Source: Betaproteobacteria bacterium (GTDB lineage: Bacteria > Pseudomonadota > Gammaproteobacteria > Burkholderiales > Ga0077523). Taken from it: a DNA stretch of 64,000 nt. A program made the translations under genes and the position numbers. Under the pieces are notes generated by a model, which did not search any database, had not been told where the DNA came from, and worked only from the letters and a program-made list of their open reading frames with translations. The DNA is taken from positions 128,513 to 192,512 of the forward strand of contig JADJPK010000007.1 of assembly GCA_016713305.1 (NCBI GenBank), written 5' to 3'. This document shows, one piece after another, positions 1 through 64,000 of this stretch. Each line of letters starts with the position of its first letter. The first letter of the stretch is position 1.

Positions 1-20
1 GCAGAGCGATCGGCAGGCGA

Positions 21-34
21 TTGACTCAGATCAA
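21..34. promoter_or_regulatory. FNR/Anr-type box TTGAC-tcag-ATCAA upstream of ccoI
   Basis: It matches the TTGAT-N4-ATCAA consensus at 9 of 10 positions. It lies about 120 nt upstream of the ccoI start. An Fnr-family regulator is encoded at 15384-16160. Confidence 0.5.
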
Positions 35-151
35 CGGCGGGGTGCGCGGCGTCGCTAGTCTCGGGCTTTCCCTGAACGATTCGGTGCCGGGAGTCGCCGG
101 GCGGCAACAGATCGTTCCGCCGGACATCCCGACGCCTGACCACCGGAGTAC

Positions 152-2679
152 ATGATGTCCCAGGTCAATTCGGGGCCTGCCGGCAAAGCCGCGACGGAGC
201 GGTCCCTGCCGGCGCGCGGCCCGATGCCCTGTTACCACTGCGGACTGCCCGTTCTCGAGCCGGGCCGCTTCGTGGCGGTGGTCGAGGGCCAGCCGCGAGA
301 ACTGTGCTGCGCAGGCTGTCAGGCCGTCACGGAATCCATTCTGGGGGCCGGCCTGGAGGCGTTCTATCGCAACCGGGCCGCGTTGTCCGGGCCTGCCGGT
401 GCGGAGGTCGTCCCGCTCAAGGAACTCGAGATCTACGACCGGCCCGAGATCCAGGCGAGCTTCGTCGAACCGGGGCCCGATGGCAGCGCCGAGGCGACCC
501 TCATCGTGGAAGGGATTACCTGTGCTGCCTGCGTGTGGCTCAACGAGCAGCACTTGCAGCGGCTGCCGGGCGTCTTGCGCGCCGACGTGAACTACACCAC
601 ACGCCGTGCCCGGCTGCGCTGGGATCCGGCGCGTGTAAGGCTGTCGGCGATTCTCCAGGCGATCCAGGACATCGGCTACCGGGCGGCACCCCACGACAGC
701 GCCGCGGCCGAACGGCTCGAAAAGGCCGAAGCGCGCAAGGCGCTCTGGCGACTGTTCGTGGCCGCCTTCGGCATGATGCAGGTGATGATGTACGCCTATC
801 CCGCCTACATCGCCACGGACGGGGACATGACTGCCGACATCGCCGCCCTGTTACGGTGGGCGAGCCTCGTATTGACGGTCCCGGTCGTCACCTATTCGGC
901 CGCGCCCTTCTTTCGCGGAACGATCCGCGATCTCCGGCTGGGGCGGCTTGGCATGGACGTGCCCGTCTCCCTCGGCATCGTCGCAGCCTTTGCCGGAAGC
1001 TGCTGGGCGACGTGGCGTGGAGAAGGGGAGGTCTATTTCGATTCCGTCTCCATGTTCATCTTCTTTCTCCTGGCCGGACGCTGGCTCGAGAATGCCGCTC
1101 GCGGGAAGGCCGGCGAGGCACTGCGCCATCTCATGCGGGCCATGCCTGCGCGCGCGGAGCGCATGCCCGGCTATCCGGACCGGCGCGACACGGAAACGAT
1201 TCCCGCCCAGGGGCTCCTGGCTGGCGACCATGTGCTGGTGCGTCCGGGGGATGCTTTTCCTGCGGATGGCGTCCTGGTCGAAGGAGAGACACGGGTCGAC
1301 GAATCGCTGCTGACGGGAGAGAGCGTGCCCGCGTCGCGCCGTCCGGGCGCGGGCGTGGTCGGCGGCACGACCAACGTCACCAATCCCGTGGTGCTGAGAG
1401 TCGAGCGGACGGGATCGGCCACCCGCCTGAATGCCATCGTGCGGCTGGTCGAAACGGCGCACCGCGAGCGGCCGCGTTTCGTCCAGGTGACCGACCGTTA
1501 CGCCGGGTGGTTCGTGGCCGCGGTGCTGGCCATTGCCGCTCTCAGCGCAACGCTCTGGTGGACCATCGATCCCTCGCGCTCACTCGCCGTTGCCGTTGCC
1601 ATTCTCGTCGTGACTTGCCCCTGCGCCCTTTCTCTTGCGACCCCGGCCGCCCTGACCGTGGCCATCGGCGCGATGGCCCGCATGGGTCTGGTCGTAACGC
1701 GCAGCCGCGCGATCGAAACCGCCGCCGGAGTGACGCACGTGGTGCTCGACAAGACCGGGACGCTGACGGAGGGCGTCTTCACCGTGGTCGGCGTTCGCAT
1801 ATTCAATGGGATCGACGAACAGCGCGCCAGAACCATGGCCGCGGTCTTGAGCCAGGGTTCCGACCATCCGGTCGCCAGGGCGCTCAGGACTGCCGGCGTA
1901 TCGGAGACGACGACAGCTGTCGCCGACCTCGTGCACGTGGCGGGCGCCGGACTGGAAGGCCGGATCGAAGGCCGGCGTCATCGCCTGGGCAACCGTCAGT
2001 TTGTGGAAGCGCTGATGGGACGGCCAGTACAAGCGACGCAGGGCGGCTCGGTCTTCACGGAGGTGTGGCTCGCGAACGAAAGGGAGGTGGTGGCGAGATT
2101 CGATCTGGGCGACCGGCTCCGGCCCGGCGCCGTGGAGGCCGTGCACGCGTTCCGCGACATGGGCTGGACCGTCGTCCTCGCGAGCGGCGACCGCGCCGAG
2201 GCTGTCGCGGACGTCGCCCGCAGGTGCAGTATCGAAACTGGCACGCAGGTTGTACTCCTGAACGCAAGCATGAACTGGTCGCCGGACTCCAGGCTGGGGG
2301 CGCCGTCGTCTGCATGGTCGGCGACGGGGTCAACGATGCGCCTGTCCTGGCCCAGGCGGACGTGTCCGTGGCCATGGGCAGTGGCGCCATCCTGGCCCAG
2401 CAGGCCGCCGATCTGGTCCTCACCGGCGGGCGGATCGAGGCGATCGCGACGGGATTCCGGCATGCGGCGCGGACCATGACCATCGTTCGCCAGAATCTCT
2501 TCTGGGCGTTCGCCTACAACGTCGTCGCGGTACCGCTCGCCGCCTTCGGCTGGGTGACGCCCTGGGCGGCCGGGCTCGGCATGGCGGCAAGTTCGGTACT
2601 GGTCGTGGTGAATGCGCTGCGGTTGCGCAGACCTTCAGAGACTGCAGGAGCTTCTGCGGCCGTCGTGCCGCAGGCTTGA
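152..2679 (+). pseudogene. ccoI: Copper-translocating P-type ATPase of cbb3 oxidase maturation (CcoI/FixI), frame broken
   Basis: ORF 152-2479 carries the CYHCGLPV N-terminus, GITCAACV metal-binding site, VTCPCAL membrane motif and DKTGTLT phosphorylation site. The C-terminus (MVGDGVNDAP hinge and last TM helices) continues in the frame of ORF 304-2679. The frame switch (-1) lies near 2234-2240 (..RRCSIE | WHAGCTPERKHELV..). Confidence 0.85.
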
Positions 2680-2702
2680 TCCATTCGATCCGGGCCCGAC
2701 TC

Positions 2703-2912
2703 ATGGACATCCTCTATCTTCTGGTGCCCCTCTCGATCGTTCTCGTGTTCGTCATCGGCGCGTTGTTCTGGTGGTCCCTGCGAAGCGGACAGTTCGACGA
2801 CATGGAAGGACCGGCTCACCGCATTCTCATGGACGACGATACGCCGGCAGCGGAAGCGCGACCGGAGGAATCCGAGGCGGACCGGGAAGGCAACGACAGA
2901 AAATCTCGCTAA
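2703..2912 (+). CDS. ccoS: cbb3 oxidase maturation protein CcoS/FixS
   Basis: Small single-TM protein MDILYLLVPLSIVLVFVIGALFWWSLRSGQFDD located directly after ccoI. The internal ATG at 2703 was preferred over the ORF start at 2676. Confidence 0.8.
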   Translation: MDILYLLVPLSIVLVFVIGALFWWSLRSGQFDDMEGPAHRILMDDDTPAAEARPEESEADREGNDRKSR

Positions 2913-3140
2913 AGCCGTCAGCGGCATCGCCGATAAGGCCCTTCGAATCGGTCGGGAATTTCTTCCAGCGCCGATCGCGTTTGCCGGACTCCCTGAAAAC
3001 GGGAGCGCAGTACGGACTTGCCGTCGACATGTCTCGCGGGACATGCCACGCGCGCCAGAGCCCTGGGCCGCTTCTTTTCTCGGCTACCGGGCCAGTTCCC
3101 TGCCGAAAAGGCGGGATCGCGACCGGGTTCTTCGGGGAGC

Positions 3141-3154
3141 TTGATCTGCGTCAA
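3141..3154. promoter_or_regulatory. FNR/Anr-type box TTGAT-ctgc-GTCAA upstream of ccoN
   Basis: Close match to TTGAT-N4-ATCAA. An ATAATG hexamer at 3177-3182 is spaced as expected for a class II (-41.5) FNR promoter. The ccoN ATG is at 3256. Confidence 0.6.
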
Positions 3155-3255
3155 GCAGCGCTTTGAGTGCGCCGCAATAATGTGCGACAGATCGCCGCAG
3201 AAGGGCGCGGTGGTCGCACACCACTTTTCGGAGTGTTCTGGGATAGGGAGCGGAC

Positions 3256-4678
3256 ATGCAACAACAGACGACCTACAACTACAAGGTGGTCCGACAGTTC
3301 GCCATCATGACGCTGGTTTGGGGCATCGTATGGATGCTCGTGGGCGTGGTGATCGCGGCGCAACTGTTGTGGCCGGATTTGACGCGGGATCCCCTGGCTT
3401 TCGTACGGCCGGCTGCGACCTCTGCACACGAACGCGGTGATCTTCGCGTTCGGCGGCAGCGCGCTGTTCGCGACATCGTATTACGCGGTCCAGCGGACCT
3501 GTCATACGCGGCTGTTCGCCGGACCGCTGGCAGGGTTCACGTTCTGGGGCTGGCAACTCATCATCGTGCTCGCCGCGCTGTCGCTGCCGATGGGCATCAC
3601 CACCGGCAAGGAATACGCCGAGCTCGAGTGGCCCATCGACCTGCTGATCGCCGTCGTCTGGGTCAGCTACGCGATCGTGTTCTTCGGCACGCTCGCCACG
3701 CGCAAGGTCAAGCACATCTACGTGGCCAACTGGTTCTTCGGCGGCTTCATTCTCACGGTGGCGTTGCTGCACATCGTGAACAGCGCCGAGATCCCGGTGT
3801 CGATGTTCAAGTCGTACTCGGCCTACGCCGGTGTGCAGGACGCAATGGTGCAGTGGTGGTACGGCCACAATGCCGTGGGTTTCTTCCTGACCGCCGGATT
3901 CCTTGGGATGATGTACTACTTCGTTCCCAAGCAGGCCGGCCGTCCGGTGTATTCGTACCGTCTCTCGGTCGTGCACTTCTGGGCGCTGATCTTCACCTAC
4001 ATGTGGGCAGGTCCCCACCACCTGCACTACACCGCGCTGCCGGACTGGGCGCAGTCGATTGGCATGGTGTTCTCGCTCATCCTGCTCGCGCCGTCCTGGG
4101 GCGGAATGATCAACGGCATCATGACCCTCTCGGGCGCATGGCACAAACTGCGCACGGATCCGATCCTGAAGTTCCTCATCACGTCCCTGTCCTTCTACGG
4201 CATGTCGACGTTCGAAGGTCCGATGATGTCCATCAAGACCGTGAACTCGCTCTCGCACTATACGGACTGGACGGTGGGCCACGTGCACTCGGGTGCTCTG
4301 GGCTGGGTCGCGATGATCTCCATCGGCAGCCTCTATTACATCATCCCCAGGCTCTTCGGCCGGGTCGAGATGTACAGCGTGCGGCTCATCACCCTTCACT
4401 TCTGGGTGGCCACCATCGGCGTCGTGCTGTACATCGCCGCCATGTGGATCGCCGGGGTGATGCAGGGACTGATGTGGCGTTCGGTCAACCCTGACGGCAC
4501 GCTGACCTACACGTTCGTCGAGAGCGTCAAGTCCACCTACCCGTTCTACGCCATCCGTCTTCTCGGCGGGGTGATGTACCTGAGCGGCATGCTGATCATG
4601 GCCTACAACGTCTGGAAGACCGTGGCAGGTGCCAAGGCCGTGGATGCGCCGATCCTGGCAGCGGCACCGGCGCACTGA
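3256..4678 (+). pseudogene. ccoN: cbb3-type cytochrome c oxidase subunit I (CcoN), frame broken near the N-terminus
   Basis: The N-terminus [29 protein letters not shown] lies in the frame of ORF 3256-4494. The rest ([23 protein letters not shown] ... HVHSGALGW, multi-TM haem-copper fold) lies in the frame of ORF 3437-4678. The switch is within 3378-3392. Confidence 0.9.
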
Positions 4679-4693
4679 GCACAGGAGAGACAA

Positions 4694-5308
4694 ATGAGCT
4701 TTTCACACGAAACCATCGAGAAGAACATCACCTGGCTCATCGTGCTGGTGGTGCTCACGGTCAGCGTGGGCGGCCTGGTCGAGATCGTGCCGCTGTTCTT
4801 CCAGAAATCCACGACCGAAGCCGTCAAGGGAGTGGAGCCGTACTCGCCTCTGCGCCTGACAGGGCGTGACGTCTACATCCGCGAAGGTTGCTACAACTGC
4901 CATTCGCAGATGGTGCGTCCGTTCCGCGCGGAGACGGAACGCTACGGTCATTACTCGGTTGCCGGCGAGTACGTCTACGACCATCCGTTCCAGTGGGGCA
5001 GCAAGCGCACCGGTCCGGATCTGCACAGGGTGGGCGGGCGTTACAGCGACGATTGGCACAGGCTTCATCTGAACAATCCGCGCGACGTGGTTCCCGAGTC
5101 CAACATGCCGGCGTATCCGTGGCTCGCTTCCGCGCCAGCCGATGCTTCCACGATCGAGGCGAAGATGAAGGCGCTGCGGATGGTTGGCGTGCCGTACACC
5201 GACGAGCAGATCGGCAAGGCTCGCGAGGAGCTTGCCGGGAAGACCGAGCAGGATGCGCTGGTCGCGTACCTGCAGGGTCTGGGTACCGCTCTCAAGAACG
5301 TGAGGTGA
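4694..5308 (+). CDS. ccoO: cbb3-type cytochrome c oxidase subunit II, monohaem (CcoO)
   Basis: N-terminal TM anchor, [11 protein letters not shown] haem c site and FixO-like sequence throughout. It starts 16 nt after ccoN. Confidence 0.95.
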
Positions 5309-5311
5309 TAC

Positions 5312-5497
5312 ATGGACATCTCCGTGGCAGACGTTCGTTCCTGGATGACCGTGGTTCAATTCGTGGTCTTCCTGGGCATCGTGTGGTGGGCGTTCGGCGC
5401 GGCCCGGAAGGGACGCTTCGAAGAGGCGGCGAAGCTCGCCCTGGAGGACGACGATCCTGTCGTCCAGACGGGCACGCGGCGCGGCGGACAGAAATAA
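5312..5497 (+). CDS. ccoQ: cbb3 oxidase small subunit CcoQ
   Basis: 61-aa single-TM protein sitting between ccoO and ccoP, which is the canonical position. Confidence 0.7.
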   Translation: MDISVADVRSWMTVVQFVVFLGIVWWAFGAARKGRFEEAAKLALEDDDPVVQTGTRRGGQK

Positions 5498-5509
5498 GAG
5501 GGAAGAGTC

Positions 5510-6430
5510 ATGAGTGATTTCACAAGCGATTTCTGGAGCCTCTACGTCGCTCTCATCACGGTGGTCAGCATCGTGGGATGCGGCATTTTCCTGAAGGCGC
5601 TGTCTTCCAAGCGCGTTCCCGGCTCGAAGGTCGAGACCATGGGGCACGTCTGGGACGGTGATCTGGAGGAATACAACAACCCGTTGCCGAAGTGGTGGAT
5701 GTGGCTCTTCTACATCACGCTCGTGTTCGGAGCGATCTACCTCGCGCTGTATCCGGGCCTGGGCAGCTCAAAGGGGGCCTACAACTGGTCATCCACCGGG
5801 CAGTACGACACCGAACAGGTCCGCGCGCAGGAGCGCTTCGGTCCCATCTTCGAGAAGTTCCAGAAGATGGAACTCGAGCAGGTGGCGGCGAGTCCGGAAG
5901 CCAAGGAAATCGGGCAACGGCTCTTTCTCAACTACTGCGCGCAGTGTCACGCATCCGACGGCCGCGGCAGCAAGGGCTTCCCCAACCTGACGGACAAGGA
6001 CTGGCTCTATGGCGGCGAACCGGCCACCATCAAGACATCCATCCTCGAGGGACGCGGCGGGATGATGCCTCCTCTGGGTCCGGTTCTGGGCGAGGAGGGA
6101 ACGAAGGACGTGGCGAACTACGTGATGTCGCTGTCGGGCCTCACGAACGACTCGGCGCGTGCCGGACGCGGCAAGGAGAAGTTCGAGCAGAACTGCGCGG
6201 CCTGTCACGGTCCTGAAGGAAAGGGCAACCCCGCTCTGGGCGCGCCGAACCTGGCGGACAGCACCTGGCTCTACGGCGGCAGCGAAGCGACGATCATCGA
6301 AACGGTCACCAAGGGTCGCAACGGACGGATGCCCGCGCACAAGGAGTTCCTCGGCGAGGCCAAAGTGCACGTCCTGGCCGCGTATATCTGGAGCCTGTCG
6401 AATTCCGGCGAGAAAGTCGCCAATCAGTAG
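5510..6430 (+). CDS. ccoP: cbb3-type cytochrome c oxidase subunit III, dihaem (CcoP)
   Basis: N-terminal TM helix plus two CxxCH sites (CAQCHASDG, CAACHGPEG). Confidence 0.9.
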   Translation: MSDFTSDFWSLYVALITVVSIVGCGIFLKALSSKRVPGSKVETMGHVWDGDLEEYNNPLPKWWMWLFYITLVFGAIYLALYPGLGSSKGAYNWSSTGQYDTEQVRAQERFGPIFEKFQKMELEQVAASPEAKEIGQRLFLNYCAQCHASDGRGSKGFPNLTDKDWLYGGEPATIKTSILEGRGGMMPPLGPVLGEEGTKDVANYVMSLSGLTNDSARAGRGKEKFEQNCAACHGPEGKGNPALGAPNLADSTWLYGGSEATIIETVTKGRNGRMPAHKEFLGEAKVHVLAAYIWSLSNSGEKVANQ

Positions 6431-6444
6431 GACTCTTGCGGTAG

Positions 6445-6478
6445 ACGGGTCGGTGGCGCCTCGGCACCGCTGACCCGT
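6445..6478 (+). terminator. Stem-loop after ccoP (no U-tract)
   Basis: ACGGGTC...GACCCGT outer stem plus GGTG/CACC inner stem, starting 15 nt after the ccoP stop. No T-run follows, so termination activity is uncertain. Confidence 0.3.
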
Positions 6479-6734
6479 GTCCATCGAGACACGCCGATCT
6501 GCCGGCCATCGCACCCTGGACGCGAACCGCAGACGAGCGCTGAAAGCATCAATGGCCGGACGGTTTCCGTCCAAGGCTTGGGGGGACGGCGCAGAGAGGC
6601 GGCTTTCTGCGTGACACGAATGTTCCGGGATGGGCGTCACACGGAGTGACGCGGATTCCGGTTCCGTGCGGACGCCACGACCCGGCCATCGCTGGAATCG
6701 CTCGCTGACCGCACTTTGGTACAGACGAGGTTCC

Positions 6735-8183
6735 ATGGACGCGCAGGTCAGGTCACAAGCGAAGGGCAAGCCGGCTGCCGGCGGCAAGGGCACCGACGAG
6801 GATCAGGCCCTATACGAGATCCGCAAGAAGATCTACCCCAGGGCGGTGACCGGGCATTTCGCGACGGCACGCTGGGCCCTGGTGTTCCTGACGCAATTCG
6901 TCTTCTACGGTCTGGCCTGGTTCGAATGGAACGGCCGGCAGGCCGTGCTGTTCGATCTCGCATCGCGCAAGTTCTACATCTTCGGCCTCGTCTTCTGGCC
7001 GCAGGACATCGTCTATCTCACCGTCCTGCTCATTCTCTCTGCGTACGCACTGTTTCTTTTCACGGCGGTGGCGGGCCGGCTGTGGTGCGGCTACGCCTGT
7101 CCCCAGACCGTCTATACCGAACTTTTTCTCTGGATAGAGCGGGTCGTCGAGGGAGACCGGTTGCAGCGCATGAAGCTCGACAAGTCCGAATTGTCGGGTC
7201 GCAAGTTCGGCAAGAAGGCCGTCAAGCATTCGCTGTGGATTCTTCTCGCCCTGTGGACCGGTTTCACGTTCGTCGGCTACTTCACGCCCATCCGGACGCT
7301 CGCCTCCGACGTGATGGCCTTCGGTGCCGGTCCCTGGGAAACGTTCTGGATGCTGTTCTACGGTTTCGCGACCTACGGCAATGCGGGCTGGATGCGGGAG
7401 CAGGTATGCAAGTACATGTGCCCTTATGCGCGATTCCAGGGGGTCATGTTCGATCCGGATACGCTGGTCATCACCTACGACAAGGAGCGCGGCGAACCCC
7501 GGGGAGCGCGTTCGAAGTCGGCAGACCCCTCGAAGCTGGGGCTGGGAGCCTGTGTGGACTGCGGCATCTGCGTGCAGGTGTGTCCGACGGGCATCGATAT
7601 CCGGAACGGGTTGCAGTACGAATGCATCGGCTGTGCCGCGTGCATCGACGGTTGCAACCAGGTCATGGACAAGATGAACTACCCTCGGGGGCTCATCCGT
7701 TACTCGACCGAACACGCCGTCAAGCAGCATCTGGACCGCAAGGCGATGATCCGGCAGATCTTCAGGTTCCGCGTGCTGCTGTACACCGGCATCCTGCTTG
7801 CCGTTGCCACGGCAGCGGTGGTGACGCTGGCGCATCGGGTGCCGGTGAAAGTCGACGTCATTCGAGACCGGGTGCCGATGGCCGCGGACAATGGAGACGG
7901 CAAGGTGGAGAACGTCTACCGGCTGCAACTGATGAATACGGACGAAACGCCACGCACCTTCAGGATCAGCGCGTCGGGCTTGCCCGAGCTTCAGCTGGAT
8001 GCGCGGGAGAATCCGGTCGAACTGCCGGGGGCCACCTCTCGCATGGTGCCTGTGAGGGTACGTGCCAAGCCCGACGCGGCCAGCCACGGATCTATGGGCA
8101 TCGATTTCCGGGTGGAAGCCACGAGCAAGGACAACCCGACACCGATCGTGATCGACGAGAAGGCGAAGTTCATCGTTCCCTGA
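6735..8183 (+). CDS. ccoG: cbb3 oxidase accessory ferredoxin-like membrane protein CcoG/FixG
   Basis: LYEIRKKIYPRAVTGHF start region, TM helices, and Cys clusters CKYMCPYARFQ and CVDCGICVQVCPTG..CIGCAACIDGC. The ATG at 6735 was preferred to the ORF start at 6630. Confidence 0.9.
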   Translation: MDAQVRSQAKGKPAAGGKGTDEDQALYEIRKKIYPRAVTGHFATARWALVFLTQFVFYGLAWFEWNGRQAVLFDLASRKFYIFGLVFWPQDIVYLTVLLILSAYALFLFTAVAGRLWCGYACPQTVYTELFLWIERVVEGDRLQRMKLDKSELSGRKFGKKAVKHSLWILLALWTGFTFVGYFTPIRTLASDVMAFGAGPWETFWMLFYGFATYGNAGWMREQVCKYMCPYARFQGVMFDPDTLVITYDKERGEPRGARSKSADPSKLGLGACVDCGICVQVCPTGIDIRNGLQYECIGCAACIDGCNQVMDKMNYPRGLIRYSTEHAVKQHLDRKAMIRQIFRFRVLLYTGILLAVATAAVVTLAHRVPVKVDVIRDRVPMAADNGDGKVENVYRLQLMNTDETPRTFRISASGLPELQLDARENPVELPGATSRMVPVRVRAKPDAASHGSMGIDFRVEATSKDNPTPIVIDEKAKFIVP

Positions 8184-8190
8184 AGGTGCA

Positions 8191-8736
8191 ATGGAAGAGG
8201 ATGACAAACCGATGATTGCAGACACAGCCGGACGGGCGGGCAGCGGGCTCCCCTGGTATCGGGAACCGTGGCCCTGGATCCTCATGGCGGGTCCGGTCGC
8301 AGCGGTGATCGGCGGTGCCATCACCGCCTACATCGCGGTCACGCATCAGGATGGTCTGGTGGCGGAGGACTACTACAAGCAGGGCCTCGCCATCAACCGG
8401 ACCGTCGCGAAGGGGCGCGCAGCCACGAAACTGGGGCTGACGGGGCGGTTGCAGGTCGGCGACGATGGGCGACGTCTGCGTGTGCTGCTCGAAGGGGCCT
8501 CCGGGACTCCCGCATCGCTCAAGCTCAAACTGGCCCACGCCACGGTCGCGGGCATGGATCAGCAGGTGGGTCTCTCCCTGGTGGACGGCGGCTGGTACGA
8601 GGGGGTTCTCGCCACCACAGTGACTCAAGGCAAATGGAAGGTGCTGCTGGAAGATTCCGAAGGTCGGTGGCGCATCACCGGGATCTGGCTATCCGGAGAA
8701 GAAAATACGGTTACACTGGCCGCCAAGGACGATTGA
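8191..8736 (+). CDS. ccoH: FixH/CcoH family assembly protein
   Basis: PWYREPWPWILMAGP..AEDYYKQGLAINR is a typical FixH N-terminus. The gene follows ccoG. Confidence 0.8.
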   Translation: MEEDDKPMIADTAGRAGSGLPWYREPWPWILMAGPVAAVIGGAITAYIAVTHQDGLVAEDYYKQGLAINRTVAKGRAATKLGLTGRLQVGDDGRRLRVLLEGASGTPASLKLKLAHATVAGMDQQVGLSLVDGGWYEGVLATTVTQGKWKVLLEDSEGRWRITGIWLSGEENTVTLAAKDD

Positions 8737-8751
8737 CGGGGAGGGATCGCC

Positions 8752-9060
8752 GTGTCGGCTCAGCGACTCATGCACGTGTTGTGGCCCGCTTTCATCGTGG
8801 CGGGCGCTGCCGAGGCCTTGTTCTTTTCGGTCTTCGACCCGTCCGAGCTCTCCATCTTCGGTGAGATGGCGGGTATGGCTCCCACCGCGGTGTATTCCGC
8901 TGGCTTCTTCTTCTTCTGGGCAGTGGCCACGGCTTCCAGCGTGTTGACCTGCTTCTTTCAGCGCACGGCGGCGGACATCAACAAGTGCCCCATCGAGGAT
9001 CCCACCGCCCGTCCGGTGGGCTGCCCCAAGCGCGACGATCCCAACGCCTGTTCCTCGTGA
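8752..9060 (+). CDS. Hypothetical small membrane protein
   Basis: GTG-start ORF of 102 aa with two or three hydrophobic segments, 15 nt after ccoH. I did not recognise a family. Confidence 0.4.
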   Translation: MSAQRLMHVLWPAFIVAGAAEALFFSVFDPSELSIFGEMAGMAPTAVYSAGFFFFWAVATASSVLTCFFQRTAADINKCPIEDPTARPVGCPKRDDPNACSS

Positions 9061-9366
9061 TTCTGCGGTTGTGACCGCGCCATTCGCGCGGGAGGTGCAG
9101 GTGCCCCTGCACTCGATGCGTATCACGAATTTCTCTCCCGGGTGAACTCAGGCCGCGATTCTCCCGGTCCATCGACGGATCGGGAGGCTCCCGGTCATGC
9201 CTCTCCCATACCGGAGTCCGATTTCGTGTCGGGCCCCCTTCCTGCCCATCTGTCCTGCCGGATCCCGGCTCGCGTTAGTGCGTGCCGTATGTGACCGAAG
9301 TCACCGAGCGCATGGCGCGAGGGACGCACACTTCATGGCGAATATCCTGGAGGGGTTGTACCTACC

Positions 9367-10410
9367 GTGACCACCGAGAATCGACACGCTGTCCTGCGCA
9401 TCGCGGGCGCTGCCCTGGTGTCTTGTGTTCTGGCCGGGCAGGCCCATGGCGAGAATCTGGCCACCGGGGCTGTCCAGTATCGCGAGGTGGATGTCACCTA
9501 CGCCGCCGAAGCCGTGGTGGAAGCGACGCGGCAATCCACGGTGTCCGCTCAGGTCACCGGCCGGATCGTCGAGCTGAAATACGACGTCGGTGACTACGTC
9601 CAGAAGGGACAGCTCCTCGTGCGCATCGACCAGACCGAAGCGCAGCAGGTCCTGGCCGGCAGCGAGGCGCAGGTCGCCCAGGCGCAGGCGGCTTTCGAGA
9701 ACGCGCGTGTCGAGCTGGACAGGACTCGCGATCTTGCCAAGCAGAAGTTCATCAGCCAGGCCGCTCTGGACAAGGCCGAGGCCGCATACCGGGTGGCCGA
9801 GGCTCAGCTGCGGACGGCAAAGGCAGGAGCGGGCCAGGCGGCCACCACCAAGGGATACACCACGGTCGTCGCGCCCTACAGCGGTGTCGTGTCGGCCCGC
9901 CACGTGGAGCTCGGCGAGATGGCAGCGCCTGGCAAGCCGCTCCTGACGGGGTTCGACCCAGGCGACCTGCGGGCTCTTGCCACCGTTCCCCAATACAAGG
10001 TCCCGGATATCAAGGGCAGTCCGCGGGTCGTGGTGGAAATTCCTTCGATCAGCCGGCAGGTCACGGGCCGTTCCTTCACCGTGCTGCCGGCGGCTGACGC
10101 CAATACGCATTCCACGAAGGTTCGCATCGATCTGCCTGCCGATCTGCGCGACGTCTATCCCGGTGTGTACGCCCGGGCGCATTTCACTGTGGGCCGGGGC
10201 CGCAAGCTCGTCATGCCCACCACGGCCATCGTCCGCCGCAGCGAGGTGACGGGGGCCTATGTCGTGGACGCCAGGGGAGGCGTCTCGCTTCGCCAGATCC
10301 GCGTCGGCGAGCCCGCAGGAGAGAACTACACCGAGGTGCTGTCCGGGCTCAAGCCGGGCGAGAACGTGGCGCTCGATCCCGTGAAAGCGGGCATCGCGCT
10401 CGGCAAGTGA
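9367..10410 (+). CDS. Efflux RND transporter periplasmic adaptor subunit (MFP/HlyD family)
   Basis: Signal or anchor sequence, lipoyl-like hairpin (GRIVELKYDVGDYVQKGQLLVRID), coiled coil (AQVAQAQAAFENARVELDRTRDLAKQ..) and a beta-barrel C-terminus. Confidence 0.8.
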   Translation: MTTENRHAVLRIAGAALVSCVLAGQAHGENLATGAVQYREVDVTYAAEAVVEATRQSTVSAQVTGRIVELKYDVGDYVQKGQLLVRIDQTEAQQVLAGSEAQVAQAQAAFENARVELDRTRDLAKQKFISQAALDKAEAAYRVAEAQLRTAKAGAGQAATTKGYTTVVAPYSGVVSARHVELGEMAAPGKPLLTGFDPGDLRALATVPQYKVPDIKGSPRVVVEIPSISRQVTGRSFTVLPAADANTHSTKVRIDLPADLRDVYPGVYARAHFTVGRGRKLVMPTTAIVRRSEVTGAYVVDARGGVSLRQIRVGEPAGENYTEVLSGLKPGENVALDPVKAGIALGK

Positions 10411-10444
10411 CCTATCCACTACAGACACAGACGGAGGACGCGCA

Positions 10445-11724
10445 ATGGCTCACATCGTGATCATCGGTGCCGGAATCGGCGGCATGCCCATGGCTTACGA
10501 GATGAAGGAACTCGCCCGTTCCGGCGACGTGGTCACGGTCGTGTCGAATGCCCCGACCTTCCATTTCGTCCCCTCGAATCCCTGGGTGGCGGTCAACTGG
10601 CGCAGCCGCGACGACATCGAGTTTCCGGCTGCCGAGTATCTCTCGAAGAAGGACATCCGGTTCACCGCGGCTGGTGCCAAGCGGGTTCATCCGGATCGCA
10701 ACCAGGTCGAACTGGGCGACGGCACCGTCCTCGACTATGACTTCCTGATCATTGCAACCGGACCGAAGCTCGCGTTCGACGAGGTCGAAGGCCTCGGCCC
10801 CTCAGGTCACACGCAGTCCATCTGTCACGTCGATCACGCCGTTGCCGCGGGCCGCAACTGGGAGACCTTCGTCAAGGATCCCGGTCCGGTCGTCGTGGGA
10901 GCGGTGCAGGGCGCGTCGTGCTACGGGCCCGCCTACGAGTTCGCCTTCATCATGGAGACCGATCTTCGGCGTCGAAAGATCCGCGACCGGGTTCCGATGA
11001 CCTACGTGACAGCGGAGCCGTACATCGGCCACCTGGGCCTGGGCGGAGTGGGGATTCGAAGACATTGCTCGAGTCGGCCATGCGCGAGCGGAACATCAAG
11101 TGGATCTGCAACGCGAAGACCACTCGCATCGAAGCGGGGAAGATGTTCGTCACCGAATACGACGACACCGGCAAGGAGAAGAAGCAGCACGAACTCCCGT
11201 TCAAGTACTCCATGATGCTGCCGGCGTTCAAGGGCGTGGATGCCGTGTTCGGCATCGAGGGGCTCACCAACCCGCGAGGGTTCATCCTCATCGACGAGCA
11301 TCAGCGCAACCCCAGGTTCAAGAACATCTATTCGGTCGGAGTCTGCGTCGCCATTCCTCCGGTCGAGGTGACGCCAGTGCCGACCGGTGCGCCCAAGACC
11401 GGCTACATGATCGAGTCCATGGTGACGGCCGTGGCCCACAACATCCGTGCCGTCATGGACGGGAAGGAGCCGGACGAGAAGGCGACGTGGAATGCCCTCT
11501 GCCTTGCGGATTTCGGCGACACGGGGGTGGCCTTCGTCGCGCTTCCCCAGATTCCTCCACGAAACGTGAACTGGTTCTCGGAAGGCAAATGGGTGCATCT
11601 GGCCAAGGTGGCATTCGAGAAGTACTTCATCCGCAAGATGAAGAAGGGGACTTCCGAGCCCGTATACGAGAAGCTCGTGCTGCACAGCCTGGGCATTCGC
11701 AAGCTCAAGAATCCGGAAGGGTGA
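10445..11724 (+). pseudogene. sqr: Sulfide:quinone oxidoreductase (type I SQR), frame broken
   Basis: MAHIVIIGAGIGGMP FAD fold with Cys contexts SICHVDH, GASCYGPAYE and VGVCVAIPP, and a C-terminal KYFIRKMKKG amphipathic region. I recall it as collinear with Acidithiobacillus-type SQR. ORF 10445-11215 continues in the frame of ORF 10918-11724. The -1 shift lies in a G-run at 11048-11054 (..GLGGVG | DSKTLLESAM..). Confidence 0.9.
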
Positions 11725-11737
11725 TCCAGGCCGATCG

Positions 11738-14700
11738 ATGTCGCACGAATCGAACAACATGGGTGTATCGGGTCGTATCGCCGGCTTCTTTCTCGAATCG
11801 AGGCTGACGCCGCTCATCGCCCTGGTCGCGTTCCTCCTGGGGCTCTTCGCCGTGCTCGTCACGCCGCGCGAAGAAGAGCCTCAGATCGACGTGACCATGG
11901 CGAACGTGCTGGTGCCATTTCCGGGCGCCTCTGCGCGAGACGTGGAAAGTCTGGTGGCGACGCCCGCCGAGCAGGTTCTCTCGCGCATCGCCGGGATCGA
12001 TCACGTCCATTCGGTTTCGCGTCCCGGCATGGCCGTGCTCACGGTCCAGTTCAAGGTGGGAGAGGATGCTACCAAGGCCCTCGTGCGTCTGTACGACACC
12101 CTGGAGTCGCACAAGGATTGGCTCTCGCCCAACCTGGGCGTCGGTCAGCCGATCGTGAAGCCGAAGGGTATCGATGACGTGCCCATCGTCTCGCTTACGC
12201 TCTGGACGGAAGACAGGGAGCGCGGCGCATTCGAACTCGAGCGGGTGGCCCACGCGATGGAGGTGGAGCTGAAGCGGGTGCCCGGCACGCGCGACGTCCA
12301 TACCATCGGCGGGCCGGGGCACGTGGTCCGCGTTCTCATCGAGGCGGAAAGACTCAACGCCTATCGCGTGACCGCGCAGGACGTCCGTGCAGCGCTGCAG
12401 CTTGCCAACGCCTCCTTGCCTGCCGGCGCACTCCTCAAGGACAACCGCGAAGTCCTGGTTCAGACCGGCACCTACCTGAGCAGTGCGGCAGAAGTGAAGC
12501 AACTCGTGATCGGGGTTCATCAGGGTCGGCCGGTCTTCATGACCGATGTCGCGCGCGTGGAAGACGGCCCCGATCTGCCCTCGAGCTACGTCTGGTATGG
12601 CAAGGGACCCGGCGTTGCCGAGGGCAAGAGTGGCGAACAGCCTGCCGTCACCATCGCCGTCACCAAGAAGCCGGGCCAGAACGCGGTCGACGTGGCTGAC
12701 AGCGTGATCCGCCGTGCCGAGGCACTGAAGGGGCAGGTCATTCCGGAAGGCGTGCAGATGACGGTCACGCGCAACTATGGCGAGACTGCCAACGACAAGG
12801 CGTTGAAGCTCATCCAGAAGCTGGCATTCGCCACCCTGTCCGTCGTGGCGCTCGTCTGGTTCACTCTGGGCCGCAGGGAAGCGGGTATCGTGGGTATCGC
12901 GGTGGCCCTGACACTCGCCGCCACGTTGTTCGCATCCTGGGCGTGGGGCTTCACGCTCAATCGCGTGTCGCTGTTCGCGCTGATCTTTTCGATCGGCATT
13001 CTGGTGGACGACGCAATCGTTGTCGTCGAGAACATTCACCGGCGCCTGCAGCTTGCTGCGCAGGCAGAACCGGTGGATTCCGCCGGCGCGGCAACCCGCG
13101 CGACGACGCGGCTGCTCGCGGTCATTCCGGCGGCTGTCGACGAGGTCGGCGGGCCCACCATTCTCGCCACGCTGACGGTCATTGCGGCGCTGCTGCCCAT
13201 GGCGTTCGTTTCCGGACTCATGGGGCCCTACATGAGCCCCATTCCGATCAACGCATCGATGGGCATGGCGATCTCGCTCGCTGTCGCATTCGTCATCACG
13301 CCATGGCTGGCACTCAAGCTCCTCGGGGGCAGCGTGCACTCTCACGGTGCTGCCGGACCGGGCAGACTCGATCGTCTGTTCCGCCGGATGGAGCCGCTGT
13401 TGCGCCGGGAATCGGGGCGCAGGAACCGACTGATTCTGCTGGCGGGGGTGCTGGCGGCGATTCTGCTCTCGGTCGGCCTGGCCGTGGTACAGCTGGTCGT
13501 GTTGAAGATGCTTCCGTTCGACAACAAGTCGGAGTTCCAGGTGGTGGTCGACATGCCGGCCGGCACGCCGGTGGAACGCACTGCGGCCGTGCTGAAGGAT
13601 CTCTCGGCAGAAGTCGCGACGATTCCCGAGGTGACGGACTACCAGGCCTACGCTGGCACGGCGAGCCCGATCAACTTCAACGGTCTCGTGCGGCAGTACT
13701 ACCTGCGCAGCGATCCCGAGCAGGGCGACATCCAGGTCAACCTGGTGGACAAGCACCGGCGGGATCGAAAGTCGCACGACATCGCGCAATCGGTGCGGCC
13801 GGCGCTGGAGAAGATCGCCGCGGCCCACGGGGCGGAACTCAAGGTGGTGGAGGTGCCTCCGGGGCCTCCCGTGATGGCGCCCATCGTCGCGGAGATCTAC
13901 GGGCCCGACTACGCCGGACAGATGGCAGTCGCGAAGCGCGTGCGCCAGGCGTTCGAGAAGACGGACAACATCGTGGCGATCGACGACAGCATCGACGACA
14001 ACGCGCCGAAACTCGTGGTCCGCATCGAGCAGAACAAGGCGGCGATCGCGGGTGTGGCGGCGCGCGACGTCGTGGAAACGATGCGAATGGGGCTCGCCGG
14101 AGAGTACGCGACGCCCGTACACAGCGGTGCCGCGAAATACGAGATCCCGGTCAGGATCACCCTGCCTCCCGAACGCCAGGACACGCTGGACGAACTCCTG
14201 AAGCTTGCGGTGCGTTCGCGCAGTGGAGCGCTGGTGCCCCTGTCCGAACTCGTGGAGGTGATCCCCGTCGAGCGGGAGCGCTCCATCCTTCACCGCGATC
14301 TTCTGCCCGTCGTCTACGTGATGGGGGACATGGGGGGCGGCCTCGACAGCCCTCTCTATGGCATGTTCGGGATACGCGGCCTCGTGGCCGGCCAGCCACT
14401 GGAGCAGGGCGGGACCTCGGGGAACACTTCATCTCGCAGCCGGAGAATCGCTACGCCGCGTACAGTCTCAAGTGGGATGGAGAGTGGCAGATCACCTATG
14501 AAACGTTCCGCGACATGGGCCTTGCGTATGGCGTGGGGCTCATCCTGATCTATCTGCTCGTCGTCGCCCAGTTCGGGTCGTATCTCGTACCGCTCGTCAT
14601 CATGGCCCCCATCCCGCTCACCATCATAGGGGTCATGCCCGGTCACGCCCTTCTGGGCGCGCAGTTCACCGCCACGTCCATGATCGGAATGATCGCGTTG

Positions 14701-14988
14701 GCGGGCATCATCGTCCGCAATTCGATCCTGCTGGTGGACTTTGTGAACCTTCAGGTGAAGGAGGGCGTCGCGTTGCAGGATGCGGTGATCCATGCGGCGG
14801 CCGCGCGGGCAAAGCCCATCGTCCTGACCGGTCTGGCAGCCATGCTGGGAGCGCTTTTCATTCTCGACGATCCGATCTTCAACGGGTTGGCGATCTCCTT
14901 GCTGTTCGGGATTGCCGTGTCGACGCTGCTCACGCTGGTGGTCATCCCAGTCCTCTACTACGCCGCCCTGTACCGCCGGGTTCCGTGA
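11738..14988 (+). pseudogene. Efflux RND transporter permease (AcrB/AcrD/AcrF superfamily), frame broken
   Basis: A protein of about 1080 aa and 12 TM helices is split between ORF 11738-14548 and the tail of ORF 12943-14988 (..EHFISQPENRYAAYSLKWDGEW..VIPVLYYAALYRR). The -1 shift is at about 14408-14416. Confidence 0.9.
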
Positions 14989-15077
14989 CCGCAGTCACAT
15001 TCAAGCGCCGGGCGAACGCCTAGTCTTGGGGTTATCGCGGCCCGTGTCCGCAGCATCCATGCAGGAGTGATTCGAAA

Positions 15078-15296
15078 ATGACCGTCAACCGCATCGTCCG
15101 GATCGTGGCCGGGTTCTTCGTGCTCGTTTCCCTCGGTCTGGGAGTGGAGGGAAGCCCTCTTTTCGTGAATGCCAACTGGCTGTGGTTCACCGCTTTCGTG
15201 GGAGCCAATCTCTTCCAGAGCGGTTTCACCCGGTTCTGCCCGCTCGACATGATTCTCAAGCGGCTGGGCGTGAAGGAAGTGGAGGCGCGCGCCTGA
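15078..15296 (+). CDS. DUF2892 (YgaP C-terminal-like) small membrane protein
   Basis: 72 aa containing [14 protein letters not shown]...[19 protein letters not shown], which is characteristic of DUF2892. Confidence 0.75.
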
Positions 15297-15344
15297 TCCG
15301 ATCTTCGTGCGGCCCTCGAGCGTGTGACGCTCGATGAGGTGCGA

Positions 15345-15369
15345 GCCGGCGGCGGGCGACGCCGCCGGC
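15345..15369. terminator. Perfect 10-bp GC hairpin between convergent genes
   Basis: GCCGGCGGCG-ggcga-CGCCGCCGGC sits between the DUF2892 gene (+) and fnr (-). A second 7-bp hairpin lies at 15316-15334. There is no U-tract. Confidence 0.4.
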
Positions 15370-15383
15370 ATCTCAGGCGCCCG

Positions 15384-16160
15384 TCAGCAGGGACGTTGGC
15401 CCACCAGATGGCGTAGCCGCGGGATGTCGATGATGCGAACGTGTTTCTGCTGCACGCTGATCATTCCTTCGTCCTGGAACTTCGAGAAGACGCGGCTTAC
15501 CGTCTCCAGTTTGAGTCCCAGATAGCTCCCGATCTCCTCGCGCGTCATTCGCAGGTAGAACTCGGACGGCGAATATCCTCGCGCCACGAAGCGTTGCGAC
15601 AGGTTCACGAGGAATGCCGCAAGGCGCTCCTCGGCCCGCATGCTGCCCAGAAGCATCATCACGCTGTGATCGCGCACGATCTCCCGGCTCATCACCTTGT
15701 GGAAGTGGCTCTGCAGGGCAGGTACTTCACGTGACAGATCTTCCAGTCGATTGAACGGTATGACGCAGACTTCGCTGTCCTCAAGCGCCACCGCATCGCA
15801 GGTATGCCGGTCGGTGCTGATGCCGTCCATGCCGATGAGTTCGCCCCCCATGTAGAAGCCGGTCACCTGATCGCGGCCGTCTTCCGAGAGGATCGTGGTC
15901 TTGAAGAACCCCGACCGGACCGCGTAGAGAGCATCGAAGCCCTCGCCGGATCGATAGATGCTCTGCCCCTTCTTGGCAGTCCGGCGGACGTGAATGAGAT
16001 CGTCCAGCCTTTCCAGCTCCGCATCCGAGAGTCCGACCGGAAGACACAGTTCCTTCAATCCGCAGGTGGAGCACGCCGTGCGCAGGCGCTCCAGGCTCAG
16101 AGGGGGAATGGGGGCGGGACCGGTCATCGAGGGTTCCTCATCGGCCTCAGCATTGGACAA
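15384..16160 (-). CDS. fnr: Fnr/Anr family oxygen-responsive transcriptional regulator
   Basis: N-terminal Cys cluster CSTCGLKELC, cNMP-binding fold and a C-terminal HTH (REEIGSYLGLKLETVSRVFSKF). Confidence 0.85.
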   Translation of the reverse strand: MSNAEADEEPSMTGPAPIPPLSLERLRTACSTCGLKELCLPVGLSDAELERLDDLIHVRRTAKKGQSIYRSGEGFDALYAVRSGFFKTTILSEDGRDQVTGFYMGGELIGMDGISTDRHTCDAVALEDSEVCVIPFNRLEDLSREVPALQSHFHKVMSREIVRDHSVMMLLGSMRAEERLAAFLVNLSQRFVARGYSPSEFYLRMTREEIGSYLGLKLETVSRVFSKFQDEGMISVQQKHVRIIDIPRLRHLVGQRPC

Positions 16161-16171
16161 TCTTCTGCCAT

Positions 16172-16185
16172 TTGATCCAGGTCAA
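16172..16185. promoter_or_regulatory. FNR/Anr-type box TTGAT-ccag-GTCAA in the fnr/hemN divergent region
   Basis: Close match to the consensus. TATCTT at 16207-16212 is spaced for a class II promoter driving hemN. The box lies 12 nt upstream of the fnr start codon, so autoregulation is possible. Confidence 0.6.
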
Positions 16186-16249
16186 GCGGGTTGAAGGGTT
16201 GGCGAGTATCTTCCGTTAACATTCCCGCTCAGACTGCTCGCAGCCAGCG

Positions 16250-17637
16250 ATGATAACCCAAGGCCATTTGGTCATCGACCCCGACGTACTCCGGCGCTAC
16301 GGCCATGCAGGCCCCCGGTACACGTCGTATCCCACCGCGGACAGGTTCGTCGAAGCTTGACGAGCATACCTACCGTTCCTGGCTGCGCAAGCGCGGTCTC
16401 GGGGCCATGGCGCGCCCCCCTGTCCATGTACGTTCACCTGCCTTTCTGCGACACGGTCTGCTTCTACTGTGCCTGCAACAAGGTCGTGACACGGGATCAT
16501 TCGCGGGCAGGCAAGTACCTCCGCTACCTGGCGACCGAAGCACGGCTCGTGTCGGAATCCCTGGACGGCGACCGCCGGCTGTCGCAACTCCATTGGGGCG
16601 GAGGACGCCCACGTTCCTCCAGCCGGATGAGTTGAAGCAGTTGATGGCGATCATCACCTCCCATTTCAAGCTCGAACCGGATGGCGAGTATTCCATCGAG
16701 GTCGACCCTCGCAGCGCGGCGCCGGGCACCATGACCCTGCTCGCCGACCTGGGAATGAACCGGGTGAGCATCGGAGTGCAGGATTTCGACGAGACGGTTC
16801 AGAAGGCCGTGAACCGGATTCAGAGCGAAGAGCTGACACGGGCCGTCGTCGAGGAATCCCGGCGCGCGGGATTCCGGTCGGTCAATCTGGATCTCATCTA
16901 CGGTCTGCCCAAGCAGAACGTCATCGGCTTCAATCGCACGCTGGAGCGAGTGATCGACCTCGGGCCCGACCGCATCGCCCTCTACAGCTACGCCCATCTT
17001 CCGCACCTCTTCGCCGCAGCGGCGCATCCTCGACAAGGACCTGCCCACGCCGGAAGCCAAGCTCAACATGCTGACCCTGGCGATCCGGCGTCTGGAGAAT
17101 GCGGGGTATGTGTACATCGGCATGGACCACTTCGCCTTGCCGGACGACGAACTCGCCGTCGCTCAGCGGCAGGGGCGGCTGCATCGCAACTTCCAGGGCT
17201 ATTCGACCCATTCGGACTGCGACCTCGTGGCGCTGGGGGTCACGGCCATCGGCAGCATCGGCCCGACGTACACCCAGAATGTCCGGACTCTGGACGAGTA
17301 TTTCGATCGGCTGGACCGCGGCGTGCTGCCCGTCATGCGGGGCGTGGAACTGTCCGCGGACGATCTTGTGCGCAGGACAATCATCCAGTCGATCATGTGC
17401 CATGGGACGGTGTCGATCGAATCGATCCAGATCGCCTATCTCCTCGACTTCCGGCAGTACTTCGCCGAGGAGATCGCGGATCTGCAGTGCTTCATCGATG
17501 ACGGTCTGGTCGTCATCGACGACGAGTGGTTGTCCGTCACGCCGAAGGGCCGCCTCCTGGTCAGGGCGGTCTGCATGGTGTTCGACCGGTACCTGCGCAC
17601 CCAGCAGCGCCGGGCCAGCTACTCCAAGGTCATCTGA
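16250..17637 (+). pseudogene. hemN: Oxygen-independent coproporphyrinogen III oxidase (HemN), four frame breaks
   Basis: The segments GPRYTSYPTADRF, DEHTYRSWLRKRGLG, PLSMYVHLPFCDTVCFYCACN..HWGGG, TPTFLQPDELK..YAHLPHLF and LDKDLPTPEAKLNML..GMDHFALPDDELA..NFQGYST lie in frames 2, 0, 1, 0 and 1. The breaks are near 16352-16358, 16415-16420, 16598-16606 and 17010-17020. Confidence 0.9.
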
Positions 17638-18342
17638 GTGATTGCCCAGCTGGCCGGCGCCGCATTTCTGGTGGGTCTGCTGGGCGGTGTTCACTGCGCA
17701 GGGATGTGCGGAGGCCTTGCGACGGCGCTGTCCCAGGCGGGTGGCAGCCGCTGGCCGGCCTGGAAGCTGCACATCGGATACTCGACCGGCCGCCTTGCGA
17801 GCTACGGTGTGGCGGGCGCCCTCGCGGGATCGCTGGCGGGAACCGCCATGCTGGTTCAGGACATCCTGCCCGTGCAGTTCGTGCTCTATCTGGTGGCCAA
17901 CGTGATGCTGATCGGCCTCGGGCTGTATCTGGCGGGTTGGTCGTCGTTCGTGACCAGGCTCGAAGTGCCGGGGCGCTGGCTCTGGCGGCGGGTGAGTCCG
18001 CTGCTCTCCCGGTTTCTTCCGGTGGACAGCTGGCCCAAGGCCATCGGCGCAGGCCTGCTCTGGGGGTGGGTGCCCTGCGGGCTCGTCTACAGCATGCTGG
18101 CCACTGCCCTGCTGGCAGGGGATGCGCACGGAGGAGCGGCAATCATGCTGGCGTTCGGCGCCGGAACTCTTCCCAACGTCCTTGGGGCAGGTATCGTCCT
18201 TCGCTGGCTGTCTGCGTCCGGGGGCCGCCCGGTCGCGCGCGTCGTGGCCGGCGGACTCGTCGCGGGGTTCGGCATCTTCGGGCTCTTCCATGCCGCGGCC
18301 TTGTCGACCCTCCTCAAGCAGGGTCTCGCCTGTCTGGTTTGA
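17638..18342 (+). CDS. DsbD_2 / TauE-SafE-like membrane protein (HCxxMCGG motif)
   Basis: Six predicted TM helices and the motif GGVHCAGMCGG. A GTG start follows the hemN stop directly. This family commonly accompanies cco/hemN genes. Confidence 0.6.
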   Translation: MIAQLAGAAFLVGLLGGVHCAGMCGGLATALSQAGGSRWPAWKLHIGYSTGRLASYGVAGALAGSLAGTAMLVQDILPVQFVLYLVANVMLIGLGLYLAGWSSFVTRLEVPGRWLWRRVSPLLSRFLPVDSWPKAIGAGLLWGWVPCGLVYSMLATALLAGDAHGGAAIMLAFGAGTLPNVLGAGIVLRWLSASGGRPVARVVAGGLVAGFGIFGLFHAAALSTLLKQGLACLV

Positions 18343-18590
18343 CGGTCGCTTCCCCCGAAGTGCCCCGTTCAGATGGCGCCGCGTCTCGCGGACCTATGGA
18401 CGGGACGCTGCTAACGTATTAATATTCAAAGCTATCCCGACGCGGCTCCCCGTGACGGGAAATTCGCACATCCGTCATTGATCGAGGTGGCACGCCCGGA
18501 CGCTCCGGCGTGTCGAGGCGTTCTTCCGGTTTTCCCGGGAGACGCGGGCGGATGGAGGCTCAACTTCATCAGACCAGGAGTAGCACACTC

Positions 18591-19337
18591 ATGTCCGTCA
18601 CCATGCGGCAGATGCTCGAGGCCGGCGTTCATTTCGGCCACCAGACCCGTTTCTGGAATCCCAAGATGGCCCCCTTCATCTTCGGCCATCGCAACAAGAT
18701 CCACATCATCAATCTCGAGAAGACCCTGGTCATGTACCAGGACGCGATGAAGCACCTGCGGCAGCTGGCGGCGAACAAGGGCACGATGCTGTTCGTCGGC
18801 ACCAAGCGCCAGGCCCGCGAGATCGTGCGCGAGGAAGCGCTGCGCGCCGGATGCCCGTACGTCGATCATCGCTGGCTGGGTGGCATGCTCAGCAACTTCA
18901 AGACGGTCAAGCAATCCATCAAGCGTCTGCGCGACATGGAAGGCATGGTGCAGGACGGCTCCATGGAGAAGGTTTCCAAGAAAGAGGCGCTCATGTACCA
19001 GCGCGAACTCGCCAAGCTCGAGCGCAGCCTGGGTGGCATCAAGGACCTGAACGGGCTTCCCGATGCGCTCTTCGTGATCGACGTCGGCTACCACAAGATT
19101 GCCATCACCGAAGCCTCCAAGCTGGGTATTCCGGTCATCGCCGTGGTCGACACGAATCACTCTCCGGAAGGCGTCTCGTACGTCATCCCCGGGAACGACG
19201 ATTCCAGCCGTGCGATCCGGCTGTATGCCCGTGGGGCGGCCGATGCGATCCTCGAAGGGCGCAGCCAGATCGTGCGCGAGATCATCAACGACGAGTTCGT
19301 CGAGGTGGAAACGACGGAAGAGCAGGCGGCGCAGTAA
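18591..19337 (+). CDS. rpsB: 30S ribosomal protein S2
   Basis: [26 protein letters not shown], with AGGAG about 10 nt upstream of the ATG at 18591. Confidence 0.95.
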
Positions 19338-19426
19338 CGACCTGACGGCAGGCCGGCCTCGCATGAGACCGGCGGTTCCGGGACGAACGTGGCGTCCCGA
19401 CATCGATTCGGACATCAGGAGTGGAC

Positions 19427-20332
19427 ATGGCGGAAATCACCGCAAGCATGGTCAAGGAACTGCGCGAGAAGACCGACGCGCCCATGATGGAATGCAAGAA
19501 GGCGCTGACGGAAGCCGGCGGCGACATGGGGAAGGCGGAGGAGATCCTCCGCGTCAAGCTCGGCAACAAGGCGGCCAAGGCGTCCGCACGCGTTGCGGCG
19601 GAAGGCGTCGTGGTGACCTACCTGTCGCCCGACCAGAAGCTTGCCGCCATCGTCGAAGTGAACTGCGAAACCGATTTCGTGGCCAAGAACGATGATTTTC
19701 TTGCGCTTGCCCGTACTCTCGCGCAACTGGTGGCCACTGAGAATCCTGCGGATGTGGCGGCGCTGTCGGCTCTGCCGCTGTCCGGAAAGACCGTCGACGC
19801 TGTCCGCACCGAGCTGGTGGGGCGTATCGGCGAGAACATGAGCATTCGCCGTTTCGTCAGACTGGAAGCCAAGGGCAAGGTCGCTCAGTACATCCATGGC
19901 GGGTCGAAGATCGGCGTGCTGGTGGACGTGGCCGGTGGCGACGACGTGCTTGCGAAGGATCTCGCGATGCATATCGCGGCGGCGAAGCCGGTCGCGCTCG
20001 CCAAGGAACAGGTGTCGCAGGAACTCATCCAGAAGGAGCGGGACATCGCGACGGCGAAGGCGGCCGAATCGGGCAAGCCTGCCGAGATCGTCCAGAAGAT
20101 GGTCGAGGGCAGCGTGCAGAAGTACCTCAAGGAAGTGACGCTCCTGGGCCAGCCTTTCGTCAAGGACGACAAGCAGACGATCGAGCAGCTCCTGAAGTCG
20201 AAGGGCGCCACCGTGGCCGCGTTCACGCTCTACATCGTCGGCGAGGGTCTGGAAAAGAAGTCCAGCGACTTCGCGGCGGAGGTCGCAGCGCAGGCGGCGG
20301 CTGCGAAGAAGGACCAGGGCGCGACCGTATAG
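19427..20332 (+). CDS. tsf: Translation elongation factor Ts
   Basis: [27 protein letters not shown] and a full-length EF-Ts. Confidence 0.95.
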
Positions 20333-20342
20333 ATCCGCGCCC

Positions 20343-21059
20343 ATGGCCAAGCCAGTTTTCAGGAGGATTCTTCTCAAGCTGTCGGGTGAAGCCCTCATGG
20401 GCGACGACAGCTATGGCATCAACCGGCCGACCATCGAGAGAATTGTCTCGGAGATCGCCGAGATCGTGAATCTCGGCATCGAGACCGGCGTGGTCATCGG
20501 AGGAGGGAACATCTTTCGTGGCGTCGCGCCGGGCGCGGCGGGGATGGACCGTGCCACTGCCGACTACATGGGCATGCTCGCCACGGTGATGAATGCGCTG
20601 GCGTTGCAGGATGCCATGCGAAGGATCGGCATCGCGGGGCGCGTCCAGTCGGCGCTCAACATCGAGCAGGTCGCCGAACCGTACATCCGCGGCAAGGCGA
20701 TCCGCTATCTCGAGGAAGGCAAGGTCGTGATCTTTGCGGCCGGTACGGGCAACCCCTTCTTCACGACCGATACTGCGGCTGCGCTGCGGGGCATGGAGGT
20801 CGGTGCGGACATCGTGCTCAAGGCCACTAAAGTGGATGGTATTTATTCCGATGATCCGAAGACCAATCCCGATGCCATGCGCTATCAGCGCCTCACGTTC
20901 GACGAAGCCATCGTCAAGAATCTGAAGGTGATGGATGCGACGGCGCTCACGCTTTGCCGCGATCAGAAGCTTCCGATCTGCGTGTTCAGCATCTTCAAGC
21001 CCGGTGCGCTGAAGCGCGTCGTGATGGGAGAGGACGAAGGAACCCGGGTTCACATTTGA
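20343..21059 (+). CDS. pyrH: UMP kinase
   Basis: [28 protein letters not shown] motifs. Confidence 0.95.
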
Positions 21060-21113
21060 CCCGGCCGGCCCGACCGGACGCAGGCCGGGCGGGCGTGTGT
21101 AGGGAGACGGCAC

Positions 21114-21671
21114 ATGATTGCAGACGTCAAGAAGACCACCGAGCAACGCATGCAGAAATGCATCGAGACGCTCAAGACGGACCTGGGCAAGGTGCGGACG
21201 GGCCGGGCGCATACCGGACTGCTGGACCACGTCAAGGTCGATTACTACGGCACGCCCACGTCGATCAGCCAGGTGGCCAACGTGACGTTGATCGATGCCA
21301 GAACGATCGGCGTCGCGCCGTGGGAGAAGAAGATGCTCTCCGCCATCGAGAAGGCCATTCGCGATTCGGACCTGGGACTCAATCCGTCCTCCATGGGGGA
21401 TCTCGTCCGGGTTCCGATGCCAGCCCTCACGGAAGAGCGCCGGCGGGATCTCATCAAGGTGGTCAAGGGCGAGGCGGAGAATGCGAGGGTTGCCATCCGC
21501 AACGTTCGCCGGGATGCCAACACCCATCTCAAGGATCTCCTCAAGGAAAAGAAGGTCTCGGAGGACGACGAGCGCCGCGCCCAGGAAGACGTGCAGAAGC
21601 TCACCGACCGCTATGTGGCCGAAGTGGAAAAGGTGCTCGCCACGAAAGAATCCGAGCTCTTGGCGGTCTGA
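21114..21671 (+). CDS. frr: Ribosome recycling factor
   Basis: 185-aa full-length Frr (..[21 protein letters not shown]..). Confidence 0.95.
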
Positions 21672-21672
21672 G

Positions 21673-22473
21673 TTGAGCCGCTTCGCAAGCTCGACCCTCG
21701 AGATTCCCGACGCCGCACGCGTGCCGCGGCACGTTGCCATCATCATGGATGGCAACGGGCGCTGGGCGAAGAAGCGATTGCTGCCGCGCGTTGCGGGCCA
21801 CAAGAGGGGGGTCGACGCGGTGCGAGAAACCGTGCGGCTTTCCGCCGAGTACGGAATTTCCTACCTCACGCTGTTCGCCTTCTCCAGTGAGAACTGGCGC
21901 AGACCCCCGGACGAGGTCTCCTTCCTCATGCAGTTGTTCGTGCGCGTGCTCGAGCAGGAAGTCTCGCGTTTGCATGGAAACAACATCCGTCTGAAGATCG
22001 TGGGCGACCGTTCGGCGCTCGATGCCGGGCTGGTGAGGCTCATACAGGAGAGCGAAGCCCTCACGGCCGCCAACACGGGGCTCACCCTGACCGTCGCGGC
22101 CAACTATGGCGGGCGCTGGGACATCATGCAGGCCGTGAACCGGATGGTGCGCGAGCATCCCGGCAAGTCCGGCAACTACTCCGAGACCGATCTCGCCCCC
22201 TATCTGGCGATGAACTACGCTCCCGAGCCGGACCTCTTCATCCGCACGGGAGGCGAGCAGCGCATCAGCAACTTCCTGCTCTGGCAACTCGCCTATACGG
22301 AGTTCCATTTCACGGAGACGCTCTGGCCGGACTTCGATGCGCACGCCTATCTGACGGCCATTCACTCCTATCGAAAGCGCGAACGCCGCTTCGGCCGCAC
22401 CAGCGAGCAGCTCACCGCCCCCGTCTCCGAAATGCCGGAAGACCGGCTGGCGGCGCCGGTCCTGAGGGGCTAG
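21673..22473 (+). CDS. uppS: Di-trans,poly-cis-undecaprenyl-diphosphate synthase
   Basis: [39 protein letters not shown]. The start was taken as TTG 21673, and the 5' end is uncertain. Confidence 0.9.
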
Positions 22474-22486
22474 ACGGCGTCGGCTC

Positions 22487-23302
22487 ATGCTCGGTCTGCG
22501 CCTGCTCACCGCAGCGGTTCTCGTTCCTCTCGCCCTCGCGGGACTTTTCATGCTCTCCAATGCGCTGTGGGCACTGGCATCGGGAGTGTTCGTGCTGATC
22601 GGCGCGTGGGAATGGTCCCGTCTTGCCGGCGGGCGGGGCATGGTTCGCATCGCCTATACAGTCGTTGTTGCCGTGGCGGGCGTCGCGGTGTACTTGCTCT
22701 CGGCTGCGCCGTCCGATTCCTCTGTCGGCGTGGCGTCGGTGATTCTTGCCGCCGCGGTGGCCTTCTGGATACTCGCGGCGGTGCCGTGGCTCGTCGCCAC
22801 GTGGCACGTGCGGAGTCCCGTGCTGCTCCATGTCGTGGGCGCCGTGGTCCTGATCCCGGCATGGCTGGGAGGCATCCTCCTCCAGCGCGAGCCCGTGCGA
22901 TTCCTGGTCCTGATGGCCGTCGTGTGGGTGGCGGATTCCGGCGCGTATTTCGTCGGCCGGAAGTTCGGTCGCCGAAAGCTGGCGCCTCGAATCAGCCCGG
23001 GCAAGTCCTGGGAAGGGGTGGCCGGGGCGGCCGTTGCCGTGCTCCTTTACTACTTTGTCGTCAACCGCATCCGGCCGGGCGCTCTGCCCGGAGACGGACT
23101 GGCCGGGCTGCTCTTCCTGGAACTCATGCTGGCGCTTTCCATCGTCGGCGATCTGTTCGAATCGTGGATGAAGCGCGAGGCAGGCGTGAAGGACAGCGGA
23201 ACGCTGCTTCCTGGCCATGGCGGAGTGCTGGATCGAATCGACAGTCTCACCTCCACGCTGCCGGCGGCGGCGCTGATGGTTTCGATGAGTACCCTGACGT
23301 GA
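22487..23302 (+). CDS. cdsA: Phosphatidate cytidylyltransferase
   Basis: Multi-TM protein with the SGAYFVGRKFGRRKLAPRISPGKSWEG and LPGHGGVLDRIDS signatures. Confidence 0.85.
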   Translation: MLGLRLLTAAVLVPLALAGLFMLSNALWALASGVFVLIGAWEWSRLAGGRGMVRIAYTVVVAVAGVAVYLLSAAPSDSSVGVASVILAAAVAFWILAAVPWLVATWHVRSPVLLHVVGAVVLIPAWLGGILLQREPVRFLVLMAVVWVADSGAYFVGRKFGRRKLAPRISPGKSWEGVAGAAVAVLLYYFVVNRIRPGALPGDGLAGLLFLELMLALSIVGDLFESWMKREAGVKDSGTLLPGHGGVLDRIDSLTSTLPAAALMVSMSTLT

Positions 23303-24487
23303 GACCGCCCCTCCGGCAGGTGGTCGTGCTCGGTTCGACCGGAAGCATCGGCGGATCGACGCTGGACGTGGTCTCGCGGCATCCTGACCGCTACAGGGTG
23401 CTGGGCCTTGCGGCGCATCGACAATCGGAGGTTCTGTTCAGGCAGTGTCTCGAGCACCGGCCCCGCTATGCCGCCATGGCCGACGCGGAAGCGGCCAGGG
23501 ATCTCAGGCAGCGCCTGCAGGGCGCAGGACTGGAATGCCAGGTCCTTGCCGGAACGCAAGGCCTCGAGGAGATTGCTCGCCTCGAGGACGCCGATGTCGT
23601 GATGGCGGCCATCGTGGGGGGCGCAGGATTGGCGCCCACGCTTGCGGCGGTCGGTGCCGGCAAGAACGTGCTGCTGGCCAACAAGGAATCCCTTGTGATG
23701 GCAGGCGCGCTGTTCATGCGTGCCGTCCATGCGAGCGGGGCGCACCTCCTGCCCATCGACAGCGAGCACAACGCCGTCTTCCAGTGCATGCCCGCCGGGT
23801 TCGTCTCGGGGGGAGCCAGCAATGGGGTGAGGCGGATTCTGCTCACGGCATCGGGGGCCGTTCAGAACGTGGGATCCGGAACGTCTGGCGGAGGTCACAC
23901 CCCAGCAGGCATGTGCGCATCCGAACTGGGTGATGGGGCGGAAGATTTCCGTCGACTCCGCGACGATGATGAACAAGGGGCTCGAGGTGATCGAGGCTCA
24001 CTGGCTCTTCGCCATGCCGGCAGATCGCATCGACGTCGTCGTGCATCCGCAGAGCGTCATCCATTCGATGGTCGAGTATGCGGACGGCTCGGTACTTGCC
24101 CAGTTGGGCAATCCCGACATGCGAACGCCCATCGCGCACGCGCTCGCTTTTCCGGACCGTGTGGAGGCGGGGGTGGAACGCCTGGACCTGACGTCGATTG
24201 CAACCCTCTCGTTCGAGCGGCCCGACCTCAAGCGATTTCCCTGTCTGGACCTTGCATATCGGGCGCTTGGGCTCGGGCCGGGCGGATCGATTTCGCTCAA
24301 TGCCGCGAACGAGTGCGCCGTGGAACGGTTTCTGGAGGGAAGAGTCAGATTCGACAGAATCGCGCGGGTGGTCGAAGAGGTCATGGCATCGGTGCCTTCA
24401 GTGGTGCCGGATTCGCTCGAAGCCGTTCTCGCGGCCGATGCGCAGGCACGACACACGGCGTACTCGGTGCTCGACCGTTTGCATTAG
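23299..24487 (+). pseudogene. dxr: 1-deoxy-D-xylulose 5-phosphate reductoisomerase, frame broken
   Basis: LGSTGSIG..ANKESLV..DSEHNA..LLTASG lies in one frame. The remainder ([42 protein letters not shown]...) lies in the frame of ORF 23930-24487. The break is in the G-run at 23853-23860. Confidence 0.9.
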
Positions 24488-24609
24488 TCGGACCTTCCCT
24501 GGGATGAATCGTTGACGACTGTTTCTGTGAGCATGATGTCGAAGGTGGTGCTCCATATCCGGACAATGTGGCGCGTGCCATCGGGCGAGCGCGGCGAGGA
24601 GGCAATGGC

Positions 24610-25977
24610 ATGAGTCTGCTTACGACCATCGTGGCGTTCGTGGCGGCATTGGGCACGCTCATCGTGTTCCACGAATTCGGTCACTACATCGTGGCCCGCT
24701 GGTGCGGTGTGAAGGTGTTGCGATTCTCGGTGGGGTTCGGCAAGCCTCTGTGGCAGCGCAAGCTCGGACGCGAAGGAACCGAGTGGGCCATCGGGGCCAT
24801 CCCCATCGGGGGCTATGTGAAGATGCTGGACGAGCGTGAGGGCCCCGTCGCGCCGCACGAACAGCACAGGGCGTTCAACCGGCAGACGGTGGGCCGCCGC
24901 ATCGCGATCGTCGCCGCCGGCCCGCTCGCCAACTTCCTGCTCGCAGCGCTGCTGTACTGGATTCTCTTCGTGCACGGAATTCCGGGTGTGCGCCCGGCCG
25001 TGGATGTACCACCGGCAGGATCTCCCGCGGCAGTCGCAGGATTCGAGACCGGTGATCTGATCCGCAAGGTGGGAACCATCGAGATTCGCACCTGGCAGGA
25101 GTTGCGCTGGGCGCTGCTCGAGGAAGCGGTGGAACGGCGTACCGTGGCCGTGGAGGTCGAGAAGCTCGATGGCAGCATCGCGATCCGGAACCTGCCCTTC
25201 GAATCCGTGGACACGGACAAACTCGATGCGGATTTCCTGGGGGCGGTGGGCATCTCCTCCTACCAGCTCCCCCTGCCACCCATCATCGGAACGGTCGTGG
25301 CGAACGGCGCGGCTGCACAGGCGGGCATGAAGGTGGGCGACGAGGTTCTGGCCATCGATGGCCGTGAAGTCACGCGCTGGGATCAGATCGTCAAGGAAAT
25401 CCGCTCGCACCCCGGTGAGACCGTGACGATCGATGTTCTTCGCGACGGTGCGCAAGTGGTTCTGAGCGTCACGCCGGCCAGCGAGACGGAGGGCGACAGG
25501 CGCATAGGCAAGATCGGCATTGCGCCAAAGGCCGACCCCGAAGCGGCATCGCGCTACCTCACCGAAGTCCGCTACTCGCCTGTCGAGGCGGTGGGCCAAG
25601 CGGTACGCAAGACATGGGAAGCGTCGGTCTTCACGCTCCAGATGATGTGGAAGATGGTGCTGGGGCAGGTTTCGATCAGAAACCTCTCGGGACCGCTCAC
25701 CATCGCCGACTACGCGGGGCAATCGGCGCAATTGGGATGGTTGCCGTACGTGAGCTTCGTCGCGCTCGTTTCCATCAGCCTCGGCGTGCTCAATCTGCTG
25801 CCGGTTCCGTTACTCGACGGAGGGCACCTGATGTATTATTCGGTCGAAATCATCAAGGGGAGACCCGTCTCGGAGCGTGCGCTCGAGATCGGCCAGCGTG
25901 TCGGGGTCGTCCTGCTTTTCAGCCTGATGGCTTTCGCCATCTACAACGATATCCAGCGCCTCGTGGGCGGTTCCTAG
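24610..25977 (+). CDS. rseP: RIP zinc metalloprotease RseP
   Basis: HEFGHY zinc site, two PDZ-like regions and the C-terminal NLLPVPLLDGGH motif. Confidence 0.9.
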   Translation: MSLLTTIVAFVAALGTLIVFHEFGHYIVARWCGVKVLRFSVGFGKPLWQRKLGREGTEWAIGAIPIGGYVKMLDEREGPVAPHEQHRAFNRQTVGRRIAIVAAGPLANFLLAALLYWILFVHGIPGVRPAVDVPPAGSPAAVAGFETGDLIRKVGTIEIRTWQELRWALLEEAVERRTVAVEVEKLDGSIAIRNLPFESVDTDKLDADFLGAVGISSYQLPLPPIIGTVVANGAAAQAGMKVGDEVLAIDGREVTRWDQIVKEIRSHPGETVTIDVLRDGAQVVLSVTPASETEGDRRIGKIGIAPKADPEAASRYLTEVRYSPVEAVGQAVRKTWEASVFTLQMMWKMVLGQVSIRNLSGPLTIADYAGQSAQLGWLPYVSFVALVSISLGVLNLLPVPLLDGGHLMYYSVEIIKGRPVSERALEIGQRVGVVLLFSLMAFAIYNDIQRLVGGS

Positions 25978-25980
25978 CGG

Positions 25981-28248
25981 ATGAAGCGTCTCCTCATCGC
26001 GGTCCTGTTTTTGCTCGCTCAAGCACCGCTCGCGTACAGCTTCGAGCCCTTCCAGATCCAGGACATTCGCGTCGAGGGCATACAGCGGACCGAAGCCGGG
26101 ACCATCTTCGGTTATCTACCGGTCAAGGTCGGGGACACGCTGACGGCGGAGAAGGCGACCGCCTCGGTACGCCTCCTCTACGGCACGGGCTTCTTCAAGG
26201 ACGTCCAGATCGAGAACGACAACGGGGTTCTCGTCGTGATCGTCCAGGAGCGTCCCGCAATCGCGTCCATCGACATCCGCGGTTCCAAGGAATTCGACAA
26301 GAAGAAGCTGCTGGAGATCTTCCGCTCGACCGGTCTGCAGGAAGGCCGCATCTTCGACCGGGTCACGCTCGAGCGGGCCAAGCAGGACCTCAAGAGCCAG
26401 TACATCTCGCGCGGCAAGTATGGTGTCGAGGTGCAGACGACTGTCAATCCTCTCGAGCGCAACCGCGTCGGCATCAACTTCAACGTCGTCGAGAGCCAGA
26501 TCGCCAAGATCGCTTCGGTCAATCTCGTCGGCAATCACGTATTCAGCGACAAGCAGCTGCTGGATCTGATGGTGTTGCGCTCGCCCGGCCTCATGACGTG
26601 GTACACCCGCAACGACCAGTACTCGCGGCAGAAGCTGTCGGCCGATCTCGAAACGTTGCGGTCGTTCTACCTGAACCAGGGCTATCTCGAGTCGTCGATC
26701 GAGTCGACCCAGGTGGCGCTCACGCCCGACAAGAAGAACGTCTTCATCACGATCAACATCGTGGAGGGGCAGAAGTACACGGTGAGCGACGTGAAGCTCG
26801 CCGGCGAGTTCCCGGTCCCGGAAGAGGAGCTTCGCAAGCTCATCAAGATGAAGCCCGGCGATGTCTTCAGCCGCGAGCGGCTTACGGAGACCACCAAGCT
26901 CATGGGCGACCGTCTGGGCAACGACGGTTACGCGTTCGCCCAGGTGAATCCGGTACCAGACATCGACAAGGAAAAGCGCACGGTCTCCTTCACCATGTAT
27001 GTGGATCCGGGCCGCCGCGTGTACATCCGGCGCATCAATATCGCCGGCAACACGACGACCAAGGACGAGGTCATCCGGCGCGAATTCCGGCAGATGGAGG
27101 GCGCCTGGTATTCGCAGGAGAAGATCAACCGCTCGAAGGTCCGCGCCGACCGTCTCGGCTATTTCTCCGAAGTCAATGTCGAGACACCCGCCGTGGAGGG
27201 AACCACGGACCAGGTGGACGTGAACATGTCGGTGAAGGAAAGACCGACGGGCTCGGTGAGCTTCGGCGCCGGATTCTCCAGCGTGGAACGCGTCATCCTG
27301 ACCGCATCGGTCTCGCAGCAGAACGCCTTCGGCACCGGCAACGCCATCTCCCTGGGCTTGCAGACCGGCCGCATCAACCGGGTGCTGACGCTGTCCTACA
27401 CCAACCCGTACTGGACCGACGACGGCGTGAGCCGCGGCTTCGATCTCTATACCCGGCGTTTCAATCCGTCCTTCCTGCGCCTGGCCACGTACGCGACCAA
27501 CACGGACGGGGGGGGTGTCCGCTTCGGCATTCCCGTCTCGGAACTGGACACCGTCAATCTTGGCCTTTCGGTCGAATCGACGGACATCGAGATCTTCACT
27601 TCCACGCCCCAGCGGTTCCGGGATTTCGTCAGCCAGTACGGTTCGGTGAATTCCGCCATTCTGGGAACCATCGGGTTCTCGCGCGACGGGCGGGACAACA
27701 CGATCACGCCCACGAGCGGACCCTATCAGCGCGTGCAGGCCGAGATCTCTCTGCCAGGCGGCGACCTCCGCTACTACCGCCTCACCTACCTGGGGCAGCG
27801 CTATTGGCCCATCACCCGGCTGTCGACGCTGCAGGCCGGCGTGACCCTGGGCTATGCCGCGGGCTACCAGGACAATCCGCTGCCGTTCTACAAGAATTTC
27901 TACGCCGGCGGCGTCAACAGCGTGCGCGGGTTCTACACCTACGGCATCGGGCCCCGCGACGAATTCGGCCTGGCGATCGGCGCGCCCCGGCAGATCCTCG
28001 GCAATCTCGAGTACTACTTCCCGTTCCCGGGCGCCGACAAGGACAAGAGCCTGCGCCTGTCGGCGTTCGTGGACGCCGGTATGGTGGATAATACGTTCAA
28101 CGTCGGTCAGCTCCGTTTCTCGACCGGTTTCGCGCTCAACTGGTTCTCCCCGGTGGGGCCGCTCAAGCTGAGTTTCGGCATACCGATCAAGAAAGAACCG
28201 AACGACCGTCTGCAACGTATCCAATTCCAGCTCGGCACCATTTTCTGA
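25981..28248 (+). CDS. bamA: Outer membrane protein assembly factor BamA
   Basis: Signal peptide, POTRA repeats, a C-terminal barrel ending ..FQLGTIF, and the VRGF motif. Confidence 0.95.
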   Translation: MKRLLIAVLFLLAQAPLAYSFEPFQIQDIRVEGIQRTEAGTIFGYLPVKVGDTLTAEKATASVRLLYGTGFFKDVQIENDNGVLVVIVQERPAIASIDIRGSKEFDKKKLLEIFRSTGLQEGRIFDRVTLERAKQDLKSQYISRGKYGVEVQTTVNPLERNRVGINFNVVESQIAKIASVNLVGNHVFSDKQLLDLMVLRSPGLMTWYTRNDQYSRQKLSADLETLRSFYLNQGYLESSIESTQVALTPDKKNVFITINIVEGQKYTVSDVKLAGEFPVPEEELRKLIKMKPGDVFSRERLTETTKLMGDRLGNDGYAFAQVNPVPDIDKEKRTVSFTMYVDPGRRVYIRRINIAGNTTTKDEVIRREFRQMEGAWYSQEKINRSKVRADRLGYFSEVNVETPAVEGTTDQVDVNMSVKERPTGSVSFGAGFSSVERVILTASVSQQNAFGTGNAISLGLQTGRINRVLTLSYTNPYWTDDGVSRGFDLYTRRFNPSFLRLATYATNTDGGGVRFGIPVSELDTVNLGLSVESTDIEIFTSTPQRFRDFVSQYGSVNSAILGTIGFSRDGRDNTITPTSGPYQRVQAEISLPGGDLRYYRLTYLGQRYWPITRLSTLQAGVTLGYAAGYQDNPLPFYKNFYAGGVNSVRGFYTYGIGPRDEFGLAIGAPRQILGNLEYYFPFPGADKDKSLRLSAFVDAGMVDNTFNVGQLRFSTGFALNWFSPVGPLKLSFGIPIKKEPNDRLQRIQFQLGTIF

Positions 28249-28288
28249 GCGACGGTGCGGCGAGCCGCATGACATCATGGACGATCAC

Positions 28289-28840
28289 ATGAAGACATTC
28301 ATTCCGGGCACGCTGATTCGCTGTGCCCTCGCGCTGAGCATCGCCCTGGCGGCGACCGTCGTCTCCGCCAACGACAACCTCAAGATCGGCTTCGTGAGCA
28401 TCGAGCGCATCCTGCGCGAGGCGGGCCCCGCCAAGAAAGCCCTGCAGAAGCTGGAGAAGGAATTCGCACCGCGCGATGCGGAACTGCAGAAGCTGTCCAA
28501 GCAGGCGAAGGACCTCCAGACGACGCTGGAGAAGGAAAGCGTGACCATGTCCGAAAGCGACCGGCGCAACAAGGAGGCCGAGCTGGGCCGTGTCAACCGG
28601 GACCTGCAGCGTCTGCAGCGCGAGTTCCGCGAAGACCTCAACATGCGCAAGAACGAGGAGCTGTCCCAGGTGATCGACCGCGCGAACAAGGTCGTGCAGC
28701 AGATCGCGGAGAGCGAGAAGTACGACCTCATCATGCAGGAGGCCGTCTATCGCAGCCCCCGCATCGACATCACGGACAAGGTTCTCAAGGCGCTGACCGA
28801 CCAGTCACATTCAGCAGCGGCACGCTCCCGGGCATGCTGA
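28289..28840 (+). CDS. skp: Periplasmic chaperone Skp (OmpH family)
   Basis: Signal peptide followed by a charged coiled-coil sequence, in the conserved position after bamA. Confidence 0.8.
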   Translation: MKTFIPGTLIRCALALSIALAATVVSANDNLKIGFVSIERILREAGPAKKALQKLEKEFAPRDAELQKLSKQAKDLQTTLEKESVTMSESDRRNKEAELGRVNRDLQRLQREFREDLNMRKNEELSQVIDRANKVVQQIAESEKYDLIMQEAVYRSPRIDITDKVLKALTDQSHSAAARSRAC

Positions 28841-28897
28841 TGTCTGGCGGCAGTACGGTCCCGGTCTGCGAGCATCCATCCCGTTGAGGGTCCGAGG

Positions 28898-29974
28898 ATG
28901 ACCGCGAACCCCGGTCGTTCCAGCCCGCAACGGCCCGAATTCACGCTCGGACAGATCGTCGAAGCCCTTGGCGGCGAATTGGTGGGCTCGCCCGCCGTGA
29001 GCATTCGCGGCGTCGCGCCCCTCGATTCCGCGGGCGAGACGCAGATCTCCTTCCTTGCCAGCAGCAAGTACCGCCCACAGCTTGCCGTCACCCGTGCGGG
29101 GGCCGTCGTGCTCGGACCGTCGGACAAGGAGGCCACGGAGCGCCCGCGGATCGTCGCCCAGAATCCCTACGCGTATTTCGCCCGGGTTTCTTCCCTGCTC
29201 AATCCCGATCCGATGCCCACGCCGGGCGTTCATCGCACCGCGGCGGTGGATCCGTCTGCGCGGGTCGCGGCGACTGCCACGGTCGGAGCCAATGCGGTCA
29301 TCGAAGCGGGAGCGGAGGTCGGCGACGGGGCGCACATCGGCCCGTGTTGCGTGGTCGGCGAGAACGCAGTCGTCGGCGCCGGCTCCCGGCTCTATCCGAA
29401 CGTCACGATCTATCATGGGTGCCACGTGGGTGCGCGCTGCATCGTCCACTCCGGCGTCGTGATCGGCGGCGACGGGTTCGGCATGGCCGAGGTCGAGGGC
29501 CGCTGGATCAAGGTGCCGCAGGTGGGGCGCGCCGTGATCGGAGACGACGTGGAGATCGGCGCCAACACGACCATCGACCGGGGAGCGCTGGGCGATACGA
29601 TCATCGAGGATGGCGTGAAGCTCGACAACCAGATCCAGATCGCCCACAACGTCGTCCTCGGCGCGCACACGGCCGTCGCCGCATGCGCGGGATTCGCCGG
29701 CAGCACTCGAGTGGGCCGGCATTGCAAGATCGGAGGTGCGGCCATGATTCACGGACATATCGAAATCTGCGATCACGCGATCGTCGCCGCGGGCACGATG
29801 GTCCGGAAGAGCATCACCGAACCGGGTCTGTACGACGGTTTCTTCCCGGCGCTGCCGCACAAGGAGTGGATGAAGAATCTTGCGCGCTTCAACCGGCTGG
29901 ACGAGCTGGCGCAGTCGGTGCAATCGTTGGAGAAACGCCTGGCTGCCCTCGACAACAAGGACAAATCAACTTGA
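28898..29974 (+). CDS. lpxD: UDP-3-O-acylglucosamine N-acyltransferase
   Basis: LpxD N-terminal domain followed by long hexapeptide repeats. Confidence 0.9.
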
Positions 29975-29982
29975 CCCACGCC

Positions 29983-30435
29983 ATGGAGATCGAAACCATT
30001 CTGCGATGCCTGCCGCATCGGTATCCGATGCTGCTGGTGGATCGCGTGCTGGAGTGCGTGCCCGGTGCGTCCATCAAGGCGCTCAAGAACGTGTCCGTGA
30101 ACGAGCCGTTCTTCGTCGGACACTTTCCGCACTACAAGGTGATGCCCGGGGTGCTCATCATCGAGGCGCTCGCCCAGGCCGCGGCGGTCCTCTCGTACAA
30201 GACCCTCGACCAGCGGCCCGACAGCAGTTCGGTCTATTACTTCGTCGGCATCGACGCCGCGCGTTTCAAGCGCCCGGTCACGCCCGGCGATCAGCTCATT
30301 CTCGACGTCACGCTGGGCCGTCAGTTGCGGGGCATCTGGAAGTTCAATGCGACGGCCTCGGTGGAAGGCGCCGTTGTCGCGGAAGCCGAGCTGATGTGCA
30401 CGCTCAAGGAGATTCCCGCCGTGGAGGCGCCATGA
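29983..30435 (+). CDS. fabZ: 3-hydroxyacyl-ACP dehydratase FabZ
   Basis: [31 protein letters not shown] hotdog motifs. An alternative TTG start exists at 29971. Confidence 0.9.
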
Positions 30436-31202
30436 TCCACCCGACGGCCGTGGTGCATCCGGATGCACGGCTTGCGCTGGATGTCGAGGTCGGTCCCTAT
30501 GCCATCGTGGGAGAACACGTGGAGATCGGAGCGCGCACCTCGATCGGCGCGCACTGCGTGGTGACAGGACACACCAGGATCGGGGAGGACAACAGGGTCT
30601 TCCACTTCGCCTCCATCGGCGAAGCCCCGCAGGACAAGAAGTACGCAGGCGAACCCACGCGCCTGGAGATCGGCGACCGCAACACGATCCGCGAATACTG
30701 CACGTTCAATTGCGGCACCGTGCAGGATGCCGGTGTCACCCGCATCGGGGACGACAACTGGTTCATGGCCTATGTCCATGTGGCGCACGACTGCGTCGTG
30801 GGCAACCGCACCATCTTCGCCAACTGCACCCAGCTTGCCGGGCACGTGCACGTCGGGGACTGGGTGATCCTGGGCGGATTCACCGGCATCCACCAGTTCT
30901 GCCGCATCGGTGCGCACAGCATGACCGCGATCGCTTCGGTGGTCGTGCACGATCTGCCGCCCTACGTGATGGCCGGCGGGAACACCGCGAAGGCGCACGG
31001 ACTCAACACCGAAGGTCTCAAGCGCCGAGGCTTCCCGCCGGCCGCGATCAACGGCATCCGCAAGGCCTACAAGACACTGTACCGGGAGAAGCTGACACTC
31101 GAGCAGGCGAGGCAGGCATTGGCGGAGCAGGTGTCCGAATGTCCGGAGGTGGGCATTCTGGTGGATTTCCTCGGCGCCTCCACCCGCGGTATCGTCCGCT
31201 GA
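30432..31202 (+). CDS. lpxA: Acyl-ACP--UDP-N-acetylglucosamine O-acyltransferase
   Basis: [14 protein letters not shown] followed by hexapeptide repeats and a helical C-terminus. It overlaps fabZ by 4 nt. Confidence 0.9.
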
Positions 31203-31238
31203 GCGGAAGCGGAAGCGGAACGGGAGAGCGGGGGACCT

Positions 31239-32438
31239 ATGACGCGCGGACAGACGATCGCGATGGTGGCGGGCGAGGCGTCGGGAGATCACATCGCCGC
31301 CTCCCTGGCCACGGAACTTCGCAGCCCGCTGCCTCATGCCCGCCTGGTCGGCATCGGGGGGCCCAGGATGCAGTCTGCCGGGCTGGAAAGCTGGTATCCC
31401 ATGGAAACGCTGTCCGTTCGAGGTTATGCGGAGGCGGCCAAGAGCGTTCCCGGCATCCTTGCCATACGCCGCCAGCTGGCCGCCCGGCTGAAGGCCGAAC
31501 CTCCGGACCTGTTCATCGGCGTGGACGCCCCCGATTTCAACCTCGGTCTGGAGGCGAACCTCCGCTCCGCAGGGATCCGCACGGTGCAGTACGTGAGTCC
31601 GTCGATCTGGGCCTGGCGGGGTGAGCGCATCCACAAGATCGCCCGGTCCGTCGACCACGTGCTGGCGCTGTTTCCCTTCGAAGTGCCGATCTACCAGAAG
31701 GCCGGTGTCCCCGTGACATTCGTCGGGCACCCGCTCGCCGACGACGTGCCGGCGGTGCCGGACCAGGAGGCCGCCCGCGACCAGATTCGCCTGCCGATGT
31801 CGGCGCCGGTGTTCGCCCTGCTGCCCGGCAGCCGCCGCGGCGAACTGGAGCAGCATGCGGAACTGGTGATCGAAACGGCCAAGCGGGTGCTCGCCCAAGT
31901 GCCGGACGCGCGATTCCTGGTGCCCCTGGCCACGCGACCGACCCGGTCCCAGTTCGAGCAGGCGCTCTACGATTTCAAGGGGCAGGACCTGCCCATGACG
32001 GTGCTGTTCGGCCATGCCCAGCTCGCCATGATCGCGGCCGATGTGGTTCTCGTGGCTTCGGGCACGGCCACGCTCGAGGCTGCGCTCCTGCGCCGGCCGA
32101 TGGTGATCACCTACCGGGTACCCAAGCTCACCTACCGGCTGATGTGGCCGAAGCGATTGCTGCCGTACATCGGCCTGCCCAACGTGCTGGCCGGCGGGTT
32201 CGTGGCGCCGGAGATCCTGCAGGACGACGCCACGGCCGAGAATCTCGCCATGGCCCTGGTCAACACCTATCGTGACAAGGTCGTGCGCGACCGGCAGTCG
32301 CGTTGCTTCGAGGACATGTACCGGTTGCTGCGTTGCGGTGCCGCCGAACGTGCCGCCGACGCCGTGATGCCGCTCCTGCGTGCGCCGGCGCCCGCGCGCC
32401 GTGCAGTACCCGCGGCTCTGACCGAAGGCCGTTCGTGA
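31239..32438 (+). CDS. lpxB: Lipid-A-disaccharide synthase
   Basis: [26 protein letters not shown] motifs. Confidence 0.9.
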
Positions 32439-33049
32439 TGCGGAGGGTGCTCGTGGCGGGCGTGGACGAAGCCGGCCGCGGGCCTCTCGCCGGACCTGTC
32501 TACGCCGCTTGCGTGGTCCTGAATCCCCGCAGGGGGATCGACGGTCTGGCCGATTCGAAGGTGCTCTCGCCCAGGCGGCGGGAGGAACTCGCCGGGCGAA
32601 TCCGTGCCGAAGCTCTGGCATGGGCGGTGGAGGCGGCGGACGTGGACGAAATCGACAGTCTGAACATCCTGTGGGCCACCATGGTGGCCATGAAGCGCGC
32701 CGTCGACCGGCTGGGAATGGTGTTGGACGAGGTGTTGGTGGACGGCAACCGGCTGCCTCCCGAACTCGCGGTCCCGGCCCGCGCCATCGTTCGCGGTGAC
32801 GCCACGGTCCCTGCCATCAGCGCGGCCTCGATCCTCGCCAAGGTGGCGCGCGATGCCCACATGATCGCCCTGCACGAGGCGTTTCCGCACTATGGGTTCG
32901 ATCGTCACAAGGGCTACCCCACGGCCGAGCATTTCGCGGCGCTCGAACGCCACGGCCCTTGCCCGCATCATCGCCGCACGTTCTCGCCCGTTCGCGCCTG
33001 TGAGGCGGACGACGAGCCGGGCCGGGCAGCTCGACCGGATTTCTTCTAG
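32438..33049 (+). CDS. rnhB: Ribonuclease HII
   Basis: [29 protein letters not shown] motifs. The ATG overlaps the lpxB stop. Confidence 0.9.
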
Positions 33050-33057
33050 GGGACACC

Positions 33058-33510
33058 ATGGATCTCGCACGGTGGCTCCATGTGCTGGGCGTCGTCATCT
33101 GGGTCGGCGGGATGTTCTTCGCCTACGTGGCGCTGCGACCTGCTGCGGCCAGGCTGGATCCTCCGCTTCGCCTCGAATTGTGGTGCGAGACCTTCCGGCG
33201 GTTCTTCGTGTGGGTCTGGGTCGCCGTCGTCGCGATTCTTCTCACGGGCCTGCACATGACGGCCGTGATGGGCGGTCTGCATGCCCCTCACTACGCCTTG
33301 GCGATGGCCGTGATCGGCATGCTGATGATGCTGATCTTCGGCCACATCTATTTCGCGTCCTATGCCCGGTTGAAGCGGGCCGTGGCGGCCCGCGAATGGC
33401 CCGCCGGCGGTGCGGCGCTTGTCAGCATCCGCCGGCTGGTGGGCGTCAATCTGGTCCTCGGCCTCGCCACTGTCACCATCGCCACGGCCGGACGCTGGCT
33501 CTCGCCCTGA
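33058..33510 (+). CDS. CopD-like / DUF-type integral membrane protein
   Basis: 150 aa with four TM helices (WLHVLGVVIWVGGMFF..). The family assignment is tentative. Confidence 0.45.
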   Translation: MDLARWLHVLGVVIWVGGMFFAYVALRPAAARLDPPLRLELWCETFRRFFVWVWVAVVAILLTGLHMTAVMGGLHAPHYALAMAVIGMLMMLIFGHIYFASYARLKRAVAAREWPAGGAALVSIRRLVGVNLVLGLATVTIATAGRWLSP

Positions 33511-33541
33511 TCCGGAGGGAATGAGCCGGCGCGTCGCCGCG

Positions 33542-34534
33542 TCAGGGCATCACCTTGACCGCCCGGACGAGATCGAGCGTGTACGCCTTGTGCACATCCG
33601 TGCCGGGCTGCGCGAGTCCGGCGCCGGTCATGAAATCGAAAGTCTGCTGCCACCGTGCGTCGGTCATGGAAAGAATGCCGTTGCGAGCCGCGTCCGCACC
33701 GGTGACCAGACCGAACGATCTCATTCTGGCCACGCCGTAGGCGAGCAACGCATCCTCCATTTCGGGATTGGCCTTGCGGATGAGCGCGTTGCCCGGCGCC
33801 GGATGGGCGAGGTAGCTGCGGTAGCCTTCCGCTGTCGCGCGCAGGAACCGCTGCAGGGCGTCTCTGCGCTTCTCGAGCACCGCCCGGGTCGTCACGATCG
33901 TCTGCGCATAGGGCGGGTAGCCGTGGTCCGCCAGCAGGAATACCACGGGCTTCACGCCTGCCTTCTCGATCGAGTAGGGCTCGGACGTGGCGTAACCCTG
34001 CTGGGCGACCTTCGTGTCGGCGAGGAATGGCTGGACGCTGAATGCGTAGGGCCGTTTCTGCGCGTCGGTGAATCCGTATTTCTTCTTGAGCCAGGGCCAG
34101 AACGTCGTTTCGCTCGCCTGGCCGATGAGCAGCGTGCGCGTCCTGAGATCCTCCATGGATTTCACGTCCGGATGCGCGACGAGCGCTGCCGGGTCCTTCT
34201 GGAAGACCGCCCCGATCGTGACCACCGGCAGGCCCTGCTCCACGGCGGCGATGGTCTGCAGGTCGTATCCCATGACGGCATCGGCCTTGCCGGCGAGCAG
34301 GAGCTGCATCACGTTGACCTGCGGGCCGCCCATGCGGATCTCCGCGTCCAGGCCTTGTGCCTTGTACATCCCCTCTGCGAGCGCCTGATAGAACCCGCCG
34401 TGCTCGGCCTGGGCATACCAGTTGGTGAGGAACACGAACTTCTCCTGGGCCTGTGCGGGCGCTCCCAGTGCGAGAACGGTGGCGGCGAGCATCGCTCGCA
34501 AGGCACGACGGCGGGAATGGGGGCGAGGCGCCAT
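33542..34534 (-). CDS. ABC transporter substrate-binding protein (NMT1/THI5-like, NitT/TauT type)
   Basis: Tat- or Sec-like signal (MAPRPHSRRRALRAMLAATVLALGAPAQA), then FLTNWYAQAEHGGFY. GAGGAG lies upstream of the ATG at 34534. Confidence 0.7.
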   Translation of the reverse strand: MAPRPHSRRRALRAMLAATVLALGAPAQAQEKFVFLTNWYAQAEHGGFYQALAEGMYKAQGLDAEIRMGGPQVNVMQLLLAGKADAVMGYDLQTIAAVEQGLPVVTIGAVFQKDPAALVAHPDVKSMEDLRTRTLLIGQASETTFWPWLKKKYGFTDAQKRPYAFSVQPFLADTKVAQQGYATSEPYSIEKAGVKPVVFLLADHGYPPYAQTIVTTRAVLEKRRDALQRFLRATAEGYRSYLAHPAPGNALIRKANPEMEDALLAYGVARMRSFGLVTGADAARNGILSMTDARWQQTFDFMTGAGLAQPGTDVHKAYTLDLVRAVKVMP

Positions 34535-34673
34535 GGCGATATCTCCTCTGAGCGATGCAGACGATTCCGGGAAAGGTCCCGCTAATGTACGCGGATCGCG
34601 TGTCAGCCGGAAACGGGGAGCGACGGCAAGACCATCGCGTGATGACCCGCCTTCACATCGCACGACGGGCGCC

Positions 34674-35450
34674 CTACCGCGCACTGTCGTGCCAACGATG
34701 GAGCGCGAGCCACGCCAACGCGCTCGCGAGAACGTAGAAGGCGATGCCGGCGAGGGCGATGAGCAGCAGCGCCGCGAACATCCGGGGGATGTTGAGCTGC
34801 AGGCCTGCCATCAGGATCTGGTACGCGAGCCCCGACGACGTGCCGCCGGTTCCCGCCACAAACTCCGCCACCACGGCGCCGATGAGCGCCAGCCCGGCCG
34901 AGATGCGCAGGCCCGAGAAGAAGTACGGCAGGGCGGAAGGCACGCGCAAACGCAGGAACACCTGCCAGCGCGACGCTCCGTACAGGCGGAACAGATCGCG
35001 CAGACCGGGGTCCACGCTCTTCAGTCCGAGCGTGGTGCTGGACACCATGGGAAACAGGGCCACGATGGTGGCGCATGCGACCAGGGCCGTGACGGGATCG
35101 TCGACCCAGATGATGATGAGCGGCGCGACCGCGACGATCGGCGTGACCTGCAACAGGACTGCGTAGGGCATGAGGCTCGCCTCGATGGCGCGGCTCTGGA
35201 CGAAAAGGAATCCGGTGGCCACCCCGGTGGCGATCGAGAGGGAGAGCGCGATCGCCGCGATCTTCACCGTCGTCAGCAGTGCGGGAGCCAGCAGGGCCCA
35301 ATCCTTGGCCAGGGTGCGCGCGATGAGCAGCGGGGAGGGCACCAGGTACGCCGGCACGTCGGAGTAGGTGACGGCGAACTGCCACAGGCCCAACAGCGCC
35401 ATGCCCACGACAACCGGGGCAGCGACCGTCCAGACGTGGGCGCGGGTCAT
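34674..35450 (-). CDS. ABC transporter permease (NitT/TauT family)
   Basis: Six TM helices and an EAA-like loop (LGLKSVDPGLRDLFRLYGASRWQ). Only the C-terminal 258 codons of ORF 34674-36251 are in the real frame, and the start overlaps the ATPase stop (ATGA). Confidence 0.8.
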   Translation of the reverse strand: MTRAHVWTVAAPVVVGMALLGLWQFAVTYSDVPAYLVPSPLLIARTLAKDWALLAPALLTTVKIAAIALSLSIATGVATGFLFVQSRAIEASLMPYAVLLQVTPIVAVAPLIIIWVDDPVTALVACATIVALFPMVSSTTLGLKSVDPGLRDLFRLYGASRWQVFLRLRVPSALPYFFSGLRISAGLALIGAVVAEFVAGTGGTSSGLAYQILMAGLQLNIPRMFAALLLIALAGIAFYVLASALAWLALHRWHDSAR

Positions 35451-36205
35451 GTGGCGCCCGCGTCCACCAGCATCCGCTGCAGACGGGCGCAGCGGGCGGC
35501 GAAGCGCTCCGAGACCCGGTATTCGTCGGAGCGGGGGAAGGGTTCGTCGATGACGAGTTCGCCGGCGATGCGTCCGGGGCGGGGCGTCATCACCAACACC
35601 CGCGTGGACAGGTACACCGCCTCGTACAGGCTGTGTGTCACGAAGATCACCGTAAGCGATCGTCGCGACCAGAGTTCCAGCAGATCCCGGTCCAGCCGGG
35701 CACGCGTGATCTCGTCCAGCGCGCCGAAGGGCTCGTCCATCAGCAGCAGAGCCGGTTCCGTCACCAGCGCACGGGCAATGGAGGCACGCATCTGCATGCC
35801 GCCGGACAGCTCCCGCGGAAAGGCCGCTGCGAACTCGGCGAGGCCCACGAGCGACAGCGCGCGACCGGTCCGCGCCGCCGCGTCGCCTTCCGCAACGCCC
35901 GAGAGCGTCAGCGGAAGCCTCACATTGGCTTCCACGGAAGTCCACGGCATCAGTGTCGGCTGCTGAAAGACGAAAGCGCTGCCCCGCATTCCGTCCGCAG
36001 GGGCGCCCACGCATTCGCCGGCATCGGCTCGCGCACTGCCCTCCGATGGAACCTCCAAACCCGCCACGATGCGCAGAAGCGTGCTCTTGCCGCAACCCGA
36101 GGGACCGATGATCGAGACGAACTCCCCGGCGCGTACGCCGAGCGAGACAGGCCCCAGTGCGTGGGTGCCCGAGGGAAACCTGTGACACACGCCGTTCAGT
36201 GTCAC
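35447..36205 (-). CDS. ABC transporter ATP-binding protein (NitT/TauT family)
   Basis: Walker A GPSGCGKST, signature LSGGMQ and Walker B LLMDEP. Confidence 0.85.
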   Translation of the reverse strand: MTLNGVCHRFPSGTHALGPVSLGVRAGEFVSIIGPSGCGKSTLLRIVAGLEVPSEGSARADAGECVGAPADGMRGSAFVFQQPTLMPWTSVEANVRLPLTLSGVAEGDAAARTGRALSLVGLAEFAAAFPRELSGGMQMRASIARALVTEPALLLMDEPFGALDEITRARLDRDLLELWSRRSLTVIFVTHSLYEAVYLSTRVLVMTPRPGRIAGELVIDEPFPRSDEYRVSERFAARCARLQRMLVDAGAT

Positions 36206-36434
36206 GACGGAGGCCGTGCTCGCGCGGGACGGAAGTGGTCGATGCGGTCAAGGGCGGGAGACGGAGACGGTGGTCATGGGGTTCGAGGGGGCGATTGCCG
36301 CGCCCGGGTGTGGGGCGATCATACGGATGCCGTCATGCGGACGCACGACCGTGGAGGCATGGATGCCGGAACGGATCGCCGGCCGGGCGGTCGACTCCTA
36401 TAATGACGGCGATCATCGGACGGTATCCGGCAGC

Positions 36435-36944
36435 ATGAAGGTATTCGGCTTCGCGGGCTACTCGGGCAGCGGCAAGACGACGCTCGTGGAGCAGCTCATT
36501 CCACGTTTCGTCGCGGCGGGTTATCGCCTGGGAGTGGTCAAGCATGCCCATCATCACTTCGACATCGATCATCCCGGCAAGGACTCATGGCGTCACCGGC
36601 AGGCCGGTGCCACGGAGGTGCTCGTGACGTCCGATGAGCGCTGGGCGCTCATGCACGAACTGCGCGGGGGGCCTCAGCCCACGCTGGCCGAACACCTCGT
36701 CCGGTTCTCTCCCTGCGACCTGGTGCTGGTGGAAGGTTTCAAGAAGGAACCCCTGCCCAAGCTGGAGGTGCATCGCCGCGACACTGGCGCGCCGGTCCTG
36801 TTCGATGCCGATGATAATATCGTCGCTGTTGCCACGGACGAGCCGCTCGCCACCGATCTGCCGCAATTGCGGATCGACGACTACGACGGGATCGTCCGCT
36901 TCATCCTCGAATACGTGGGCCTCGCCGAAGGCCCCGCACCATGA
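36435..36944 (+). CDS. mobB: Molybdopterin-guanine dinucleotide biosynthesis adaptor MobB
   Basis: P-loop GYSGSGKTT followed by VKHAHHHFDIDHPGKDS. Confidence 0.85.
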   Translation: MKVFGFAGYSGSGKTTLVEQLIPRFVAAGYRLGVVKHAHHHFDIDHPGKDSWRHRQAGATEVLVTSDERWALMHELRGGPQPTLAEHLVRFSPCDLVLVEGFKKEPLPKLEVHRRDTGAPVLFDADDNIVAVATDEPLATDLPQLRIDDYDGIVRFILEYVGLAEGPAP

Positions 36945-36954
36945 TCTCGATGCC

Positions 36955-37209
36955 ATGATTCACGTGCTGTACTTCGCGCGCCTCAAGGAATCGCTGGGCA
37001 AGGATGCCGAGCGCCTCGAACTCCCCGCCGGCGTGTCCGACGTGGCAGGTCTCACCGCGTGGCTGCGTACGCGCGGCGGTGCGTGGGAGCACGAACTGGC
37101 GCCCGGGCGTCCGGTGCGCGCCGCCGTCAATCAGGACATGGCCAAGGGCGAGACGCCCCTGCGCGACGGCGACGAGATCGCGTTCTTTCCGCCGGTGACC
37201 GGAGGCTGA
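36955..37209 (+). CDS. moaD: Molybdopterin synthase sulfur-carrier subunit MoaD
   Basis: 84 aa with a ubiquitin-like fold, ending in FFPPVTGG. Confidence 0.85.
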   Translation: MIHVLYFARLKESLGKDAERLELPAGVSDVAGLTAWLRTRGGAWEHELAPGRPVRAAVNQDMAKGETPLRDGDEIAFFPPVTGG

Positions 37210-37211
37210 GC

Positions 37212-37709
37212 GTGAATCGAGCGGAAGGGCCGGCCACCGCCATGGGCAGCACCACCGTGCGCGTGCAGGAATCCGATTTCGACGTCGGGGCGGAGATCGG
37301 CAGGCTGCGCCAGGGCAACGGGCGAATCGGCGCGGTGGCAAGCTTCGTCGGCGTCTGCCGCGACCTGAACGAAGGCGACAGCGTCGCCGACATGGTGCTG
37401 GAGCACTATCCCGGCATGACCGAGAAGGCGCTCGCGAAGATCGCCGACCAGGCACGCGGGCGCTGGGACCTCATCGACATCCTCATCGTGCACCGCGTGG
37501 GCCGGATCCTGCCCACCGAGCAGATCGTGCTGGTGGTGGTGACAAGCGCGCATCGCGGCGAAGCCTTCGCCGCTTGCGAATTCCTGATGGACTACCTGAA
37601 GACGCAGGCGCCGTTCTGGAAGAAGGAATCCACCGCGGCGGGCTCGCGCTGGGTGGATGCCCGGACCACGGACGATGCCGCCGCGCAGCGCTGGGAGGGA
37701 AGCCGCTGA
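37212..37709 (+). CDS. moaE: Molybdopterin synthase catalytic subunit MoaE
   Basis: GAVASFVGVCRD..LEHYPGMTEKAL..SAHRGEAF..DYLKTQAPFWKKE. The start is GTG 37212 or ATG 37242. Confidence 0.85.
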   Translation: MNRAEGPATAMGSTTVRVQESDFDVGAEIGRLRQGNGRIGAVASFVGVCRDLNEGDSVADMVLEHYPGMTEKALAKIADQARGRWDLIDILIVHRVGRILPTEQIVLVVVTSAHRGEAFAACEFLMDYLKTQAPFWKKESTAAGSRWVDARTTDDAAAQRWEGSR

Positions 37710-37710
37710 C

Positions 37711-38097
37711 ATGGCGCGAGCCAAGGACGCCCCGGGGAACGGAAAGATCCCCAAACCGCAGATCCGCATCCTCTTCCGCAAGGCCATCGCCATGGGCCCG
37801 GGCAAGTCCGAACTGCTCCAGGCGATCGATCGCACCGGATCGATCTCCGCCGCGGCGCGGGACATGGGCATGTCGTACCGCCGCGCCTGGCTGCTCGTCG
37901 ACACGATGAACCAGAGTTTCAAGCATCCCCTGGTCACCACCGAAACCGGGGGCCAGCGCGGCGGCGGCGCCACCGTCACGGAGTTCGGGCAGGATGTTCT
38001 CGCCCGCTATCTCGCGATGGAAGCGAAGGCGGCCTTGGCAGTGGAAAAGGAGATGGGAGAGTTCGTGAAGCTCATGTCCCGCCTGCCGCTGGAGTGA
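37711..38097 (+). CDS. ModE N-terminal-domain-only (winged-helix, LysR-type HTH) regulator, paralogue 1
   Basis: GPGKSELLQAIDRTGSISAAARDMGMSYRRAWLLVDTMN..GGQRGGGATVTEFG matches the ModE DNA-binding/dimerisation domain. No Mop/TOBE domain follows. Confidence 0.65.
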   Translation: MARAKDAPGNGKIPKPQIRILFRKAIAMGPGKSELLQAIDRTGSISAAARDMGMSYRRAWLLVDTMNQSFKHPLVTTETGGQRGGGATVTEFGQDVLARYLAMEAKAALAVEKEMGEFVKLMSRLPLE

Positions 38098-38128
38098 CGG
38101 CGGCGTCCCTGCGCCCTTGCGTGGCGTA

Positions 38129-38356
38129 TCAGGCCGTGCCTTCGGGGACGGTCAATTGCAGGACGGCCTGCCGCGCGAGTTCGCTCAACTCCGCACCGCC
38201 CGTCCGCGCATAGCTCACGATCTCCCGCCGCATCCGCGGATCCCAGAACCGCTGCATGTGGCTCGTCACCCCTTTCACGGCCAGTTCCTTGTCGGGCTCG
38301 GGCTCGAAGAATCGGGCGATGTCGTTGGCCATCTTGACCAGGCGCGTGATTTCCAT
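38129..38356 (-). CDS. fdsD: NAD-dependent formate dehydrogenase delta subunit FdsD
   Basis: 75 aa, MANDIARFFEPEPD...HMQRFWDPRMRREI, typical of FdsD. Confidence 0.8.
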   Translation of the reverse strand: MEITRLVKMANDIARFFEPEPDKELAVKGVTSHMQRFWDPRMRREIVSYARTGGAELSELARQAVLQLTVPEGTA

Positions 38357-38366
38357 GGGCGTTCAA

Positions 38367-39185
38367 TCAGAAGTTCGATGAAGGAGAGGAGTACACCGTA
38401 TGCCGGTCCTGCCGGGCGAATCCGATCAGCGTGAGCCCGGCTTGGCTGGCCGTGCGCACGGCCAGCGCCGTCGGCGCGGAGACCGCCGATAGTAGCGGGA
38501 TGCCCGCGGCGGCGGTCTTGTGGACCATCTCGTAGCTGGCCCGGCTCGTCACGGCGGCAAACCCGCTGGACGGATCCGTACCCCCGCGCAGCAGCGCGCC
38601 GATCATCTTGTCCAGGGCGTTGTGCCGGCCCACGTCTTCCCGCAGCAGCCGAACCCGACCCGAGCGATCGGCAAATGCGGCGGCGTGCACCGACCCGGTG
38701 AGCGCGTTGAGGCTTTGTCCTGCGGCGAGTTCCGTGTGCGCGCGTCTCAGCGCACGTGCGTCGGCCTCGGGCGCGGAGGGCACTCTGCGGACGGGCCGCA
38801 ACGCATCCGAGAGCATCTGCGCGCCGCACAGCCCGCAGCCCGTGCGACCCGCCAGCGAACGGCGCCGATCCGCGATGCGGTCGGTGAGCGGCAGAGGAAT
38901 GCTCAGGTACACCGAGAAGCCCTCATCTTCCGGCACGACTTCCACGGCCTGGATGTGGCCGGCCGATTCGACGATGCCTTCGGTCAGGCTGAATCCCCAG
39001 GCGAAGTCCTCGAAGTCCAGCGGCGTCGCGAGCATCACGGCGAACGGGATGCCGTTGTAGACGAATGCCACGGGACACTCTTCCGCGACCTGGTCTTCCG
39101 CCCGCACCACGGCATCGTCATGGCAGCGCCTCACCGGCACGCGGGTATGCGCGCCGTCGAGGCCTTGCATGTCGCCCGGTTTCAC
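38367..39185 (-). CDS. fdhD: Formate dehydrogenase accessory sulfurtransferase FdhD
   Basis: Full-length FdhD with the GRTGCGLCG motif and DVGRHNALDK. Confidence 0.9.
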   Translation of the reverse strand: MKPGDMQGLDGAHTRVPVRRCHDDAVVRAEDQVAEECPVAFVYNGIPFAVMLATPLDFEDFAWGFSLTEGIVESAGHIQAVEVVPEDEGFSVYLSIPLPLTDRIADRRRSLAGRTGCGLCGAQMLSDALRPVRRVPSAPEADARALRRAHTELAAGQSLNALTGSVHAAAFADRSGRVRLLREDVGRHNALDKMIGALLRGGTDPSSGFAAVTSRASYEMVHKTAAAGIPLLSAVSAPTALAVRTASQAGLTLIGFARQDRHTVYSSPSSNF

Positions 39186-39189
39186 CCGG

Positions 39190-42042
39190 TCAGGCTCCCT
39201 GGGTTTCGCGCTTCTTTCCGTCCAGCAGCGAAAGCTGCTCCTCGCTGAACTCGCGGAAGCGCTTCTGCCATTCGGAGGGCTGCGTCACCGGTTCGACCTG
39301 CACGGCTGTCACCTTGTATTCGGGGCAGTTCGTGGCCCAGTCGGAATTGTCGGTCGTGATCACGTTGGCACCGGACTCGGGGAAGTGGAATGTCGTGTAC
39401 ACCACGCCCGGCTAGACTCTTTCAGTGATGACGGCACGCAGCACGGTCTCGCCGGCCCGGCTGCGCACGCCGACCCAGTCGCCCTCGCGGATGCCACGCA
39501 GTTCGGCGTCGCTCGGGTGGATCTCCAGGCGGTCCTCGTCGTGCCACATCACGTTCGGTGTCCGGCGCGTCTGCGCCCCGACGTTGTACTGGCTCAGGAT
39601 CCGGCCGGTGGTGAGGATGAGCGGATACTTCCGGCTGGTGCGCTCCTCCGTCGGCACATAGCGTGTGATGACGAAGTTGCCCTTGCCGCGCACGAACTCC
39701 TCGACGTGCATGGTGGGCGTGCCCAGGGGCGAGTGATCGTTGCAGGGCCACTGGACGCTGCCCAGCTGGTCGATCTTCTCGAAACTCACGCCGTGGAACG
39801 TGGGGGTGAGCCGCGCGATCTCGTCCATGATCTCGGACGGGTGCCGGTAGTGCATGGGATAGCCCAGCGCGTTCGCGAGCATCTGGGTCACCTCCCAGTC
39901 CTGCTTGCCGCCCAGCGGCGGCATCACCTTGCGCACGCGGGAGATCCGGCGTTCGGCATTGGTGAACGTGCCGTCCTTTTCCAGGAACGAGGAGCCGGGG
40001 AGGAAGACGTGCGCGTACTTTGCCGTTTCATTGAGGAAGATGTCCTGCACCACCACGCATTCCATGGCGCGCAACGCCGCCGTGACGTGCTGGGTGTCGG
40101 GATCCGACTGGGCGATGTCCTCGCCTTCGACGTAGATGCCGCGGAAGCTTCCGTCCAGCGCCGCATCCAGCATGTTGGGAATCCGCAGACCCGGTTCCGG
40201 ATCGATGCGCACGCCCCATTCGGCCTCGAACAGGTCGCGCGTCTCCTTGTCGGACACGTGCCGGTAACCCGGCAACTCGTGCGGGAACGAGCCCATGTCG
40301 CACGCGCCCTGCACATTGTTCTGGCCGCGCAGGGGATTCACGCCGACGCCTTCCCGGCCGATGTTGCCGGTGACCATCGCGAGGTTCGCGATGCCCATCA
40401 CCATCGTCGAGCCCTGCGAGTGCTCGGTCACGCCCAGGCCGTAGTAGATGGCCGCGTTGCCGCCGGTGGCGTAGAGCCTGGCGGCCTCGCGCACGTCCTT
40501 CGCGGGCACGCCCGTTTCGGCCTCCATCGCTTCGGGGGAGTTGGCCGGATCGCAGATGAAATCGCGCCACTTGGAGAAAGCGGGCTCCTCGCAGCGGCTG
40601 CGCACGAACGACTCATTCCAGAGTCCTTCGGTCATGATCACGTGCGCCAGCGCGTTGACCACCGCCACGTTCGTGCCGGGTCGCAGCTTGAGGTGCTGGG
40701 ACGCCTGGACGTGCGGCGAGCGCACGAGGTCGATGGAGCGCGGATCCACGACGATGAGCTTCGCGCCCTCGCGCAGGCGGCGCTTCATGCGCGACCCGAA
40801 CACGGGGTGGCCGTCGGTCGGATTGGCGCCGATCACCATGATGACGTCCGCCTTGTCGACCGAGTCGAACGTCTGCGTGCCGGCCGATTCGCCGAGCGTC
40901 GTCTTGAGACCGTAGCCGGTGGGCGAGTGGCAGACGCGAGCGCAGGTGTCGACGTTGTTGTTGCCGAAGGCGGCCCGTATGAGCTTCTGCACGAGGTACG
41001 TTTCCTCGTTCGTGCAGCGGGACGAGGTGATGCCCCCCACGGCACCCCGGCCGTACTTGGCCTGGATGCGCTTGAATTCGGACGCGGCGTGGCCGATGGC
41101 CTCGTCCCAGCTCACCTCGCGCCATGGTTCGTCGACGCTCGCGCGGATCATCGGCCTGGTGATCCGGTCCTTGTGCGTGGCATAGCCGATGGCGAACCGG
41201 CCCTTCACGCACGAGTGGCCATGGTTGGCGTGGCCGTCCTTGTTGGGCACCATGCGCACCACTTCGTTGCCCTGCATCTCGGCGCGGAAGGAACAGCCCA
41301 CGCCGCAGTAGGCGCAGGTGGTGACCACGCTGTGCTCCGCCTGGCCCATCTCGATCACGGACTTTTCCATGAGCGTCGCCGTGGGACACGCCTGGACACA
41401 CGCTCCGCAGCTCACGCACTCGGAATCCATGAAATCCTCGCGCTGGCCGGGCGACACCATGGACGCGAAACCGCGGCTGTCGATCGTGAGGGCGAAGGTG
41501 CCCTGGACCTCTTCGCAGGCGCGCACGCAACGGGAGCAGACGATGCACTTCGAGGGGTCGAACGTGAAATAGGGGTTGGAGGTGTCCTTGGCGGACTTCA
41601 GGTGGTTCGCGCCATCGTAGCCATACCGGACTTCGCGCAGTCCGACCACGCCCGCCATGTCCTGCAGCTCGCAATTGCCGTTGGCCGCACAGGTGAGGCA
41701 GTCGAGCGGGTGGTCGGAGATGTACAGCTCCATCACGTTGCGGCGGATCTTGGCCAGCGACGCGGACTGCGTGCGAACGACCAGTCCGGGCGCGACCGGC
41801 GTCGTACAGGATGCCGGGTAACCCTTGCGCCCTTCGATCTCGACCAGGCACATGCGGCAGGAACCGAACGGTTCCAGCGAGTCCGTCGCGCACAGTTTGG
41901 GGATGGAGACGCCGGCATCCGCGGCCGCCCGCATGATCGACGTGCCTTCCGGGACGGTGACCTGCACTCCGTCGATCTCCAGCGTCACTTCGCGTTCGCT
42001 CTTGCGGGGCGGGGTGCCCAGGTCGATGTAGCGGATGCCCAT
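39190..42042 (-). pseudogene. fdsA: NAD-dependent formate dehydrogenase alpha subunit FdsA, interrupted by an in-frame TAG at 39412-39414
   Basis: It starts at ATG 42042 (GGAGGA upstream). It has 2Fe-2S and 4Fe-4S Cys motifs and a molybdopterin oxidoreductase body. The reading frame continues unchanged across the TAG (..AVITERV * PGVVYTTFHFPESGANVITTDNSDWATNCPEYKVTAVQV..) to 39190. Confidence 0.9.
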
Positions 42043-42062
42043 GGTGCGTCCTCCTTGGAGGG

Positions 42063-43622
42063 TCAGGCGGCGGCTGCCAGCGCGTTGCGCGGCAGGCCGA
42101 AATCTTCGGGAAAGTGCTTCAGCGCGGAGAGCACGGGGAAGGGCGTCATCCCGCCCAGCGCGCACAGCGAGCCGTTCAGCATGGTGTCGCACAGGTCGCG
42201 CAGCAGGGCCGTGTTCGCGTCCCGGTCCCGGCCTGCCACGATCCTGTCGATCACCTTGAACCCTCGCGTCGAACCGATACGGCAAGGCGTGCACTTGCCG
42301 CACGATTCGATGGCGCAGAACTCCATCGCATACCGGGCGAGCTTCGCCATGTCGGCCGTGTCGTCGAACACCACGATGCCGCCATGGCCCACCATCGCGC
42401 CCGCCGCAGCGAACGCCTCGTAGTCCAGCGGCAGATCGAACTGCGACGCCGGAATGTAGGCGCCCAGAGGACCGCCCACCTGCACGGCCTTGATGGGCCG
42501 CCCGCTGGCCGAACCGCCACCGTAGTCGTACAGCAACTCGCGCAATGTCACGCCGAATGCCTTTTCGACAAGTCCGCCGTGCCGGATGTTTCCCGTGAGC
42601 TGGATGGGGAGGGTACCCTGGGACCGGCCGACCCCGTAATCCCGGTAGTAGGCGGCGCTCCGGTCCAGGATGATCGGTGCCGAGGCGAACGTGATGACGT
42701 TGTTGATCACCGTGGGCTTGCCGAACAGGCCCGAGATGGCGGGCACGGGCGGCTTGAACCGGACCATGCCGCGTTTGCCCTCCAGGCTCTCCAGCAGGGA
42801 GGTCTCCTCGCCGCAGATGTAGGCTCCTGCGCCGCGGCGGACCTCGATGTCGAACGCCTTGCCGGAGCCCAGGACGTTCTCCCCCAGAATCCCGTGCAGG
42901 CGCGCATTCGCGATCGCGGCCAGCAGCGTCCGCTCGGCATCCGGGTACTCGGAGCGCAGGTAGATGTAGCCCTTCGTGGCCCCCGTGGCGACACCGGCGA
43001 TGGTCATTCCCTCTACCAGCACCAGGGGATCGCCTTCCATGATCATGCGGTCCGAGAAGGTGCCGGAATCGCCTTCGTCGGCATTGCAGACGACGTATTT
43101 CTGACTCGCGGCCGTCTGCAGCACCGTGTTCCACTTGATGCCCGTGGGAAATGCCGCACCTCCGCGGCCACGCAGACCGGATTCCGTGATGGTCTTCACC
43201 ACGTCCGCGCCGCTCATGGCCAGGGCGTTGCGCAGACCGCGCAATCCGCCGTGGGCTTCGTAGTCGCTGCACGACACCGGATCCGTCACACCCACCCGGG
43301 CGAAGCACAGGCGATCCTGCTTCGCGAACCACGGGTGTTCCTCGATCCTGCCGATGCGGGCGCGATGTTCCCCGCCTTCGAGGAAGCCGGCCTCGAACAG
43401 TCCGGGCACTTCCACGGCATCCACGGGTCCGTACGCCGTGCGGCCGGCGGGCGTTTCCACTTCCACCAGCGGCTCCAGCCAGAACAGGCCTCGCGATCCG
43501 TTTCGCACGATCTGCACGGACGCTCCGCGGCTGCGTGCCTCGGCGGCCAGCACAGCCGCGACCTCGTCGGCCCCCACGCTGCGCGCCGAGGCATCGCCCG
43601 GCACATAGATCCGGACCGTCAT
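42063..43622 (-). CDS. fdsB: NAD-dependent formate dehydrogenase beta subunit FdsB (NuoF-like)
   Basis: GLRGRGGAAFPTGIKW FMN/NAD site and a CGKCTPCR 4Fe-4S site. The start ATG at 43622 overlaps the fdsG stop. Confidence 0.9.
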   Translation of the reverse strand: MTVRIYVPGDASARSVGADEVAAVLAAEARSRGASVQIVRNGSRGLFWLEPLVEVETPAGRTAYGPVDAVEVPGLFEAGFLEGGEHRARIGRIEEHPWFAKQDRLCFARVGVTDPVSCSDYEAHGGLRGLRNALAMSGADVVKTITESGLRGRGGAAFPTGIKWNTVLQTAASQKYVVCNADEGDSGTFSDRMIMEGDPLVLVEGMTIAGVATGATKGYIYLRSEYPDAERTLLAAIANARLHGILGENVLGSGKAFDIEVRRGAGAYICGEETSLLESLEGKRGMVRFKPPVPAISGLFGKPTVINNVITFASAPIILDRSAAYYRDYGVGRSQGTLPIQLTGNIRHGGLVEKAFGVTLRELLYDYGGGSASGRPIKAVQVGGPLGAYIPASQFDLPLDYEAFAAAGAMVGHGGIVVFDDTADMAKLARYAMEFCAIESCGKCTPCRIGSTRGFKVIDRIVAGRDRDANTALLRDLCDTMLNGSLCALGGMTPFPVLSALKHFPEDFGLPRNALAAAA

Positions 43623-44089
43623 GCGACCTCCCGAAGCTGGCTGGCCAGGACGCCGGCGGCGTCCGCGTTCACGCGTCCCCGCAGCCGGCCATCGACCATG
43701 AGCGAAGGCGCCAGGGCGCAGTTGCCGAGGCAGTAGACGGGTTCCAGCGTGACGGCACCGTCCGCGGTGGTCTGGTGGAGATCCACACCCAGCGCCTGGC
43801 GCAGCGATGCGAGCAGGGTATCGGCACCCATCGACTGGCACGCCTCCGCCCGGCAGACCTGGACCACGTGCCGTCCCGGCGGCACCTGGCGGAAGTGGTG
43901 GTAGAACGACACCACGCCATGGACTTCTGCACGGGACAGGTTCAGCGCACTGGCGATGGAAGCGATGGCCTCCGGCGGAACGTGGCCCAGGGCATCCTGG
44001 ATGTCGTGCAGCAGGGGCAGAAGGCCCCCGGGGACGTGCTGATGTCGTTCGATTGCCCGACCTATGACGGCGCTGGCGTCATCCGGCAT
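43619..44089 (-). CDS. fdsG: NAD-dependent formate dehydrogenase gamma subunit FdsG (NuoE-like 2Fe-2S)
   Basis: VCRAEAC...CLGNCALAP Cys pattern, with AGGAGGAAG upstream of the ATG at 44089. Confidence 0.85.
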   Translation of the reverse strand: MPDDASAVIGRAIERHQHVPGGLLPLLHDIQDALGHVPPEAIASIASALNLSRAEVHGVVSFYHHFRQVPPGRHVVQVCRAEACQSMGADTLLASLRQALGVDLHQTTADGAVTLEPVYCLGNCALAPSLMVDGRLRGRVNADAAGVLASQLREVA

Positions 44090-44391
44090 GACTTCCTCCT
44101 GGAGGGGCCCCTTCAGGACGGGGCGCCCCATGTTATCGACGGGGATCCGGCATCCTCCATAGGAATCGAGCAACATATGGGGCAGGCACGCGAGGGGCCT
44201 CGCCTCAAAGCGGCATTCGAGACGCTTGCCGGACCCCGGGCCGGATCGGGAACCGGCGCCGGAACCAGCGGACGAGTCACCCGCGCCCCAGCTTGTGCCT
44301 GGGGGAGAGCTCGACAGGGATCGCACCGGATCACGAGCATCTGCGACGCTAACAGGTGCATTGCGGCACCTTAATATGAAAAACCGTTCAC

Positions 44392-45480
44392 ATGAAACGC
44401 ATCGCCGTCAAACCGACCTGGATCCTCGAGGATGAAACCGGCCAGCGCGTGGGGCCGGAGGTTTTCGCCCTGCTCGCCGCCATCAACGGCAGCCGCAAGC
44501 TGACCGAGGCGGCCGAAGCGGTGGGCGTGTCCTATCGCCACGCCTGGGGCCTGGTGGAGACCTGGGGCGAATTCTTCGGCCAGCCGCTCGTGCGCTTCGA
44601 GCGGGGAAAGGGGACGTCGCTGACGCCGCTGGGCGAGAAGATCCTCTGGGCCGAGCAGAGGGCCATTGCCCGCATGGGGCTGCAGCTGGAATCCCTCGCC
44701 TCGGAAATCAATCTCGAGATCAACCAGCTCCTGGACTCGGCCCTGGCGACGGTCCGCATCCATGCGAGCCACGGATTCGCCGTGGCGCGCGTCCCGGCCC
44801 TGCTGCAGGACCATCCCCGCATCCGTCTGGATCTGCGCTATCTGGGAACCCTGGAATCGCTGGCATCGCTTGTCCGGGGAGCGTGCGATCTCGCGGGATT
44901 CCACGTTCCGGTGGGCGAACTGGGTGCCTCCGCCGCGCGTCAGTACCTGCGCTGGCTGCGCCCGGAGGAACACCGCATCGTGCATCTGGTCACGCGCACC
45001 CAGGGACTGTTCCTCGCAGCGGGAAACCCCAGGAATATTCGCGGGCTGGACGACCTGACCCGGCCCAATGTGCAGTTCGTCAACCGGCAGAAGGGGTCTG
45101 GAACGCGGCTGCTGTTCGACCAGCTGCTCGCCGCGGCCGGGATCGAAGGCGACCAGATCCGCGGCTACCGGACGGAGGAGTTCACCCACGCGGCCGTGGC
45201 GGCGTACGTGGGGAGCGGCATCGCCGACGCCGGCTTCGGTGTCCAGCCGGCCGCCCACAACCTGCGCCTGGATTTCGTGCCCATTGCCCGCGAGCACTAC
45301 TTCTTCGCCGTGGCACTCACCACGCTGGAGCGCCCCGAGATCCAGGAATTCCTGTCCCTGCTCAAGGGCGAAACGTTTCAGCAGATGGTCCGGGAGCTGC
45401 CGGGGTACGAAGCGCCCAAGGCAGGCGAGGTGTCCACGCTCGGCGAGGCGTTCCGGGAGGGGAGAAAGGCGAAAAGATAG
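44392..45480 (+). CDS. ModE-type HTH fused to a periplasmic-binding-protein-like (oxyanion-binding type) domain; putative Mo/W-responsive regulator
   Basis: The N-terminus LLAAINGSRKLTEAAEAVGVSYRHAWGLVETWG is paralogous to the two small ModE-like proteins. The C-terminal ~250 aa look like a PBP-type domain (NRQKGSGTR, GIADAGFG). It is transcribed divergently from fdsG. Confidence 0.6.
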   Translation: MKRIAVKPTWILEDETGQRVGPEVFALLAAINGSRKLTEAAEAVGVSYRHAWGLVETWGEFFGQPLVRFERGKGTSLTPLGEKILWAEQRAIARMGLQLESLASEINLEINQLLDSALATVRIHASHGFAVARVPALLQDHPRIRLDLRYLGTLESLASLVRGACDLAGFHVPVGELGASAARQYLRWLRPEEHRIVHLVTRTQGLFLAAGNPRNIRGLDDLTRPNVQFVNRQKGSGTRLLFDQLLAAAGIEGDQIRGYRTEEFTHAAVAAYVGSGIADAGFGVQPAAHNLRLDFVPIAREHYFFAVALTTLERPEIQEFLSLLKGETFQQMVRELPGYEAPKAGEVSTLGEAFREGRKAKR

Positions 45481-45487
45481 GGCAGGA

Positions 45488-45762
45488 TCCGAGAGGCGCG
45501 AAGGCGGCTCTCTCCTTCAGGGGAGGAGCGGAGGTGGGGGTGGGTCTTCCGAGAGGCGCGAAGCGCAAGTACCTCTCCTCCCCTTCAGGCCGGGGCCCCC
45601 GGAAAGTCGGAGGCTTTTCGGGGTGGAGTGGAGGAGCGGAGGTGGGGGTGGGCATTCCGAGAGGCGCGAAGCGCGAAACTCTCCTCCCTTCAGGGGAGGA
45701 GCGGAGGTGGGGGTGGGGTTCCGAGAGGCGCGAAGCGCAAGTACCTCTCCTCCCCTTCTGGC
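45488..45762. repeat. Four tandemly arranged REP-like hairpin repeat units
   Basis: TCCGAGAGGCGCGAAG occurs at 45488, 45548, 45656 and 45720. GGAGGAGCGGAGGTGGGGGTGGG occurs three times. Internal hairpins include GCGC-gaa-GCGC and CTCCTCCC-ttca-GGGAGGAG. Confidence 0.75.
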
Positions 45763-45818
45763 CGTTGCGCAAGGCCCGATTCCATTTGACGCTCCGGGCG
45801 AATGCCATTAGCCTCGTC

Positions 45819-45842
45819 CGCTATATAAATCGGGATATGACG
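45819..45842. promoter_or_regulatory. ModE-operator-like Mo-box CGCTATATAAATCGGGATATGACG overlapping the modB start
   Basis: The left half, CGCTATATA, equals the Mo-box half-site consensus as I recall it. It has 24-bp dyad architecture and overlaps the modB ATG at 45837. Confidence 0.6.
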
Positions 45843-46535
45843 TCAATGTGGGAGACAGGGGCGGGGCTTTCGGCCGCCGCGTGGACGCCGCTTGCGCTCT
45901 CGCTCAAGGTCGCCGGCTGGGCCACGGCACTGGTCCTGATCGCGGGCGTGGCGGTGGCCTGGCTGGTCGCGCGAGGGCGGTTCTGGGGCCGCGAGGTGTT
46001 CGATGCGCTCATGACGCTGCCCATGGTCATGCCACCCACGGTCCTGGGCTATTACCTCATCGTCCTGCTGGGGCGCCGGGGCTGGATCGGGCGCTGGCTT
46101 CATGAACAGTTCGACCTGGTCCTGATGTTCACCTGGCAAGGCGCGGTCATCGCCGCCGCCGTCGTCGCGTTCCCGCTGGTCTACAAGGCCGCCCGCGCCG
46201 CTTTCGAGGAAGTCCCCCGTCAGGCCGAGAACGCGGCCCGCGTGTTGGGCGCAACGGAGTGGGACGTCTTCGTCCGGGTGACGCTTCCCCTCGCGTGGCG
46301 GGGCATCCTCGCCGGAACCATGCTGGCGTTCGCCCGGGCACTTGGGGAATTCGGCGCCACCCTCATGGTGGCCGGGAGCATCCCCGGCAAGACCCAGACG
46401 CTGTCCATCGCGGTCTACGAGGCCGTGCAGGCCGGGCAGGACGATCAGGCGAACTTCCTCGTGGCCATCACCTCGCTCGTGTGCATCCTCGTGCTGGTGG
46501 GGTCCGGCCGTCTTCTGCGGGTGCGTACCGCTTGA
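45837..46535 (+). CDS. modB: Molybdate ABC transporter permease ModB
   Basis: Five or six TM helices and a CysTW/ModB-type loop ([41 protein letters not shown]). An alternative ATG exists at 45846. Confidence 0.85.
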
Positions 46536-47301
46536 AGCTGGAAATCTCGATCCGCCGGCAGTTTTCCTCCAACGGCCACCGCTTCGAGCTCGATGCGCAA
46601 GTGAGCTGCGAGCACGACGTCACGGTCATCTTCGGCCCGTCGGGCTCCGGCAAGAGCGTCACGCTGCAGGCCGTTGCCGGCCTGATGCGCCCGGACTCCG
46701 GCTTCATCCACCTGGGTGACCGGGCATTGTTCGACTCGGCCACGGGAGTCGACGTCCCCACGCGCGAACGCCGCGTGGCCTATGTCTTCCAGGACTATGC
46801 GCTGTTTCCCCACCTGAGCGTCGAGCGCAACGTGGCGTTTCCGCTCAGCCGCTGGTGGCAGTGGGGGCTGCCGGCTGGAGTGCGGGACCGCGTCCGCCGC
46901 ATGCTGGACACCTTCGAGATCGGACATCTCGCGCAGGCGTATCCGGGGCAATTGTCCGGGGGCCAGCGGCAACGGGTGGCGCTCGCAAGGGCGCTGGTAG
47001 GCGAACCGGAAATACTGCTTCTGGACGAACCGTTCAGCGCGCTGGACCCGCTGTTGCGCGAACGCATGCGACACGAACTGCTCCGCCTGAGGGAGCGATT
47101 CCACGTTCCCATGGTCGTCATCACCCACGATCCGGACGATGTCGCCGGCCTGGCCGACGAGGTCATCGTCTTCCGTGAAGGCCGCGTCGCCGCGACCGGC
47201 GATGCGCACGAGTTGCTGTCGCACGTGGAATCCGGTCCGCAGGTGCGCCGCGCCATGCGGAGGTTTCTCGCTCAAGCCGTGGAAGTGGAAAAAATATCAG
47301 G
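46532..47301 (+). CDS. modC: Molybdate ABC transporter ATP-binding protein (ModC-like); 3' end uncertain
   Basis: The TTG start overlaps the modB stop. It has Walker [24 protein letters not shown] and [11 protein letters not shown]. As read, the ORF runs on to 47689 through Cys/Arg-rich sequence. An A6 run at 47287-47292 precedes a TGA at 47299-47301 in the -1 frame, which I take as the likelier end. Confidence 0.7.
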
Positions 47302-47367
47302 TGACGTCCCGTGTTGCGGCCACCGCGCGACCGGAAATCCGTCACCTCTGACTACCCGGCATTCTCG

Positions 47368-47397
47368 CAATTCCCGTTCGTGGACGGGAAAATTGCC
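47368..47397 (+). terminator. Stem-loop downstream of modC
   Basis: GCAATTCCCGT-tcgtgg-ACGGGAAAATTGC forms an 11-bp stem with a 2-nt bulge. There is no U-tract. Confidence 0.3.
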
Positions 47398-47532
47398 GGT
47401 GGGGCGCTTGTCAGTCACATCTCCTTGCACCATATTGGCTTCAGATCCGACGCTGTCGAAGCGGTGCTCGCGTGCGTGCGCGTGCGGCTGCCGGGTACGG
47501 AAGCGCCGGACCCACTACAAGGAGAACGTCGA

Positions 47533-50119
47533 ATGCCCAGGGAAGGGATGTGCGTCCTGGACGCCTCCGGGCGTCTGCACGACGCCAACGACTCGCTGGC
47601 CGAACTGTTGCAAGCGGCCCGTGCCGATCTGGTCGGCAAGTGCCTTCTCGACCTTCTTCCGTCCGCCGGCGAACGTGTGCGGGCGATGATGGCGGCCCTG
47701 GGCTCCGGCGCAACCCGGTCCGTCGACGTCACGTTTGGAGGCACGGGCGCCGCGGCGCGTGACGTGCGGGTGACGCTCGCCCGCCTGTCGGGCGATTCGT
47801 TCTGCGCGACGTTCCGGGATCTGCCGATCTCTCCCGCCGACCTGGCCAGCGTGAAGGACTCCGAGGCGAAATTCTCGGCCGCCTTCCAGGGAAGCGTGGA
47901 TCCCATGGTCATCGTGCGGACCGAGGATGGTCTGATCCTCGACGTCAATCTGGCCTTCGAACAGTTGTTCGGCTATACGCGGGAAGACGCCATCGGCCGC
48001 CGCGTGCCCGAACTCGGCTTGTCGGTGGATCCGCATTTCAGGCAGCGGGTTGTGGAGGCACTGCGGTCCGGCGGACGGATGCGCGACGAGCCTTGGACGC
48101 TGCGAACCAAGTCGGGAGAAGTGCGGGAGGCATTGCACAGCGCATTCCTGATCTCGCGCGAAGGCGAGATGCGGCACGTGGCGGTGATCCGCGACGTGAC
48201 CGAACAGCGGGCGCGGGAGCGCGAGTTGCGCGAATCCGAGGCCAAGTTCTCGGCGGCGTTCCACGCAAGCGTCGAGGCCATGGTCATTTCCATGCTCGAC
48301 GACGGCCGCATCGTGGATGTGAACGAAGCGTACGTCCGCCTGACCGGCTATTCCCGCGAGGAGCTCATCGGCAGGACGACCCTGGAGATGGGGATCGTTG
48401 CCGATCCGGAGGGTCGCGCGTCCCGCGCAAACATGATGCGAGCCGAGGGGGCGGTGCGCGACGTGCCGTCACCCACGCGACGGCGCGACGGCGAAATCCG
48501 CGAATGCCTTCAGACGAGCTTCGGCATCGAGATCCGCGGCGAGCCCGGATGGGTGTCGGTACTGCGTGACGTCACGGACATCCGCCGTGCGGAGCGTGCA
48601 TTGCGGCAATCCGAAGCCAGGTTTCACGCAGTATTCCGCGGCAGCCCCGATCCGATCGTGATCAGCCACATGGACGACGGCGTAGTGGTCGATGTCAATC
48701 CCGCGCACGAGGTGCTGACGGGGTATTCGCGCGAGGAGATCGTCGGGCGCAGCGTCATGGACCTGGACATCGTCGATCTGCCGAAGCGCTCCGCGCTCGT
48801 GCAAGAGGTGCGCCGCCATGGCTTCGTCAAGGAATGGGAGTACACCAACAGGCACCGCTCGGGCGAAGTGAGGTTGTGCCTTCAGTCGAGTTTCCGACTG
48901 GATATCGGTGACGACGACTGCATGGTGTCGATCGTGCGCGACGTCACCGAGCTGCGCCGTATCGAGGCCGCGGTCCGGACGAGCGAGGAACGCCTGCGGC
49001 AAGCGGTGCGGGCATCCGCGATCGGCATCTTCGATCACGACCATCGCGCGGACACGATCTACTGGTCGCCGGAACAGCGGGCGATCTACGGATTCACGGC
49101 CGACGAGCCTGTCGATATTCCCCGCTTTCTGTCAAGCGTTCATCCCGCCGACCTCGACCGCATCGGAGCCGACGTGCGCCGGGCCCACGATCCGTCGGGC
49201 GACGGACTCTTCGACGTCGAGAAACGTATCGTCCGGCGCGACGGAGCCATACGGTGGATCGCCACCCGTTCGCAGACCTTCTTCGAGGGGCAGGGAGAGG
49301 CGAGGCGGCCTGTCAGGACCGTGGGCGCGGTGCTCGACGTCACGGAGCGAAAGCATATCGACGAGGAACTGCGACGCCTCAATGAGGAACTGGAAACCCG
49401 TGTGGCAGAGCGCACCGCCGAACTGGAACGCGCCAACCGGGACCTCGGAATCGTTCAGCTACTCCATTTCGCACGATCTGCGTGCGCCGTTGCGGCATGG
49501 TGGGTTACATCGACATGTTCGAACGCGACCTGCCGTGCCGCTGGACGACACGTCCAAGCGCCGTCTGGACGTGATCTCCGATGCCGCGCGCCGGATGGGG
49601 ACCATGATCGACAGTCTGCTGGCCTTCGCCAGGATCGGGCGGGCCGCGATGCAGTTCTCGGCCGTGGACGTGAATGCCGTCGTGGGGGATGTCCGGATGG
49701 AACTCAGGCCGGACACGGACAACCGCCAGATCGAGTGGGAGGTTGCGGAACTCCCGACCATCACGGCGGACCGGACCCTGCTCAAGATGGTGTTCTCCAA
49801 CCTCGTGTCGAATGCCATCAAGTTCACGGCAGAGCGTGCGCCGGCCCGCATCGGCATCGGCGCTCACCGCGCGGATTCCGGGTGGGTCTTCTTCGTGAGC
49901 GACAACGGCGCGGGGTTCGACATGCGCTACGCGGACAAGCTCTTCGGGGTCTTTCAACGGCTGCATAGCGCCGACGAGTTTCCCGGCACCGGCATCGGAC
50001 TCGCGAACTGCCGCCGCATCGTCGAGCGTCACGGCGGACGCATCTGGGCCGAAAGCGAACCCGGCGTAGGAACTCGCATTCTGTTCCTTGTTCCCGATCT
50101 CCCTCAACGAGCAGGCTGA
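47533..50119 (+). pseudogene. Multi-PAS (five PAS) sensor histidine kinase, frame broken in the H-box region
   Basis: AAGGAGAA lies upstream of the ATG at 47533. Five PAS modules are followed by ..ELERANRDL | ESFSYSISHDLRAPLRH | MVGYIDMFERDL | PLDDTSKRRLDVI.. read in frames 1, 2, 0 and 2. The HATPase boxes are VSNAIKFT, DNGAGFD and GTGIGL. The breaks are near 49446-49449, 49494-49499 and 49529-49534. Confidence 0.85.
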
Positions 50120-50121
50120 CC

Positions 50122-50568
50122 ATGCAACCGAAGCGAATCCTTCTGGCCGAAGACGATCCCAACGATCGCGAGCTGACGGTCACGGCGTTGCAGGAGTATC
50201 GGCTTTCCAACGAACTCATTGCAGTGAAGGACGGCGCGGAAGCCCTGGACTATCTTCTGCGGCGCGGTCAATACGCCGGCCTGCCGCCGGGCAATCCGGC
50301 CGTGGCCCTGGTGGACCTGAAGATGCCCCGCATGGGGGGCTTGGAAGTCCTGCGCGAGATCCGGGCGACGCCTTCATTGCGGATGCTTCCCGTCGTCATC
50401 CTCACTTCGTCGAAGGAAGAGGCGGACGTCGCCGACAGCTACGGCCTCGGCGCCAACGCCTATGTCGTGAAGCCCGTCGACTTCCACGACTTCGTCGACG
50501 CCATCAAGACGGCCGGGCTGTTCTGGGCCGTCCTCAACGAGCCGCCGCCCGGAACAGTCGCCCCCTGA
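50122..50568 (+). CDS. Single-domain response regulator (CheY-like receiver)
   Basis: LLAEDDPND, VDLKMP (phospho-acceptor Asp), TSS and KP motifs. It starts 2 nt after the kinase stop. Confidence 0.85.
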   Translation: MQPKRILLAEDDPNDRELTVTALQEYRLSNELIAVKDGAEALDYLLRRGQYAGLPPGNPAVALVDLKMPRMGGLEVLREIRATPSLRMLPVVILTSSKEEADVADSYGLGANAYVVKPVDFHDFVDAIKTAGLFWAVLNEPPPGTVAP

Positions 50569-50575
50569 GCCCGCG

Positions 50576-53229
50576 ATGCAAGCACCAGCACTGCCCCGCT
50601 TGCGGGTCCTGCATCTCGAGGACGATCCCTGGACTGCGACATCGTGCGCGACCGGCTGCGCCAGGAAGGCATCGAATGCGACGTGCAGTGCGTCGCGGGC
50701 AGGAGCGAGTACTCGGCGGCCCTCGAGGCTTTCGCCCCCGATCTGATCCTGTCCGATCACGCGCTGCCCGGGTTCGACGGTGTGTCGGCTCTGCGGATGG
50801 CCAGGTCGCTGCGGCCGGCCGTGCCGTTCATCTTCGTCTCCGGCGCCATTCTCGAGGACGAGGCGATCGAGATGCTCAAGCAGGGGGCCACCGACTACGT
50901 TCTCAAGAACCATCTGGGCCGGCTCTGTCCCGCCGTGCGCCGGGCGTTGCAAGCGGCGCGGGAACAGGACGAACGCCAGCGCGCTCTGCGCCGCGCTGCG
51001 AGACAGCGAGCGGCTGCTGAGGCAGATCATCGATCTGGTCCCGCACTTCATCTTCGCCAAGGATACGCAGGGCCGTTTCCTGCTGGCCAACCAGGCGGTC
51101 GCCGACGCCTACGGGGCGACCGTGACCGAACTGCTGGGCCGGTCGGATGCGGATTTCCGGCGGCCGGAGGCCGAGACCGCGCGCAGTCTCGCGGAGGACC
51201 GCGCGGTCATGGAAGTGGGGTGCGGCAAGTCGGTTGTCGAAGAAACGGTCACCGGCGTGGGCGGACTCGCCCGCATCGTGCAGACGACCCGCATTCCGTT
51301 CGCCGTGCCGGGCAAGGCCGAGCGCGCAGTCCTGGGCGTGTCCAGCGACATCACGGAACTGCGCTTGGCCGCGACCGCGTTCCAGTCGCACGAAGGCATT
51401 TTCATTACCGATGCCGACGGCGTGATCCAACGCGTGAACCGCGCGTTCCTGGACATCACCGGGCTGTCCGCGGATCGGGCGCTGGGCATGCGGGCCACCG
51501 AACTGTTCGTGAACGGAGAGGGGTCCTCTCCGAGCCAGTGGTCCGCTTTCGTGATCAGCGGCAGCACGTACTGGCAGGGAGAGGCCCAGGCGAGACGCGT
51601 CTCCGGCGACGTGTATCCCATCTGGGAAACGATCACCGCCGTCCGGCGCGACGACGGCGCGGTGACGCACTACGTCTGCCATTTCCAGGACATCAGCGAA
51701 CGCAAGCAGATCCAGGAGCGCATCGAGTACCTCGCCTTCCACGATTCGCTTACCCATCTGCCCAACCGCTCGCTGCTCATGGATCGCTTGCAGCAGGCCA
51801 TCGCGCGCAATCGCCGGCGCGGGCTTTCGGGCGCGCTGCTCTATCTGGATCTGGACCACTTCAAGAACATCAACGATTCGCTCGGGCATCCAACCGGCGA
51901 TCTGCTCCTGTGCGACGTCGCCCGCTGCCTTCTCGCCCAGGTGCGGAGCGAGGACACGGTGGCGCGGCTGGGAGGCGACGAGTTCGTGGTGCTCCTGCCT
52001 CAGCTCGAAGGGGCGCGCGACGCGGTCGCACGCGAGGCGCGTGCCATCGCCCAGAAGATCCGCGAGGCGCTGTCCGGGGACTTCATCATCGCCGGCGACC
52101 GGCTTCGGGCCAGTGCGAGCATCGGTGTGATTCTCTTCCCCGAGGGCGAGGAGACTGCCGACGACATCCTGCGTCACGCGGACATCGCGATGTACCAGGC
52201 GAAGGCGGCGGGCCGGAACACGGTGCGATTCTTCTCGCCGGAAATGCAGGCAGCGGTCAGCGAGCGGCTGCTGCTGGAAGGTCAGCTTCGCGATGCGGTC
52301 GTCCGTCAGGAGTTCATCGCCTATTTCCAGCCGCAGATCGAGCTGGCCACCGGCCGGCTGTTCGGAGTGGAAAGCCTGCTGCGCTGGCAGCATCCGGCCC
52401 ACAGTCTGCAGCCCCCGTCGTCGTTCATCCCCCTTCTCGAGGACACCGGCCTCATCCTGCCGGTGGGCCAGTGGCTGCTGCGGCACGTGTGCGAGACGCT
52501 GGGCGCACTGAAGGCCAAGGGTCACCATGTGCGGGCGGCGGTGAACGTGAGCCCGCGCCAGTTCTACCAGGCGGATTTCGCCGACCGTATCCGCGATGTG
52601 CTGGAGGAAACGGGCACGTCCCCGGAGACCCTCGAACTGGAGATCACCGAGAGCGCGGTCATCGACGACATCGACCACACCATCGGCATCATGCGGCGTT
52701 TGAAGGACCAGGGAGTCCGCTTCTCCCTGGACGACTTCGGCACCGGATACTCGTCCCTGAGCTATCTCAAGCGGCTGCCGCTCGACACGCTGAAGATCGA
52801 CCGTGCGTTCGTTCGAGATTGCACGACCGATGCCAACGACGCCGCGATCGTGCGGGCGATCCTCGCCATGGCGTCGAGCCTGGGGCTCGAAGTGGTGGCA
52901 GAGGGTGTGGAGACGGGGCCCCAGCTGGAATTCCTGCGGTCGCTGGGCTGTGCCTCGTACCAGGGGTATCTGTTCAGTCCGCCGGTGCCGCTGGACAGGC
53001 CGGCCGCACTGCTCGACGATCGCGCAGGCTCCGGCCGCCAGAGCAAAGTCCGGATCAACGTGCGCGGCCTCGGCCGGGGCCCGGTTTCCACTTCGCCACC
53101 CGCGCGGCCCTCGCGTGTTCCGGCGGAAGTGCGATCCGTGTGCACGGATTGCACATCTTCCTGCTCATGGCGGCGTGGCCGCTTCCTCCCCCCGATCCGG
53201 TTTGGTCGCAGGCTCCACGCCGGCCATGA
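50576..53229 (+). pseudogene. Receiver-PAS-PAS-GGDEF-EAL c-di-GMP signalling protein, frame broken; 3' end unresolved
   Basis: MQAPALPRLRVLHLEDDP | LDCDIVRDRLRQEG..ILSDHALPGFDG.. | ..LRDSERLLRQIIDLVPHFIFAKD.., then RLGGDEFVV, ESLLRW, DDFGTGYSS, EGVET and QGYLFS. The breaks are near 50627-50630 and 50975-50995. The domain frame has no stop until 53776. The earliest stop in any frame is at 53227-53229. Confidence 0.8.
53129..53154. terminator. Strong hairpin between the convergent GGDEF-EAL and ModE-like genes
   Basis: GTGCGATCCGTG-..-CACGGATTGCAC forms a stem of about 11 bp including one G-T pair. There is no U-tract on either strand. Confidence 0.3.
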
Positions 53230-53578
53230 GCGACGCAAAGGCCTCGACCTCGGCTTCCACCGACTGCAGCGCCTTGCTCTCGAGTTCGCGGAACCGGCCG
53301 AGAATGTCGCGCCCCAGGTCCGTGAGCATGGCGCCGCCGCCGCCATCGCCCCCGACCTTGCAGTCGATGAGCGGCGACGGGAACATCATGTTCAGCTCCT
53401 CCACCAGGTTCCATGCACGGCGGTAAGGCATGTCGATGCGTCGCGCCGCCGCGGTGATGGAGCCGGTGGCGGCGATGGCCTCCAGCAGCGCGGCCTTGCC
53501 AGGGCCGAACGCAAGCGCGTGACGAAAGCTGATCTGGACCGTGCATGGCCGCGGCGTTGCGGGAACTGGAGTTGGCAC
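53165..53578 (-). CDS. ModE N-terminal-domain-only regulator, paralogue 2
   Basis: GPGKAALLEAIAATGSITAAARRIDMPYRRAWNLVEELN..GGDGGGGAMLTDLG aligns along its length with the protein at 37711-38097. The GTG start lies 12 nt after the DUF1111 stop. Confidence 0.6.
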   Translation of the reverse strand: MPTPVPATPRPCTVQISFRHALAFGPGKAALLEAIAATGSITAAARRIDMPYRRAWNLVEELNMMFPSPLIDCKVGGDGGGGAMLTDLGRDILGRFRELESKALQSVEAEVEAFASLMAGVEPATKPDRGEEAATPP

Positions 53579-53590
53579 GGTGACGTGGCA

Positions 53591-54995
53591 TCAGAGGGAT
53601 TCCAGGAAACGCACCAGGGCGCTACGGTCGGTGAGGGGCGCGAGACGGAACGATTCGCGCGCGGGACGCGCCTGACCACCGTGCCAGAGGATCGCCTCCT
53701 GCAGCGTGCGTGCGCGGCCGTCGTGCAAGAAGCCCGCACGAGGGTTCACCACGTGAGCCAGTCCGATGCCCCATAGCGGTGGTGTACGCCAGTCGCCGCC
53801 CGACGCCGCGAAGTCCGGCCGGCCATCCGCGAGATCAGGTCCCAGGTCGTGGAGGAGGAGATCGGAGTAGGGGCGGATGGTCTGTCGGGAAAGCTGCGCG
53901 AAACGGGGGATTGCCGGTCGTCAGTTCCGGTACATGGCATTGGGAACAACCGAAATCGTTGAAAAGGTGCTCGCCGCGAAAGACGTCGGGTACGCGTTCG
54001 CCTCGGCGCGCCGGGACGGGCAGCAGACTCATGTAGACCGTCAGGTCCTCCAGTTGCCTCGCGTCCAGTTCAGGCGTGCCGCCGTGAGGTGCGCGTGCGC
54101 ACTCGACCTGCGGAGCTGCGCAGTTTTCCGTCCGGAACAGGTCGGAGGTGATGCCCATGTCGCCCCAGGCAGCCGCGGCGTTCTGCTGCCGCAGGTGCGG
54201 CTGGTTGGACTTGAGCCCGAACCGGCCCGTCACGAGTTCGCCCTTGCGCACGTCTAGTACCCTGTTGACGCGGCTCGCACCCATGCCGGGCCTTTCGGCG
54301 AGGGCGCGCAAGGTGGTTTCGTCCACGGCCTCCAGCAGCCCCAGCCCGTACACCGGAGGGGCAACGCGGGCAGACATCAGCAATTGCACCTTCGGCGCGC
54401 CGAAACGCAGGTTGTGCAGGGTGAACACCGGGCGGCGTAGTTCCACGGACTCTCCCCCGGCAAGTGTGACGCGCTCGATCGTGTACGTGACGCGGGCCTC
54501 CCCCTCACCCGGTATGCCGGGGATGCCCGACTCGTTGATCTGGTCACCGTAGGCCGGATGAGGATGCGGGGGTTCATCCGGAAGTGCGCCCGGCTGGCTG
54601 ATGCGCATGAGCATGGCGCGCATTTCCTCGTCCGGACCGTCGGGCGCAAAACCACGCCCATTTCTGACGTGACATGCGCCACAGGACATCCGGTTGTAGA
54701 CGGGACCGAGACCGTCCACGGCTGCGTCCTCCGATGGTGCAACGACCCAGACTTGGCGGAACAGACTGCGTCCACGGAGAAAGGAGGCGCGCAGGTCGTC
54801 AGGAAGGCCCTCGGGGGCGAGGGAATAGGCGTCGCGGTGTTCCGCTCGCACGGTGAGCGATCCGCCGGCGCCACGCATCGTCCCCTCAACGGAATCGATA
54901 CCGGACCAGGATGCCGAAACGCAGAACGACAGGCCGAGCAGCGCGGACGTGCAACGGGCTGCAGGGGCTCGGAGGCGTACCGTCCTTCCCGACAA
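53591..54995 (-). pseudogene. Di-haem cytochrome c / DUF1111 family (putative peroxidase or thiol oxidoreductase), frame broken
   Basis: Two CxxCH sites (CGACHV, CSQCHVP). The C-terminus (QTIRPYSDLLLHDLGPDLADGRPDF..WRTPPLWGIG..FLHDGRARTLQEAILWHGG..) lies in another frame, ending at 53591. The break is in the run at 53898-53910. The 5' end (TTG 54995, which gives a signal-like ALLGLSFCVSASW) is tentative. Confidence 0.75.
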
Positions 54996-56307
54996 TGTCG
55001 GCAAGCCGGGTTGCGGCCGCCCGGGTGTGCACGTCGAAGAACCTGTCCCATTCGCGTTCGATCTCGGCTGCCCGGGCAAGCGCACGTGGGTCGCCACGGC
55101 GCCGCTCATCGAACGTGCGGTTCAGGTTGGCGTCCGCTGCCTGTTCGGCATTCAAAGGGAGCGCTTCGAGATGCCGGGTGGCGTCTTCGATCGCCTCCCG
55201 GCCGGCCCTGTCCGGACGGACTGCGTAAGCCTGTTCCGCTCGCCTGAGCTTTCGCAGCGCGTCGCGCAGGATGGGCTGTCGACGCGTGATCATCGCGTCG
55301 AAAAGCGCGGCGACGACGAGGGATCGCGCGATGCCTGTCGCCGGGTCGTAACGCAGCGCCAAGGCGTCGGGCGCGTCGAACGGACTGAGGCCGAAGGCGG
55401 ACGCATCCTGGTAAGACGATGGTCGCACGGATAGCTTGGCCACATCCGCGTCACCCAGGAGCTGCTGACCTTCGGGTGAGAGCAGAAATGCGACGAAGCG
55501 GTGCGCGGCCGCCGGATGCGCCGCATGGGTCAACACGCCGACGTGCGCGAACGAGTACCCGTTCGCCGTGGGACGCGTGAGGACGAACGGGGCTCCATTG
55601 GCGATGGCAGAACGAGCGAAGAAGTCGATGGTGAGGCCAACTGCCGCTTCGCCGCCACGTAGTTCATCGGAGATGAACGCGCCGCTGCCGTCGATCAACC
55701 GGTTGAATGCGGCGATACGCGACAGGAGAGACCAGCCGTCGCGCCATCCGAGGGACTGCAGCACACCGTCGACCAGGGTCGAGGCGAAGCCGACCTTCGA
55801 CGGAATGGGGAACAACACCAGGCCATCGAATCGTTCGTCGGCAAGATCCGACCACTCGCGCGGAATCGGCAGTCCGTGTACGGCCAGCGTGGCAGGAGCG
55901 CTGACGATGCCGAAGCTGGCCATCTCCACGCCCTCATACCGGCCCTGCGGGTCGGAGAACTGAAGCGGGCCGGCACGCCCGGGAAGCTGCGTGCGGTCGA
56001 CATCCAGGACCGCAAGCAGGCCTTCGTCCGAGAGGGCGATGAAGTTCCGATAGGCGGGGGACCAGTAGACATCGATTCGCGCATTCCGGTCACTGCGCAA
56101 CGAGGGAAGCGCGTCGTGAGGCATGCGCCACACGAATTGGATGTCGATGTCCGGATTGGCACGTTCGAACGCAGCTTCGAAACGGCTGAACACCTCCTCT
56201 GGATAGCTTGTGAGGACGACGACGTCCTCGCGTGCGTAAGCGGGAGAAAGAAGCGCGATTGCGAACGCCACAAAGACGTGCAAGACAGGGCAGGACAAGA
56301 GGCGCAT
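54886..56307 (-). CDS. Periplasmic solute-binding protein (Fe3+/FbpA-like PBP fold) with helical C-terminal extension
   Basis: Signal peptide MRLLSCPVLHVFVAFAIALLSPAYA followed by VVVLTSYPEEVF..IDVYWSP..GVLTHAAHPAAAHRFVAFLLSPEGQ. No cognate permease or ATPase is adjacent. The last ~35 codons overlap the next gene and may be spurious. Confidence 0.7.
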   Translation of the reverse strand: MRLLSCPVLHVFVAFAIALLSPAYAREDVVVLTSYPEEVFSRFEAAFERANPDIDIQFVWRMPHDALPSLRSDRNARIDVYWSPAYRNFIALSDEGLLAVLDVDRTQLPGRAGPLQFSDPQGRYEGVEMASFGIVSAPATLAVHGLPIPREWSDLADERFDGLVLFPIPSKVGFASTLVDGVLQSLGWRDGWSLLSRIAAFNRLIDGSGAFISDELRGGEAAVGLTIDFFARSAIANGAPFVLTRPTANGYSFAHVGVLTHAAHPAAAHRFVAFLLSPEGQQLLGDADVAKLSVRPSSYQDASAFGLSPFDAPDALALRYDPATGIARSLVVAALFDAMITRRQPILRDALRKLRRAEQAYAVRPDRAGREAIEDATRHLEALPLNAEQAADANLNRTFDERRRGDPRALARAAEIEREWDRFFDVHTRAAATRLADIVGKDGTPPSPCSPLHVRAARPVVLRFGILVRYRFR

Positions 56308-56389
56308 GAATTACTCCGAAAGCGCCGAAAACCGGCGGGAGATGGACGTGATCCTCCGTGCCATTTCTGCCAGGACAGCGCTTTCTTCT

Positions 56390-56413
56390 CGATATGTTGA
56401 CACAAATATAACG
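56390..56413. promoter_or_regulatory. ModE-operator-like Mo-box CGATATGTTGACACAAATATAACG between the TonB receptor and binding-protein genes
   Basis: It has the same 7-N10-7 dyad as the other three boxes and lies 83 nt upstream of the binding-protein ATG. Confidence 0.5.
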
Positions 56414-56465
56414 AACGCGATCGGGTGTCGAATCGGCACGGAAATATTGCTGCGGGGCCTGGAGC

Positions 56466-58474
56466 TCAGAAGCGATAGGAAGCATTGGCGAAGAGCGAAC
56501 GTCCGGGATTCGGAAAGCCGAAGTCCAACTGGTAGTTCTTGTCCAACAGATTGGTCACGCCCACTTCGGTCGAGACGTTGCGAACCGGTCGCCAGGTCAG
56601 CTTGACATTGAGCACGGCGAAACCGCCGACCTTGACGGTGTTGCTTGCCCAGCGGCCGCTGAACTGCTCGCCGAACGCGGTGACGTCCAGGGACTCGGCG
56701 GGCCGCCAGATCCCGAACAGCGTCAGTTTGGCCTGAGGAATGCCTGTCAGGCGCACGCCAGGATTCCTCTCGTTGCGCAGATGGAGGAATGTCGCGTTAC
56801 CGCCGAGTTCCAGGGATGTACCGACAGTAGAGCGCAAGCCGTCTCCGCGCCGACGATGCGGACCTCCGCCGACGTTCTGCTGCTGACAGAGGTTCGTCGA
56901 CGAGCAGGTGGCTGCGCCGTTCAGATTCACGCTCTGGATCTTGTCTTCGATCTTGTTCTGGAACAGCGCGAACTCCGCCTGTGCCGCGCCCCATGGGCGC
57001 CCCTGGTAGCCGACTTCGAAATTGCGTGCCTGTTCGGCGCGCAGGCTGGGGTTTTCGACATACGTATTGAGCCGCTGCGAATAGCGATCCTTGAGGGTCG
57101 GCAGGCGTGTCTTCTCGGCGAAGGTCGCGTACAGCCTCGCTGTCGGCGACAAGTCGTGGAAAAGACCGAATTGGGGATCGTTCGCTGTCTGCCTGCCGGG
57201 CAGTGAATAGGTCGGACCGGCGCCCGACTTGTAGACCCGGTCTGGATCGAGCGCGTGATGGGAGAATCCGATGGAGAGCGTGGTCCCGTCTCCGACGGAG
57301 ACCGCATCCTCGACAGCGAAGGTGCGAAGCGTGTCCGAGAAGTCTGCCCCGATAGCCGCGTTGGCATCTGTTTCCTCATGCTGGTCGCGCTTGTACTGGG
57401 CAATCAGCCGGACGGTGTTGCCAGGGAAGCGCCGGGATTCGAGCTCGATCGACCCGCCGAACGTGCGGTCCTCATAGATGCTGCGTCCCGTGGAGACACT
57501 GCCCGGACCGCTCGTCCTGAGCACCGAATAGCTTGCGTCCGTGAAGGTGTCGACCTCGTTGTCGAACTTGTCCAGGTACAGACGCAAGCGCAGGGACTCC
57601 CGCTCTCCAAGGCCGGTTCGTGAGATGAAGTAGAGGCTCTCCTTGTCCCAGAATGGCCACTGCCCGAAGCGGGCGGAAGCCGGGTCGGTCGAGGGTGGCT
57701 GTCCCTTCTTGCCGTTCTGCTGGAGATACGTGAGGGCGTACTCGTCGTCTCCCCGTGGGGTGAAGCCCAGTTTCAGCGACACCTTGTCGTCGCGGAAATG
57801 CGAGTTATTCCGCGTATTGCCGTCCTCTGTGGCGGTGGGCTGAAATCCGAAGACATCCGGAATCCGTCTGCGTCACGATACGAGACGCCTGCCTGGACGT
57901 ACCAGCGCTCGTGCCGGCTGCCCACGTTCGCATCGGCCCGATGCGCGTTCCCCTGGCCGATGCCCACGGTAACGTCGCCTTCCAGTTCCCGCGAGGGACG
58001 TCGCGAGATGAGATTGATCGCACCTCCCAGGGTGTTCGGTCCATACGCCACCGAGCTGAATCCCTTGGCCACCTGGATGCCGGAGAGATCCGCAGTTGCA
58101 AAGCGGCCGAAGTCGACATAGCCATCGTAGGGCACGTAGACCGGAATGCCATCTATGAACAGGGGCGTCTGGCGAGGGTCGTACCCCCGCATGTATACGG
58201 TTTGTTCGTTGCGGACATTGCTCGTGACCGCGATGCCAGACAAGAGGTTCAGCGCATCGCTCACCGTGGGCCGGTCGAATCGGCGGATCTCGTCTGCCGT
58301 GACGACGGACGAAACCTGTTCCGAAAGGATCTCGCCGACCTCGGGTCGCTTGGCCGTGACGAGAACCGTTCCGAGATGGAACACCCCGGCATCGGCGGCG
58401 AGTGCCGTGCAGGGGACCGAGAGGGCGAACACCGTGAGACACGACGTACGTGACATGAAATGGCCCTTGGGCAT
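56466..58474 (-). pseudogene. TonB-dependent outer-membrane receptor, frame broken
   Basis: The N-terminal part has a signal peptide (..CLTVFALSVPCTALA) and a plug (VTADEIRRF..YMRGYDPRQTPLFIDGIPV..GGAINLISRRP) in ORF 57773-58798. The barrel in ORF 56466-57782 ends in ..NASYRF. The break is in a C-run (minus strand) at 57836-57841. An alternative start exists at 58456. Confidence 0.85.
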
Positions 58475-58586
58475 GTCGACGGTTTCTCGGCCAGCCGCGT
58501 GTCCTCGATTGGGGCCGCTCTTGCGATACGGCAGGCGGATTTCGGATTCGGCACGACGCGACGCGCGAGTCATGCCGGTAGACAGG

Positions 58587-58610
58587 CCGGCAATTGCGTT
58601 ATAGTGTGCA
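58587..58610. promoter_or_regulatory. ModE-operator-like Mo-box CGTTATAGTGTGCAGAATATAACG upstream of the TonB receptor
   Basis: Perfect 7-bp inverted repeat CGTTATA/TATAACG with a 10-nt spacer, 113 nt upstream of the receptor ATG at 58474. Confidence 0.6.
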
Positions 58611-58721
58611 GAATATAACGATAGGCGGCAACATCCATCTCCATTTTTTGGGTTCGATGGATGCACACGGACGCCAAGATTCGCGAGGACACTGATCGCG
58701 CGCATCTGATAGTTGACATTG

Positions 58722-58745
58722 CGATATGTCCGGAACAACATAACG
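58722..58745. promoter_or_regulatory. ModE-operator-like Mo-box CGATATGTCCGGAACAACATAACG upstream of the porin-modA operon
   Basis: It has the same dyad architecture. It overlaps a possible TTGACA (58713-58718)-N17-CAACAT promoter and lies 100 nt upstream of the porin ORF. Confidence 0.55.
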
Positions 58746-58845
58746 CGGCATCCAGGCGCAGGTTCTTCCGCATCGGACTCGGGTTGACGGTGGGCCAACC
58801 GTCGAAACGCGGAGGACCTCCCGCGCCAAAAGGCGGTGCGGCCCG

Positions 58846-60434
58846 GTGAGGGGGCCGGCTGGGATCGCCCACGCAGCGGCTGCCGATGAACCGGAACCCA
58901 CCCTCAAGCGTGTGCAGCAGCTCGAATCCGTGGTGGAATCGCTGGCGGCGCAGCTGGATGCACTTCGCCTTGAACTACAGAACGCCAGACGTGAACTCGA
59001 AGCCGCCCGTGGGACGGCTACGCCTGCCGAGGCTCCGCCGGCCGGGCATGCCGCGGATCTGCCTCCCACCCGGCGCGAGTTGAATGAAGCGCTCGCCACA
59101 GCACAGGAGGCGAAGGAACAGGCCGCCTCCATCCAGCAACGCTTCGACCAGCAGGGGGTGCAGGCGAGCTTCACGGACGGCCTCACCTTCCAGGACCCGC
59201 GAGGCCGCTGGACGCTCAAGATGATGGGGAGGGCGCAGCTGGATTACCGCCATTTCCTCGGCGCCGAAGAAACGCTCGCCGACACCTTCAGCGTCCGCCG
59301 AGCCCGGCTGGGGGCGCAGGCCACGCTGTTCAAGGACTACCTGGTCCAAGTGGAAGGCGAGTTTTCGGGCAGCTCGGTCACCATGACCAACGGCTTTCTC
59401 GAATTGCAGTGGTTCCCGCGGCGAAGGTCCGCATGGGGCAGTTCAAGCCGCAGTTCGGTCTGGAGCAGACTCTGCTCGACTTGCAGAGCGATTTCCAGGA
59501 GCGATCCCTCACCCAGAACCTGCTCGACGGCAACGGTCTCAACTACGACCGGGGAATCATGGTTCACGGCGCACCGTGGAAGCCTGTCTACTACGCCGTG
59601 ATGGTGTCCAACGGGACGGGCGTGGGGCTGGACGAGCAAGGCCGCAACGCCTCCGAGGCCCGTGCGGACAGCAAGGATGTCACCTTGAGAGGTGTCGTCG
59701 ACTTCGCTCAACTGATCGACGTGCAGGACGCGGTCCTGCACGCAGGGTTGTCCTGGAAGTCAGGCAAGCAGGCCAACAGGCAGACGGCGCAGGCGGACGC
59801 CTTCGCCGCGCCGGCGTTCCGGACCGAGTCTCGCGGACTGACGTTCTTCACGCCGCAGTCTTTCTTCGGCGCGGGCGGCACGACGGGCGAGATCGAACGT
59901 ACGCTCCAGGCGTTCGAGATGTCGACCTCCTGGCGGTCGCTGCGTTTGACCGGAGAGTGGTGGAAGGGGACCTATGCGGGTGCCAGAACCCCCACGGCTG
60001 GAACCCCGGCGGAGTTCTCGCGCGACATTACGGCCAGTTACGTGAGCCTGCTGTGGCTCGCCAGTGGCGAGGTATGGTCCGACTACTACGGTGGCGGCTA
60101 CTGGCAGAAGGTGCGGCCCAACAACCGCTTCTCGTTCGAGCCGGGCGGGGGCTGGGGTGCGTGGGAGCTGGGTCTGCGCTACAGCCAGATGAATGCCTCC
60201 GACTTTCGCGGCACGAACGGCGCGGGTACTGGCCAGGTGTCCGCCACTGCCCCGGTGACTCAGGCGACCACCAAGGCCGACGCCTGGACGGCACAGATCA
60301 AGTGGATCCAGAACAACTACGCGCGCTGGCTGCTGAGCTACGTGCAGACGCGGTTCGATACGCCGGTCCTCGTCAACGGGGTGGCGATAGAGCGCGAGGA
60401 GGCCATCCTCTTCCGCGCACAGGTGGATTTCTGA
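58846..60434 (+). pseudogene. Phosphate-selective porin O/P (OprO/OprP) family anion channel, frame broken; 5' end unresolved
   Basis: Coiled-coil N-terminal region, then FTDGLTFQDPRGRWTLKMMGRAQLDYR..ELQWFP | AAKVRMGQFKPQFGLEQ.. through to ..ILFRAQVDF. The break is at 59416-59422. A signal-peptidase-like AHA-AAADE site is present, but no intact signal peptide or start codon could be found upstream. Confidence 0.75.
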
Positions 60435-60468
60435 TGATTACCAGAACGATGCAAGGCAGGAACCCGAA

Positions 60469-61224
60469 ATGAAGCGATTGAAGAACCTGATGTGTGCCGT
60501 GCTGCTGGGAACGGCTGCCGCAGGGAATGCCATGGCGGCGGACATCACCGTTTCCGCGGCATCGAGTCTGACCAACGCCTTCCAGGAGATCGGACGGCAG
60601 TTCGAGAAGGAACGCCCTCAAGACCGTGTCCTGTTCAACTTCGGATCCTCCGGGCAGTTGGTGCAGCAGATCGTCCGCGGAGCGCCGGTGGATGTGTTCG
60701 CTTCGGCCGACGAGGACTCCATGAACAAGGCGGAGAAGGAAGGGGCGATCGACCGCCCGTCTCGATTCGATTTCGCTCGCAACCTGCTTGTGCTGATCGT
60801 GCCGGTGGATTCGCGACTCACCGTGCGGACACTGCGTGACGTCTCCCAGCCGGCCTTCGGGCGGATCGCCATCGGCAATCCGGACTCGGTCCCAGCCGGG
60901 CGGTACGCCAAGGCGGCCCTGGAAAAGGCGGGCCTCTGGAGCGCGTTGCAGGACCGGCTCGTCAACACCGTGAATGTCAGGCAGGCGCTCGACTACGTGG
61001 CACGCGGCGAGGCCGACGCGGGATTCGTCTATGGCAGCGACGCCAGGCTCATGCCCTCCCGCGTGAGATCCGCGCTGGAAGTGGAGGTGCCGCAGCCGAT
61101 CCTCTATCCGGTGGCTGTCGTGAGGGGCGGCGGCAACAGGAGCGGAGGCGCGGCATTCGTCGCCTATCTCAAGTCAAGGGCCGCACTGGACATCCTGGTC
61201 AAGTACGGATTCCAGACGCCATGA
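60469..61224 (+). CDS. modA: Molybdate ABC transporter substrate-binding protein ModA
   Basis: Signal peptide followed by ITVSAASSLTNAF..FNFGSSGQL..VFASAD..IGNPDSVPAGRYA..VRQALDYVARGEADAGFVY. Confidence 0.9.
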   Translation: MKRLKNLMCAVLLGTAAAGNAMAADITVSAASSLTNAFQEIGRQFEKERPQDRVLFNFGSSGQLVQQIVRGAPVDVFASADEDSMNKAEKEGAIDRPSRFDFARNLLVLIVPVDSRLTVRTLRDVSQPAFGRIAIGNPDSVPAGRYAKAALEKAGLWSALQDRLVNTVNVRQALDYVARGEADAGFVYGSDARLMPSRVRSALEVEVPQPILYPVAVVRGGGNRSGGAAFVAYLKSRAALDILVKYGFQTP

Positions 61225-61361
61225 GCGCAGACGCATGACGCAAGGATCCTGCGGAACGCCCGCTCTCAGCGATAGGGTCGGCGCCATGGCTCGCTCTTGA
61301 CGGTCCGCGTCCGGGTTTTGCTCCACGCCGCTGCTATCATCCACGGCATCGTCGGCGAGGG

Positions 61362-61754
61362 GTGGACGTGACCATAGGCGGGTTCTTTGCGGTGGGGCTG
61401 GGCGCGGCGCTGGGCGCGTGGCTGCGCTGGATTCTCGGCGTCTTCTTCAATCCGCTCTTTCCCACCCTGCCGCTGGGCACGCTCGCTGCCAATCTCGGCG
61501 GCGGATATCTCATCGGGGTGGCGGTGGAGTTCTTCGGAACGCGCGCGGGTCTTCCCCCCGAGTACCGCCTGTTCGCGATCACCGGCTTTCTGGGCGGGCT
61601 GACGACCTTCTCGACCTTCTCGGCCGAGGCCGTCAATCTCTTTTCTCGCGGGCAGCTCGCGTGGGCGGCCGCGCACGTCGGGAGCCACCTGGCGGGATCG
61701 CTCCTCCTGACCATGCTGGGCATCCAGACCGTGCGATCGTTGCAGGGAGCATGA
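61362..61754 (+). CDS. crcB: Fluoride channel CrcB/FluC
   Basis: 130 aa with four TM helices, GTLAANLGGGYLIG and GFLGGLTTFSTF motifs. Confidence 0.9.
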   Translation: MDVTIGGFFAVGLGAALGAWLRWILGVFFNPLFPTLPLGTLAANLGGGYLIGVAVEFFGTRAGLPPEYRLFAITGFLGGLTTFSTFSAEAVNLFSRGQLAWAAAHVGSHLAGSLLLTMLGIQTVRSLQGA

Positions 61755-62083
61755 CCATGACCGGCACCGTGATCCTTCAGCTCTATTTCGCCGAGAACGA
61801 CCGCCACCGCGGCGAACTCGCGTACGAATGGGTGCTCGAACGCAGCAAGGCGCTCGGAATTCCAGGCGGCACCGCGCTGAGAGGAATCGCGGGTTACGGC
61901 AGGCACGGGGTGCTGGAACAGGAGGGCTTCTTCGAGCTGGCTGCCAATCTGCCGATCGTGCTTCAGTTCGTGTGCGCGGCCGCCAAGGCGCAGGAACTCC
62001 TGCAGCTGCTCGCGGCCGAGAGGCTGGCGGTCTTTCATACCCAGGCGGCGGTCGAAGCCGGATGGACCGTACCGCCTCAATGA
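61751..62083 (+). CDS. DUF190 domain protein
   Basis: LQLYFAENDRHRGELAYEWVLERSKALGIPGGTALRGIAGYG is a typical crcB partner sequence. It overlaps crcB by 4 nt. Confidence 0.75.
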   Translation: MTMTGTVILQLYFAENDRHRGELAYEWVLERSKALGIPGGTALRGIAGYGRHGVLEQEGFFELAANLPIVLQFVCAAAKAQELLQLLAAERLAVFHTQAAVEAGWTVPPQ

Positions 62084-63783
62084 ACGGGGACTCCATGGAC
62101 AACGCCTCTTCGATCGCACCCCACACGCTGAGCGGGCGCGACGCGTTCGTCCGGCTCCTCGCTTCAGAGGGCGTCGACACGCTGTTCGGCAATCCCGGCA
62201 CCACCGAGTTGGCGATCATGGAAGCGCTCGGCACGCAATCCGACATCGGCTATGTGCTGGGATTGCAGGAATCCGTCGTGGTCGCAATGGCCGACGGCTA
62301 TGCGCGTGCGTCAGGGCGCCTGGCCGCCTGCAACGTGCACGTGGCCCCGGGGCTGGGCAACGCCATGGGCGCCCTGTACAACGCGAAGTTCTACGGCTCG
62401 CCGCTGCTGGTCACCGCCGGCCAGCAGGAGCAGGGGCACGGCCTCATGGAGCCACTGCTGTACGACCCCCTGGTTCCGATCGCGCAGCCGCTGGTGAAAT
62501 GGGCTGTCGAGTGCACGCGGGTGGAGGATCTGCCGCGCATCGTGCGGCGAGCGGCCAAGGTCGCGCTCACGCCCCCCACGGGCCCGGTGTTCCTGAGTCT
62601 GCCGGGCGACGTGCTGGATGCCTCGGCGGTGCTGGACATGGGGGCGCCGACGCGCGTGGATTCCGCAGTGCGTCCGGTGGACGCGACGATTGCGCGCCTC
62701 GCCTCCCGCCTGCGTTCCGCACGCCACCCCGTGCTCATCGCCGGTCACGAGCTCGCCACGCGCAATGCCCTGGCAGAGGCGGCGGAGCTGGCGGAGGTGC
62801 TGGGGGCCCCCGTGCTGCAGCAGACGGTCCCCTATGCGGCGCAGTTCTTCTCGGAGCACCCGGCTTTCCTGGGCGCGCTCACGCGCAACCAGACGCAGGT
62901 GCGGGCCGCTCTCGAGCCCTACGACCTGCTGGTGTTTCTCGGGTCGGATGTCCTTCGAATGTCCGTGCACAGTCCGGTCGACGCCATGCCGCCCGGAAAG
63001 TCCGTGATCCAGATTGCCGAGCGGGACTGGGAACTGGCCAAGAACTACCCGGCCGAGATCGCCGTCCGGGCCGACGTGAAATCGACCCTGCGTGCCGTGG
63101 TGGATTGGCTGAGGCGCGAGTCCGGTCCTGCCGATGGGCAAGCCGCCGCGGCCCGCATCGCCGCGCTCGCGCCGCAGAACTGGTCGGCGAAGCGCGTTCA
63201 CGCGGCCGAGCAGGCGCTCAAGTTTTCCGGCCGGACGCCGTTGGAACCCGCATTTCTGACGAAGGTTCTGGCGGATGCGATTCCGGGCGATGCGGTGGTG
63301 GTGGAGGAAGCCCTCACGGCAGGGTTTCCCCTCCTGGGCTTCCTGCGCCTGCGCGACCACCAGGGCTTCTACGGGCTTGCGTCCGGCGGGATCGGCTTTG
63401 CGATGGGCGGCGCCGTGGGCATCAGTCTGGCGCTGGCTGACCGCCCGGTCGTGGCGCTCGTGGGCGATGGCAGCGCCATGTACTCGATCCAGGCGCTCTG
63501 GACCGCTGCTCACCTGCGGCGGCCGATCACGTATGTCATCGCGAACAACCGCAGCTACCGCATCCTCAAGGAACGGCTCCAGTCATTCCGCAAGACCGAT
63601 CGATTCATCGGCATGGATCTTCGCGAACCGTCCATCGACTTCGTCGCGCTGGCGCAGTCGATGGGGGTTCCGGCGCGGCGCATCGACGATCCGGCCGCGT
63701 TCGAGCCGGCGCTTCGCGCGGCTGTGGCGAGCGGCGGTCCGACTCTTCTCGACGTCTCGGTCGCGGACGGTTACGGCGGCTGA
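62080..63783 (+). CDS. Thiamine-diphosphate-dependent enzyme (benzoylformate decarboxylase / acetolactate synthase-like)
   Basis: VDTLFGNPGTTE..GLGNAMGALYNA N-terminal Pyr domain, and the C-terminal ThDP motif LVGDGSAMYSIQALWTAAHL..VIANN. The ATG overlaps the DUF190 stop (ATGA). Confidence 0.8.
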   Translation: MNGDSMDNASSIAPHTLSGRDAFVRLLASEGVDTLFGNPGTTELAIMEALGTQSDIGYVLGLQESVVVAMADGYARASGRLAACNVHVAPGLGNAMGALYNAKFYGSPLLVTAGQQEQGHGLMEPLLYDPLVPIAQPLVKWAVECTRVEDLPRIVRRAAKVALTPPTGPVFLSLPGDVLDASAVLDMGAPTRVDSAVRPVDATIARLASRLRSARHPVLIAGHELATRNALAEAAELAEVLGAPVLQQTVPYAAQFFSEHPAFLGALTRNQTQVRAALEPYDLLVFLGSDVLRMSVHSPVDAMPPGKSVIQIAERDWELAKNYPAEIAVRADVKSTLRAVVDWLRRESGPADGQAAAARIAALAPQNWSAKRVHAAEQALKFSGRTPLEPAFLTKVLADAIPGDAVVVEEALTAGFPLLGFLRLRDHQGFYGLASGGIGFAMGGAVGISLALADRPVVALVGDGSAMYSIQALWTAAHLRRPITYVIANNRSYRILKERLQSFRKTDRFIGMDLREPSIDFVALAQSMGVPARRIDDPAAFEPALRAAVASGGPTLLDVSVADGYGG

Positions 63784-63873
63784 CGCGCTCATCCCGCGGA
63801 TTCTTCCGCGGCCACCTGTCACCCGGGCTTCCGCCAGAGGCGGACCGGTCCTGTTTCCCCGGAGGAACGAGCC

Positions 63874-64000
63874 ATGAACATCGAGGCCGCCGCGTCCGTT
63901 GCACCGAATGTTCCGAGCAACCCCTTCCCCGCACTGCCCCAGGAAGACGAGCGGGACCTGCGCGATCTGTTCGCCCGCTGGGAGGATCTGGCCAAGTCGG
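63874..64000 (+). CDS. Hypothetical protein, 5' fragment running off the window
   Basis: GGAGGA lies 8 nt upstream of the ATG, and the frame is open to the window end. I did not recognise a family. Confidence 0.3.
   Translation, partial: MNIEAAASVAPNVPSNPFPALPQEDERDLRDLFARWEDLAKS

Follow-up and report, generated by a model that had tools for sequence, protein, structure and literature searches.

A type I sulfide:quinone oxidoreductase gene within an RND efflux cassette of a betaproteobacterium, and its link to sulfide

Why a gene for a sulfide:quinone oxidoreductase (SQR) should lie between the adaptor and permease genes of an RND efflux system is the question raised by four genes carried on one strand (+) of the 64-kb stretch of DNA analyzed here (hereafter, the window). 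In order, they encode an MFP periplasmic adaptor (9367-10410, +; 347 aa, GTG start), a type I SQR homologue (sqr; 10445-11724, +), an RND inner-membrane permease (11738-14988, +) and a two-helix membrane protein of the DUF2892/YgaP-like_TM family (15078-15296, +; 72 aa; Pfam PF11127). The intergenic gaps measure 34, 13 and 89 nt, the second becoming 34 nt if the RND protein starts at the alternative ATG at 11759. This order and spacing are as given in a preliminary description of the locus, and the families were assigned by matches to Pfam, TIGR01730 and solved structures. A GGAGGA ribosome-binding site precedes the sqr ATG by 5 nt. A scan of the window revealed no terminator-like sites in the gaps of the cassette, its five terminator-like hits being all intragenic and no more numerous than expected by chance, and no sigma-70-like promoter sites were found between the cassette genes. 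Outside the cassette, on its upstream side, Pfam searches placed ccoG/fixG (6630-8183, +) and fixH (8191-8736, +), followed at 8752-9060 (+) by an unnamed membrane protein of 102 aa whose tail is Cys-rich; only the closest relatives (L001, L003, L005, L011, L016 and L024) share this ccoG/fixH neighborhood. A foreign origin of the cassette was considered and rejected, its GC content (0.63-0.65) being that of the window. Scanning the window for tRNAs and against Rfam yielded no matches.

Neither sqr nor the RND gene is a single open reading frame in this assembly; both are spread over two frames, which the preliminary description had overlooked. Their lengths, 1280 and 3251 nt respectively, are not divisible by 3. 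The sqr frameshift is caused by a short G-run at 11050-11053 (+) that reads GGGG instead of GGGGG, and that of the RND gene by a G-run at 14411-14413 (+) from which one base is probably missing. Adding one G at each of these sites yields an SQR of 426 aa and an RND permease of 1083 aa, both of which match their homologues across the junctions (repaired RND junction, PLEQGGDLGEHFI). At the sqr run, a sibling contig of 94% DNA identity (L161) carries GGGGG, the extra G being apparent in the alignment. Other frame switches occur within ~17 kb, in the gene at 1814-2643, in ccoN and in hemN (three or four times), several of them at or adjoining short G/C runs, and dxr is apparently truncated, its ORF at 23930-24487 yielding Pfam matches to the C-terminal domains alone. 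Because so many genes of the window are frame-shifted and L161 carries the missing G, the sqr and RND frameshifts are most likely indel errors of the assembly. The opposite reading, in which both genes are true pseudogenes and the organism retains no more than a decaying remnant of the cassette, does account for the disrupted frames of both in the given sequence, but appears very unlikely in light of the frame switches and truncation elsewhere in the window and of the intact G5 run of the sibling contig. Furthermore, the SQR protein is 98% identical to its counterpart on L161 (P0001) compared to 94% identity at the DNA level, indicative of continuing purifying selection.

The repaired SQR begins with MAHIVIIGAGIGG, an N-terminal FAD-binding Rossmann motif, and matches Pfam Pyr_redox_2. 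In alignment with the Acidithiobacillus ferrooxidans SQR (3sz0; E = 2e-166), its residues 2-423 correspond to 5-429 of that enzyme, and it aligns over its full length with the SQR of Aquifex aeolicus (3hyv; 1.4e-109). Three cysteine motifs, QSICHVDH, GASCYGPAYE and NALCLADFG, align with the catalytic-cysteine motifs of 3sz0; the residues concerned are presumably Cys128, Cys160 and Cys356 in A. ferrooxidans numbering. The window protein thus has the Rossmann motif, the full-length similarity, the three catalytic cysteines and the C-terminal membrane-binding region of these type I enzymes, from which it departs in its frame, interrupted as assembled, and in the embedding of its gene in a pump operon. 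The protein has no signal peptide, and the side of the membrane on which it acts is not readable from its sequence.

The MFP adaptor (Pfam HlyD_D23/HlyD_3) scored 197 bits against the TIGR01730 model (cutoff 94.9) and displays the barrel-sandwich and lipoyl domains of the family, together with a coiled-coil stretch assessed by eye. It carries an N-terminal signal peptide, as do its homologues, whose N-termini are of the Sec type; an LVSC motif in the window protein led us to consider a lipoprotein, a possibility rejected on the grounds that most homologues carry an ordinary signal peptide in which no cysteine is conserved. Its nearest solved structures are TriAB (6vej_P, 1.9e-49) and MexJ (7.9e-25), and sub-threshold matches were obtained to CzcB, CusB and ZneB (ZneB, 1.2e-16; TIGR00999, 137 bits versus a cutoff of 319). 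The RND permease aligns with positions 3-1018 of the 1021 of Pfam ACR_tran (PF00873; E = 4e-147, 492 bits), a full-length match to the family architecture of 12 TM helices and two large periplasmic loops. Its best NCBIfam match, RND_permease_2, reached 460 bits against a cutoff of 1250, followed by the multidrug models RND_permease_1 (362 versus 1250) and TIGR00915 (290 versus 940), and by the CusA/CzcA model TIGR00914 (262 versus 701). By these scores the permease belongs neither to the curated multidrug (HAE-1) nor to the heavy-metal (CusA/CzcA) subfamily and represents a distinct clade, below every curated subfamily cutoff. Its top PDB matches are multidrug-type pumps (8gjj, 1.9e-64, followed among others by TriC, 6.4e-58, and MexK, 1.2e-50), and the 60 best contain no CusA or ZneA chain. 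Across 100 members of the clade, 331 positions reach a conservation of at least 97%, and so do the charged proton-relay residues of TM4, TM10 and TM11, namely D424/D425 (in the TM4 motif VDDAIVVVEN), R994 and R1024, which we take to be the equivalents of AcrB D407/D408/K940/R971. The TM4 motif is, to our reading, HAE-type and not HME-type. The window RND protein contains zero cysteines, which excludes a cysteine-based, covalent persulfide relay through the pump.

The statement in the preliminary description that no outer-membrane factor is present was borne out for the 64-kb window, in which tblastn with two such factors from related loci as queries found no OEP-family gene; the operon is in this respect short of a tripartite efflux system. 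The statement does not extend to the family, however, as an OEP-family gene adjoins the module in 18 related loci. The TriABC and MexJK operons likewise contain no gene for an outer-membrane factor, these pumps borrowing factors encoded elsewhere. The Pseudomonas aeruginosa systems TriABC-OpmH and MexJK-OprM/OpmH (PDB 6vej, 20yy) provide the closest solved MFPs and some of the closest RND subunits, yet the similarity is distant, with the window RND far below the NCBIfam multidrug cutoffs. The window pump moreover has a single MFP where TriABC has the TriA/TriB pair, and neither P. aeruginosa pump is accompanied by sqr, DUF2892 or sulfur-related regulators. With the heavy-metal systems CusCBA and CzcCBA, the cassette shares the MFP plus RND architecture and the weak adaptor matches noted above, but its RND subunit scores higher on multidrug models and neither a metal chaperone nor a metal sensor accompanies it.

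The DUF2892 protein is a clear member of PF11127 (55.1 bits versus a cutoff of 25.3) and weakly matches the transmembrane domain of Escherichia coli YgaP (2mpn). It differs from YgaP in that its 72 residues make up the transmembrane domain only, with no fused rhodanese, and in a near-invariant cysteine (FCP) after helix 2, which at least 90% of the 44 homologues compared retain. By the positive-inside rule, this cysteine probably faces the cytoplasm, a poor fit to a simple periplasmic handover of sulfur. E. coli ygaP adjoins the gene of the ArsR-type regulator YgaV, which belongs to the same two-cysteine ArsR group as the regulators encountered near related cassettes (PMC12423496; see below).

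A survey of the order in related genomes, proposed with the preliminary description, found MFP-SQR-RND in 34 of 80 species-level genomes (the best 80 retrieved with SQR), with median gaps of 41, 10 and 26 nt, and sqr directly upstream of MFP-RND in 5 further genomes of the same 80. Uniqueness to this assembly is thereby ruled out. For the related suspicion that the genes were brought together by misassembly or chance adjacency, only the poor base-level quality of the assembly speaks; the order recurs in 34 independent species genomes and in several metagenome contigs, and among the carriers is the complete genome of a cultured isolate, Sulfuritalea hydrogenivorans sk43H, leaving that suspicion with practically no likelihood and the arrangement far beyond chance. 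The view that the pump is genetically locked to SQR fared less well. Among 80 loci found with the RND query, sqr lies between MFP and RND in only 3, directly after RND in 6 and further off in 2, most of the loci being devoid of it; conversely, close SQR orthologues lack a neighboring pump in about half of the cases. SQR products are therefore not the pump's sole reason to exist, nor does SQR depend on the pump. The most constant partner of the module is instead the DUF2892 gene, present in 71 of 98 loci. In neighbor-joining trees, the MFP-SQR-RND loci all fall within one RND subclade; the RND-SQR loci draw on other RND subclades and on an SQR lineage of their own. The conserved core is MFP-RND-DUF2892, to which type I sqr genes of different lineages have been joined at different positions, sqr having been recruited at least twice.

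Candidate control elements point to a regulator of the Crp family. A palindrome, TGTGACCGAAGTCACC, at 9290-9305 (no strand assigned) fits the CRP-type consensus TGTGA-N6-TCACA with 1 mismatch and lies 61 nt upstream of the MFP start (77 nt from the start of the site to the GTG at 9367). A second copy, CGTGACCGCAGTCACA, at 14984-14999 (no strand assigned) overlaps the stop codon of the RND gene and is separated from the DUF2892 start downstream of it by 78 nt (94 nt from the start of the site to the ATG at 15078); its position at the end of the RND gene is conserved in seven related loci (L001, L005, L016, L024, L035, L041 and L064). Allowing up to 1 mismatch, 14 of 71 related loci carry the motif upstream of the module, where ~0.8 would be expected. 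It is present in all 4 loci that have a Crp-family regulator in divergent orientation and absent from all 20 linked to ArsR. Neither an ArsR nor a Crp-family regulator of these kinds was detected in the window by tblastn. An fnr gene does lie downstream, convergent with the cassette (15384-16160, -; NCBIfam NF008365, 256 bits versus a cutoff of 228), but the recognition helix of its product is FNR-type (ETVSR) rather than CRP-type, making it an unlikely binder of the palindromes. FNR boxes precede ccoN (3141) and hemN (16172) and none was found upstream of MFP; control of the cassette by this neighbor was rejected on both counts.

The ArsR regulators of related modules form a cluster of 30 sequences, 18 of which harbor an SqrR/BigR-like cysteine pair, and two-cysteine ArsR regulators have been reported as neighbors of RND pumps (PMC12423496). 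Other neighbors of related modules include thioredoxin-2, rhodanese, DUF302, CMD and OsmC proteins, a CsoR-like repressor and a YeeE-like Sulf_transp protein; in the window, no ArsR, FisR, persulfide dioxygenase or rhodanese gene adjoins the cassette. The SqrR regulon of Rhodobacter capsulatus, the BigR operons and the FisR-controlled sqr-pdo genes of Cupriavidus likewise place sqr and sulfur-handling genes under a reactive-sulfur sensor. The modules related to the window cassette resemble them in their two-cysteine ArsR regulators, while the candidate operator at the window cassette itself is CRP-type. Stand-alone SQR orthologues often adjoin a sigma-54 regulator.

The arrangement was said in the preliminary description not to be known from characterized sqr loci. 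It is in fact in the literature, in the form of the Dsui_3440-3443 operon of another betaproteobacterium, Azospira suillum PS (Mehta-Kolte et al., mBio 2017; PMC5358917). These genes, annotated as a hypothetical protein, a cation/multidrug efflux pump, SQR (as an NADH dehydrogenase FAD subunit) and an RND MFP subunit, match the four genes of the cassette in order and annotation; the likeness rests on the published description and not on sequence, the Azospira proteins being absent from the best 80 SQR genome loci and from the best 120 matches of a Rhodocyclaceae RND. Upon exposure to H2S, the log2 values of the four genes rose from about 1-4 to 8.6-10.6, and theirs was the single operon that a Bar-seq fitness screen flagged (PMC5358917). 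A DUF2892 family member encoded elsewhere, Dsui_0042, was also sulfide-induced, and deletion of sqr or of the whole operon left the rate of perchlorate-dependent sulfide oxidation unchanged, in an experiment that addressed this rate rather than tolerance or the fate of sulfur (PMC5358917). The window cassette is, then, a further member of a known, uncharacterized operon type. RND pumps also feature in papers on Nitrotoga and on Allochromatium grown on pyrite, and proved unrelated.

Together, the recurrence of the order, the reactive-sulfur neighbors and the H2S induction of the Azospira operon bear out the proposal that the four genes make up one unit, and the link of that unit to sulfide is well supported. 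Our leading explanation, to which we give about an even chance, is that the locus is a sulfide/reactive-sulfur response operon, a lineage variant of the widespread MFP-RND-DUF2892 module with an inserted type I sqr and with frameshifts introduced by the assembly. Sulfide would induce the unit, here probably through a Crp-family regulator acting at the two TGTGA-N6-TCACA sites and in other lineages through two-cysteine ArsR repressors. SQR would oxidize sulfide at the membrane, passing electrons to quinone and releasing sulfane sulfur (polysulfide or S8), while the RND protein and its adaptor would dock onto an outer-membrane channel encoded elsewhere and remove a sulfide-derived product located in the membrane or periplasm. 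Polysulfide, S8 or organic persulfides would be the most likely substrates, export of polysulfide or S8 being plausible, and DUF2892 may serve as an accessory small membrane subunit. Weighing against this scheme are the unaltered sulfide oxidation rate of the Azospira deletion strains, the many RND-clade loci devoid of sqr and SQR orthologues devoid of a pump, the cysteine-free permease, the probable cytoplasmic position of the DUF2892 cysteine, and an SQR sequence from which its side of the membrane is not readable.

SQR and the pump might instead be separate arms of one sulfide-stress response, the latter exporting chalcophilic metals or metal-sulfide complexes that become problematic once sulfide appears. 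Metal export was proposed for the RND pumps by the Azospira authors, and a FixG paralogue is H2S-induced in that organism as well (PMC5358917). The sub-threshold adaptor matches to CzcB, CusB and ZneB and the adjacency of the cassette to the cbb3-oxidase copper-handling genes ccoG/fixH in this lineage would fit such a role. That adjacency is seen only in the closest relatives, however, and the neighbors of related modules are thiol/persulfide proteins and regulators of the reactive-sulfur type, not metal sensors or chaperones. As the permease also scores higher on the multidrug-type model than on CusA/CzcA (both below cutoff), finds no CusA or ZneA among its 60 best PDB matches and has a TM4 motif that we take to be HAE-type, we regard a metal substrate as unlikely.

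We are equally doubtful that the pump is a general efflux system for hydrophobic compounds (organic thiols, disulfides, quinone-sulfide adducts or solvents are candidates) that simply shares its regulation with sulfur-stress genes and into which sqr fell by neutral rearrangement in one lineage. The majority of the RND clade without sqr and the confinement of MFP-SQR-RND loci to one subclade are what this would predict, and the closest solved relatives, TriABC and MexJK, are drug/triclosan pumps. Neutral insertion in one lineage is nonetheless hard to reconcile with two or more recruitments of sqr that differ in position and in the SQR lineage concerned, and general efflux with the persulfide-sensing type of the regulators and with a near-constant DUF2892 partner whose family is sulfide-induced in Azospira. 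Returning to the reactive-sulfur response operon, a more specific extension of it can be put forward tentatively, on odds clearly below even: MFP-RND-DUF2892 would be a dedicated exporter of zero-valent sulfur (polysulfide/S8), controlled by reactive-sulfur sensors including an undescribed Crp-family sensor that binds TGTGA-N6-TCACA; as such it would supply the missing step that takes sulfur from the membrane or periplasm over the outer membrane in SQR-using betaproteobacteria, with DUF2892 as a sulfur-sensing or gating subunit.

Since the module is widespread, repeatedly joined to sqr, associated with persulfide-type regulators and, in the only organism tested, strongly sulfide-induced, it is a concrete candidate for the disposal of the reactive, poorly soluble sulfur produced by SQR and for the passage of sulfur across the outer membrane. 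Even with metals or organic toxicants as its substrates, the locus would still define a sulfide-stress efflux system, one to which current annotation gives no more specific name than 'multidrug efflux pump AcrB'. Tractable or cultured hosts for the module include Azospira suillum PS and Sulfuritalea hydrogenivorans.

The four genes of the cassette, all on the forward strand, were firmly assigned to families. The periplasmic adaptor (MFP, 9367-10410) scored 197 bits against TIGR01730, the cutoff being 94.9, and the sulfide:quinone oxidoreductase (SQR, 10445-11724) aligned over its full length to solved type I SQRs (E=2e-166 for the A. ferrooxidans enzyme and 1.4e-109 for that of A. aeolicus), with three cysteine motifs present in the alignment. 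The RND permease (11738-14988) was matched end to end by Pfam ACR_tran, and the 72-aa DUF2892/YgaP-like membrane protein (15078-15296) passed PF11127; by the positive-inside rule, the conserved cysteine of the latter probably faces the cytoplasm. The window annotation and family matches thus bear out the gene order MFP, sqr, RND, DUF2892 of the preliminary description, with intergenic gaps of 34, 13 and 89 nt.

That description captured a real and conserved arrangement and overlooked frameshifts in sqr and RND, whose coordinates it wrongly took for plain genes. In the window as given, each is broken into two frames, and neither span (1280 nt for sqr, 3251 nt for RND) is divisible by three. Adding one G at 11050-11053 in sqr and one at 14411-14413 in RND restored proteins of 426 and 1083 aa, and homologues agree with both repaired junctions. 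Alignment to proteins of the four closest genomes (loci L001, L005, L016 and L024) revealed frame switches in sqr, RND, the 1814-2643 gene, ccoN and hemN, with three or four in hemN, and short G or C runs lie at or beside several of the window's frame switches. In the metagenome contig L161, whose DNA is 94% identical to that of the window, the GGGG of the window is GGGGG. The SQR encoded on this contig (P0001) shares 98% protein identity with that of the window at 94% DNA identity, indicating that most differences are silent and that sqr is under selection. Based on the shifts in other genes, the G and C runs, the longer run in L161 and the silent differences in sqr, we read the frameshifts in sqr and RND as assembly errors. 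That the two broken frames mark true pseudogenes is accordingly very improbable. Indel errors seem to run through the entire assembly, and any "pseudogene" in the window therefore needs read-level confirmation. Broken reading frames were also noted at 1814-2643, about 3385 (ccoN), 16250-17634 (hemN), 23300-24487 (dxr) and 42063-43332 (formate dehydrogenase subunits); dxr is apparently truncated, Pfam finding C-terminal domains only (ORF 23930-24487).

To survey the arrangement, the repaired SQR was scanned against one genome per species. Among the best 80 loci (identity 76-90%), 34 displayed the MFP-SQR-RND order, usually followed by DUF2892, and one more was interrupted by a contig end. The sqr gene lay 1.5-3 kb upstream of MFP-RND-DUF2892 in five loci and was devoid of a pump in about 40. 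The hosts were Burkholderiales, Rhodocyclaceae, Gallionella, Nitrosomonadales and other betaproteobacteria, and included the cultured Sulfuritalea hydrogenivorans sk43H, the complete genome of which harbors MFP-SQR-RND-DUF2892 in the region around 2.986-3.003 Mb. Median gaps in related loci were 41 nt (MFP-sqr), 10 nt (sqr-RND) and 26 nt (RND-DUF2892). The recurrence of the order in 34 species loci, this complete genome among them, with short gaps, excludes both misassembly and chance adjacency; the arrangement is not unique to the window's assembly. In S. hydrogenivorans (L163, AP012547.1), a cytochrome cd1-type (NirS-like) gene (2338-4086) is divergent from the cassette and CHASE/response-regulator signalling genes come after it. 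L161 (WBZM01023087.1) carries between sqr and RND an extra 155-aa ORF (1422-1889), absent from the window, whose product has a signal peptide and repeats rich in Arg and Glu (RQERVERQER...); long sqr-RND spacers also occur in several other loci (413 nt in L011, 277 nt in L049).

A reverse scan of the RND protein against metagenome contigs (80 loci, 57-71% identity) retrieved MFP-RND in nearly all loci, mostly with DUF2892 next. The sqr gene was located between MFP and RND in only three of these, immediately after RND in six and a few genes away in two, and six others contained only distant SQR-like flavoproteins. DUF2892 was part of the module in 71 of the 98 loci with room to judge. In neighbor-joining trees built without bootstrap, MFP-SQR-RND loci fell within a single RND subclade, interleaved with MFP-RND loci, and RND-SQR loci fell in other RND subclades and a separate SQR lineage. 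The separate subclades and lineages, together with the varied positions of sqr, indicate that sqr joined the module more than once. The proposed genetic "locking" of the pump to SQR therefore does not hold; rather, MFP-RND-DUF2892 is the conserved core. This core and the repeated recruitment of sqr are additions of the present analysis, and such recruitment speaks more strongly for a functional link than a shared gene order does by itself.

The module was also found to be placed among reactive-sulfur genes and regulators, a further point added here. Recurrent neighbors include thioredoxin-2, rhodanese, DUF302, a CMD/AhpD-like protein, OsmC, a CsoR-like repressor, a YeeE-like Sulf_transp protein and a second DUF2892, as well as ArsR-family regulators forming a cluster of 30 sequences, 18 of which bear the SqrR/BigR-type persulfide-sensor cysteine pair (about 11 with an LCDLVC motif). 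By tblastn, neither an ArsR nor a Crp-family regulator was found in the 64-kb window. Two CRP-type palindromes (consensus TGTGAY-N4-RTCACA), the only ones within the 64 kb, lie at 9290-9305, 61 nt ahead of the MFP start, and at 14984-14999, across the RND stop and 78 nt ahead of the DUF2892 start; both positions are kept in related loci. The palindrome precedes the module in 14/71 loci (about 0.8 expected); all four loci with a divergently encoded Crp-family regulator have it, against none of the 20 linked to ArsR. Noted in L039, L070, L092 and L093 (also L006, L051 and L064) besides the window, it is a mark of module loci without an ArsR regulator. In this Crp-family subfamily, three cysteines are conserved and the recognition helix (GSVREIVSR) is CRP-like. 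We infer two alternative control schemes for the module, ArsR-type and Crp-type; the operator and its matching regulator, likewise an addition of this analysis, are a candidate control system, and the regulator may be an undescribed sulfide/persulfide-responsive member of its family. Close SQR orthologues without a pump often lie directly downstream of a sigma-54-dependent regulator, likened to FisR by eye (L008, L014, L033, L034, L038, L040, L044, L051, L054 and L079), which would place the same SQR subfamily under at least three regulatory schemes.

Judging from published gene order and annotations, the cassette corresponds, seen from the opposite strand, to Dsui_3440-3443 of Azospira suillum PS (hypothetical protein, cation/multidrug efflux pump, SQR and RND MFP subunit) described by Mehta-Kolte et al. 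2017 (PMC5358917). The four genes had been read in the preliminary description as one transcription unit. In Azospira, Bar-seq under sulfide singled out this one operon, and H2S raised its RNA-seq values from log2 about 1-4 to 8.6-10.6 (PMC5358917). Deletion of sqr or of the whole operon left the rate of perchlorate-dependent sulfide oxidation unchanged (PMC5358917). The arrangement, besides being conserved, is on record as an operon induced by sulfide, and so belongs to a known but uncharacterised type. Altogether, there is good support for reading the cassette as an operon of the sulfide or reactive-sulfur response that is intact in the organism.

What the pump transports is a more tentative matter, the literature searched having yielded no experimental test of its substrate. 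RND has its best solved relatives among multidrug-type pumps, TriC and MexK included, and those of MFP are TriAB (1.9e-49) and MexJ. The RND clade is tightly conserved: over 100 sequences, 331 residues, the TM4 Asp pair among them, reach a conservation of 97% or more. The TriABC and MexJK operons lack an outer-membrane factor (OMF) gene and use OpmH or OprM, encoded elsewhere; the absence of such a gene is thus no evidence for a two-part pump. The claim that no OMF is present holds for the 64-kb window (tblastn with two OMFs of related loci), yet an OEP-family gene adjoins the module in 18 related loci. The earlier proposal was that the pump could export or relocate SQR's sulfur product. The window RND protein has no cysteine, which rules out covalent sulfur carriage. 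That the pump, with an OMF encoded elsewhere, removes sulfane sulfur, whether SQR-made or otherwise present under sulfide stress, is a possibility to which we give somewhat less than an even chance.

Efflux of metals or metal sulfides would follow the suggestion of the Azospira authors that sulfide-induced RND pumps export metal sulfides (PMC5358917); the window RND falls under every curated NCBIfam cutoff, its multidrug-type score (460 bits) exceeding that for CusA/CzcA (262 bits), and we regard this activity as unlikely. A general exporter of hydrophobic compounds, merely co-regulated with sulfur-stress genes, would be consistent with the multidrug-type relatives; set beside the repeated joining of sqr to the module, it too is held to be improbable. 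Removal of sulfane sulfur is the reading we retain, with the reserve expressed above.

In the window, the cassette sits between ccoNO(Q)P-ccoG-fixH (3247-8736) and fnr-hemN (15384-17634), with FNR boxes ahead of ccoN (3141) and between fnr and hemN (16172); neither ccoI nor ccoS follows fixH. The fixG gene lies near the module in L075 and L149 as well, and in Azospira H2S strongly induces a FixG paralogue (Dsui_0928) and the Zn-hydrolase next to it (PMC5358917). Between fixH and the cassette, 8752-9060 encodes a 102-aa protein for which two membrane helices are predicted and whose tail is rich in cysteine (CP...GCPKR...C); it has no Pfam/NCBIfam match, and its place behind fixH is kept in the closest relatives alone. 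Scans of the window for tRNAs and Rfam families gave no hit. Ordinary chromosomal genes occupy 18510-32438 and 38367-43841, namely rpsB-tsf-pyrH-frr, cdsA, dxr, rseP, bamA, skp, lpxD and lpxB, and next a CopD-like gene, mobB, fdhD and an NAD-linked formate dehydrogenase.

Follow-up and report, generated by a model that had tools for sequence, protein, structure and literature searches.

Four putative ModE-type operators in front of molybdate transport, porin and TonB receptor genes of an uncultured betaproteobacterium

Background

The ModE operator as such is a textbook element. Its published consensus is ATCGNTATATA-N6-TATATANCGAT (PMC545781, PMC2700814), and ModE has been described as an activator or a repressor (PMC12327845). 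In Escherichia coli, the modA operator is a 24-bp inverted repeat with CG-n-TATAT arms over the promoter or transcription start of the molybdate ABC transporter, and ModE senses molybdate by two C-terminal Mop domains (PMC11672702). The DNA analysed here, a stretch of 64 kb which is referred to as the window, shares the repeat, the arms and their placement with this system, and the helix-turn-helix (HTH) domains of its regulators are homologous to that of ModE. It differs in that its three regulators are without Mop domains, that modA lies apart from modBC, in one transcription unit with a porin gene, and that the putative regulon additionally includes a TonB receptor and an operon for a periplasmic binding protein (SBP) and an oxidoreductase. 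The source organism is known solely as a metagenome-assembled genome.

Repression at Mo-boxes has precedents in MopA/MopB of Rhodobacter capsulatus (PMC6925177) and ModE of Methanosarcina acetivorans (PMC12327845). R. capsulatus resembles the present case in having several ModE paralogues per genome and Mo-boxes that repress molybdate transporter operons under Mo-replete conditions (PMC6925177). However, MopA and MopB are full-length ModE-like proteins, and no outer-membrane protein is among their known targets, which are mopA-modABC, morAB and anfA. The EMSA-validated motif of M. acetivorans ModE, RTTATGT-N8-RCATAAY, shares the half-site core (TTATGT/ACATAA) and the inverted-repeat layout, and its targets include metal transporters (PMC12327845); unlike the regulators in the window, this archaeal protein has kept a single Mop domain and acts mainly on alternative nitrogenases. 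ModE_N genes that encode a ModE HTH without Mop domains are also found in Desulfovibrio, but there the predicted site is another palindrome, CGGTCACG-N14-CGTGACCG (PMC545781). The window, in contrast, keeps the classical box.

To our knowledge, the passage of molybdate across the outer membrane at nanomolar concentrations is poorly understood. The sole outer-membrane route described in the literature that we searched is the T6SS-ModA-IcmP system of Pseudomonas aeruginosa (PMC11734730, PMC8602904), and a 2024 review of the substrates of TonB-dependent transporters does not mention Mo, W or V.

Results

Four boxes and their chance level

An earlier note on this DNA had described a 24-mer architecture shared by four places, and the pattern CGNTATR-N10-YATRNCG was indeed recovered at all four places in the window (7 strand-wise matches). 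Mo-box 1 (45819-45842, CGCTATATAAATCGGGATATGACG) is the putative operator at the modBC promoter. Mo-box 2 (56390-56413, CGATATGTTGACACAAATATAACG) lies 52 nt past the stop codon of the TonB receptor gene and, as the note had it, 83 nt upstream of the ATG of the SBP gene. Mo-box 3 (58597-58620, CGTTATAGTGTGCAGAATATAACG) is found 5' of the minus-strand TonB-dependent receptor gene; its sequence had been given correctly, but its start had been placed at 58587, a slip of 10 nt. Mo-box 4 (58722-58745, CGATATGTCCGGAACAACATAACG) is the putative operator of the porin-modA promoter. The centres of the two half-sites are about 17-18 bp apart within a box, and all four boxes are, as proposed, intergenic AT-rich islands (33-46% GC vs ~65%).

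When recomputed by dinucleotide-preserving shuffles, the expected number of chance matches was 0.01 per window, in agreement with a hand estimate of far fewer than one; if the base composition of intergenic DNA is assumed, about 0.004 matches are expected per 7 kb. Since the search pattern was derived from the four sites themselves, less circular tests were added. The published E. coli core CGNTATATA-N6-TATATANCG with at most 3 mismatches has its only matches in the window at three of the four boxes (0 expected). A weight matrix trained solely on sites from related genomes was then run on the window and gave 24-33 bits for the boxes (24.1, 26.7, 33.3 and 28.1 bits for boxes 1 to 4). The next site in the window scored 8.2, and no site in 60 simulated windows scored above 17.9.

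The boxes also have the architecture of the published ModE consensus, a resemblance already pointed out in the earlier note. They form an inverted repeat of about 24 bp of the type CGnTATATA-N6-TATATAnCG, they stand at the promoters of molybdate transport genes (box 1 at modBC, box 4 at porin-modA) and at the same orthologous positions in related genomes, and three proteins with a ModE-type DNA-binding domain are encoded in the window. Conversely, when the modE-acrZ-modABC region of E. coli K-12 (5 kb) was scanned with a matrix built from these betaproteobacterial boxes, exactly one site was picked, CGTTATATTGTCGCCTACATAACG. This modA operator site ends 20 nt before modA and scored 22.8 bits vs -1.3 for the runner-up. 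The reading of the four boxes as ModE-type (Mo-box) operators, which was already put forward in the earlier note, is thus supported at the level of sequence comparison.

Conservation in related loci

An alignment of orthologous intergenic regions had been suggested as a check, and in this alignment the boxes are conserved. In phylogenetic footprints of loci that are 76-97% identical, the half-sites are invariant and the spacers and flanks variable, and the boxes stand out as conserved islands within loci that are 76-82% identical overall. Counterparts of box 1 adjoin the modB start in loci L007-L009, L010 and L011. Boxes 2, 3 and 4 are kept in L002, L004 and L005, with invariant half-sites and a varying spacer in box 2; L006 has a different box sequence at the position of box 4. 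Matrix hits of at least 18 bits in 109 kb of the relatives' loci, of which 10% is intergenic, were all intergenic and preceded modB, porin-modA, TonB receptors, the SBP operon, another porin or a ModE_N gene. An origin as a repeat or mobile-element remnant was rejected, as the boxes have just 24 bp in common and their spacers differ. A scan of a genome collection seeded with the SBP yielded one distant Phycisphaerae locus with no boxes in it, and a search of a plasmid collection gave no relevant match.

Target genes

Box 1 precedes modB (45846-46535, plus strand), which encodes a molybdate ABC permease (TIGR02141, 246 bits, above cutoff) and whose start was picked by alignment with L007. The box had been thought to overlap the modB start; it does overlap an alternative ATG at 45837, but it ends 3 nt before the probable ATG at 45846. 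The ATPase gene modC follows (46532-47689, plus strand). Its match is confined to residues 10-232 and its relatives have 251-270 aa, so that the 3' end of the window ORF is uncertain. On the minus strand, the first gene after box 2 encodes an SBP of 446 aa that belongs to the FbpA/AfuA/PhnS cluster (54967-56307), followed by a di-haem oxidoreductase (PF06537; 53591-54878), which has a 2-nt deletion near 53908 relative to L002. Because this operon contains the oxidoreductase and also a ModE-type regulator, the statement that the boxes occur only before transport genes holds loosely.

In the window, the TonB-dependent receptor gene (56466-58484, minus strand) appears disrupted: it has two uncompensated 1-nt deletions and, at 57875-57873, an in-frame TGA. 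It was deposited as a truncated protein of 438 aa (P0263). In L002, a locus 97% identical to the window that served as intact reference for receptor and porin, and in L004 and L005, the receptor is intact (663-664 aa) and matches the Plug and TonB_dep_Rec_b-barrel domains, in keeping with the N-terminal plug and 22-strand barrel of a TonB-dependent transporter, whereas in the window copy the barrel alone is in frame. The OprO/OprP-type porin gene (58861-60434, plus strand; PF07396 Porin_O_P, 33.9 bits vs a cutoff of 20.9) lacks about 100 bp with the ribosome-binding site, ATG and signal peptide in comparison with L002, and has a 1-nt deletion at 59417. PF07396 matches all of the porin homologues, for which anion selectivity is predicted; none of the NCBIfam equivalog models matched the porin. 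Immediately 3' of it lies modA (60469-61224, plus strand), which encodes the molybdate-binding protein (TIGR01256, 220 bits, above cutoff), and the porin-modA pair is kept in L004-L012. The distances first given for boxes 3 and 4 (113 nt to the receptor, 100 nt to the porin) were measured to damaged ORFs; in the intact L002, box 3 is 142 nt away from the start of the receptor and box 4 is 150 nt away from the ATG of the porin. In this strain, boxes 3 and 4 may thus govern defective genes, unless the indels are assembly errors.

Promoter placement

From the alignment of the window with L010 and L007, a promoter-like element could be read for modBC (45786-45814, plus strand), with the -35 hexamer TTGACG at 45786-45791, a 17-nt spacer and the -10 hexamer TAGCCT at 45809-45814. 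Box 1 starts 5 nt past this -10 hexamer and so would cover the inferred (unmapped) transcription start. For porin-modA, a -35 hexamer TTGACA (58713-58718, plus strand) ends 3 nt before box 4, which accordingly fills the spacer and the -10 region; the arrangement TTGACA-N3-box is invariant in the window, L004 and L006. On the minus strand, a -35-like T(T/C)GACA is found upstream of box 2. This box overlaps a -10-like element of the SBP-oxidoreductase-ModE_N operon, and box 3 overlaps one of the TonB receptor gene. A strict sigma-70 and terminator scan of the three regulatory regions called neither a promoter nor a terminator, and the promoter assignments therefore rest on conserved weaker hexamers. 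Rfam had no family at threshold in the window, the Moco riboswitch included.

ModE-type regulators

Three ModE-type DNA-binding proteins had been predicted nearby, and they were found at 37711-38097, 44392-45480 and 53165-53578. All three carry a TIGR00637 domain and a SYR(R/H)AW recognition helix. No TOBE/Mop domain was matched in any of them or anywhere else in the 64 kb, and hence none is a canonical ModE, which consists of an HTH and two Mop/TOBE domains; a canonical ModE could reside elsewhere in the genome, outside the window. Two of the proteins are HTH-only paralogues without an evident sensor domain, and they resemble the stand-alone ModE HTH of PDB 2ijl (“molybdenum-binding transcriptional repressor”, 135 aa). 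The one at 37711-38097 (plus strand, 128 aa) starts 1 nt past the moaE stop codon. The other (53165-53578, minus strand) is the last gene of the box-2 operon and occurs in the same place in L002, L004, L005 and L006.

The third protein (44392-45480, plus strand, 362 aa), encoded directly upstream of modBC, is a fusion of a ModE-type HTH to a PBP_like/ModA-like domain. It is identical to P0121 and has more than 3000 homologues. Exact searches with P0121 and with the sequences of the window's regulator and ModA gave no match in an index from which the contig of the window is absent. Pfam assigns PBP_like (2e-62), SBP_bac_11 of the ModA family (6e-10), HTH_1 and LysR_substrate; the effector domain also matches the C-terminal domain of PRK14498, and the N-terminus matches PDB 2ijl, 1b9m and 1o7l. 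Its AlphaFold model (pLDDT 87) matches full-length LysR-type structures with E ~1e-14. Like the LysR-type regulators CbnR, BenM, OxyR and CcmR, it has an N-terminal winged HTH (HTH_1), a linker helix and a C-terminal effector domain of the type-II periplasmic-binding-protein fold. It differs from them in the HTH, which is of the ModE subtype (TIGR00637), in the effector domain, which is PF12727/PF13531 (ModA-like) and not LysR_substrate proper, and in the putative operator, which is a ModE box and not a T-N11-A LysR box. When the PBP_like family profile was compared with the PDB, its hits to anion-binding proteins were insignificant. This fusion is our preferred candidate for a molybdate-sensing repressor.

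The receptor family

We sampled 80 metagenome loci with homologues of the TonB receptor, 76 of which were scorable. A Mo-box was present within 450 nt upstream of the receptor homologue in 53 of these 76 (~70%), and the real matrix gave 79 hits in the receptor-homologue loci, as opposed to 0.1 for column-shuffled matrices. A ModE-type HTH is encoded near the receptor in 40 of the 80 loci, and 26 of the 40 look like canonical full-length ModE with Mop. Recurrent neighbours are ModE, modABC and the SBP-oxidoreductase pair; often the genes after the receptor encode a periplasmic binding protein resembling FbpA/AfuA and a di-haem oxidoreductase. Members of the family (~660 aa) are found in Thiobacillus, Methylophilaceae, Dechloromonas, Rhodocyclales and others. 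Box placement shows the outer-membrane porin and this widespread receptor family to be predicted members of the molybdenum regulon.

Discussion

The best explanation, which we regard as highly probable on the comparative evidence, is that the four boxes are ModE-type operators to which a regulator binds when Mo (or W) is plentiful, with repression of the uptake set. A winged-helix ModE-type dimer would read the two CG-n-TAT-R half-sites, and each box would overlap the core promoter or transcription start of a transcription unit. With plentiful molybdate (or tungstate), the bound regulator would block RNA polymerase; scarcity of molybdate would derepress the porin, the TonB receptor, the periplasmic binding proteins and the inner-membrane ModBC. 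In the 362-aa fusion, the oxyanion would be bound by the ModA-like domain, much as a LysR-type effector domain binds its ligand. Three points are what we infer here: that the regulator represses and does not activate, which metal is the signal, and which protein binds the boxes.

The operators could be of the ModE type but respond to tungstate, or to both oxyanions, with the cluster supplying tungsten, for example to the adjacent formate dehydrogenase. ModA- and ModE-type proteins are generally poor at telling molybdate from tungstate, a fds-type formate dehydrogenase and fdhD adjoin the cluster, and the window ModA gives weak hits to WtpA models. We nevertheless consider this improbable, given that the scores of modA, modB and modC exceed or come near those of the molybdate equivalog models and stay far short of the cutoffs for tungstate WtpABC, and that the window was found to contain no gene of the TupA or WtpA type. 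Some boxes, especially box 3, which is more than 100 nt upstream of the receptor, might also be activator sites, which is how ModE works at some promoters in E. coli; its annotation there is that of a dual regulator. The transcription starts are unmapped, and the strict scan called no consensus promoter in the three regions. An activator role is unlikely in view of the targets, which are uptake functions that are Mo-repressed in every studied system (PMC6925177, PMC11672702), and of the conserved -35/-10-like hexamers that overlap each box or adjoin it.

A regulator unrelated to ModE, such as an iron-responsive one, is suggested by the gene content around boxes 2 and 3: the TonB receptor, the FbpA-like binding protein and the di-haem oxidoreductase resemble parts of iron-uptake systems, the closest named families of the receptor are siderophore, haem and B12 receptors, and the closest solved relatives of the binding protein are Fe(III)-binding proteins. 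However, modB and porin-modA are preceded by the same type of box, the modA operator of E. coli is the site that the matrix selects, and in half of the 80 loci the receptor has a ModE-type HTH gene beside it. The motif is not a Fur-type box, which was rejected as a candidate, and we regard such a regulator as very improbable. Finally, the pattern was defined after the sites had been seen, and intergenic DNA is somewhat AT-richer, so one might suspect chance matches, or AT-rich sequence of the kind common to promoters of a GC-rich genome. We give this practically no credence: the expectation is 0.004-0.01, the same sites, and no others, come back with an independent consensus and with the matrix from relatives, the column-shuffled matrices find next to nothing where the real one finds its 79 hits, and the sites are kept as conserved islands.

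If the boxes are read as ModE-type operators, a further idea, which we put forward tentatively and at somewhat less than even chances, is that the regulon marks dedicated outer-membrane routes for Mo. These would be an OprO/P-type anion porin co-transcribed with modA, and a TonB-receptor family that imports Mo (or W) in a scarce, complexed or chemically modified form; candidate cargoes would be metallophore complexes, or a thiomolybdate that needs oxidation. An uptake route of this kind within the Mo regulon is undescribed in the literature that we searched, and, if true, this would be the first class of TonB-dependent transporters assigned to molybdenum.

The ModE box is nearly unchanged in uncultured Betaproteobacteria whose regulators in the window have lost, or never had, the Mop domains, which raises the question of how metal is sensed by an HTH-only ModE or a ModE-HTH/ModA-like fusion. 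For outer-membrane uptake, the regulon offers concrete candidates, namely a porin whose gene always accompanies modA, and a large family of receptors with a Mo-box upstream in about 70% of the sampled loci. Homologues occur in cultivable genera.

Four ModE-type palindromes in the molybdenum gene cluster

An earlier note on this DNA had described four 24-bp palindromes of the form CGNTATR-N10-YATRNCG, and all four were found, at 45819-45842 (box 1), 56390-56413 (box 2), 58597-58620 (box 3) and 58722-58745 (box 4). Three of its coordinates hold; the third, given as 58587, should read 58597, with the quoted sequence correct. Three of the four boxes match the pattern on both strands. All four lie outside genes and are AT-rich (33-46% GC vs ~65% for the window), as had been claimed, and the estimate of far fewer than one chance match per window became 0.01 when recomputed with dinucleotide-preserving shuffles.

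The pattern had been written after the sites were seen, and three less circular tests were therefore applied. The core CGNTATATA-N6-TATATANCG, derived from the published E. coli ModE consensus ATCGNTATATA-N6-TATATANCGAT (PMC545781, PMC2700814), matched three of the four boxes with at most three mismatches and no other site in the window; there were no matches in the shuffles. A weight matrix made up of sites from related genomes only gave the boxes scores of 24-33 bits, the runner-up position in 64 kb scoring 8.2 and the maximum over 60 simulated windows being 17.9. Under intergenic base composition, the expectation is ~0.004 per 7 kb.

An extended matrix, which also included the boxes of the window and of two relatives (L011 and L012), was used to scan 5 kb of the E. 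coli K-12 modE-acrZ-modABC region. It returned a single outstanding site, CGTTATATTGTCGCCTACATAACG (795046-795069), which ends 20 nt before the modA ATG, scores 22.8 bits (next site, -1.3) and agrees with the published ModE consensus. E. coli ModE represses modABC through an operator that overlaps the transcription start of modA. An archaeal ModE motif validated by EMSA, RTTATGT-N8-RCATAAY, has a core identical to that of the boxes (PMC12327845), and in R. capsulatus MopA and MopB exert repression at Mo-boxes (PMC6925177). The E. coli match, the archaeal motif and the R. capsulatus precedent thus support the ModE-operator interpretation offered in the earlier note, and boxes 1-4 are predicted ModE operators, of a known type. 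Two features give them added interest: the regulators lack Mop domains, and outer-membrane proteins are conserved members of the regulon.

The boxes belong to a cluster that opens with mobB, moaE and a 128-aa protein consisting of a ModE-type HTH only (ModE_N-only; 36186-38097, plus strand), followed by fdsD, fdhD and the formate dehydrogenase subunits (38129-44326, minus strand) and a 362-aa fusion of a ModE-type HTH with a PBP_like/SBP_bac_11 domain (44392-45480, plus strand). Box 1 precedes modB (45846-46535) and modC. Next come genes for a PAS histidine kinase, a response regulator and a PAS-GGDEF-EAL protein. The minus strand carries a TonB-dependent receptor gene (58484-56466) upstream of box 2; transcribed in order after the box are genes for a periplasmic binding protein of 446 aa (SBP; 56307-54967), a di-haem oxidoreductase (PF06537) and, last, a second ModE_N-only protein (53578-53165). 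The divergent region between the receptor and an OprO/P-type porin gene holds boxes 3 and 4; the porin gene extends to 60434 and is followed by modA (60469-61224). The modC ORF (46532-47689) encodes 385 aa, with ModC models matching residues 10-232 only; in relatives ModC has 251-270 aa and no TOBE domain. The PAS kinase ORF begins inside the modC ORF, at 47311, so that the true 3' end of modC is uncertain.

Conservation in related loci and promoter geometry

Homologue look-ups identified related loci from activated-sludge and other metagenomes. DNA identity to the window is 97% for L002, ~82% for L004 and L005, and ~76% over porin-modA for L006; the fusion regulator is 79-82% identical in L007-L010, and the porin is 77% identical in L011 (a 5.3-Mb genome) and 69% in L012. 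Conservation at orthologous loci, proposed earlier as a check, was borne out: boxes 2, 3 and 4 occupy the same positions in L002, L004 and L005, and the alignments (75-79% mean column identity) show invariant half-sites with diverged central spacers and flanks. L006 has boxes of different spelling at the equivalent SBP and porin intergenic positions, and counterparts of box 1 adjoin modB in L007-L011. In 109 kb of relatives' loci, 10% of which is intergenic, all matches of at least 18 bits are intergenic; they precede modB, porin-modA, TonB receptors and the SBP operon, the others standing ahead of a further type of porin or an Oxidored_molyb-like gene. The porin-modA pair with its upstream boxes is kept in every relative examined.

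Additional strong boxes of L006 were located at 11914, 15227 and 15265. A Porin_5-family gene of this locus is preceded by two boxes in tandem, at distances of 54 and 92 nt; another box stands 60 nt ahead of a gene that has a faint Oxidored_molyb match and PEP-CTERM-type matches. L006 also has a free-standing 69-aa TOBE/Mop gene after modA (8508-8717), which has no equivalent in the window.

The modB gene is preceded by a promoter-like element (-35 TTGACG, 17-nt spacer, -10 TAGCCT or TAGCAT) that is kept in three lineages. Box 1 and its counterparts begin 5-6 nt past this -10 and thus cover the inferred transcription start. At the porin, TTGACA stands exactly 3 nt ahead of the box, invariant in the window, L004 and L006, so that the box occupies the spacer and -10 region. 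For boxes 2 and 3, the overlap is with conserved but weaker -35/-10-like hexamers of the minus strand. None of these elements passed a strict sigma-70 scanner. From the arrangement of boxes and promoters we infer classic repressor geometry.

Gene order in L007-L010 is fds genes and then, divergently, regulator-modB-modC-porin-modA. Throughout L007-L011 modC and the porin gene are adjacent, and in the window they are ~11 kb apart (47300-58500); the intervening ~11 kb is therefore a lineage-specific insertion. It holds the PAS histidine kinase, the response regulator, the PAS-GGDEF-EAL protein and the ModE_N-oxidoreductase-SBP-receptor module, and places c-di-GMP signalling genes within the molybdenum cluster.

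The TonB-dependent receptor as a predicted ModE target

The receptor of the window reaches no curated family cut-off; among solved structures, CirA, FepA and BtuB come closest, with E-values of ~1e-16 or weaker. At E < 1e-30 its family numbers over 2200 homologues, spread over Thiobacillus, Methylophilaceae, Dechloromonas, Rhodocyclales, Pseudothauera, Parvibaculum and Campylobacterales; named members include Dechloromonas sp. CZR5, Methylophilus sp. 14 and Pseudothauera rhizosphaerae. In L006, such a box also precedes another receptor type, essentially unrelated to the first, and a receptor in the same gene context occurs in L007 and L008.

We sampled 80 metagenome loci with receptor homologues of 39-66% identity, 76 of which had at least 200 nt upstream and could be scored. 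With a cut-off of at least 15 bits and no more than 450 nt upstream, a box was found in 53 of these 76; in 13 further loci, boxes lie 550-1430 nt upstream of the receptor. Matches numbered 79 in 38.8 kb of upstream sequence vs 36 in 758 kb elsewhere, and for 200 column-shuffled matrices applied to this upstream set, matches averaged 0.1 (maximum 2). Neighbours of the receptor were searched by tblastn. A ModE-type HTH was found in 39 (E <= 1e-6) or 40 (E <= 1e-5) of the 80 loci, followed in 26 by Mop on the same strand, as in full-length ModE-like proteins. Beside the receptor, modA was present in 22 and modB in 21 loci; an SBP follows on the same strand ~2.0 kb after the receptor start in 19, and a di-haem oxidoreductase at ~3.3 kb in 15.

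Together, upstream boxes and neighbour counts indicate that the receptor, often with the SBP-oxidoreductase pair, recurs in the ModE regulon. It is thus a recurrent predicted member of this regulon well beyond the present clade, and in other taxa canonical ModE is predicted to be served by the same box type. Passage of molybdate through the outer membrane has been described for the P. aeruginosa T6SS-ModA-IcmP system (PMC11734730, PMC8602904), the only account in the literature searched; a 2024 review of TonB-dependent transporter substrates mentions neither molybdenum, tungsten nor vanadium.

Of the loci with the more distant boxes, L019 has a DUF4213-DUF364 ORF ('putative heavy-metal chelation', 4873-5928) that fills the interval between box and receptor directly after a ModE_N gene, and L015-L017 have the same box-to-receptor spacing. 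In L065, a DUF2478 gene (4569-5081) lies ahead of the boxes. Both genes are possible further members of the molybdenum regulon. L065 also has a small ORF pair between the Mo-box and the receptor gene (5257-5956), one with an XRE-type HTH, possibly a toxin-antitoxin module.

Regulators without Mop domains

The count of three ModE-type DNA-binding proteins nearby was confirmed, all three matching ModE_repress (TIGR00637). They share a helix SYR(R/H)AW, the E. coli ModE counterpart being SYKSAW. Mop/TOBE domains are absent from all three, and the 64-kb window has no free-standing Mop protein.

The N-terminus of the fusion matches PDB 2ijl (135 aa, deposited as 'molybdenum-binding transcriptional repressor') and the E. 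coli ModE structures 1b9m and 1o7l, and, as modelled by AlphaFold (pLDDT 87), the protein superposes on full-length LysR-type regulators. The C-terminal domain (residues ~110-362) has significant Pfam matches to PBP_like and SBP_bac_11 (ModA family); in a profile search of the PDB, all matches to anion-binding proteins were insignificant. The fusion is the candidate metal sensor. It is identical to P0121, a protein record on a 439-kb contig of an NCBI 'Betaproteobacteria bacterium' MAG, and its family of more than 3000 homologues is annotated as 'ModE-like' or 'MolR family'. A poorly selective literature search found no experimental study of this family.

The second ModE_N-only gene closes the operon predicted to be controlled by box 2, which would make it subject to molybdenum regulation too. 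The first starts at 37711 (plus strand), 1 nt past the moaE stop codon, and for this reason appears to be co-transcribed with the molybdopterin synthase genes. In the window no Mo-box precedes this mobB-moaE-ModE_N cluster; in L011, outside the 109 kb, the equivalent ModE_N gene has a box 83 nt upstream.

Damaged genes in the window

Small indels relative to L002 number 22 in the window, and many fall within short intragenic G/C runs. The receptor plug region is out of frame through two uncompensated 1-nt deletions (57841, 58464), and an in-frame TGA lies in the receptor gene at 57875-57873; the deposited receptor (P0263, from the same contig as P0121) is truncated to 438 aa. A 2-nt deletion at 53908 breaks the oxidoreductase. 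The porin gene has a frameshifting indel at 59417 relative to L002 and misses ~100 bp between 58858 and 58861, comprising ribosome-binding site, ATG and signal peptide. All three genes are intact in all relatives, and the damage (53900-59420) would reflect either an error in the MAG assembly or strain-specific decay (pseudogenisation).

At 39412-43332 (minus strand), the longest ORF has 1306 aa, in which Pfam recognises the formate dehydrogenase alpha subunit only from residue 447 onwards; relatives have separate FdsB (~518 aa) and FdsA (~945 aa). A lost stop codon or a frameshift, comparable to the other indels of the contig, may have produced this long ORF as an artefact.

Follow-up and report, generated by a model that had tools for sequence, protein, structure and literature searches.

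A TonB-dependent receptor, binding protein and di-haem protein module with predicted molybdenum control

The locus and its reading frames

The window, that is, the whole 64,000 nt stretch of DNA analysed here, contains four minus-strand genes beside a divergent porin-modA operon. Profile searches place their products in the families named in the original prediction: a TonB-dependent receptor (TBDR; Plug/PF00593), a periplasmic binding protein (SBP; SBP_bac_6/SBP_bac_11), a di-haem oxidoreductase (DHOR; PF06537) and a ModE-type regulator (ModE_repress, TIGR00637). The features are as follows.

44392-47275, plus strand: ModE N-domain/PBP-like fusion regulator (44392-45480), Mo-box 4, modB-like and modC-like genes (about 45900-47275)
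45819-45842: Mo-box 4, 5′ of modBC
53165-53578, minus strand: regulator with a ModE N-terminal domain only, winged helix without Mop/TOBE (TIGR00637, E 3e-22; PF00126)
53591-54965, minus strand: di-haem oxidoreductase DHOR/DUF1111 with two CxxCH motifs (PF06537, E 6.6e-37)
54886-56307, minus strand: periplasmic binding protein, about 446 aa in relatives (Pfam SBP_bac_6/SBP_bac_11)
56390-56413: Mo-box 2, read on the minus strand as CGTTATATTTGTGTCAACATATCG, 83 nt 5′ of the SBP ATG at 56307
56466-57842, minus strand: TBDR beta-barrel part, C-terminus ...SYRF (PF00593, E 2.4e-26)
57843-58456, minus strand: TBDR N-terminal part with signal peptide, TonB box GTVLVTA and plug (Plug PF07715, E 4.5e-19)
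58597-58620: Mo-box 1, read on the minus strand as CGTTATATTCTGCACACTATAACG, 141 nt 5′ of the receptor ATG at 58456
58722-58745: Mo-box 3, CGATATGTCCGGAACAACATAACG, 2 mismatches, in the divergent intergenic region on its porin-modA side
58846-61224, plus strand: divergent porin (Porin_O_P family) and modA operon (modA TIGR01256, 219 bits; cutoff 62.5)

Read from its sequence, the receptor carries a TonB box and a C-terminal aromatic residue, and intact orthologues of 663-664 aa occur in the related loci L002 and L077. Between the DHOR stop (53591-53593) and the regulator's GTG start (53578) lie 12 nt, the spacing reported before. A ModE-N-only gene also lies 3′ of DHOR in L002, L005, L006, L039 and L077. 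The layout of porin and modA is the same in L002 and L077, and this operon is part of the same Mo-regulated region as the TBDR-SBP-DHOR genes. The binding protein had been described as having no permease or ATPase. This is true of its operon but not of the window, where a modB-like permease and a modC-like ATPase at about 45.9-47.3 kb form the only inner-membrane importer near the module.

The 64 kb were scanned for Mo-boxes with the pattern CGNTATAT-N8-ATATANCG, allowing up to 2 mismatches. Four sites were found against 0.01 expected, three at the module locus and the fourth 5′ of modBC. The experimentally known modA operator of Escherichia coli (CGTTATATTGTCGCCTACATAACG) matches the pattern with 1 mismatch, and the half-sites of Mo-box 1 are near-identical to it. 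Thus the two boxes first pointed out, before the receptor (58597-58620) and before the SBP gene (56390-56413), were both recovered, and two further sites were added. Mo-box 3 has a counterpart in L002, which also keeps Mo-box 2 (4987-5010).

Over the coordinates first given, none of the four genes is an uninterrupted open reading frame (ORF), and disruptive indels are present in every one. Compared with L001 and L077, a 1-nt deletion at 57842 splits the receptor into ORFs 57773-58798 and 56466-57782, and a compensating +1/-1 indel pair (56867/56840) scrambles 9 codons. At about 54963-54967 the overlap of SBP stop and DHOR ATG, an ATGA in L001 and L002, is lost; the SBP ORF therefore reaches 54886 and is 27 codons longer. 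DHOR has an additional 2-nt deletion at 53909, its C-terminal part being intact in a second frame that ends ...FLESL. The regulator carries a +1 insertion at 53541, just past the natural ATG used in relatives, and the porin is frameshifted by a 1-nt deletion at 59417. The genes are intact in contigs 97-98.5% identical to the window, including a DHOR that is 98% identical (P0121).

One reading of these lesions is that the locus in this genome consists of decaying pseudogenes with no present function. Compared with such close contigs, receptor, SBP, DHOR, regulator and porin together carry at least six disruptive indels or codon losses, which would fit decay. So would the lost SBP stop and DHOR start, where substitutions are combined with a deletion in more than a simple homopolymer slip. 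However, the adjoining and unrelated histidine kinase and GGDEF-EAL genes are frameshifted at a similar rate, the indels fall mostly in short runs of G or C, as expected of assembly or sequencing error, and three independent metagenome assemblies of near relatives have the genes intact. Because the near-identical contigs are intact and unrelated neighbours are hit too, sequencing error is the likelier cause, and we consider decay doubtful. Real lesions would mean a dead module in this strain. The question has no bearing on the identity of the module in the many genomes with intact copies.

Related loci and their molybdenum context

A gene-neighbourhood survey of orthologues had been suggested, and was run on 73 related loci, 70 of them from species-level genomes. 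The receptor lies immediately 5′ of the SBP gene on the same strand in 68/73 loci, and DHOR is 3′ of SBP in nearly all. This triad was found in Burkholderiaceae, Oxalobacteraceae, Methylophilaceae, Gallionellaceae, Rhodocyclales, Comamonadaceae, Pseudomonas, Azotobacter and Methylococcaceae. A strict Mo-box is present within 500 bp 5′ of the receptor at 45 of 68 loci, against 0.14 expected from composition-preserving block shuffles, and Mo-box density in this position is 1.85 per kb vs. 0.033 per kb elsewhere. The strict box is absent at the other 23, many of which have degenerate CGTTAT...ATAACG forms. Azotobacter vinelandii has neither a strict Mo-box nor mod genes nearby.

Full modABC is located within 10 kb at 31/71 loci. 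A Mo gene or a Mo-box occurs at 67/71, and just 4 have neither. In Azoarcus olearius BH72 the gene order is modE-modABC-receptor-SBP-DHOR. A Rhodoferax genome has modB-receptor-SBP-DHOR-Mop adjoining nif, with two Mo-boxes, and in Parasulfuritortus TonB-ExbB-ExbD immediately precede the triad. The survey thus supports molybdenum control, which is predicted from operator-like sequences. We did not find a Fur box (≤5 mismatches) 5′ of the receptor at any of the 68 loci or anywhere in the 64 kb window, which bears out and extends the earlier statement that the locus has no Fur-like sequence. Given this absence and the mod linkage, the orthologous operons do not look like a Fur- or iron-regulated set separate from mod genes, the pattern named beforehand as counting against a role in molybdenum.

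The receptor is less constant than its partners. The two closest genome-derived relatives do not have it, and the SBP-DHOR pair is kept without a receptor in L005, L006 and L066; in L005 and L066 a Mo-box lies directly 5′ of SBP. Since the closest genome-derived relatives are receptor-less, the conserved core may consist of SBP and DHOR, a pair for which TonB-dependent import is not obligatory. The original reading as an outer-membrane uptake module for Mo(W) stands in part: Mo-boxes and mod linkage support control by molybdenum, but the receptor is missing from the two nearest genome-derived relatives.

The binding protein and the di-haem protein

The SBP is 99% identical to the related protein P0001 over 94% of its length. 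It has the FbpA/AfuA fold, to which a helical domain of about 110 aa is added at the C-terminus. The AF2 model (pLDDT 90) has VcA0625 (8x1a), AfuA and HitA as its top PDB matches, and comparisons with FbpA, AfuA and P5PA gave Foldseek E-values between about 1e-12 and 2e-15 and profile E-values as low as 5e-21. The description of the protein as FbpA-like is thus correct for the fold but not for the iron ligands: the Tyr-Tyr pair that binds iron in FbpA is replaced by an invariant Phe-Phe in this family. The AfuA residues for sugar-phosphate (His205/Asp206 and Thr150) are not conserved in the SBP, the Thr150 position being an invariant Phe, and the invariant residues as a whole are rich in Trp and Phe. 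Because both the FbpA Tyr and AfuA Thr150 positions are invariant Phe and the invariant residues are so aromatic, the predicted pocket fits an organic or hydrophobic ligand better than bare Fe3+, sugar-phosphate or an oxyanion by itself. The profile and structure searches gave no curated family and no solved structure from which a ligand could be assigned. Several sources label the family "PgtC" or "regulatory lipoprotein," and one relative is fused to a TorS-type sensor domain.

DHOR has a distant di-haem peroxidase-type fold. An 844 aa protein exists in which SBP and DHOR are fused. Chromate is an analogue of molybdate and sulfate. A binding protein of Pseudomonas putida F1 (Pput_0948) and the adjacent DUF1111 protein (Pput_0949) were upregulated after chromate exposure (PMC2996968); we note these genes as candidate counterparts of the SBP-DHOR pair, as a lead only. 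Free molybdate needs no redox step, and the role of DHOR in the module is thus speculative.

Interpretation and comparison with known systems

We favour, with a probability only slightly above even (about 0.55), the reading that receptor, SBP and DHOR are a conserved module of the ModE (molybdate/tungstate) regulon, induced by Mo scarcity, that serves to bring Mo or W through the outer membrane. With ample Mo, the boxes before the receptor and SBP genes would be occupied by a Mo-loaded repressor of the ModE type; the ModE-N/PBP fusion (44392-45480) is a candidate, and so perhaps is the ModE-N-only protein encoded last in the operon. Under scarcity the operon would be derepressed along with porin-modA and modBC. 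The TonB-energised receptor would then import a Mo species that porins pass poorly, most likely Mo bound to an organic ligand, with thio- or reduced, non-molybdate Mo also possible. The SBP would trap this species in the periplasm, and DHOR, translationally coupled to SBP, may oxidise the ligand or the metal species, freeing molybdate to enter the cell through ModA and ModBC. We did not find a description of such a module in the searchable literature. Sites for a Mo repressor before the triad, here and in dozens of bacteria, point to an undescribed, energy-driven entry of Mo across the outer membrane.

The receptor could instead import free molybdate or tungstate at very low concentration, the SBP being a high-affinity trap that feeds ModA/ModBC or docks on ModBC. 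The haem protein would be accessory or protective in that case. Mo-boxes and mod linkage also fit free-oxyanion uptake, ModBC is the sole inner-membrane importer nearby, SBP_bac_11, which the SBP matches, is a Pfam family that includes ModA, and the porin-modA pair near the receptor-less L006 suggests a porin-sized substrate. However, the SBP is almost double ModA in size, the proteins of solved structure closest to it bind organophosphates or Fe3+ and not an oxyanion, and its invariant residues at pocket positions are aromatic, unlike the hydrogen-bond donors typical of oxyanion sites. To our knowledge, there is no TonB-dependent receptor for a free oxyanion. Uptake of this kind also leaves the strictly co-inherited di-haem enzyme without a job, and we judge it unlikely.

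A role in Mo sparing or as a back-up, with repression by ModE at Mo sufficiency and no import of Mo, is more improbable still. ModE is established as a repressor of Mo-independent back-up systems, including the alternative nitrogenases (vnf/anf; PMC9542535), which gives this idea its precedent. One example would be a periplasmic oxidoreductase pathway built on haem that stands in for a molybdoenzyme, its organic substrate being supplied by receptor and SBP; the organophosphate ligands of the nearest solved SBP relatives agree with it. Alternatively the SBP could be a sensor, as the family's "PgtC" and "regulatory lipoprotein" names and the TorS-type fusion in one relative would allow. However, the conserved neighbours of the triad include no histidine kinase or further signalling partner, there is no evident molybdoenzyme for the module to replace, and acquisition explains better than substitution why the triad so often lies in or beside modABC, modE and Mop genes.

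Iron uptake as in imelysin/EfeO-like-DUF1111 operons, with DHOR oxidising Fe2+, SBP binding Fe3+ and the Mo-boxes incidental or due to cross-talk, draws on the FbpA superfamily fold, on the proposal that DUF1111 is the peroxidase partner of a putative operon for ferrous-iron uptake (bioRxiv 10.1101/072470) and on the receptor's best NCBIfam matches (generic siderophore/haem subfamilies, all far under cutoffs), but is very improbable given the missing Fur boxes, the Phe-Phe in place of the iron ligands, Mo-box conservation far above chance, and conserved neighbours among which mod genes recur and no imelysin or DUF1513 gene appears.

The proposed Mo acquisition module is closest in its control to the ModE regulon and ModABC of E. 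coli, Rhodobacter and Azotobacter. Both share one type of palindromic operator (CGnTATAT-N8-ATATAnCG), and the module sits with, and is apparently co-regulated with, modA, modBC and modE-type genes. Canonical descriptions of ModABC, in contrast, include neither an energised outer-membrane step nor a second large binding protein, and they lack a haem enzyme. The local regulators differ from ModE in lacking Mop domains, one being ModE-N only and the other a ModE-N and PBP-like fusion.

The MbnT-MbnP-MbnH copper system consists of a TBDR, a periplasmic metal-related protein and a di-haem MauG-like c-type enzyme that are encoded together. The proposed module would resemble it in this three-part logic in a metal-responsive context. 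It differs in that a class II periplasmic binding protein takes the place of MbnP, in that DHOR (PF06537) bears only a distant resemblance to the CCP/MauG fold, and in both metal and regulator; nor does anything in the present data point to a modified partner protein. Operons of imelysin/EfeO-like proteins with DUF1111 and DUF1513, and EfeUOB, likewise pair a DUF1111 di-haem protein or peroxidase with a periplasmic metal-binding partner, and a mechanism of oxidation followed by binding has been proposed for the imelysin/EfeO-like-DUF1111 systems (bioRxiv 10.1101/072470). The module, however, has no imelysin or DUF1513, a Mo-box and no Fur box, and as partner an FbpA-fold SBP without iron ligands.

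With FbpA, AfuA and P5PA the SBP shares its fold and lobe architecture. It differs from them in the Phe-Phe pair, the lack of AfuA's His205/Asp206/Thr150, the added helical domain of about 110 aa, and the lack of a dedicated permease and ATPase encoded with it. Lastly, ZnuD under Zur, the copper receptors OprC/NosA and the nickel/cobalt receptors are, like the receptor here, TBDRs behind an operator for the repressor of the cognate metal. The predicted metal of this module, unlike theirs, forms an oxyanion and has no described TonB-dependent route, and the module adds an SBP and a di-haem enzyme to the receptor.

Gene content, Mo-boxes and reading frames of the window locus

Four co-oriented genes lie on the minus strand of the window at 58456-53165, encoding a TonB-dependent receptor, a periplasmic binding protein (SBP), a di-haem DUF1111 protein (DHOR) and a small regulator. 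The Pfam and NCBIfam assignments agree with the families given to these genes in the original prediction, which had also placed a porin-modA operon back-to-back with the locus, and a porin and a true modA are indeed transcribed divergently from the receptor. No NCBIfam family reached its cutoff with the receptor, the SBP or DHOR.

Features of the window locus
58456-53165, minus strand, four co-oriented genes in the order of the next four lines
minus strand, TonB-dependent receptor; plug PF07715 (E 4.5e-19) and beta-barrel PF00593 (E 2.4e-26), Pfam
minus strand, SBP; SBP_bac_6 / SBP_bac_11 (Pfam), periplasmic solute-binding
minus strand, DHOR/DUF1111; PF06537 (E 6.6e-37)
minus strand, regulator, small HTH protein of 137 aa; ModE N-terminal repressor domain TIGR00637 (E 3e-22), NCBIfam
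divergent from the receptor, porin of the Porin_O_P family and modA (TIGR01256, 219 bits against a cutoff of 62.5)
43619-44326, minus strand, NuoE/FdsG-type 2Fe-2S protein, NAD-formate-dehydrogenase-type subunit (PF01257, E 7.6e-42)
44392-45480, regulator with a ModE-N domain fused to a PBP-like domain
45819-45842, Mo-box upstream of modBC
56390-56413, SBP Mo-box, 83 nt upstream of the SBP ATG, 1 mismatch
58597-58620, receptor Mo-box, 141 nt upstream of the receptor ATG, 1 mismatch, CGTTATATTCTGCACACTATAACG
58722-58745, Mo-box on the porin-modA side

The receptor matches the N-terminal plug domain and the beta-barrel domain, 22-stranded in TonB-dependent receptors, and both domains are present in its orthologues of 663-664 aa. 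A signal peptide is followed by the TonB box GTVLVTA (within ...HLGTVLVTAKR...), and the protein ends in an aromatic residue (...ASYRF), as is usual for TonB-dependent receptors. The SBP had been described as lacking a cognate permease and ATPase. This is true of the operon, with modB and modC found elsewhere in the window; neither the window operon nor any related locus has permease or ATPase genes alongside the SBP, and the only recurrent transporter neighbours of the SBP loci are modB and modC.

The regulator at the end of the operon scores 78.5 bits against TIGR00637, below the curated cutoff of 98.5, and its 137 aa have no match to PF03459 (Mop/TOBE, the di-Mop molybdate-binding domain). 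Thus, it is not a full-length ModE. With the ModE-N domain only, this protein cannot sense molybdate by itself, and may be a feedback or competitor element at the Mo-boxes. A more plausible sensor is encoded about 7 kb beyond the operon, on the side opposite porin-modA, together with a modB-like permease and a modC-like ATPase. This ModE-N/PBP-like fusion (44392-45480) carries a PBP-like domain in place of the Mop domains, and NCBIfam matches its C-terminal part to the corresponding end of a molybdopterin biosynthesis protein (NF011068). Its Azoarcus counterpart carries Pfam PBP_like (PF12727), and in Azoarcus olearius a similar gene adjoins the receptor-SBP-DHOR triad (L076, 12714-13817). We take the window fusion to resemble TunR-type regulators, which respond to tungstate or molybdate. 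The adjacent 2Fe-2S gene (43619-44326) probably marks the start of a leftward NAD-dependent formate dehydrogenase operon beside a Mo regulator, which makes this a Mo-centred gene neighbourhood. A cluster of direct and inverted repeats occupies 45480-45770, between the ModE-N/PBP gene and the modBC Mo-box. It is G-rich and REP-like, with a unit of about 56 nt present three times and units of 31 nt and 19 nt present four times each.

Mo-boxes were called with the pattern CGNTATAT-N8-ATATANCG, allowing up to two mismatches. The pattern matches four sites in the 64 kb window vs. 0.01 expected, and the boxes predicted to precede the receptor and SBP genes are both among them. As a positive control, it recovers CGTTATATTGTCGCCTACATAACG, the well-known E. 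coli operator located 20 nt ahead of modA; the half-sites of this operator are almost identical to those of the receptor box. A sigma-70 consensus scan of the window at 53-59 kb gave no promoter-like sites, and a convincing terminator was not found in the receptor-SBP gap of the window.

Over the coordinates of the original prediction no gene is an uninterrupted ORF, as all four carry disruptive lesions in the window. The lesions were called against three metagenome contigs, two of which (L001 and L077) are 97-98.5% identical to the window at the DNA level and the third (L002) 82%, with an SBP protein 80% identical to that of the window. One close contig is from an activated-sludge metagenome, and its nearest named ModA is 75% identical. 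Going by such relatives, the window belongs to an uncultured, Burkholderiales-like betaproteobacterium. All of the genes are intact on these contigs (porin, 545 aa; receptor, 663-664 aa; SBP, 444-446 aa; DHOR, 429-460 aa; regulator, 126-141 aa).

Reading-frame lesions in the window
59417, 1-nt deletion in the porin
57842, 1-nt deletion that splits the receptor, relative to L001, L002 and L077
56867/56840, +1/-1 indel pair that scrambles nine receptor codons
about 54963-54967, SBP stop and DHOR start, which overlap as ATGA in relatives, both lost
53909, 2-nt deletion in DHOR
53541, +1 insertion in the regulator, directly past its natural ATG

These interruptions raise the question of whether the Mo locus is dead in the source strain, a matter independent of what the module does. 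The frameshifts are not specific to the locus. Similar ones break two unrelated neighbours, a PAS histidine kinase gene (about 47311-50119) and a REC-PAS-GGDEF-EAL gene (about 50644-53100), and among the many 1-2 nt indels that separate window positions 46600-60500 from L077, most fall in short G or C runs. Because unrelated genes are also affected and the indels are concentrated in these runs, assembly or sequencing error is more likely than real decay as their source, and a dead locus is rather doubtful.

Operators and gene neighbourhoods across related loci

Seventy loci from species-level genomes were fetched with an alignment of seven SBP homologues, and further loci were added by exact protein look-up, so that 73 were compared for gene order. 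In 68/73 loci the SBP gene is directly preceded, on its own strand, by the receptor gene, and nearly all have DHOR after the SBP. The loci come from Pandoraea, Herminiimonas, Oxalicibacterium, Methylobacillus and other Methylophilaceae, Gallionella/Sideroxydans, Zoogloea, Dechloromonas, Azoarcus, Leptothrix, Pelomonas, Rhodoferax, the Pseudomonas putida group, Azotobacter vinelandii and Methylobacter. Culturable organisms with an intact module include Azoarcus olearius BH72, Pandoraea, the P. putida group, Methylobacillus and A. vinelandii, among others. One Methylophilaceae locus (L013) has, directly ahead of its full triad (8045-12624), a second and divergent SBP-DHOR pair (4578-7210) whose proteins are 31% and 49% identical to those of L002.

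At 45/68 loci the 500 bp upstream of the receptor contain a strict Mo-box (two or fewer mismatches), with no more than one mismatch at 32 of these, and the median distance is 146 nt. Boxes number 1.85 per kb in the receptor-upstream regions and 0.033 per kb over the remainder of the 1.4 Mb of sequence from the loci. When the upstream regions were shuffled in 40-nt blocks, which keeps local AT-richness, 0.14 loci had a site. Several loci without a strict box, e.g., those of Gallionellaceae, have degenerate CGTTAT...ATAACG versions.

Clustering of every ORF in the loci gave only modA, modB, modC, full-length modE and ModE-N-only regulators as recurrent neighbours. The full modABC set is found within 10 kb at 31/71 loci. 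This count is conservative, since the "modC" members that stand alone at 10 loci, mostly of Pandoraea, probably encode a different ABC ATPase. One or more of modA, modB, modE and the ModE-N-only regulator genes occur at 43/71 loci, and only 4/71 have neither a Mo gene nor a Mo-box. The neighbourhood survey that the original prediction called for thus finds mod linkage to be common, and the predicted Mo control is strongly supported. By its operators and gene order the module is a putative member of the ModE regulon, conserved and physically associated with ModABC.

Individual gene orders illustrate the range. In A. olearius BH72 the order is modE-modA-modB-modC-receptor-SBP-DHOR, all co-oriented. 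In Rhodoferax, where the module adjoins draTG and nifHD, the order is modB-receptor-SBP-DHOR-Mop and the receptor is preceded by two boxes. In Parasulfuritortus cantonensis (L079, 1-9350), TonB-ExbB-ExbD genes are immediately upstream of the triad, and a second receptor gene (756 aa) also precedes it. Even at three mismatches this locus yields no Mo-box, and regulation may therefore differ in this lineage. The A. vinelandii triad (L075; CP092752.2, 5561962-5583263) is a notable exception, given the Mo-catecholate chemistry of Azotobacter. It sits beside the atp operon and lacks mod genes within 10 kb; upstream of the receptor there is just a weak TATAT...ATATA palindrome, at 45 nt.

The binding protein and its di-haem partner

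The SBP family comprises about 97 clusters at 50% identity (E below 1e-30), variously labelled "PgtC," "regulatory lipoprotein" or "Fe3+ binding protein" depending on the source. The AlphaFold (AF2) model (pLDDT 90) has a class II binding-protein core and a C-terminal helical domain of about 110 residues. A database protein of 795 aa (P0339) joins a related SBP to a periplasmic sensor domain of the TorS type, and a relationship between TorS-type sensor bundles and the C-terminal helices of the SBP family is possible. The fold is that of the FbpA group, with Foldseek matches to HitA (E 8e-15) and to other FbpA-type proteins down to about 1e-12. Among solved structures, the SBP is closest to VcA0625 and AfuA, which bind glucose-6-phosphate, and to P5PA, which binds pyridoxal phosphate; ferric-binding proteins come next.

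Two ligand types known from these relatives were considered and rejected on the basis of profile alignments. FbpA-type ferric binding appears not to apply, as the Tyr-Tyr (plus His/Glu) ligands are not kept and the YY pair of Campylobacter FbpA aligns with an invariant F229-F230 (DFF motif). AfuA binds the sugar through His205/Asp206 and the phosphate through Ser37/Thr150 (PMC4546632). The His205/Asp206 positions are a variable A/R in the SBP and Thr150 is an invariant F174, so that AfuA-type sugar-phosphate binding is likewise not predicted, at the level of the alignment. The SBP is therefore FbpA-like in fold only: that part of the original description stands, and the ferric ligands that the name would imply do not. 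In these alignments, many of the invariant residues are Trp and Phe, which hints at an organic or hydrophobic ligand and not a bare ion.

In DHOR, the haem-binding motifs C66xxCH and C311xxCH are invariant in 20 homologues, as are many His, Trp and Asp residues. A PDB sequence search found no relative. The DHOR model (pLDDT 78) bears only a remote resemblance to proteins of the di-haem peroxidase type, the best Foldseek matches being weak (hydrazine synthase gamma, E 6e-4; CcpA, E 0.05; TM-scores of about 0.25-0.34).

The SBP-DHOR pair is probably the functional core of the module, with the receptor a frequent, not obligatory, addition. We base this on the ATGA overlap of the two genes in close relatives, on the survival of the pair in three loci that have no receptor (L005, L006 and L066), and on an 844-aa database protein (P0254) in which SBP and then DHOR form one polypeptide, possibly a gene-calling artefact. 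The receptor looks like an add-on because L005 and L006, the closest genome-derived relatives, hold SBP-DHOR in its absence. At both loci the pair is flanked on either side by genes for ModE-N-only regulators, and in L006 a porin-modA pair lies downstream.

A proposed route for molybdenum and comparison with known systems

In the textbook scheme, molybdate uptake starts at the inner membrane with ModABC, and passage across the outer membrane is assumed to be passive. Mo is picomolar to low nanomolar in many habitats, or locked in organic or sulfidic complexes, and its supply limits nitrogen fixation, nitrate reduction and formate metabolism. Mo-catecholate chemistry is known in Azotobacter, where uptake of such complexes has long been proposed, and we know of no receptor identified for it. 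Chromate is an analogue of molybdate and sulfate. When P. putida F1 is exposed to chromate, the levels of two adjacently encoded proteins, a binding protein (Pput_0948) and a DUF1111 protein (Pput_0949), rise (PMC2996968); these are candidate orthologues only. A 2024 paper names molybdate as the only known bioavailable Mo source (PMC11484787), and an excerpt of a 2024 review of bacterial metal homeostasis describes Mo uptake via ModE and ModABC only. In the open-access full-text literature, with curated regulon databases (e.g., RegPrecise) outside the scope of the search, we found no paper on a TonB-dependent, Mo-box-controlled receptor/SBP/DHOR module.

We propose that under Mo or W scarcity the receptor would import a Mo species poorly handled by porins, the SBP would capture it, DHOR would oxidise the ligand or metal species to give free molybdate, and ModA and ModBC would complete uptake. 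We infer this whole scheme with a probability of roughly 0.55. More tentatively, the module could be the first dedicated TonB-dependent Mo (or W) pathway, in which the receptor imports Mo in forms other than free molybdate, such as a molybdophore/catecholate complex or organically bound, thio- or reduced Mo, and a binding protein of a new class works with the di-haem enzyme. That enzyme may liberate molybdate oxidatively for ModABC or, by analogy with MauG/MbnH, may oxidise an invariant aromatic residue of the SBP to create a Mo-binding site.

Other functions of the module are less probable. Import of the free oxyanion by the module is unlikely, and a Mo-sparing or sensory role unrelated to uptake is improbable. 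Iron uptake is very improbable: a scan with the 19-bp Fur consensus at five or fewer mismatches found no site upstream of the receptor at any of 68 loci and none in the window, on which iron regulation was rejected, and the Tyr-Tyr iron ligands of FbpA are replaced by Phe-Phe. The earlier reading of the locus as free of Fur-box-like sequence thus extends to the related loci, and the pattern named in advance as contrary to a Mo role, Fur or iron control that is never linked to mod genes, was not seen.

If the Mo uptake scheme is true, the module offers a genetic handle on bacterial access to other Mo pools, provides candidate genes for the Mo-catecholate uptake proposed in Azotobacter, and gives a functional context to one branch of the uncharacterised DUF1111 family.

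Several known systems are close to the module in logic. TonB-dependent receptors are controlled by metal repressors in the case of zinc (Zur), copper and nickel. With its receptor, its periplasmic protein and its MauG-like di-haem enzyme, the MbnT-MbnP-MbnH copper system would be an analogue of the triad. The imelysin-DUF1111-DUF1513 and EfeUOB systems are also similar in logic, and a mechanism of iron oxidation followed by binding has been put forward for them (bioRxiv 10.1101/072470). The module belongs to none of these. It would extend TonB-dependent metal scavenging under a metal-specific repressor to Mo, with an unusual pair of binding protein and di-haem protein.

Follow-up and report, generated by a model that had tools for sequence, protein, structure and literature searches.

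An OprO/OprP-family porin gene adjoining modA probably encodes an outer-membrane entry pore for molybdate or tungstate

The window, that is, the whole 64,000-nucleotide stretch of betaproteobacterial DNA analyzed here, carries a gene of the Porin_O_P family directly upstream of modA. We consider it likely that this gene encodes a trimeric OprP-like anion channel with a periplasmic, coiled-coil N terminus, a member of a mostly betaproteobacterial clade that was recruited into the molybdenum regulon. Judged from sequence and gene context, the porin is probably a dedicated outer-membrane entry pore for molybdate and tungstate. The initial annotation had suggested such a channel, and the idea is supported by the recurrent neighborhood of modA or tupA and by the Mo-boxes found upstream of the porin, while the selectivity for molybdate or tungstate itself is inferred.

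The porin gene (58846-60434, plus strand) is written in two frames, A (58846-59415) and B (59415-60434). The N-terminal part in frame A (58861-59415) contains the end of a signal peptide (GIAHA|AAADE), a two-helix coiled coil of ~95 residues, and the first barrel strands. The C-terminal part in frame B matched the Pfam model Porin_O_P (PF07396) over 59409-60434 with 35.2 bits against a cut-off of 20.9, and the same domain is precomputed for the intact twin protein P0001 and for all 120 homologues listed; NCBIfam yielded no model for the porin. As stated in the initial annotation, 34 nt lie between the stop codon of the porin (60432-60434) and the ATG of modA. This spacer (60435-60468, plus strand) carries neither a Mo-box nor a convincing terminator. 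The modA gene (60469-61224, plus strand) encodes an intact periplasmic molybdate-binding protein with a signal peptide and scored 220 bits with TIGR01256 (cut-off 62.5). Minus-strand open reading frames over the porin and modA are shadow frames of high-GC DNA.

The genes for the ABC permease ModB (45846-46535; BPD_transp_1 match) and the ABC ATPase ModC (46532-47689; ABC_tran match) also lie on the plus strand; the interval given for modC delimits its open reading frame, whose 3' end may carry errors. The modBC pair is located ~11 kb from porin-modA and has its own upstream Mo-box (45819-45842), and tblastn detected no second modA in the window, so that the separate arrangement described earlier, with a distance of ~12 kb, holds. 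ModA, ModB, and ModC are thus all encoded in the window, and they share 65-88% identity with their counterparts from the mod loci around homologous porins. In close relatives, the order regulator-modB-modC-porin-modA is unbroken, whereas in the window a block of ~11 kb with sensor genes and a TonB-receptor operon stands between modBC and porin-modA. The separation of the two pairs is peculiar to the lineage of the window.

As written, the window copy of the porin is defective at two sites. Two near-identical metagenome contigs from independent samples, L001 and L002, encode an intact porin of 545 amino acids. Compared with L001, the frame break reported in the initial annotation at 59416-59422 is a 1-nt deletion at 59415, where L001 has CCCC and the window has CCC (frameshift site, 59413-59418, plus strand). 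Furthermore, compared with both contigs, the window lacks ~98 nt at the junction 58858-58861 (plus strand), namely a 35-nt leader with the ribosome-binding site and codons 1 to 21, which include the ATG and belong to the signal peptide (MNQRRWTGAKHLAGPLAVSLL). The earlier suspicion of a defective 5' end, raised because no signal peptide could be found, was therefore correct, although the defect is one deletion and not a scatter of errors. Because the start codon and the signal peptide are missing and the frame is shifted, the copy as written cannot give an exported protein and, on this sequence, is non-functional.

We compared the reconstructed window porin with P0001 (545 amino acids) and found 100% identity at 100% coverage in the best local alignment, apart from a single V/I difference near the C terminus. 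Relative to L001, the window shows about 29 indels over 11.6 kb; several fall in homopolymers, and several break other genes, including those for the TonB receptor, a histidine kinase, and a GGDEF/EAL protein. Because near-identical contigs encode intact, identical proteins and the same kind of breakage affects neighboring genes, the defects most likely represent sequencing or assembly errors. It is possible, although we hold it to be rather doubtful, that the gene is instead a genuine pseudogene in this lineage, where the 11-kb insertion would have divided the mod genes and introduced a TonB-dependent receptor under Mo-box control that replaced the porin. A 5' deletion of ~98 nt combined with a frameshift would fit such a history, as 98 nt is atypical for a base-calling error, and the receptor gene next door shares the same Mo-box. 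Yet the density of indels, with other genes also broken, resembles sequence error and not selective decay, the remaining porin codons match intact P0001 save for the V/I difference, and the gene is intact in two independent samples.

How often porins of this family neighbor modA, a question raised by the initial annotation, was examined in 80 loci from species-representative genomes, 7 of which lie at contig ends, leaving 73 assessable. We found modA directly downstream of the porin on the same strand in 56 of the 73, with a median gap of ~27 nt (approximate range -8 to 76 nt, with one gap of 234). In six more loci, the gene directly downstream was tupA, encoding the tungstate-binding protein (NF041772, 230-250 bits). 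Together, modA or tupA adjoins the porin in 62 of the 73 species-level loci, while no molybdate- or tungstate-binding protein gene stands beside the remaining 11. ModA-linked and TupA-linked porins interleave in the tree. Cultured carriers of such a porin include Methylovorus mays VKM B-2221, M. menthalis, and Pseudomethylobacillus aquaticus H-5, and Methylobacillus sp. MM3 has the tupA-linked form. No pst or pho genes were present in the examined flanks of the clade loci; the association with phosphate genes that would have spoken for another role was thus not seen, the clade being linked to modA or tupA instead. The one phosphate-type context came from P0179, a relative outside the clade (31% identity) that adjoins PhoX and Ppx; for the more distant relatives P0147, P0173, P0190, and P0220, the contigs were too short to show an informative context.

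Next to this conserved neighborhood stands the distribution of Mo-boxes, which we scanned for with the pattern CGTTATA-N10-TATAACG, allowing up to three mismatches. The window contained five matches, whereas shuffled sequence would give 0.12. In agreement with the initial annotation, which had placed a Mo-box before the porin-modA pair, a perfect palindrome (CGTTATAgtgtgcagaaTATAACG, 58597-58620, no mismatches) is located in the divergent intergenic region, and a weaker Mo-box-like site (58722-58745, three mismatches) would precede the porin ATG by ~174 nt were that ATG present. The region thus contains an inverted repeat of the ModE operator type, CGnTATAT-N-ATATAnCG, in the promoter region of the porin. 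The other sites are the box directly upstream of modB (ATG at 45846; two mismatches), a box between the TonB-receptor gene and the next binding-protein gene (56390-56413, two mismatches), and a Mo-box-like site at 44046-44069 (three mismatches). The divergent TonB-dependent receptor gene (56466-58474, minus strand; frame-broken near 57780) heads a TBDR-SBP-DHOR-HTH operon under the same intergenic Mo-box. In L001, the perfect box precedes the porin ATG by 298 nt and the TonB-receptor ATG by 142 nt. Its closer position to the receptor gene and the weakness of the box nearest the porin (three mismatches) speak against our reading.

Across the homologous loci, 101 Mo-box-like sites were found in 1.29 Mb, and 49 of them fall within 600 nt upstream of a porin, where 3.7 would be expected if the sites were evenly spread (13-fold enrichment). 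Most of the others precede modB or a ModE-like gene. At no more than two mismatches, a Mo-box stands upstream of the porin in 47 of the 80 loci, usually 35-130 nt before the predicted ATG, and palindromic variants occur among loci lacking a close match. In contrast to this upstream region, the last 300 nt of the porin and the gap before modA contained no Mo-box in any of the 56 modA-linked loci. The short median gap, the lack of a Mo-box before modA, and the Mo-box upstream of the porin in most loci indirectly support the transcription of porin and modA as one unit, which we infer from sequence. No sigma-70 consensus promoter was detected in 58300-61500, and terminator-like hairpins in the same interval were not above chance (4 versus 1.6 expected). 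One weak hairpin of this kind, itself not above chance, overlaps the 3' end of the porin (60412-60427).

Two candidate regulators are encoded in the window. The first (44392-45480, plus strand) is a fusion of a ModE-type N-terminal HTH, which also matched the ModE N-domain model TIGR00637, to a PBP_like (PF12727) oxyanion-binding domain. The second (53168-53545, minus strand; 126 amino acids in L001) consists of the ModE N-terminal domain only, scored 78.9 bits with TIGR00637 (E=2e-22), below the cut-off of 98.5, and has homologues flanking most porin-mod loci. A complete ModE carrying Mop domains was not found in the window, and an Rfam scan of the whole window gave no match, so that no Moco or other riboswitch lies upstream.

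These data are consistent with a molybdenum-dependent repression of porin-modA. When molybdate is scarce, a ModE-type repressor, either the N-domain-only protein or the HTH-PBP_like fusion or both, would leave the Mo-box, and the porin and modA would then be transcribed together. The basic lumen of the porin would speed the diffusion of the fully ionized, tetrahedral MoO4(2-) and WO4(2-) into the periplasm, where ModA would capture the oxyanions and pass them to ModBC.

The protein is predicted to fold as an OprP-like 16-stranded β-barrel. A profile of the clade matched OprO (4rjw, E=1e-13) and OprP (2o4v, E=3.7e-13), and the AlphaFold model of the porin (pLDDT 87.4) had OprP 2o4v as its best PDB match (TM 0.75, E=6e-19). 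The top matches of the model, 2o4v, 4rjw, and 4rjx (E about 6e-19, TM 0.70-0.75), ranked ahead of general porins. The clade porin thus shares family PF07396 and the predicted barrel with the phosphate channel OprP and the pyrophosphate channel OprO of Pseudomonas aeruginosa, although sequence identity is only about 18-19%. The systems also follow the same logic: the porin for a particular anion and the binding protein that serves an ABC importer in the periplasm are placed together in a regulon that responds to nutrient starvation; the regulatory site and partner are a Pho box and pstS in the case of OprP/OprO, but ModE/Mo-box and modA or tupA in the case of the clade porin.

Comparison of the arginine ladder with OprP and OprO, as proposed in the initial annotation, gave a divided picture. 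OprP R34, R59, R60, and R133 correspond to R145, R167, R168, and R236 of P0001. The first three, which are common to OprP, OprO, and the clade porins, are conserved in 77-80 of 79-80 loci, and the fourth is kept in about three quarters of loci (arginine in 57-58, leucine in 21). In contrast, the position of D94 is occupied by threonine in 69 of 79 loci (T197 in P0001), that of K121 by glutamine, asparagine, or arginine, and those of S124, S125, and K126 are variable. Of the eight residues listed for the central phosphate site of OprP (PMC5877670), five are thus replaced. Outside the clade, the position of D94 is still acidic in P0173, P0179, and P0190, and the two serines S124 and S125 are retained in four of five outgroups.

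These residues bear on the reading found in public annotation, namely that the protein is a phosphate- or polyphosphate-selective porin and stands beside modA incidentally. Membership of Porin_O_P, the name "phosphate-selective porin OprO/OprP" given to homologues in the sources, and the conservation of ladder and central-site residues R34, R59, R60, and R133 agree with it. Nevertheless, we regard it as highly improbable in view of the replaced phosphate-site residues, the adjacency of modA or tupA with Mo-boxes upstream, the lack of pst and pho genes in the examined flanks, and the restriction of the PhoX/Ppx context to a relative outside the clade.

The same context and regulation would equally suit a ModE-controlled porin for small anions in general, which would raise permeability at low molybdenum without a specific site for molybdate or tungstate. 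At the positions governing OprP/OprO selectivity, 62 and 114 (Y62/F62 and Y114/D114), the clade porin carries arginine and lysine; the arginine (R170 of P0001) is present in all loci. We rejected R170 and K217 as a marker of molybdenum specificity, as phosphate-context relatives outside the clade share both, and no residue pattern unique to molybdate or tungstate binding was demonstrated, which is in keeping with an unselective pore. On the other hand, E186, T197, R252, and W138, of the presumed lumen region, are near-invariant in the clade and absent in outside relatives, and narrow basic channels of the OprP type usually show saturable, substrate-specific conductance. An unselective pore appears unlikely, and we favor a channel with preference for molybdate and tungstate.

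The N-terminal two-helix coiled coil (residues 33-72 and 92-119, pLDDT 82-91 in the AlphaFold model), an extra ~95 residues absent from OprP and OprO, might suggest that the porin is mainly a structural or docking part, for example, a trimeric stalk that reaches the peptidoglycan and positions ModA, and not a permeation path. This seems very improbable, because conservation within the protein is highest in the 16-stranded barrel, where basic and polar residues are kept, while many homologues have shorter N-termini. A more far-reaching version of the channel reading, which we consider quite unlikely as a whole, would combine a previously unrecognized class of molybdate/tungstate-specific channels, a coiled-coil stalk recruiting ModA or TupA for direct handover, the exchange of the OprP D94 acid for threonine as a switch from protonated phosphate to ionized MoO4(2-)/WO4(2-), and the Mo-box-controlled TonB-receptor/binding-protein/di-heme module as a second regulated molybdenum route.

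In the literature searched, which did not extend to subscription-only papers, we found no paper describing a molybdate or tungstate porin, in line with the earlier remark that such a function is not known to be established for the family. A precedent is provided by a Porin_O_P protein of Geobacter sulfurreducens, ExtI, which has been implicated in selenite and tellurite reduction and indicates that proteins annotated as phosphate-selective porins can serve other oxyanions without responding to phosphate (PMC5877670). In contrast to the clade porin, ExtI belongs to a cytochrome cluster and not a mod operon, lacks most of the basic residues, and has no Mo-box. A secreted binding protein acting with a receptor has also been proposed as a specialized outer-membrane step for molybdate; its mechanism is unrelated to a diffusion channel.

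In the textbook route, molybdate diffuses through general porins and is then imported by ModABC (PMC8264917). The inner-membrane importer and the ModE-type control are the same here, but the passage across the outer membrane would fall to a dedicated porin, whose gene lies beside modA and apparently shares its regulation. If our reading is correct, it would fill in a step for molybdate and tungstate that is usually dismissed as porin diffusion (PMC8264917), with a ModE-regulated OprP-type porin and modA or tupA encoded as a single unit in dozens of species of betaproteobacteria, cultured methylotrophs among them. The substrates attributed to the OprP family would then also include group-6 oxyanions, and a systematic annotation as "phosphate-selective porin" would be corrected. 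The clade would offer a tractable system for the discrimination of tetrahedral oxyanions by a narrow basic channel, the exchange of D94 for T197 being a candidate determinant. In wastewater and freshwater communities, it would be relevant to processes limited by molybdenum or tungsten, such as denitrification, formate oxidation, and methylotrophy.

The porin lies on two open reading frames of the same strand and of different frames (58846-59601 and 59409-60434), which, joined at 59415, give a 529-residue protein whose C-terminal part matches Pfam Porin_O_P with 35.2 bits (cut-off 20.9). modA (60469-61224; TIGR01256, 220 bits) starts 34 nt past the porin stop codon, its product carries a normal signal peptide, and a perfect Mo-box palindrome (58597-58620) precedes the pair. 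modB (45846-46535) and modC (46532-47689) follow a regulator with a ModE-type HTH fused to a PBP_like (PF12727) domain (44392-45480) and have their own Mo-box (45819-45842), 4 bases before the modB ATG; no second modA was found within the window. All elements of the initial annotation, which placed a porin-modA pair behind a Mo-box and modBC apart from it without a modA, are real. The crcB (fluoride channel family, 61362-61754) and DUF190 genes downstream of modA (61362-62083) apparently have no relation to the mod genes.

The modBC-associated regulator is one of two ModE-type regulators without Mop domains, the other (53168-53545) being a DNA-binding domain alone of 126 aa. Molybdate sensing by such a domain-only ModE-type regulator is a puzzle already noted for Desulfovibrio (PMC545781). 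Tandem-like repeats of about 120 bp (45480-45760; unit ...ccgagaggcgcgaagcg...ctctcctcc...ggaggagcggaggtgggggtggg) separate the HTH-PBP_like regulator from the modB Mo-box. Directly ahead of the mod regulator is a molybdoenzyme cluster (37657-43841), with FdhD (38367-39185), an NAD-type formate dehydrogenase alpha subunit with Mo-bisPGD domains (39412 onward) and a Complex1_51K subunit (42063-43841) on the minus strand, and a second ModE-N-like HTH (37657-38097) on the plus strand.

The porin gene had been reported to contain an internal frame break, and further errors were suspected at its 5' end, where a signal peptide was missing. Protein search retrieved an intact 545-aa homologue (P0001), which is 100% identical to the reconstructed porin over the best local alignment, shows a single V/I difference near the C terminus, and starts with MNQRRWTGAKHLAGPLAVSLLGIAHA followed by AAADE. 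Its gene is found on two metagenome contigs from activated sludge, L001 and L002, which stem from separate projects and share 97-98% and 93% DNA identity with the window, respectively. The alignment revealed two differences: the window reads CCC at 59415 where L001 reads CCCC, and ~98 nt comprising the leader with the ribosome-binding site and codons 1-21 are absent between 58858 and 58861. An exported porin cannot be produced from the window copy as written. Over the shared 11.6 kb (48900-60494), the window differs from L001 by ~29 small indels, several of which disrupt genes intact in L001, namely those of the PAS histidine kinase, the GGDEF/EAL protein, the TonB-dependent receptor, the porin, and others. 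The window thus quite probably represents an error-rich assembly, although the strain itself may have truly decayed.

Scanning one genome per species with a degenerate pattern yielded 80 porin loci with homologues 32-73% identical, mostly from Burkholderiales and Rhodocyclaceae MAGs and from Methylophilaceae, including the cultured Methylovorus mays, M. menthalis, Pseudomethylobacillus aquaticus, and Methylobacillus sp. MM3. Typing of the neighbours by tblastn with the window Mod proteins showed modA to be the next gene downstream, in the same orientation, in 56 loci, with an approximate median gap of 27 nt between the porin stop and the modA start. In six more loci, the downstream gene encoded TupA, which binds tungstate (NF041772, 230-250 bits), and TupB/C-like genes came after it. 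Seven loci ended at a contig edge, and the porin was thus paired with a group-6 oxyanion binding protein in 62 of 73 assessable loci. The other 11 had different neighbours, with no pst gene among them. In a small sub-branch, a large sCache-HAMP-GAF-PAS-GGDEF-EAL signalling protein follows the porin instead (L051 11320-15209, L052 11427-15337, L056 12282-15248), with a phosphonate/selenate-type binding protein in between in L051 and L052, which hints at yet another anion association.

The usual gene order was ModE-N-like HTH, modB, modC, porin, modA in Burkholderiales MAGs and HTH, porin, modA, modB, modC in Methylophilaceae. In L003, L044, and L045, which are closely related to the window, regulator, modB, modC, porin, and modA follow one another without interruption. 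Judging from this gene order, the 11-kb gap between modBC and porin-modA in the window, filled with a PAS kinase, response regulators, and a TonB-receptor operon, is a lineage-specific insertion.

Scanning the window for CGTTATA-N10-TATAACG with up to 3 mismatches gave 5 matches versus 0.12 expected; besides the two boxes preceding porin-modA and modB, these were a weak copy at 58722-58745 and sites at 56390-56413 and 44046-44069. Allowing up to 2 mismatches, we counted 101 Mo-box-like sites across the 80 loci (1.29 Mb), 49 of which fell within the 600 nt preceding the porin match, as compared to 3.7 expected under an even spread; nearly all remaining sites lay just upstream of modB or a ModE-like gene. 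The box was typically located 35-130 nt before the predicted porin ATG, and loci without a close match contained palindromic variants, such as CGCTAT-N12-ATAGCG in Methylovorus and Pseudomethylobacillus. Neither the final 300 nt of the porin nor the porin-modA spacer contained a Mo-box in any locus. Thus, Mo-control of modA, if any, must run through the porin promoter in these genomes. The short spacers together with the lack of internal Mo-boxes are the best available evidence for the predicted porin-modA co-transcription; the window showed no Rfam element, no consensus sigma-70 promoter, and no terminators above chance. In L001 coordinates, 298 nt separate the perfect Mo-box from the porin ATG, but only 142 nt from that of the divergent TonB receptor; the box may serve both promoters, the weak 58722 box being closer to the porin.

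The presumably Mo-box-controlled module divergent from the porin (53168-58474, minus strand) comprises the TonB-dependent receptor, the 56390-56413 Mo-box, a 446-aa SBP_bac_6/11 binding protein, a DHOR di-haem oxidoreductase, and the ModE-N-only regulator. The receptor, binding protein, and oxidoreductase also follow HTH-porin-modABC in two Methylophilaceae MAGs (L070 15316-20650, where Mo-box-like sites immediately precede the receptor, and L082 14065-18962), and homologues of the latter two occur near mod genes in L012, L013, L022, and L029. Through this module, molybdenum or a Mo chelate may be taken up by a TonB-dependent route.

Exhaustive searching of 1.84 billion representatives with phmmer retrieved no more than 73 clusters at E<=1e-30; at E<=1e-10, the number was 504. 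When OprO was used to root a neighbour-joining tree, all ModA- and TupA-linked porins formed one clade, with the loci having other neighbours scattered within. The two types interleave in Methylophilaceae, which suggests that the porin would not discriminate between Mo and W. The clade profile matched OprO (4rjw, E=1e-13) and OprP (2o4v, E=3.7e-13) and no other barrel. Similarly, an AlphaFold model (115 sequences, mean pLDDT 87.4) with two long N-terminal helices (33-72, 92-119) and a beta-barrel was closest in the PDB to OprP and OprO (TM 0.70-0.75, E about 6e-19), with OmpF-type porins behind.

The two central phosphate sites of OprP involve D94, Y62, S124, S125, K121, and K126 together with R34 and R133 (PMC5877670, citing Moraes et al. 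2007). HMMER and MAFFT alignments, concordant at the key positions, showed that the OprP/OprO ladder is retained in part: R34, R59, and R60 are conserved (R145, R167, and R168 in P0001), and R133 mostly so (R236; Arg in 57-58 loci, Leu in 21), but K121, S124, S125, and K126 are not kept and D94 is Thr in 69 of 79. Position 62 (Tyr in OprP, Phe in OprO) is an invariant Arg (R170) and position 114 (Tyr in OprP, Asp in OprO) an invariant Lys (K217); both also occur in more distant relatives and were rejected as clade markers. The clade is instead marked by the D94-to-Thr change, E186, W138, and R252. It is established for oxyanion-binding proteins that receptors for phosphate take up its proton on an acidic acceptor; those for sulfate and molybdate offer donors only. 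By this analogy, the loss of D94 would fit a shift to fully ionised tetrahedral oxyanions. P0179, a 31% identical porin outside the clade, retains both serines and, at position 94, an acidic residue, and lies beside PhoX and exopolyphosphatase; this was the only informative outgroup context, as the remaining look-ups fell on short contigs. Despite the shared arginines, the annotated phosphate function is very unlikely for the clade.

A recent review gives diffusion through porins as the presumed route of molybdate entry (PMC8264917). Our literature search, which covered few subscription journals, found no publication on a porin of this kind. We consider the main rival reading, a ModE-controlled but unselective anion pore, rather improbable. 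The best-supported explanation for the clade, and a likely one, is that proposed initially: an OprP-type anion porin co-regulated with modA that serves as a dedicated molybdate/tungstate channel. This claim is directly testable in cultured methylotrophs.
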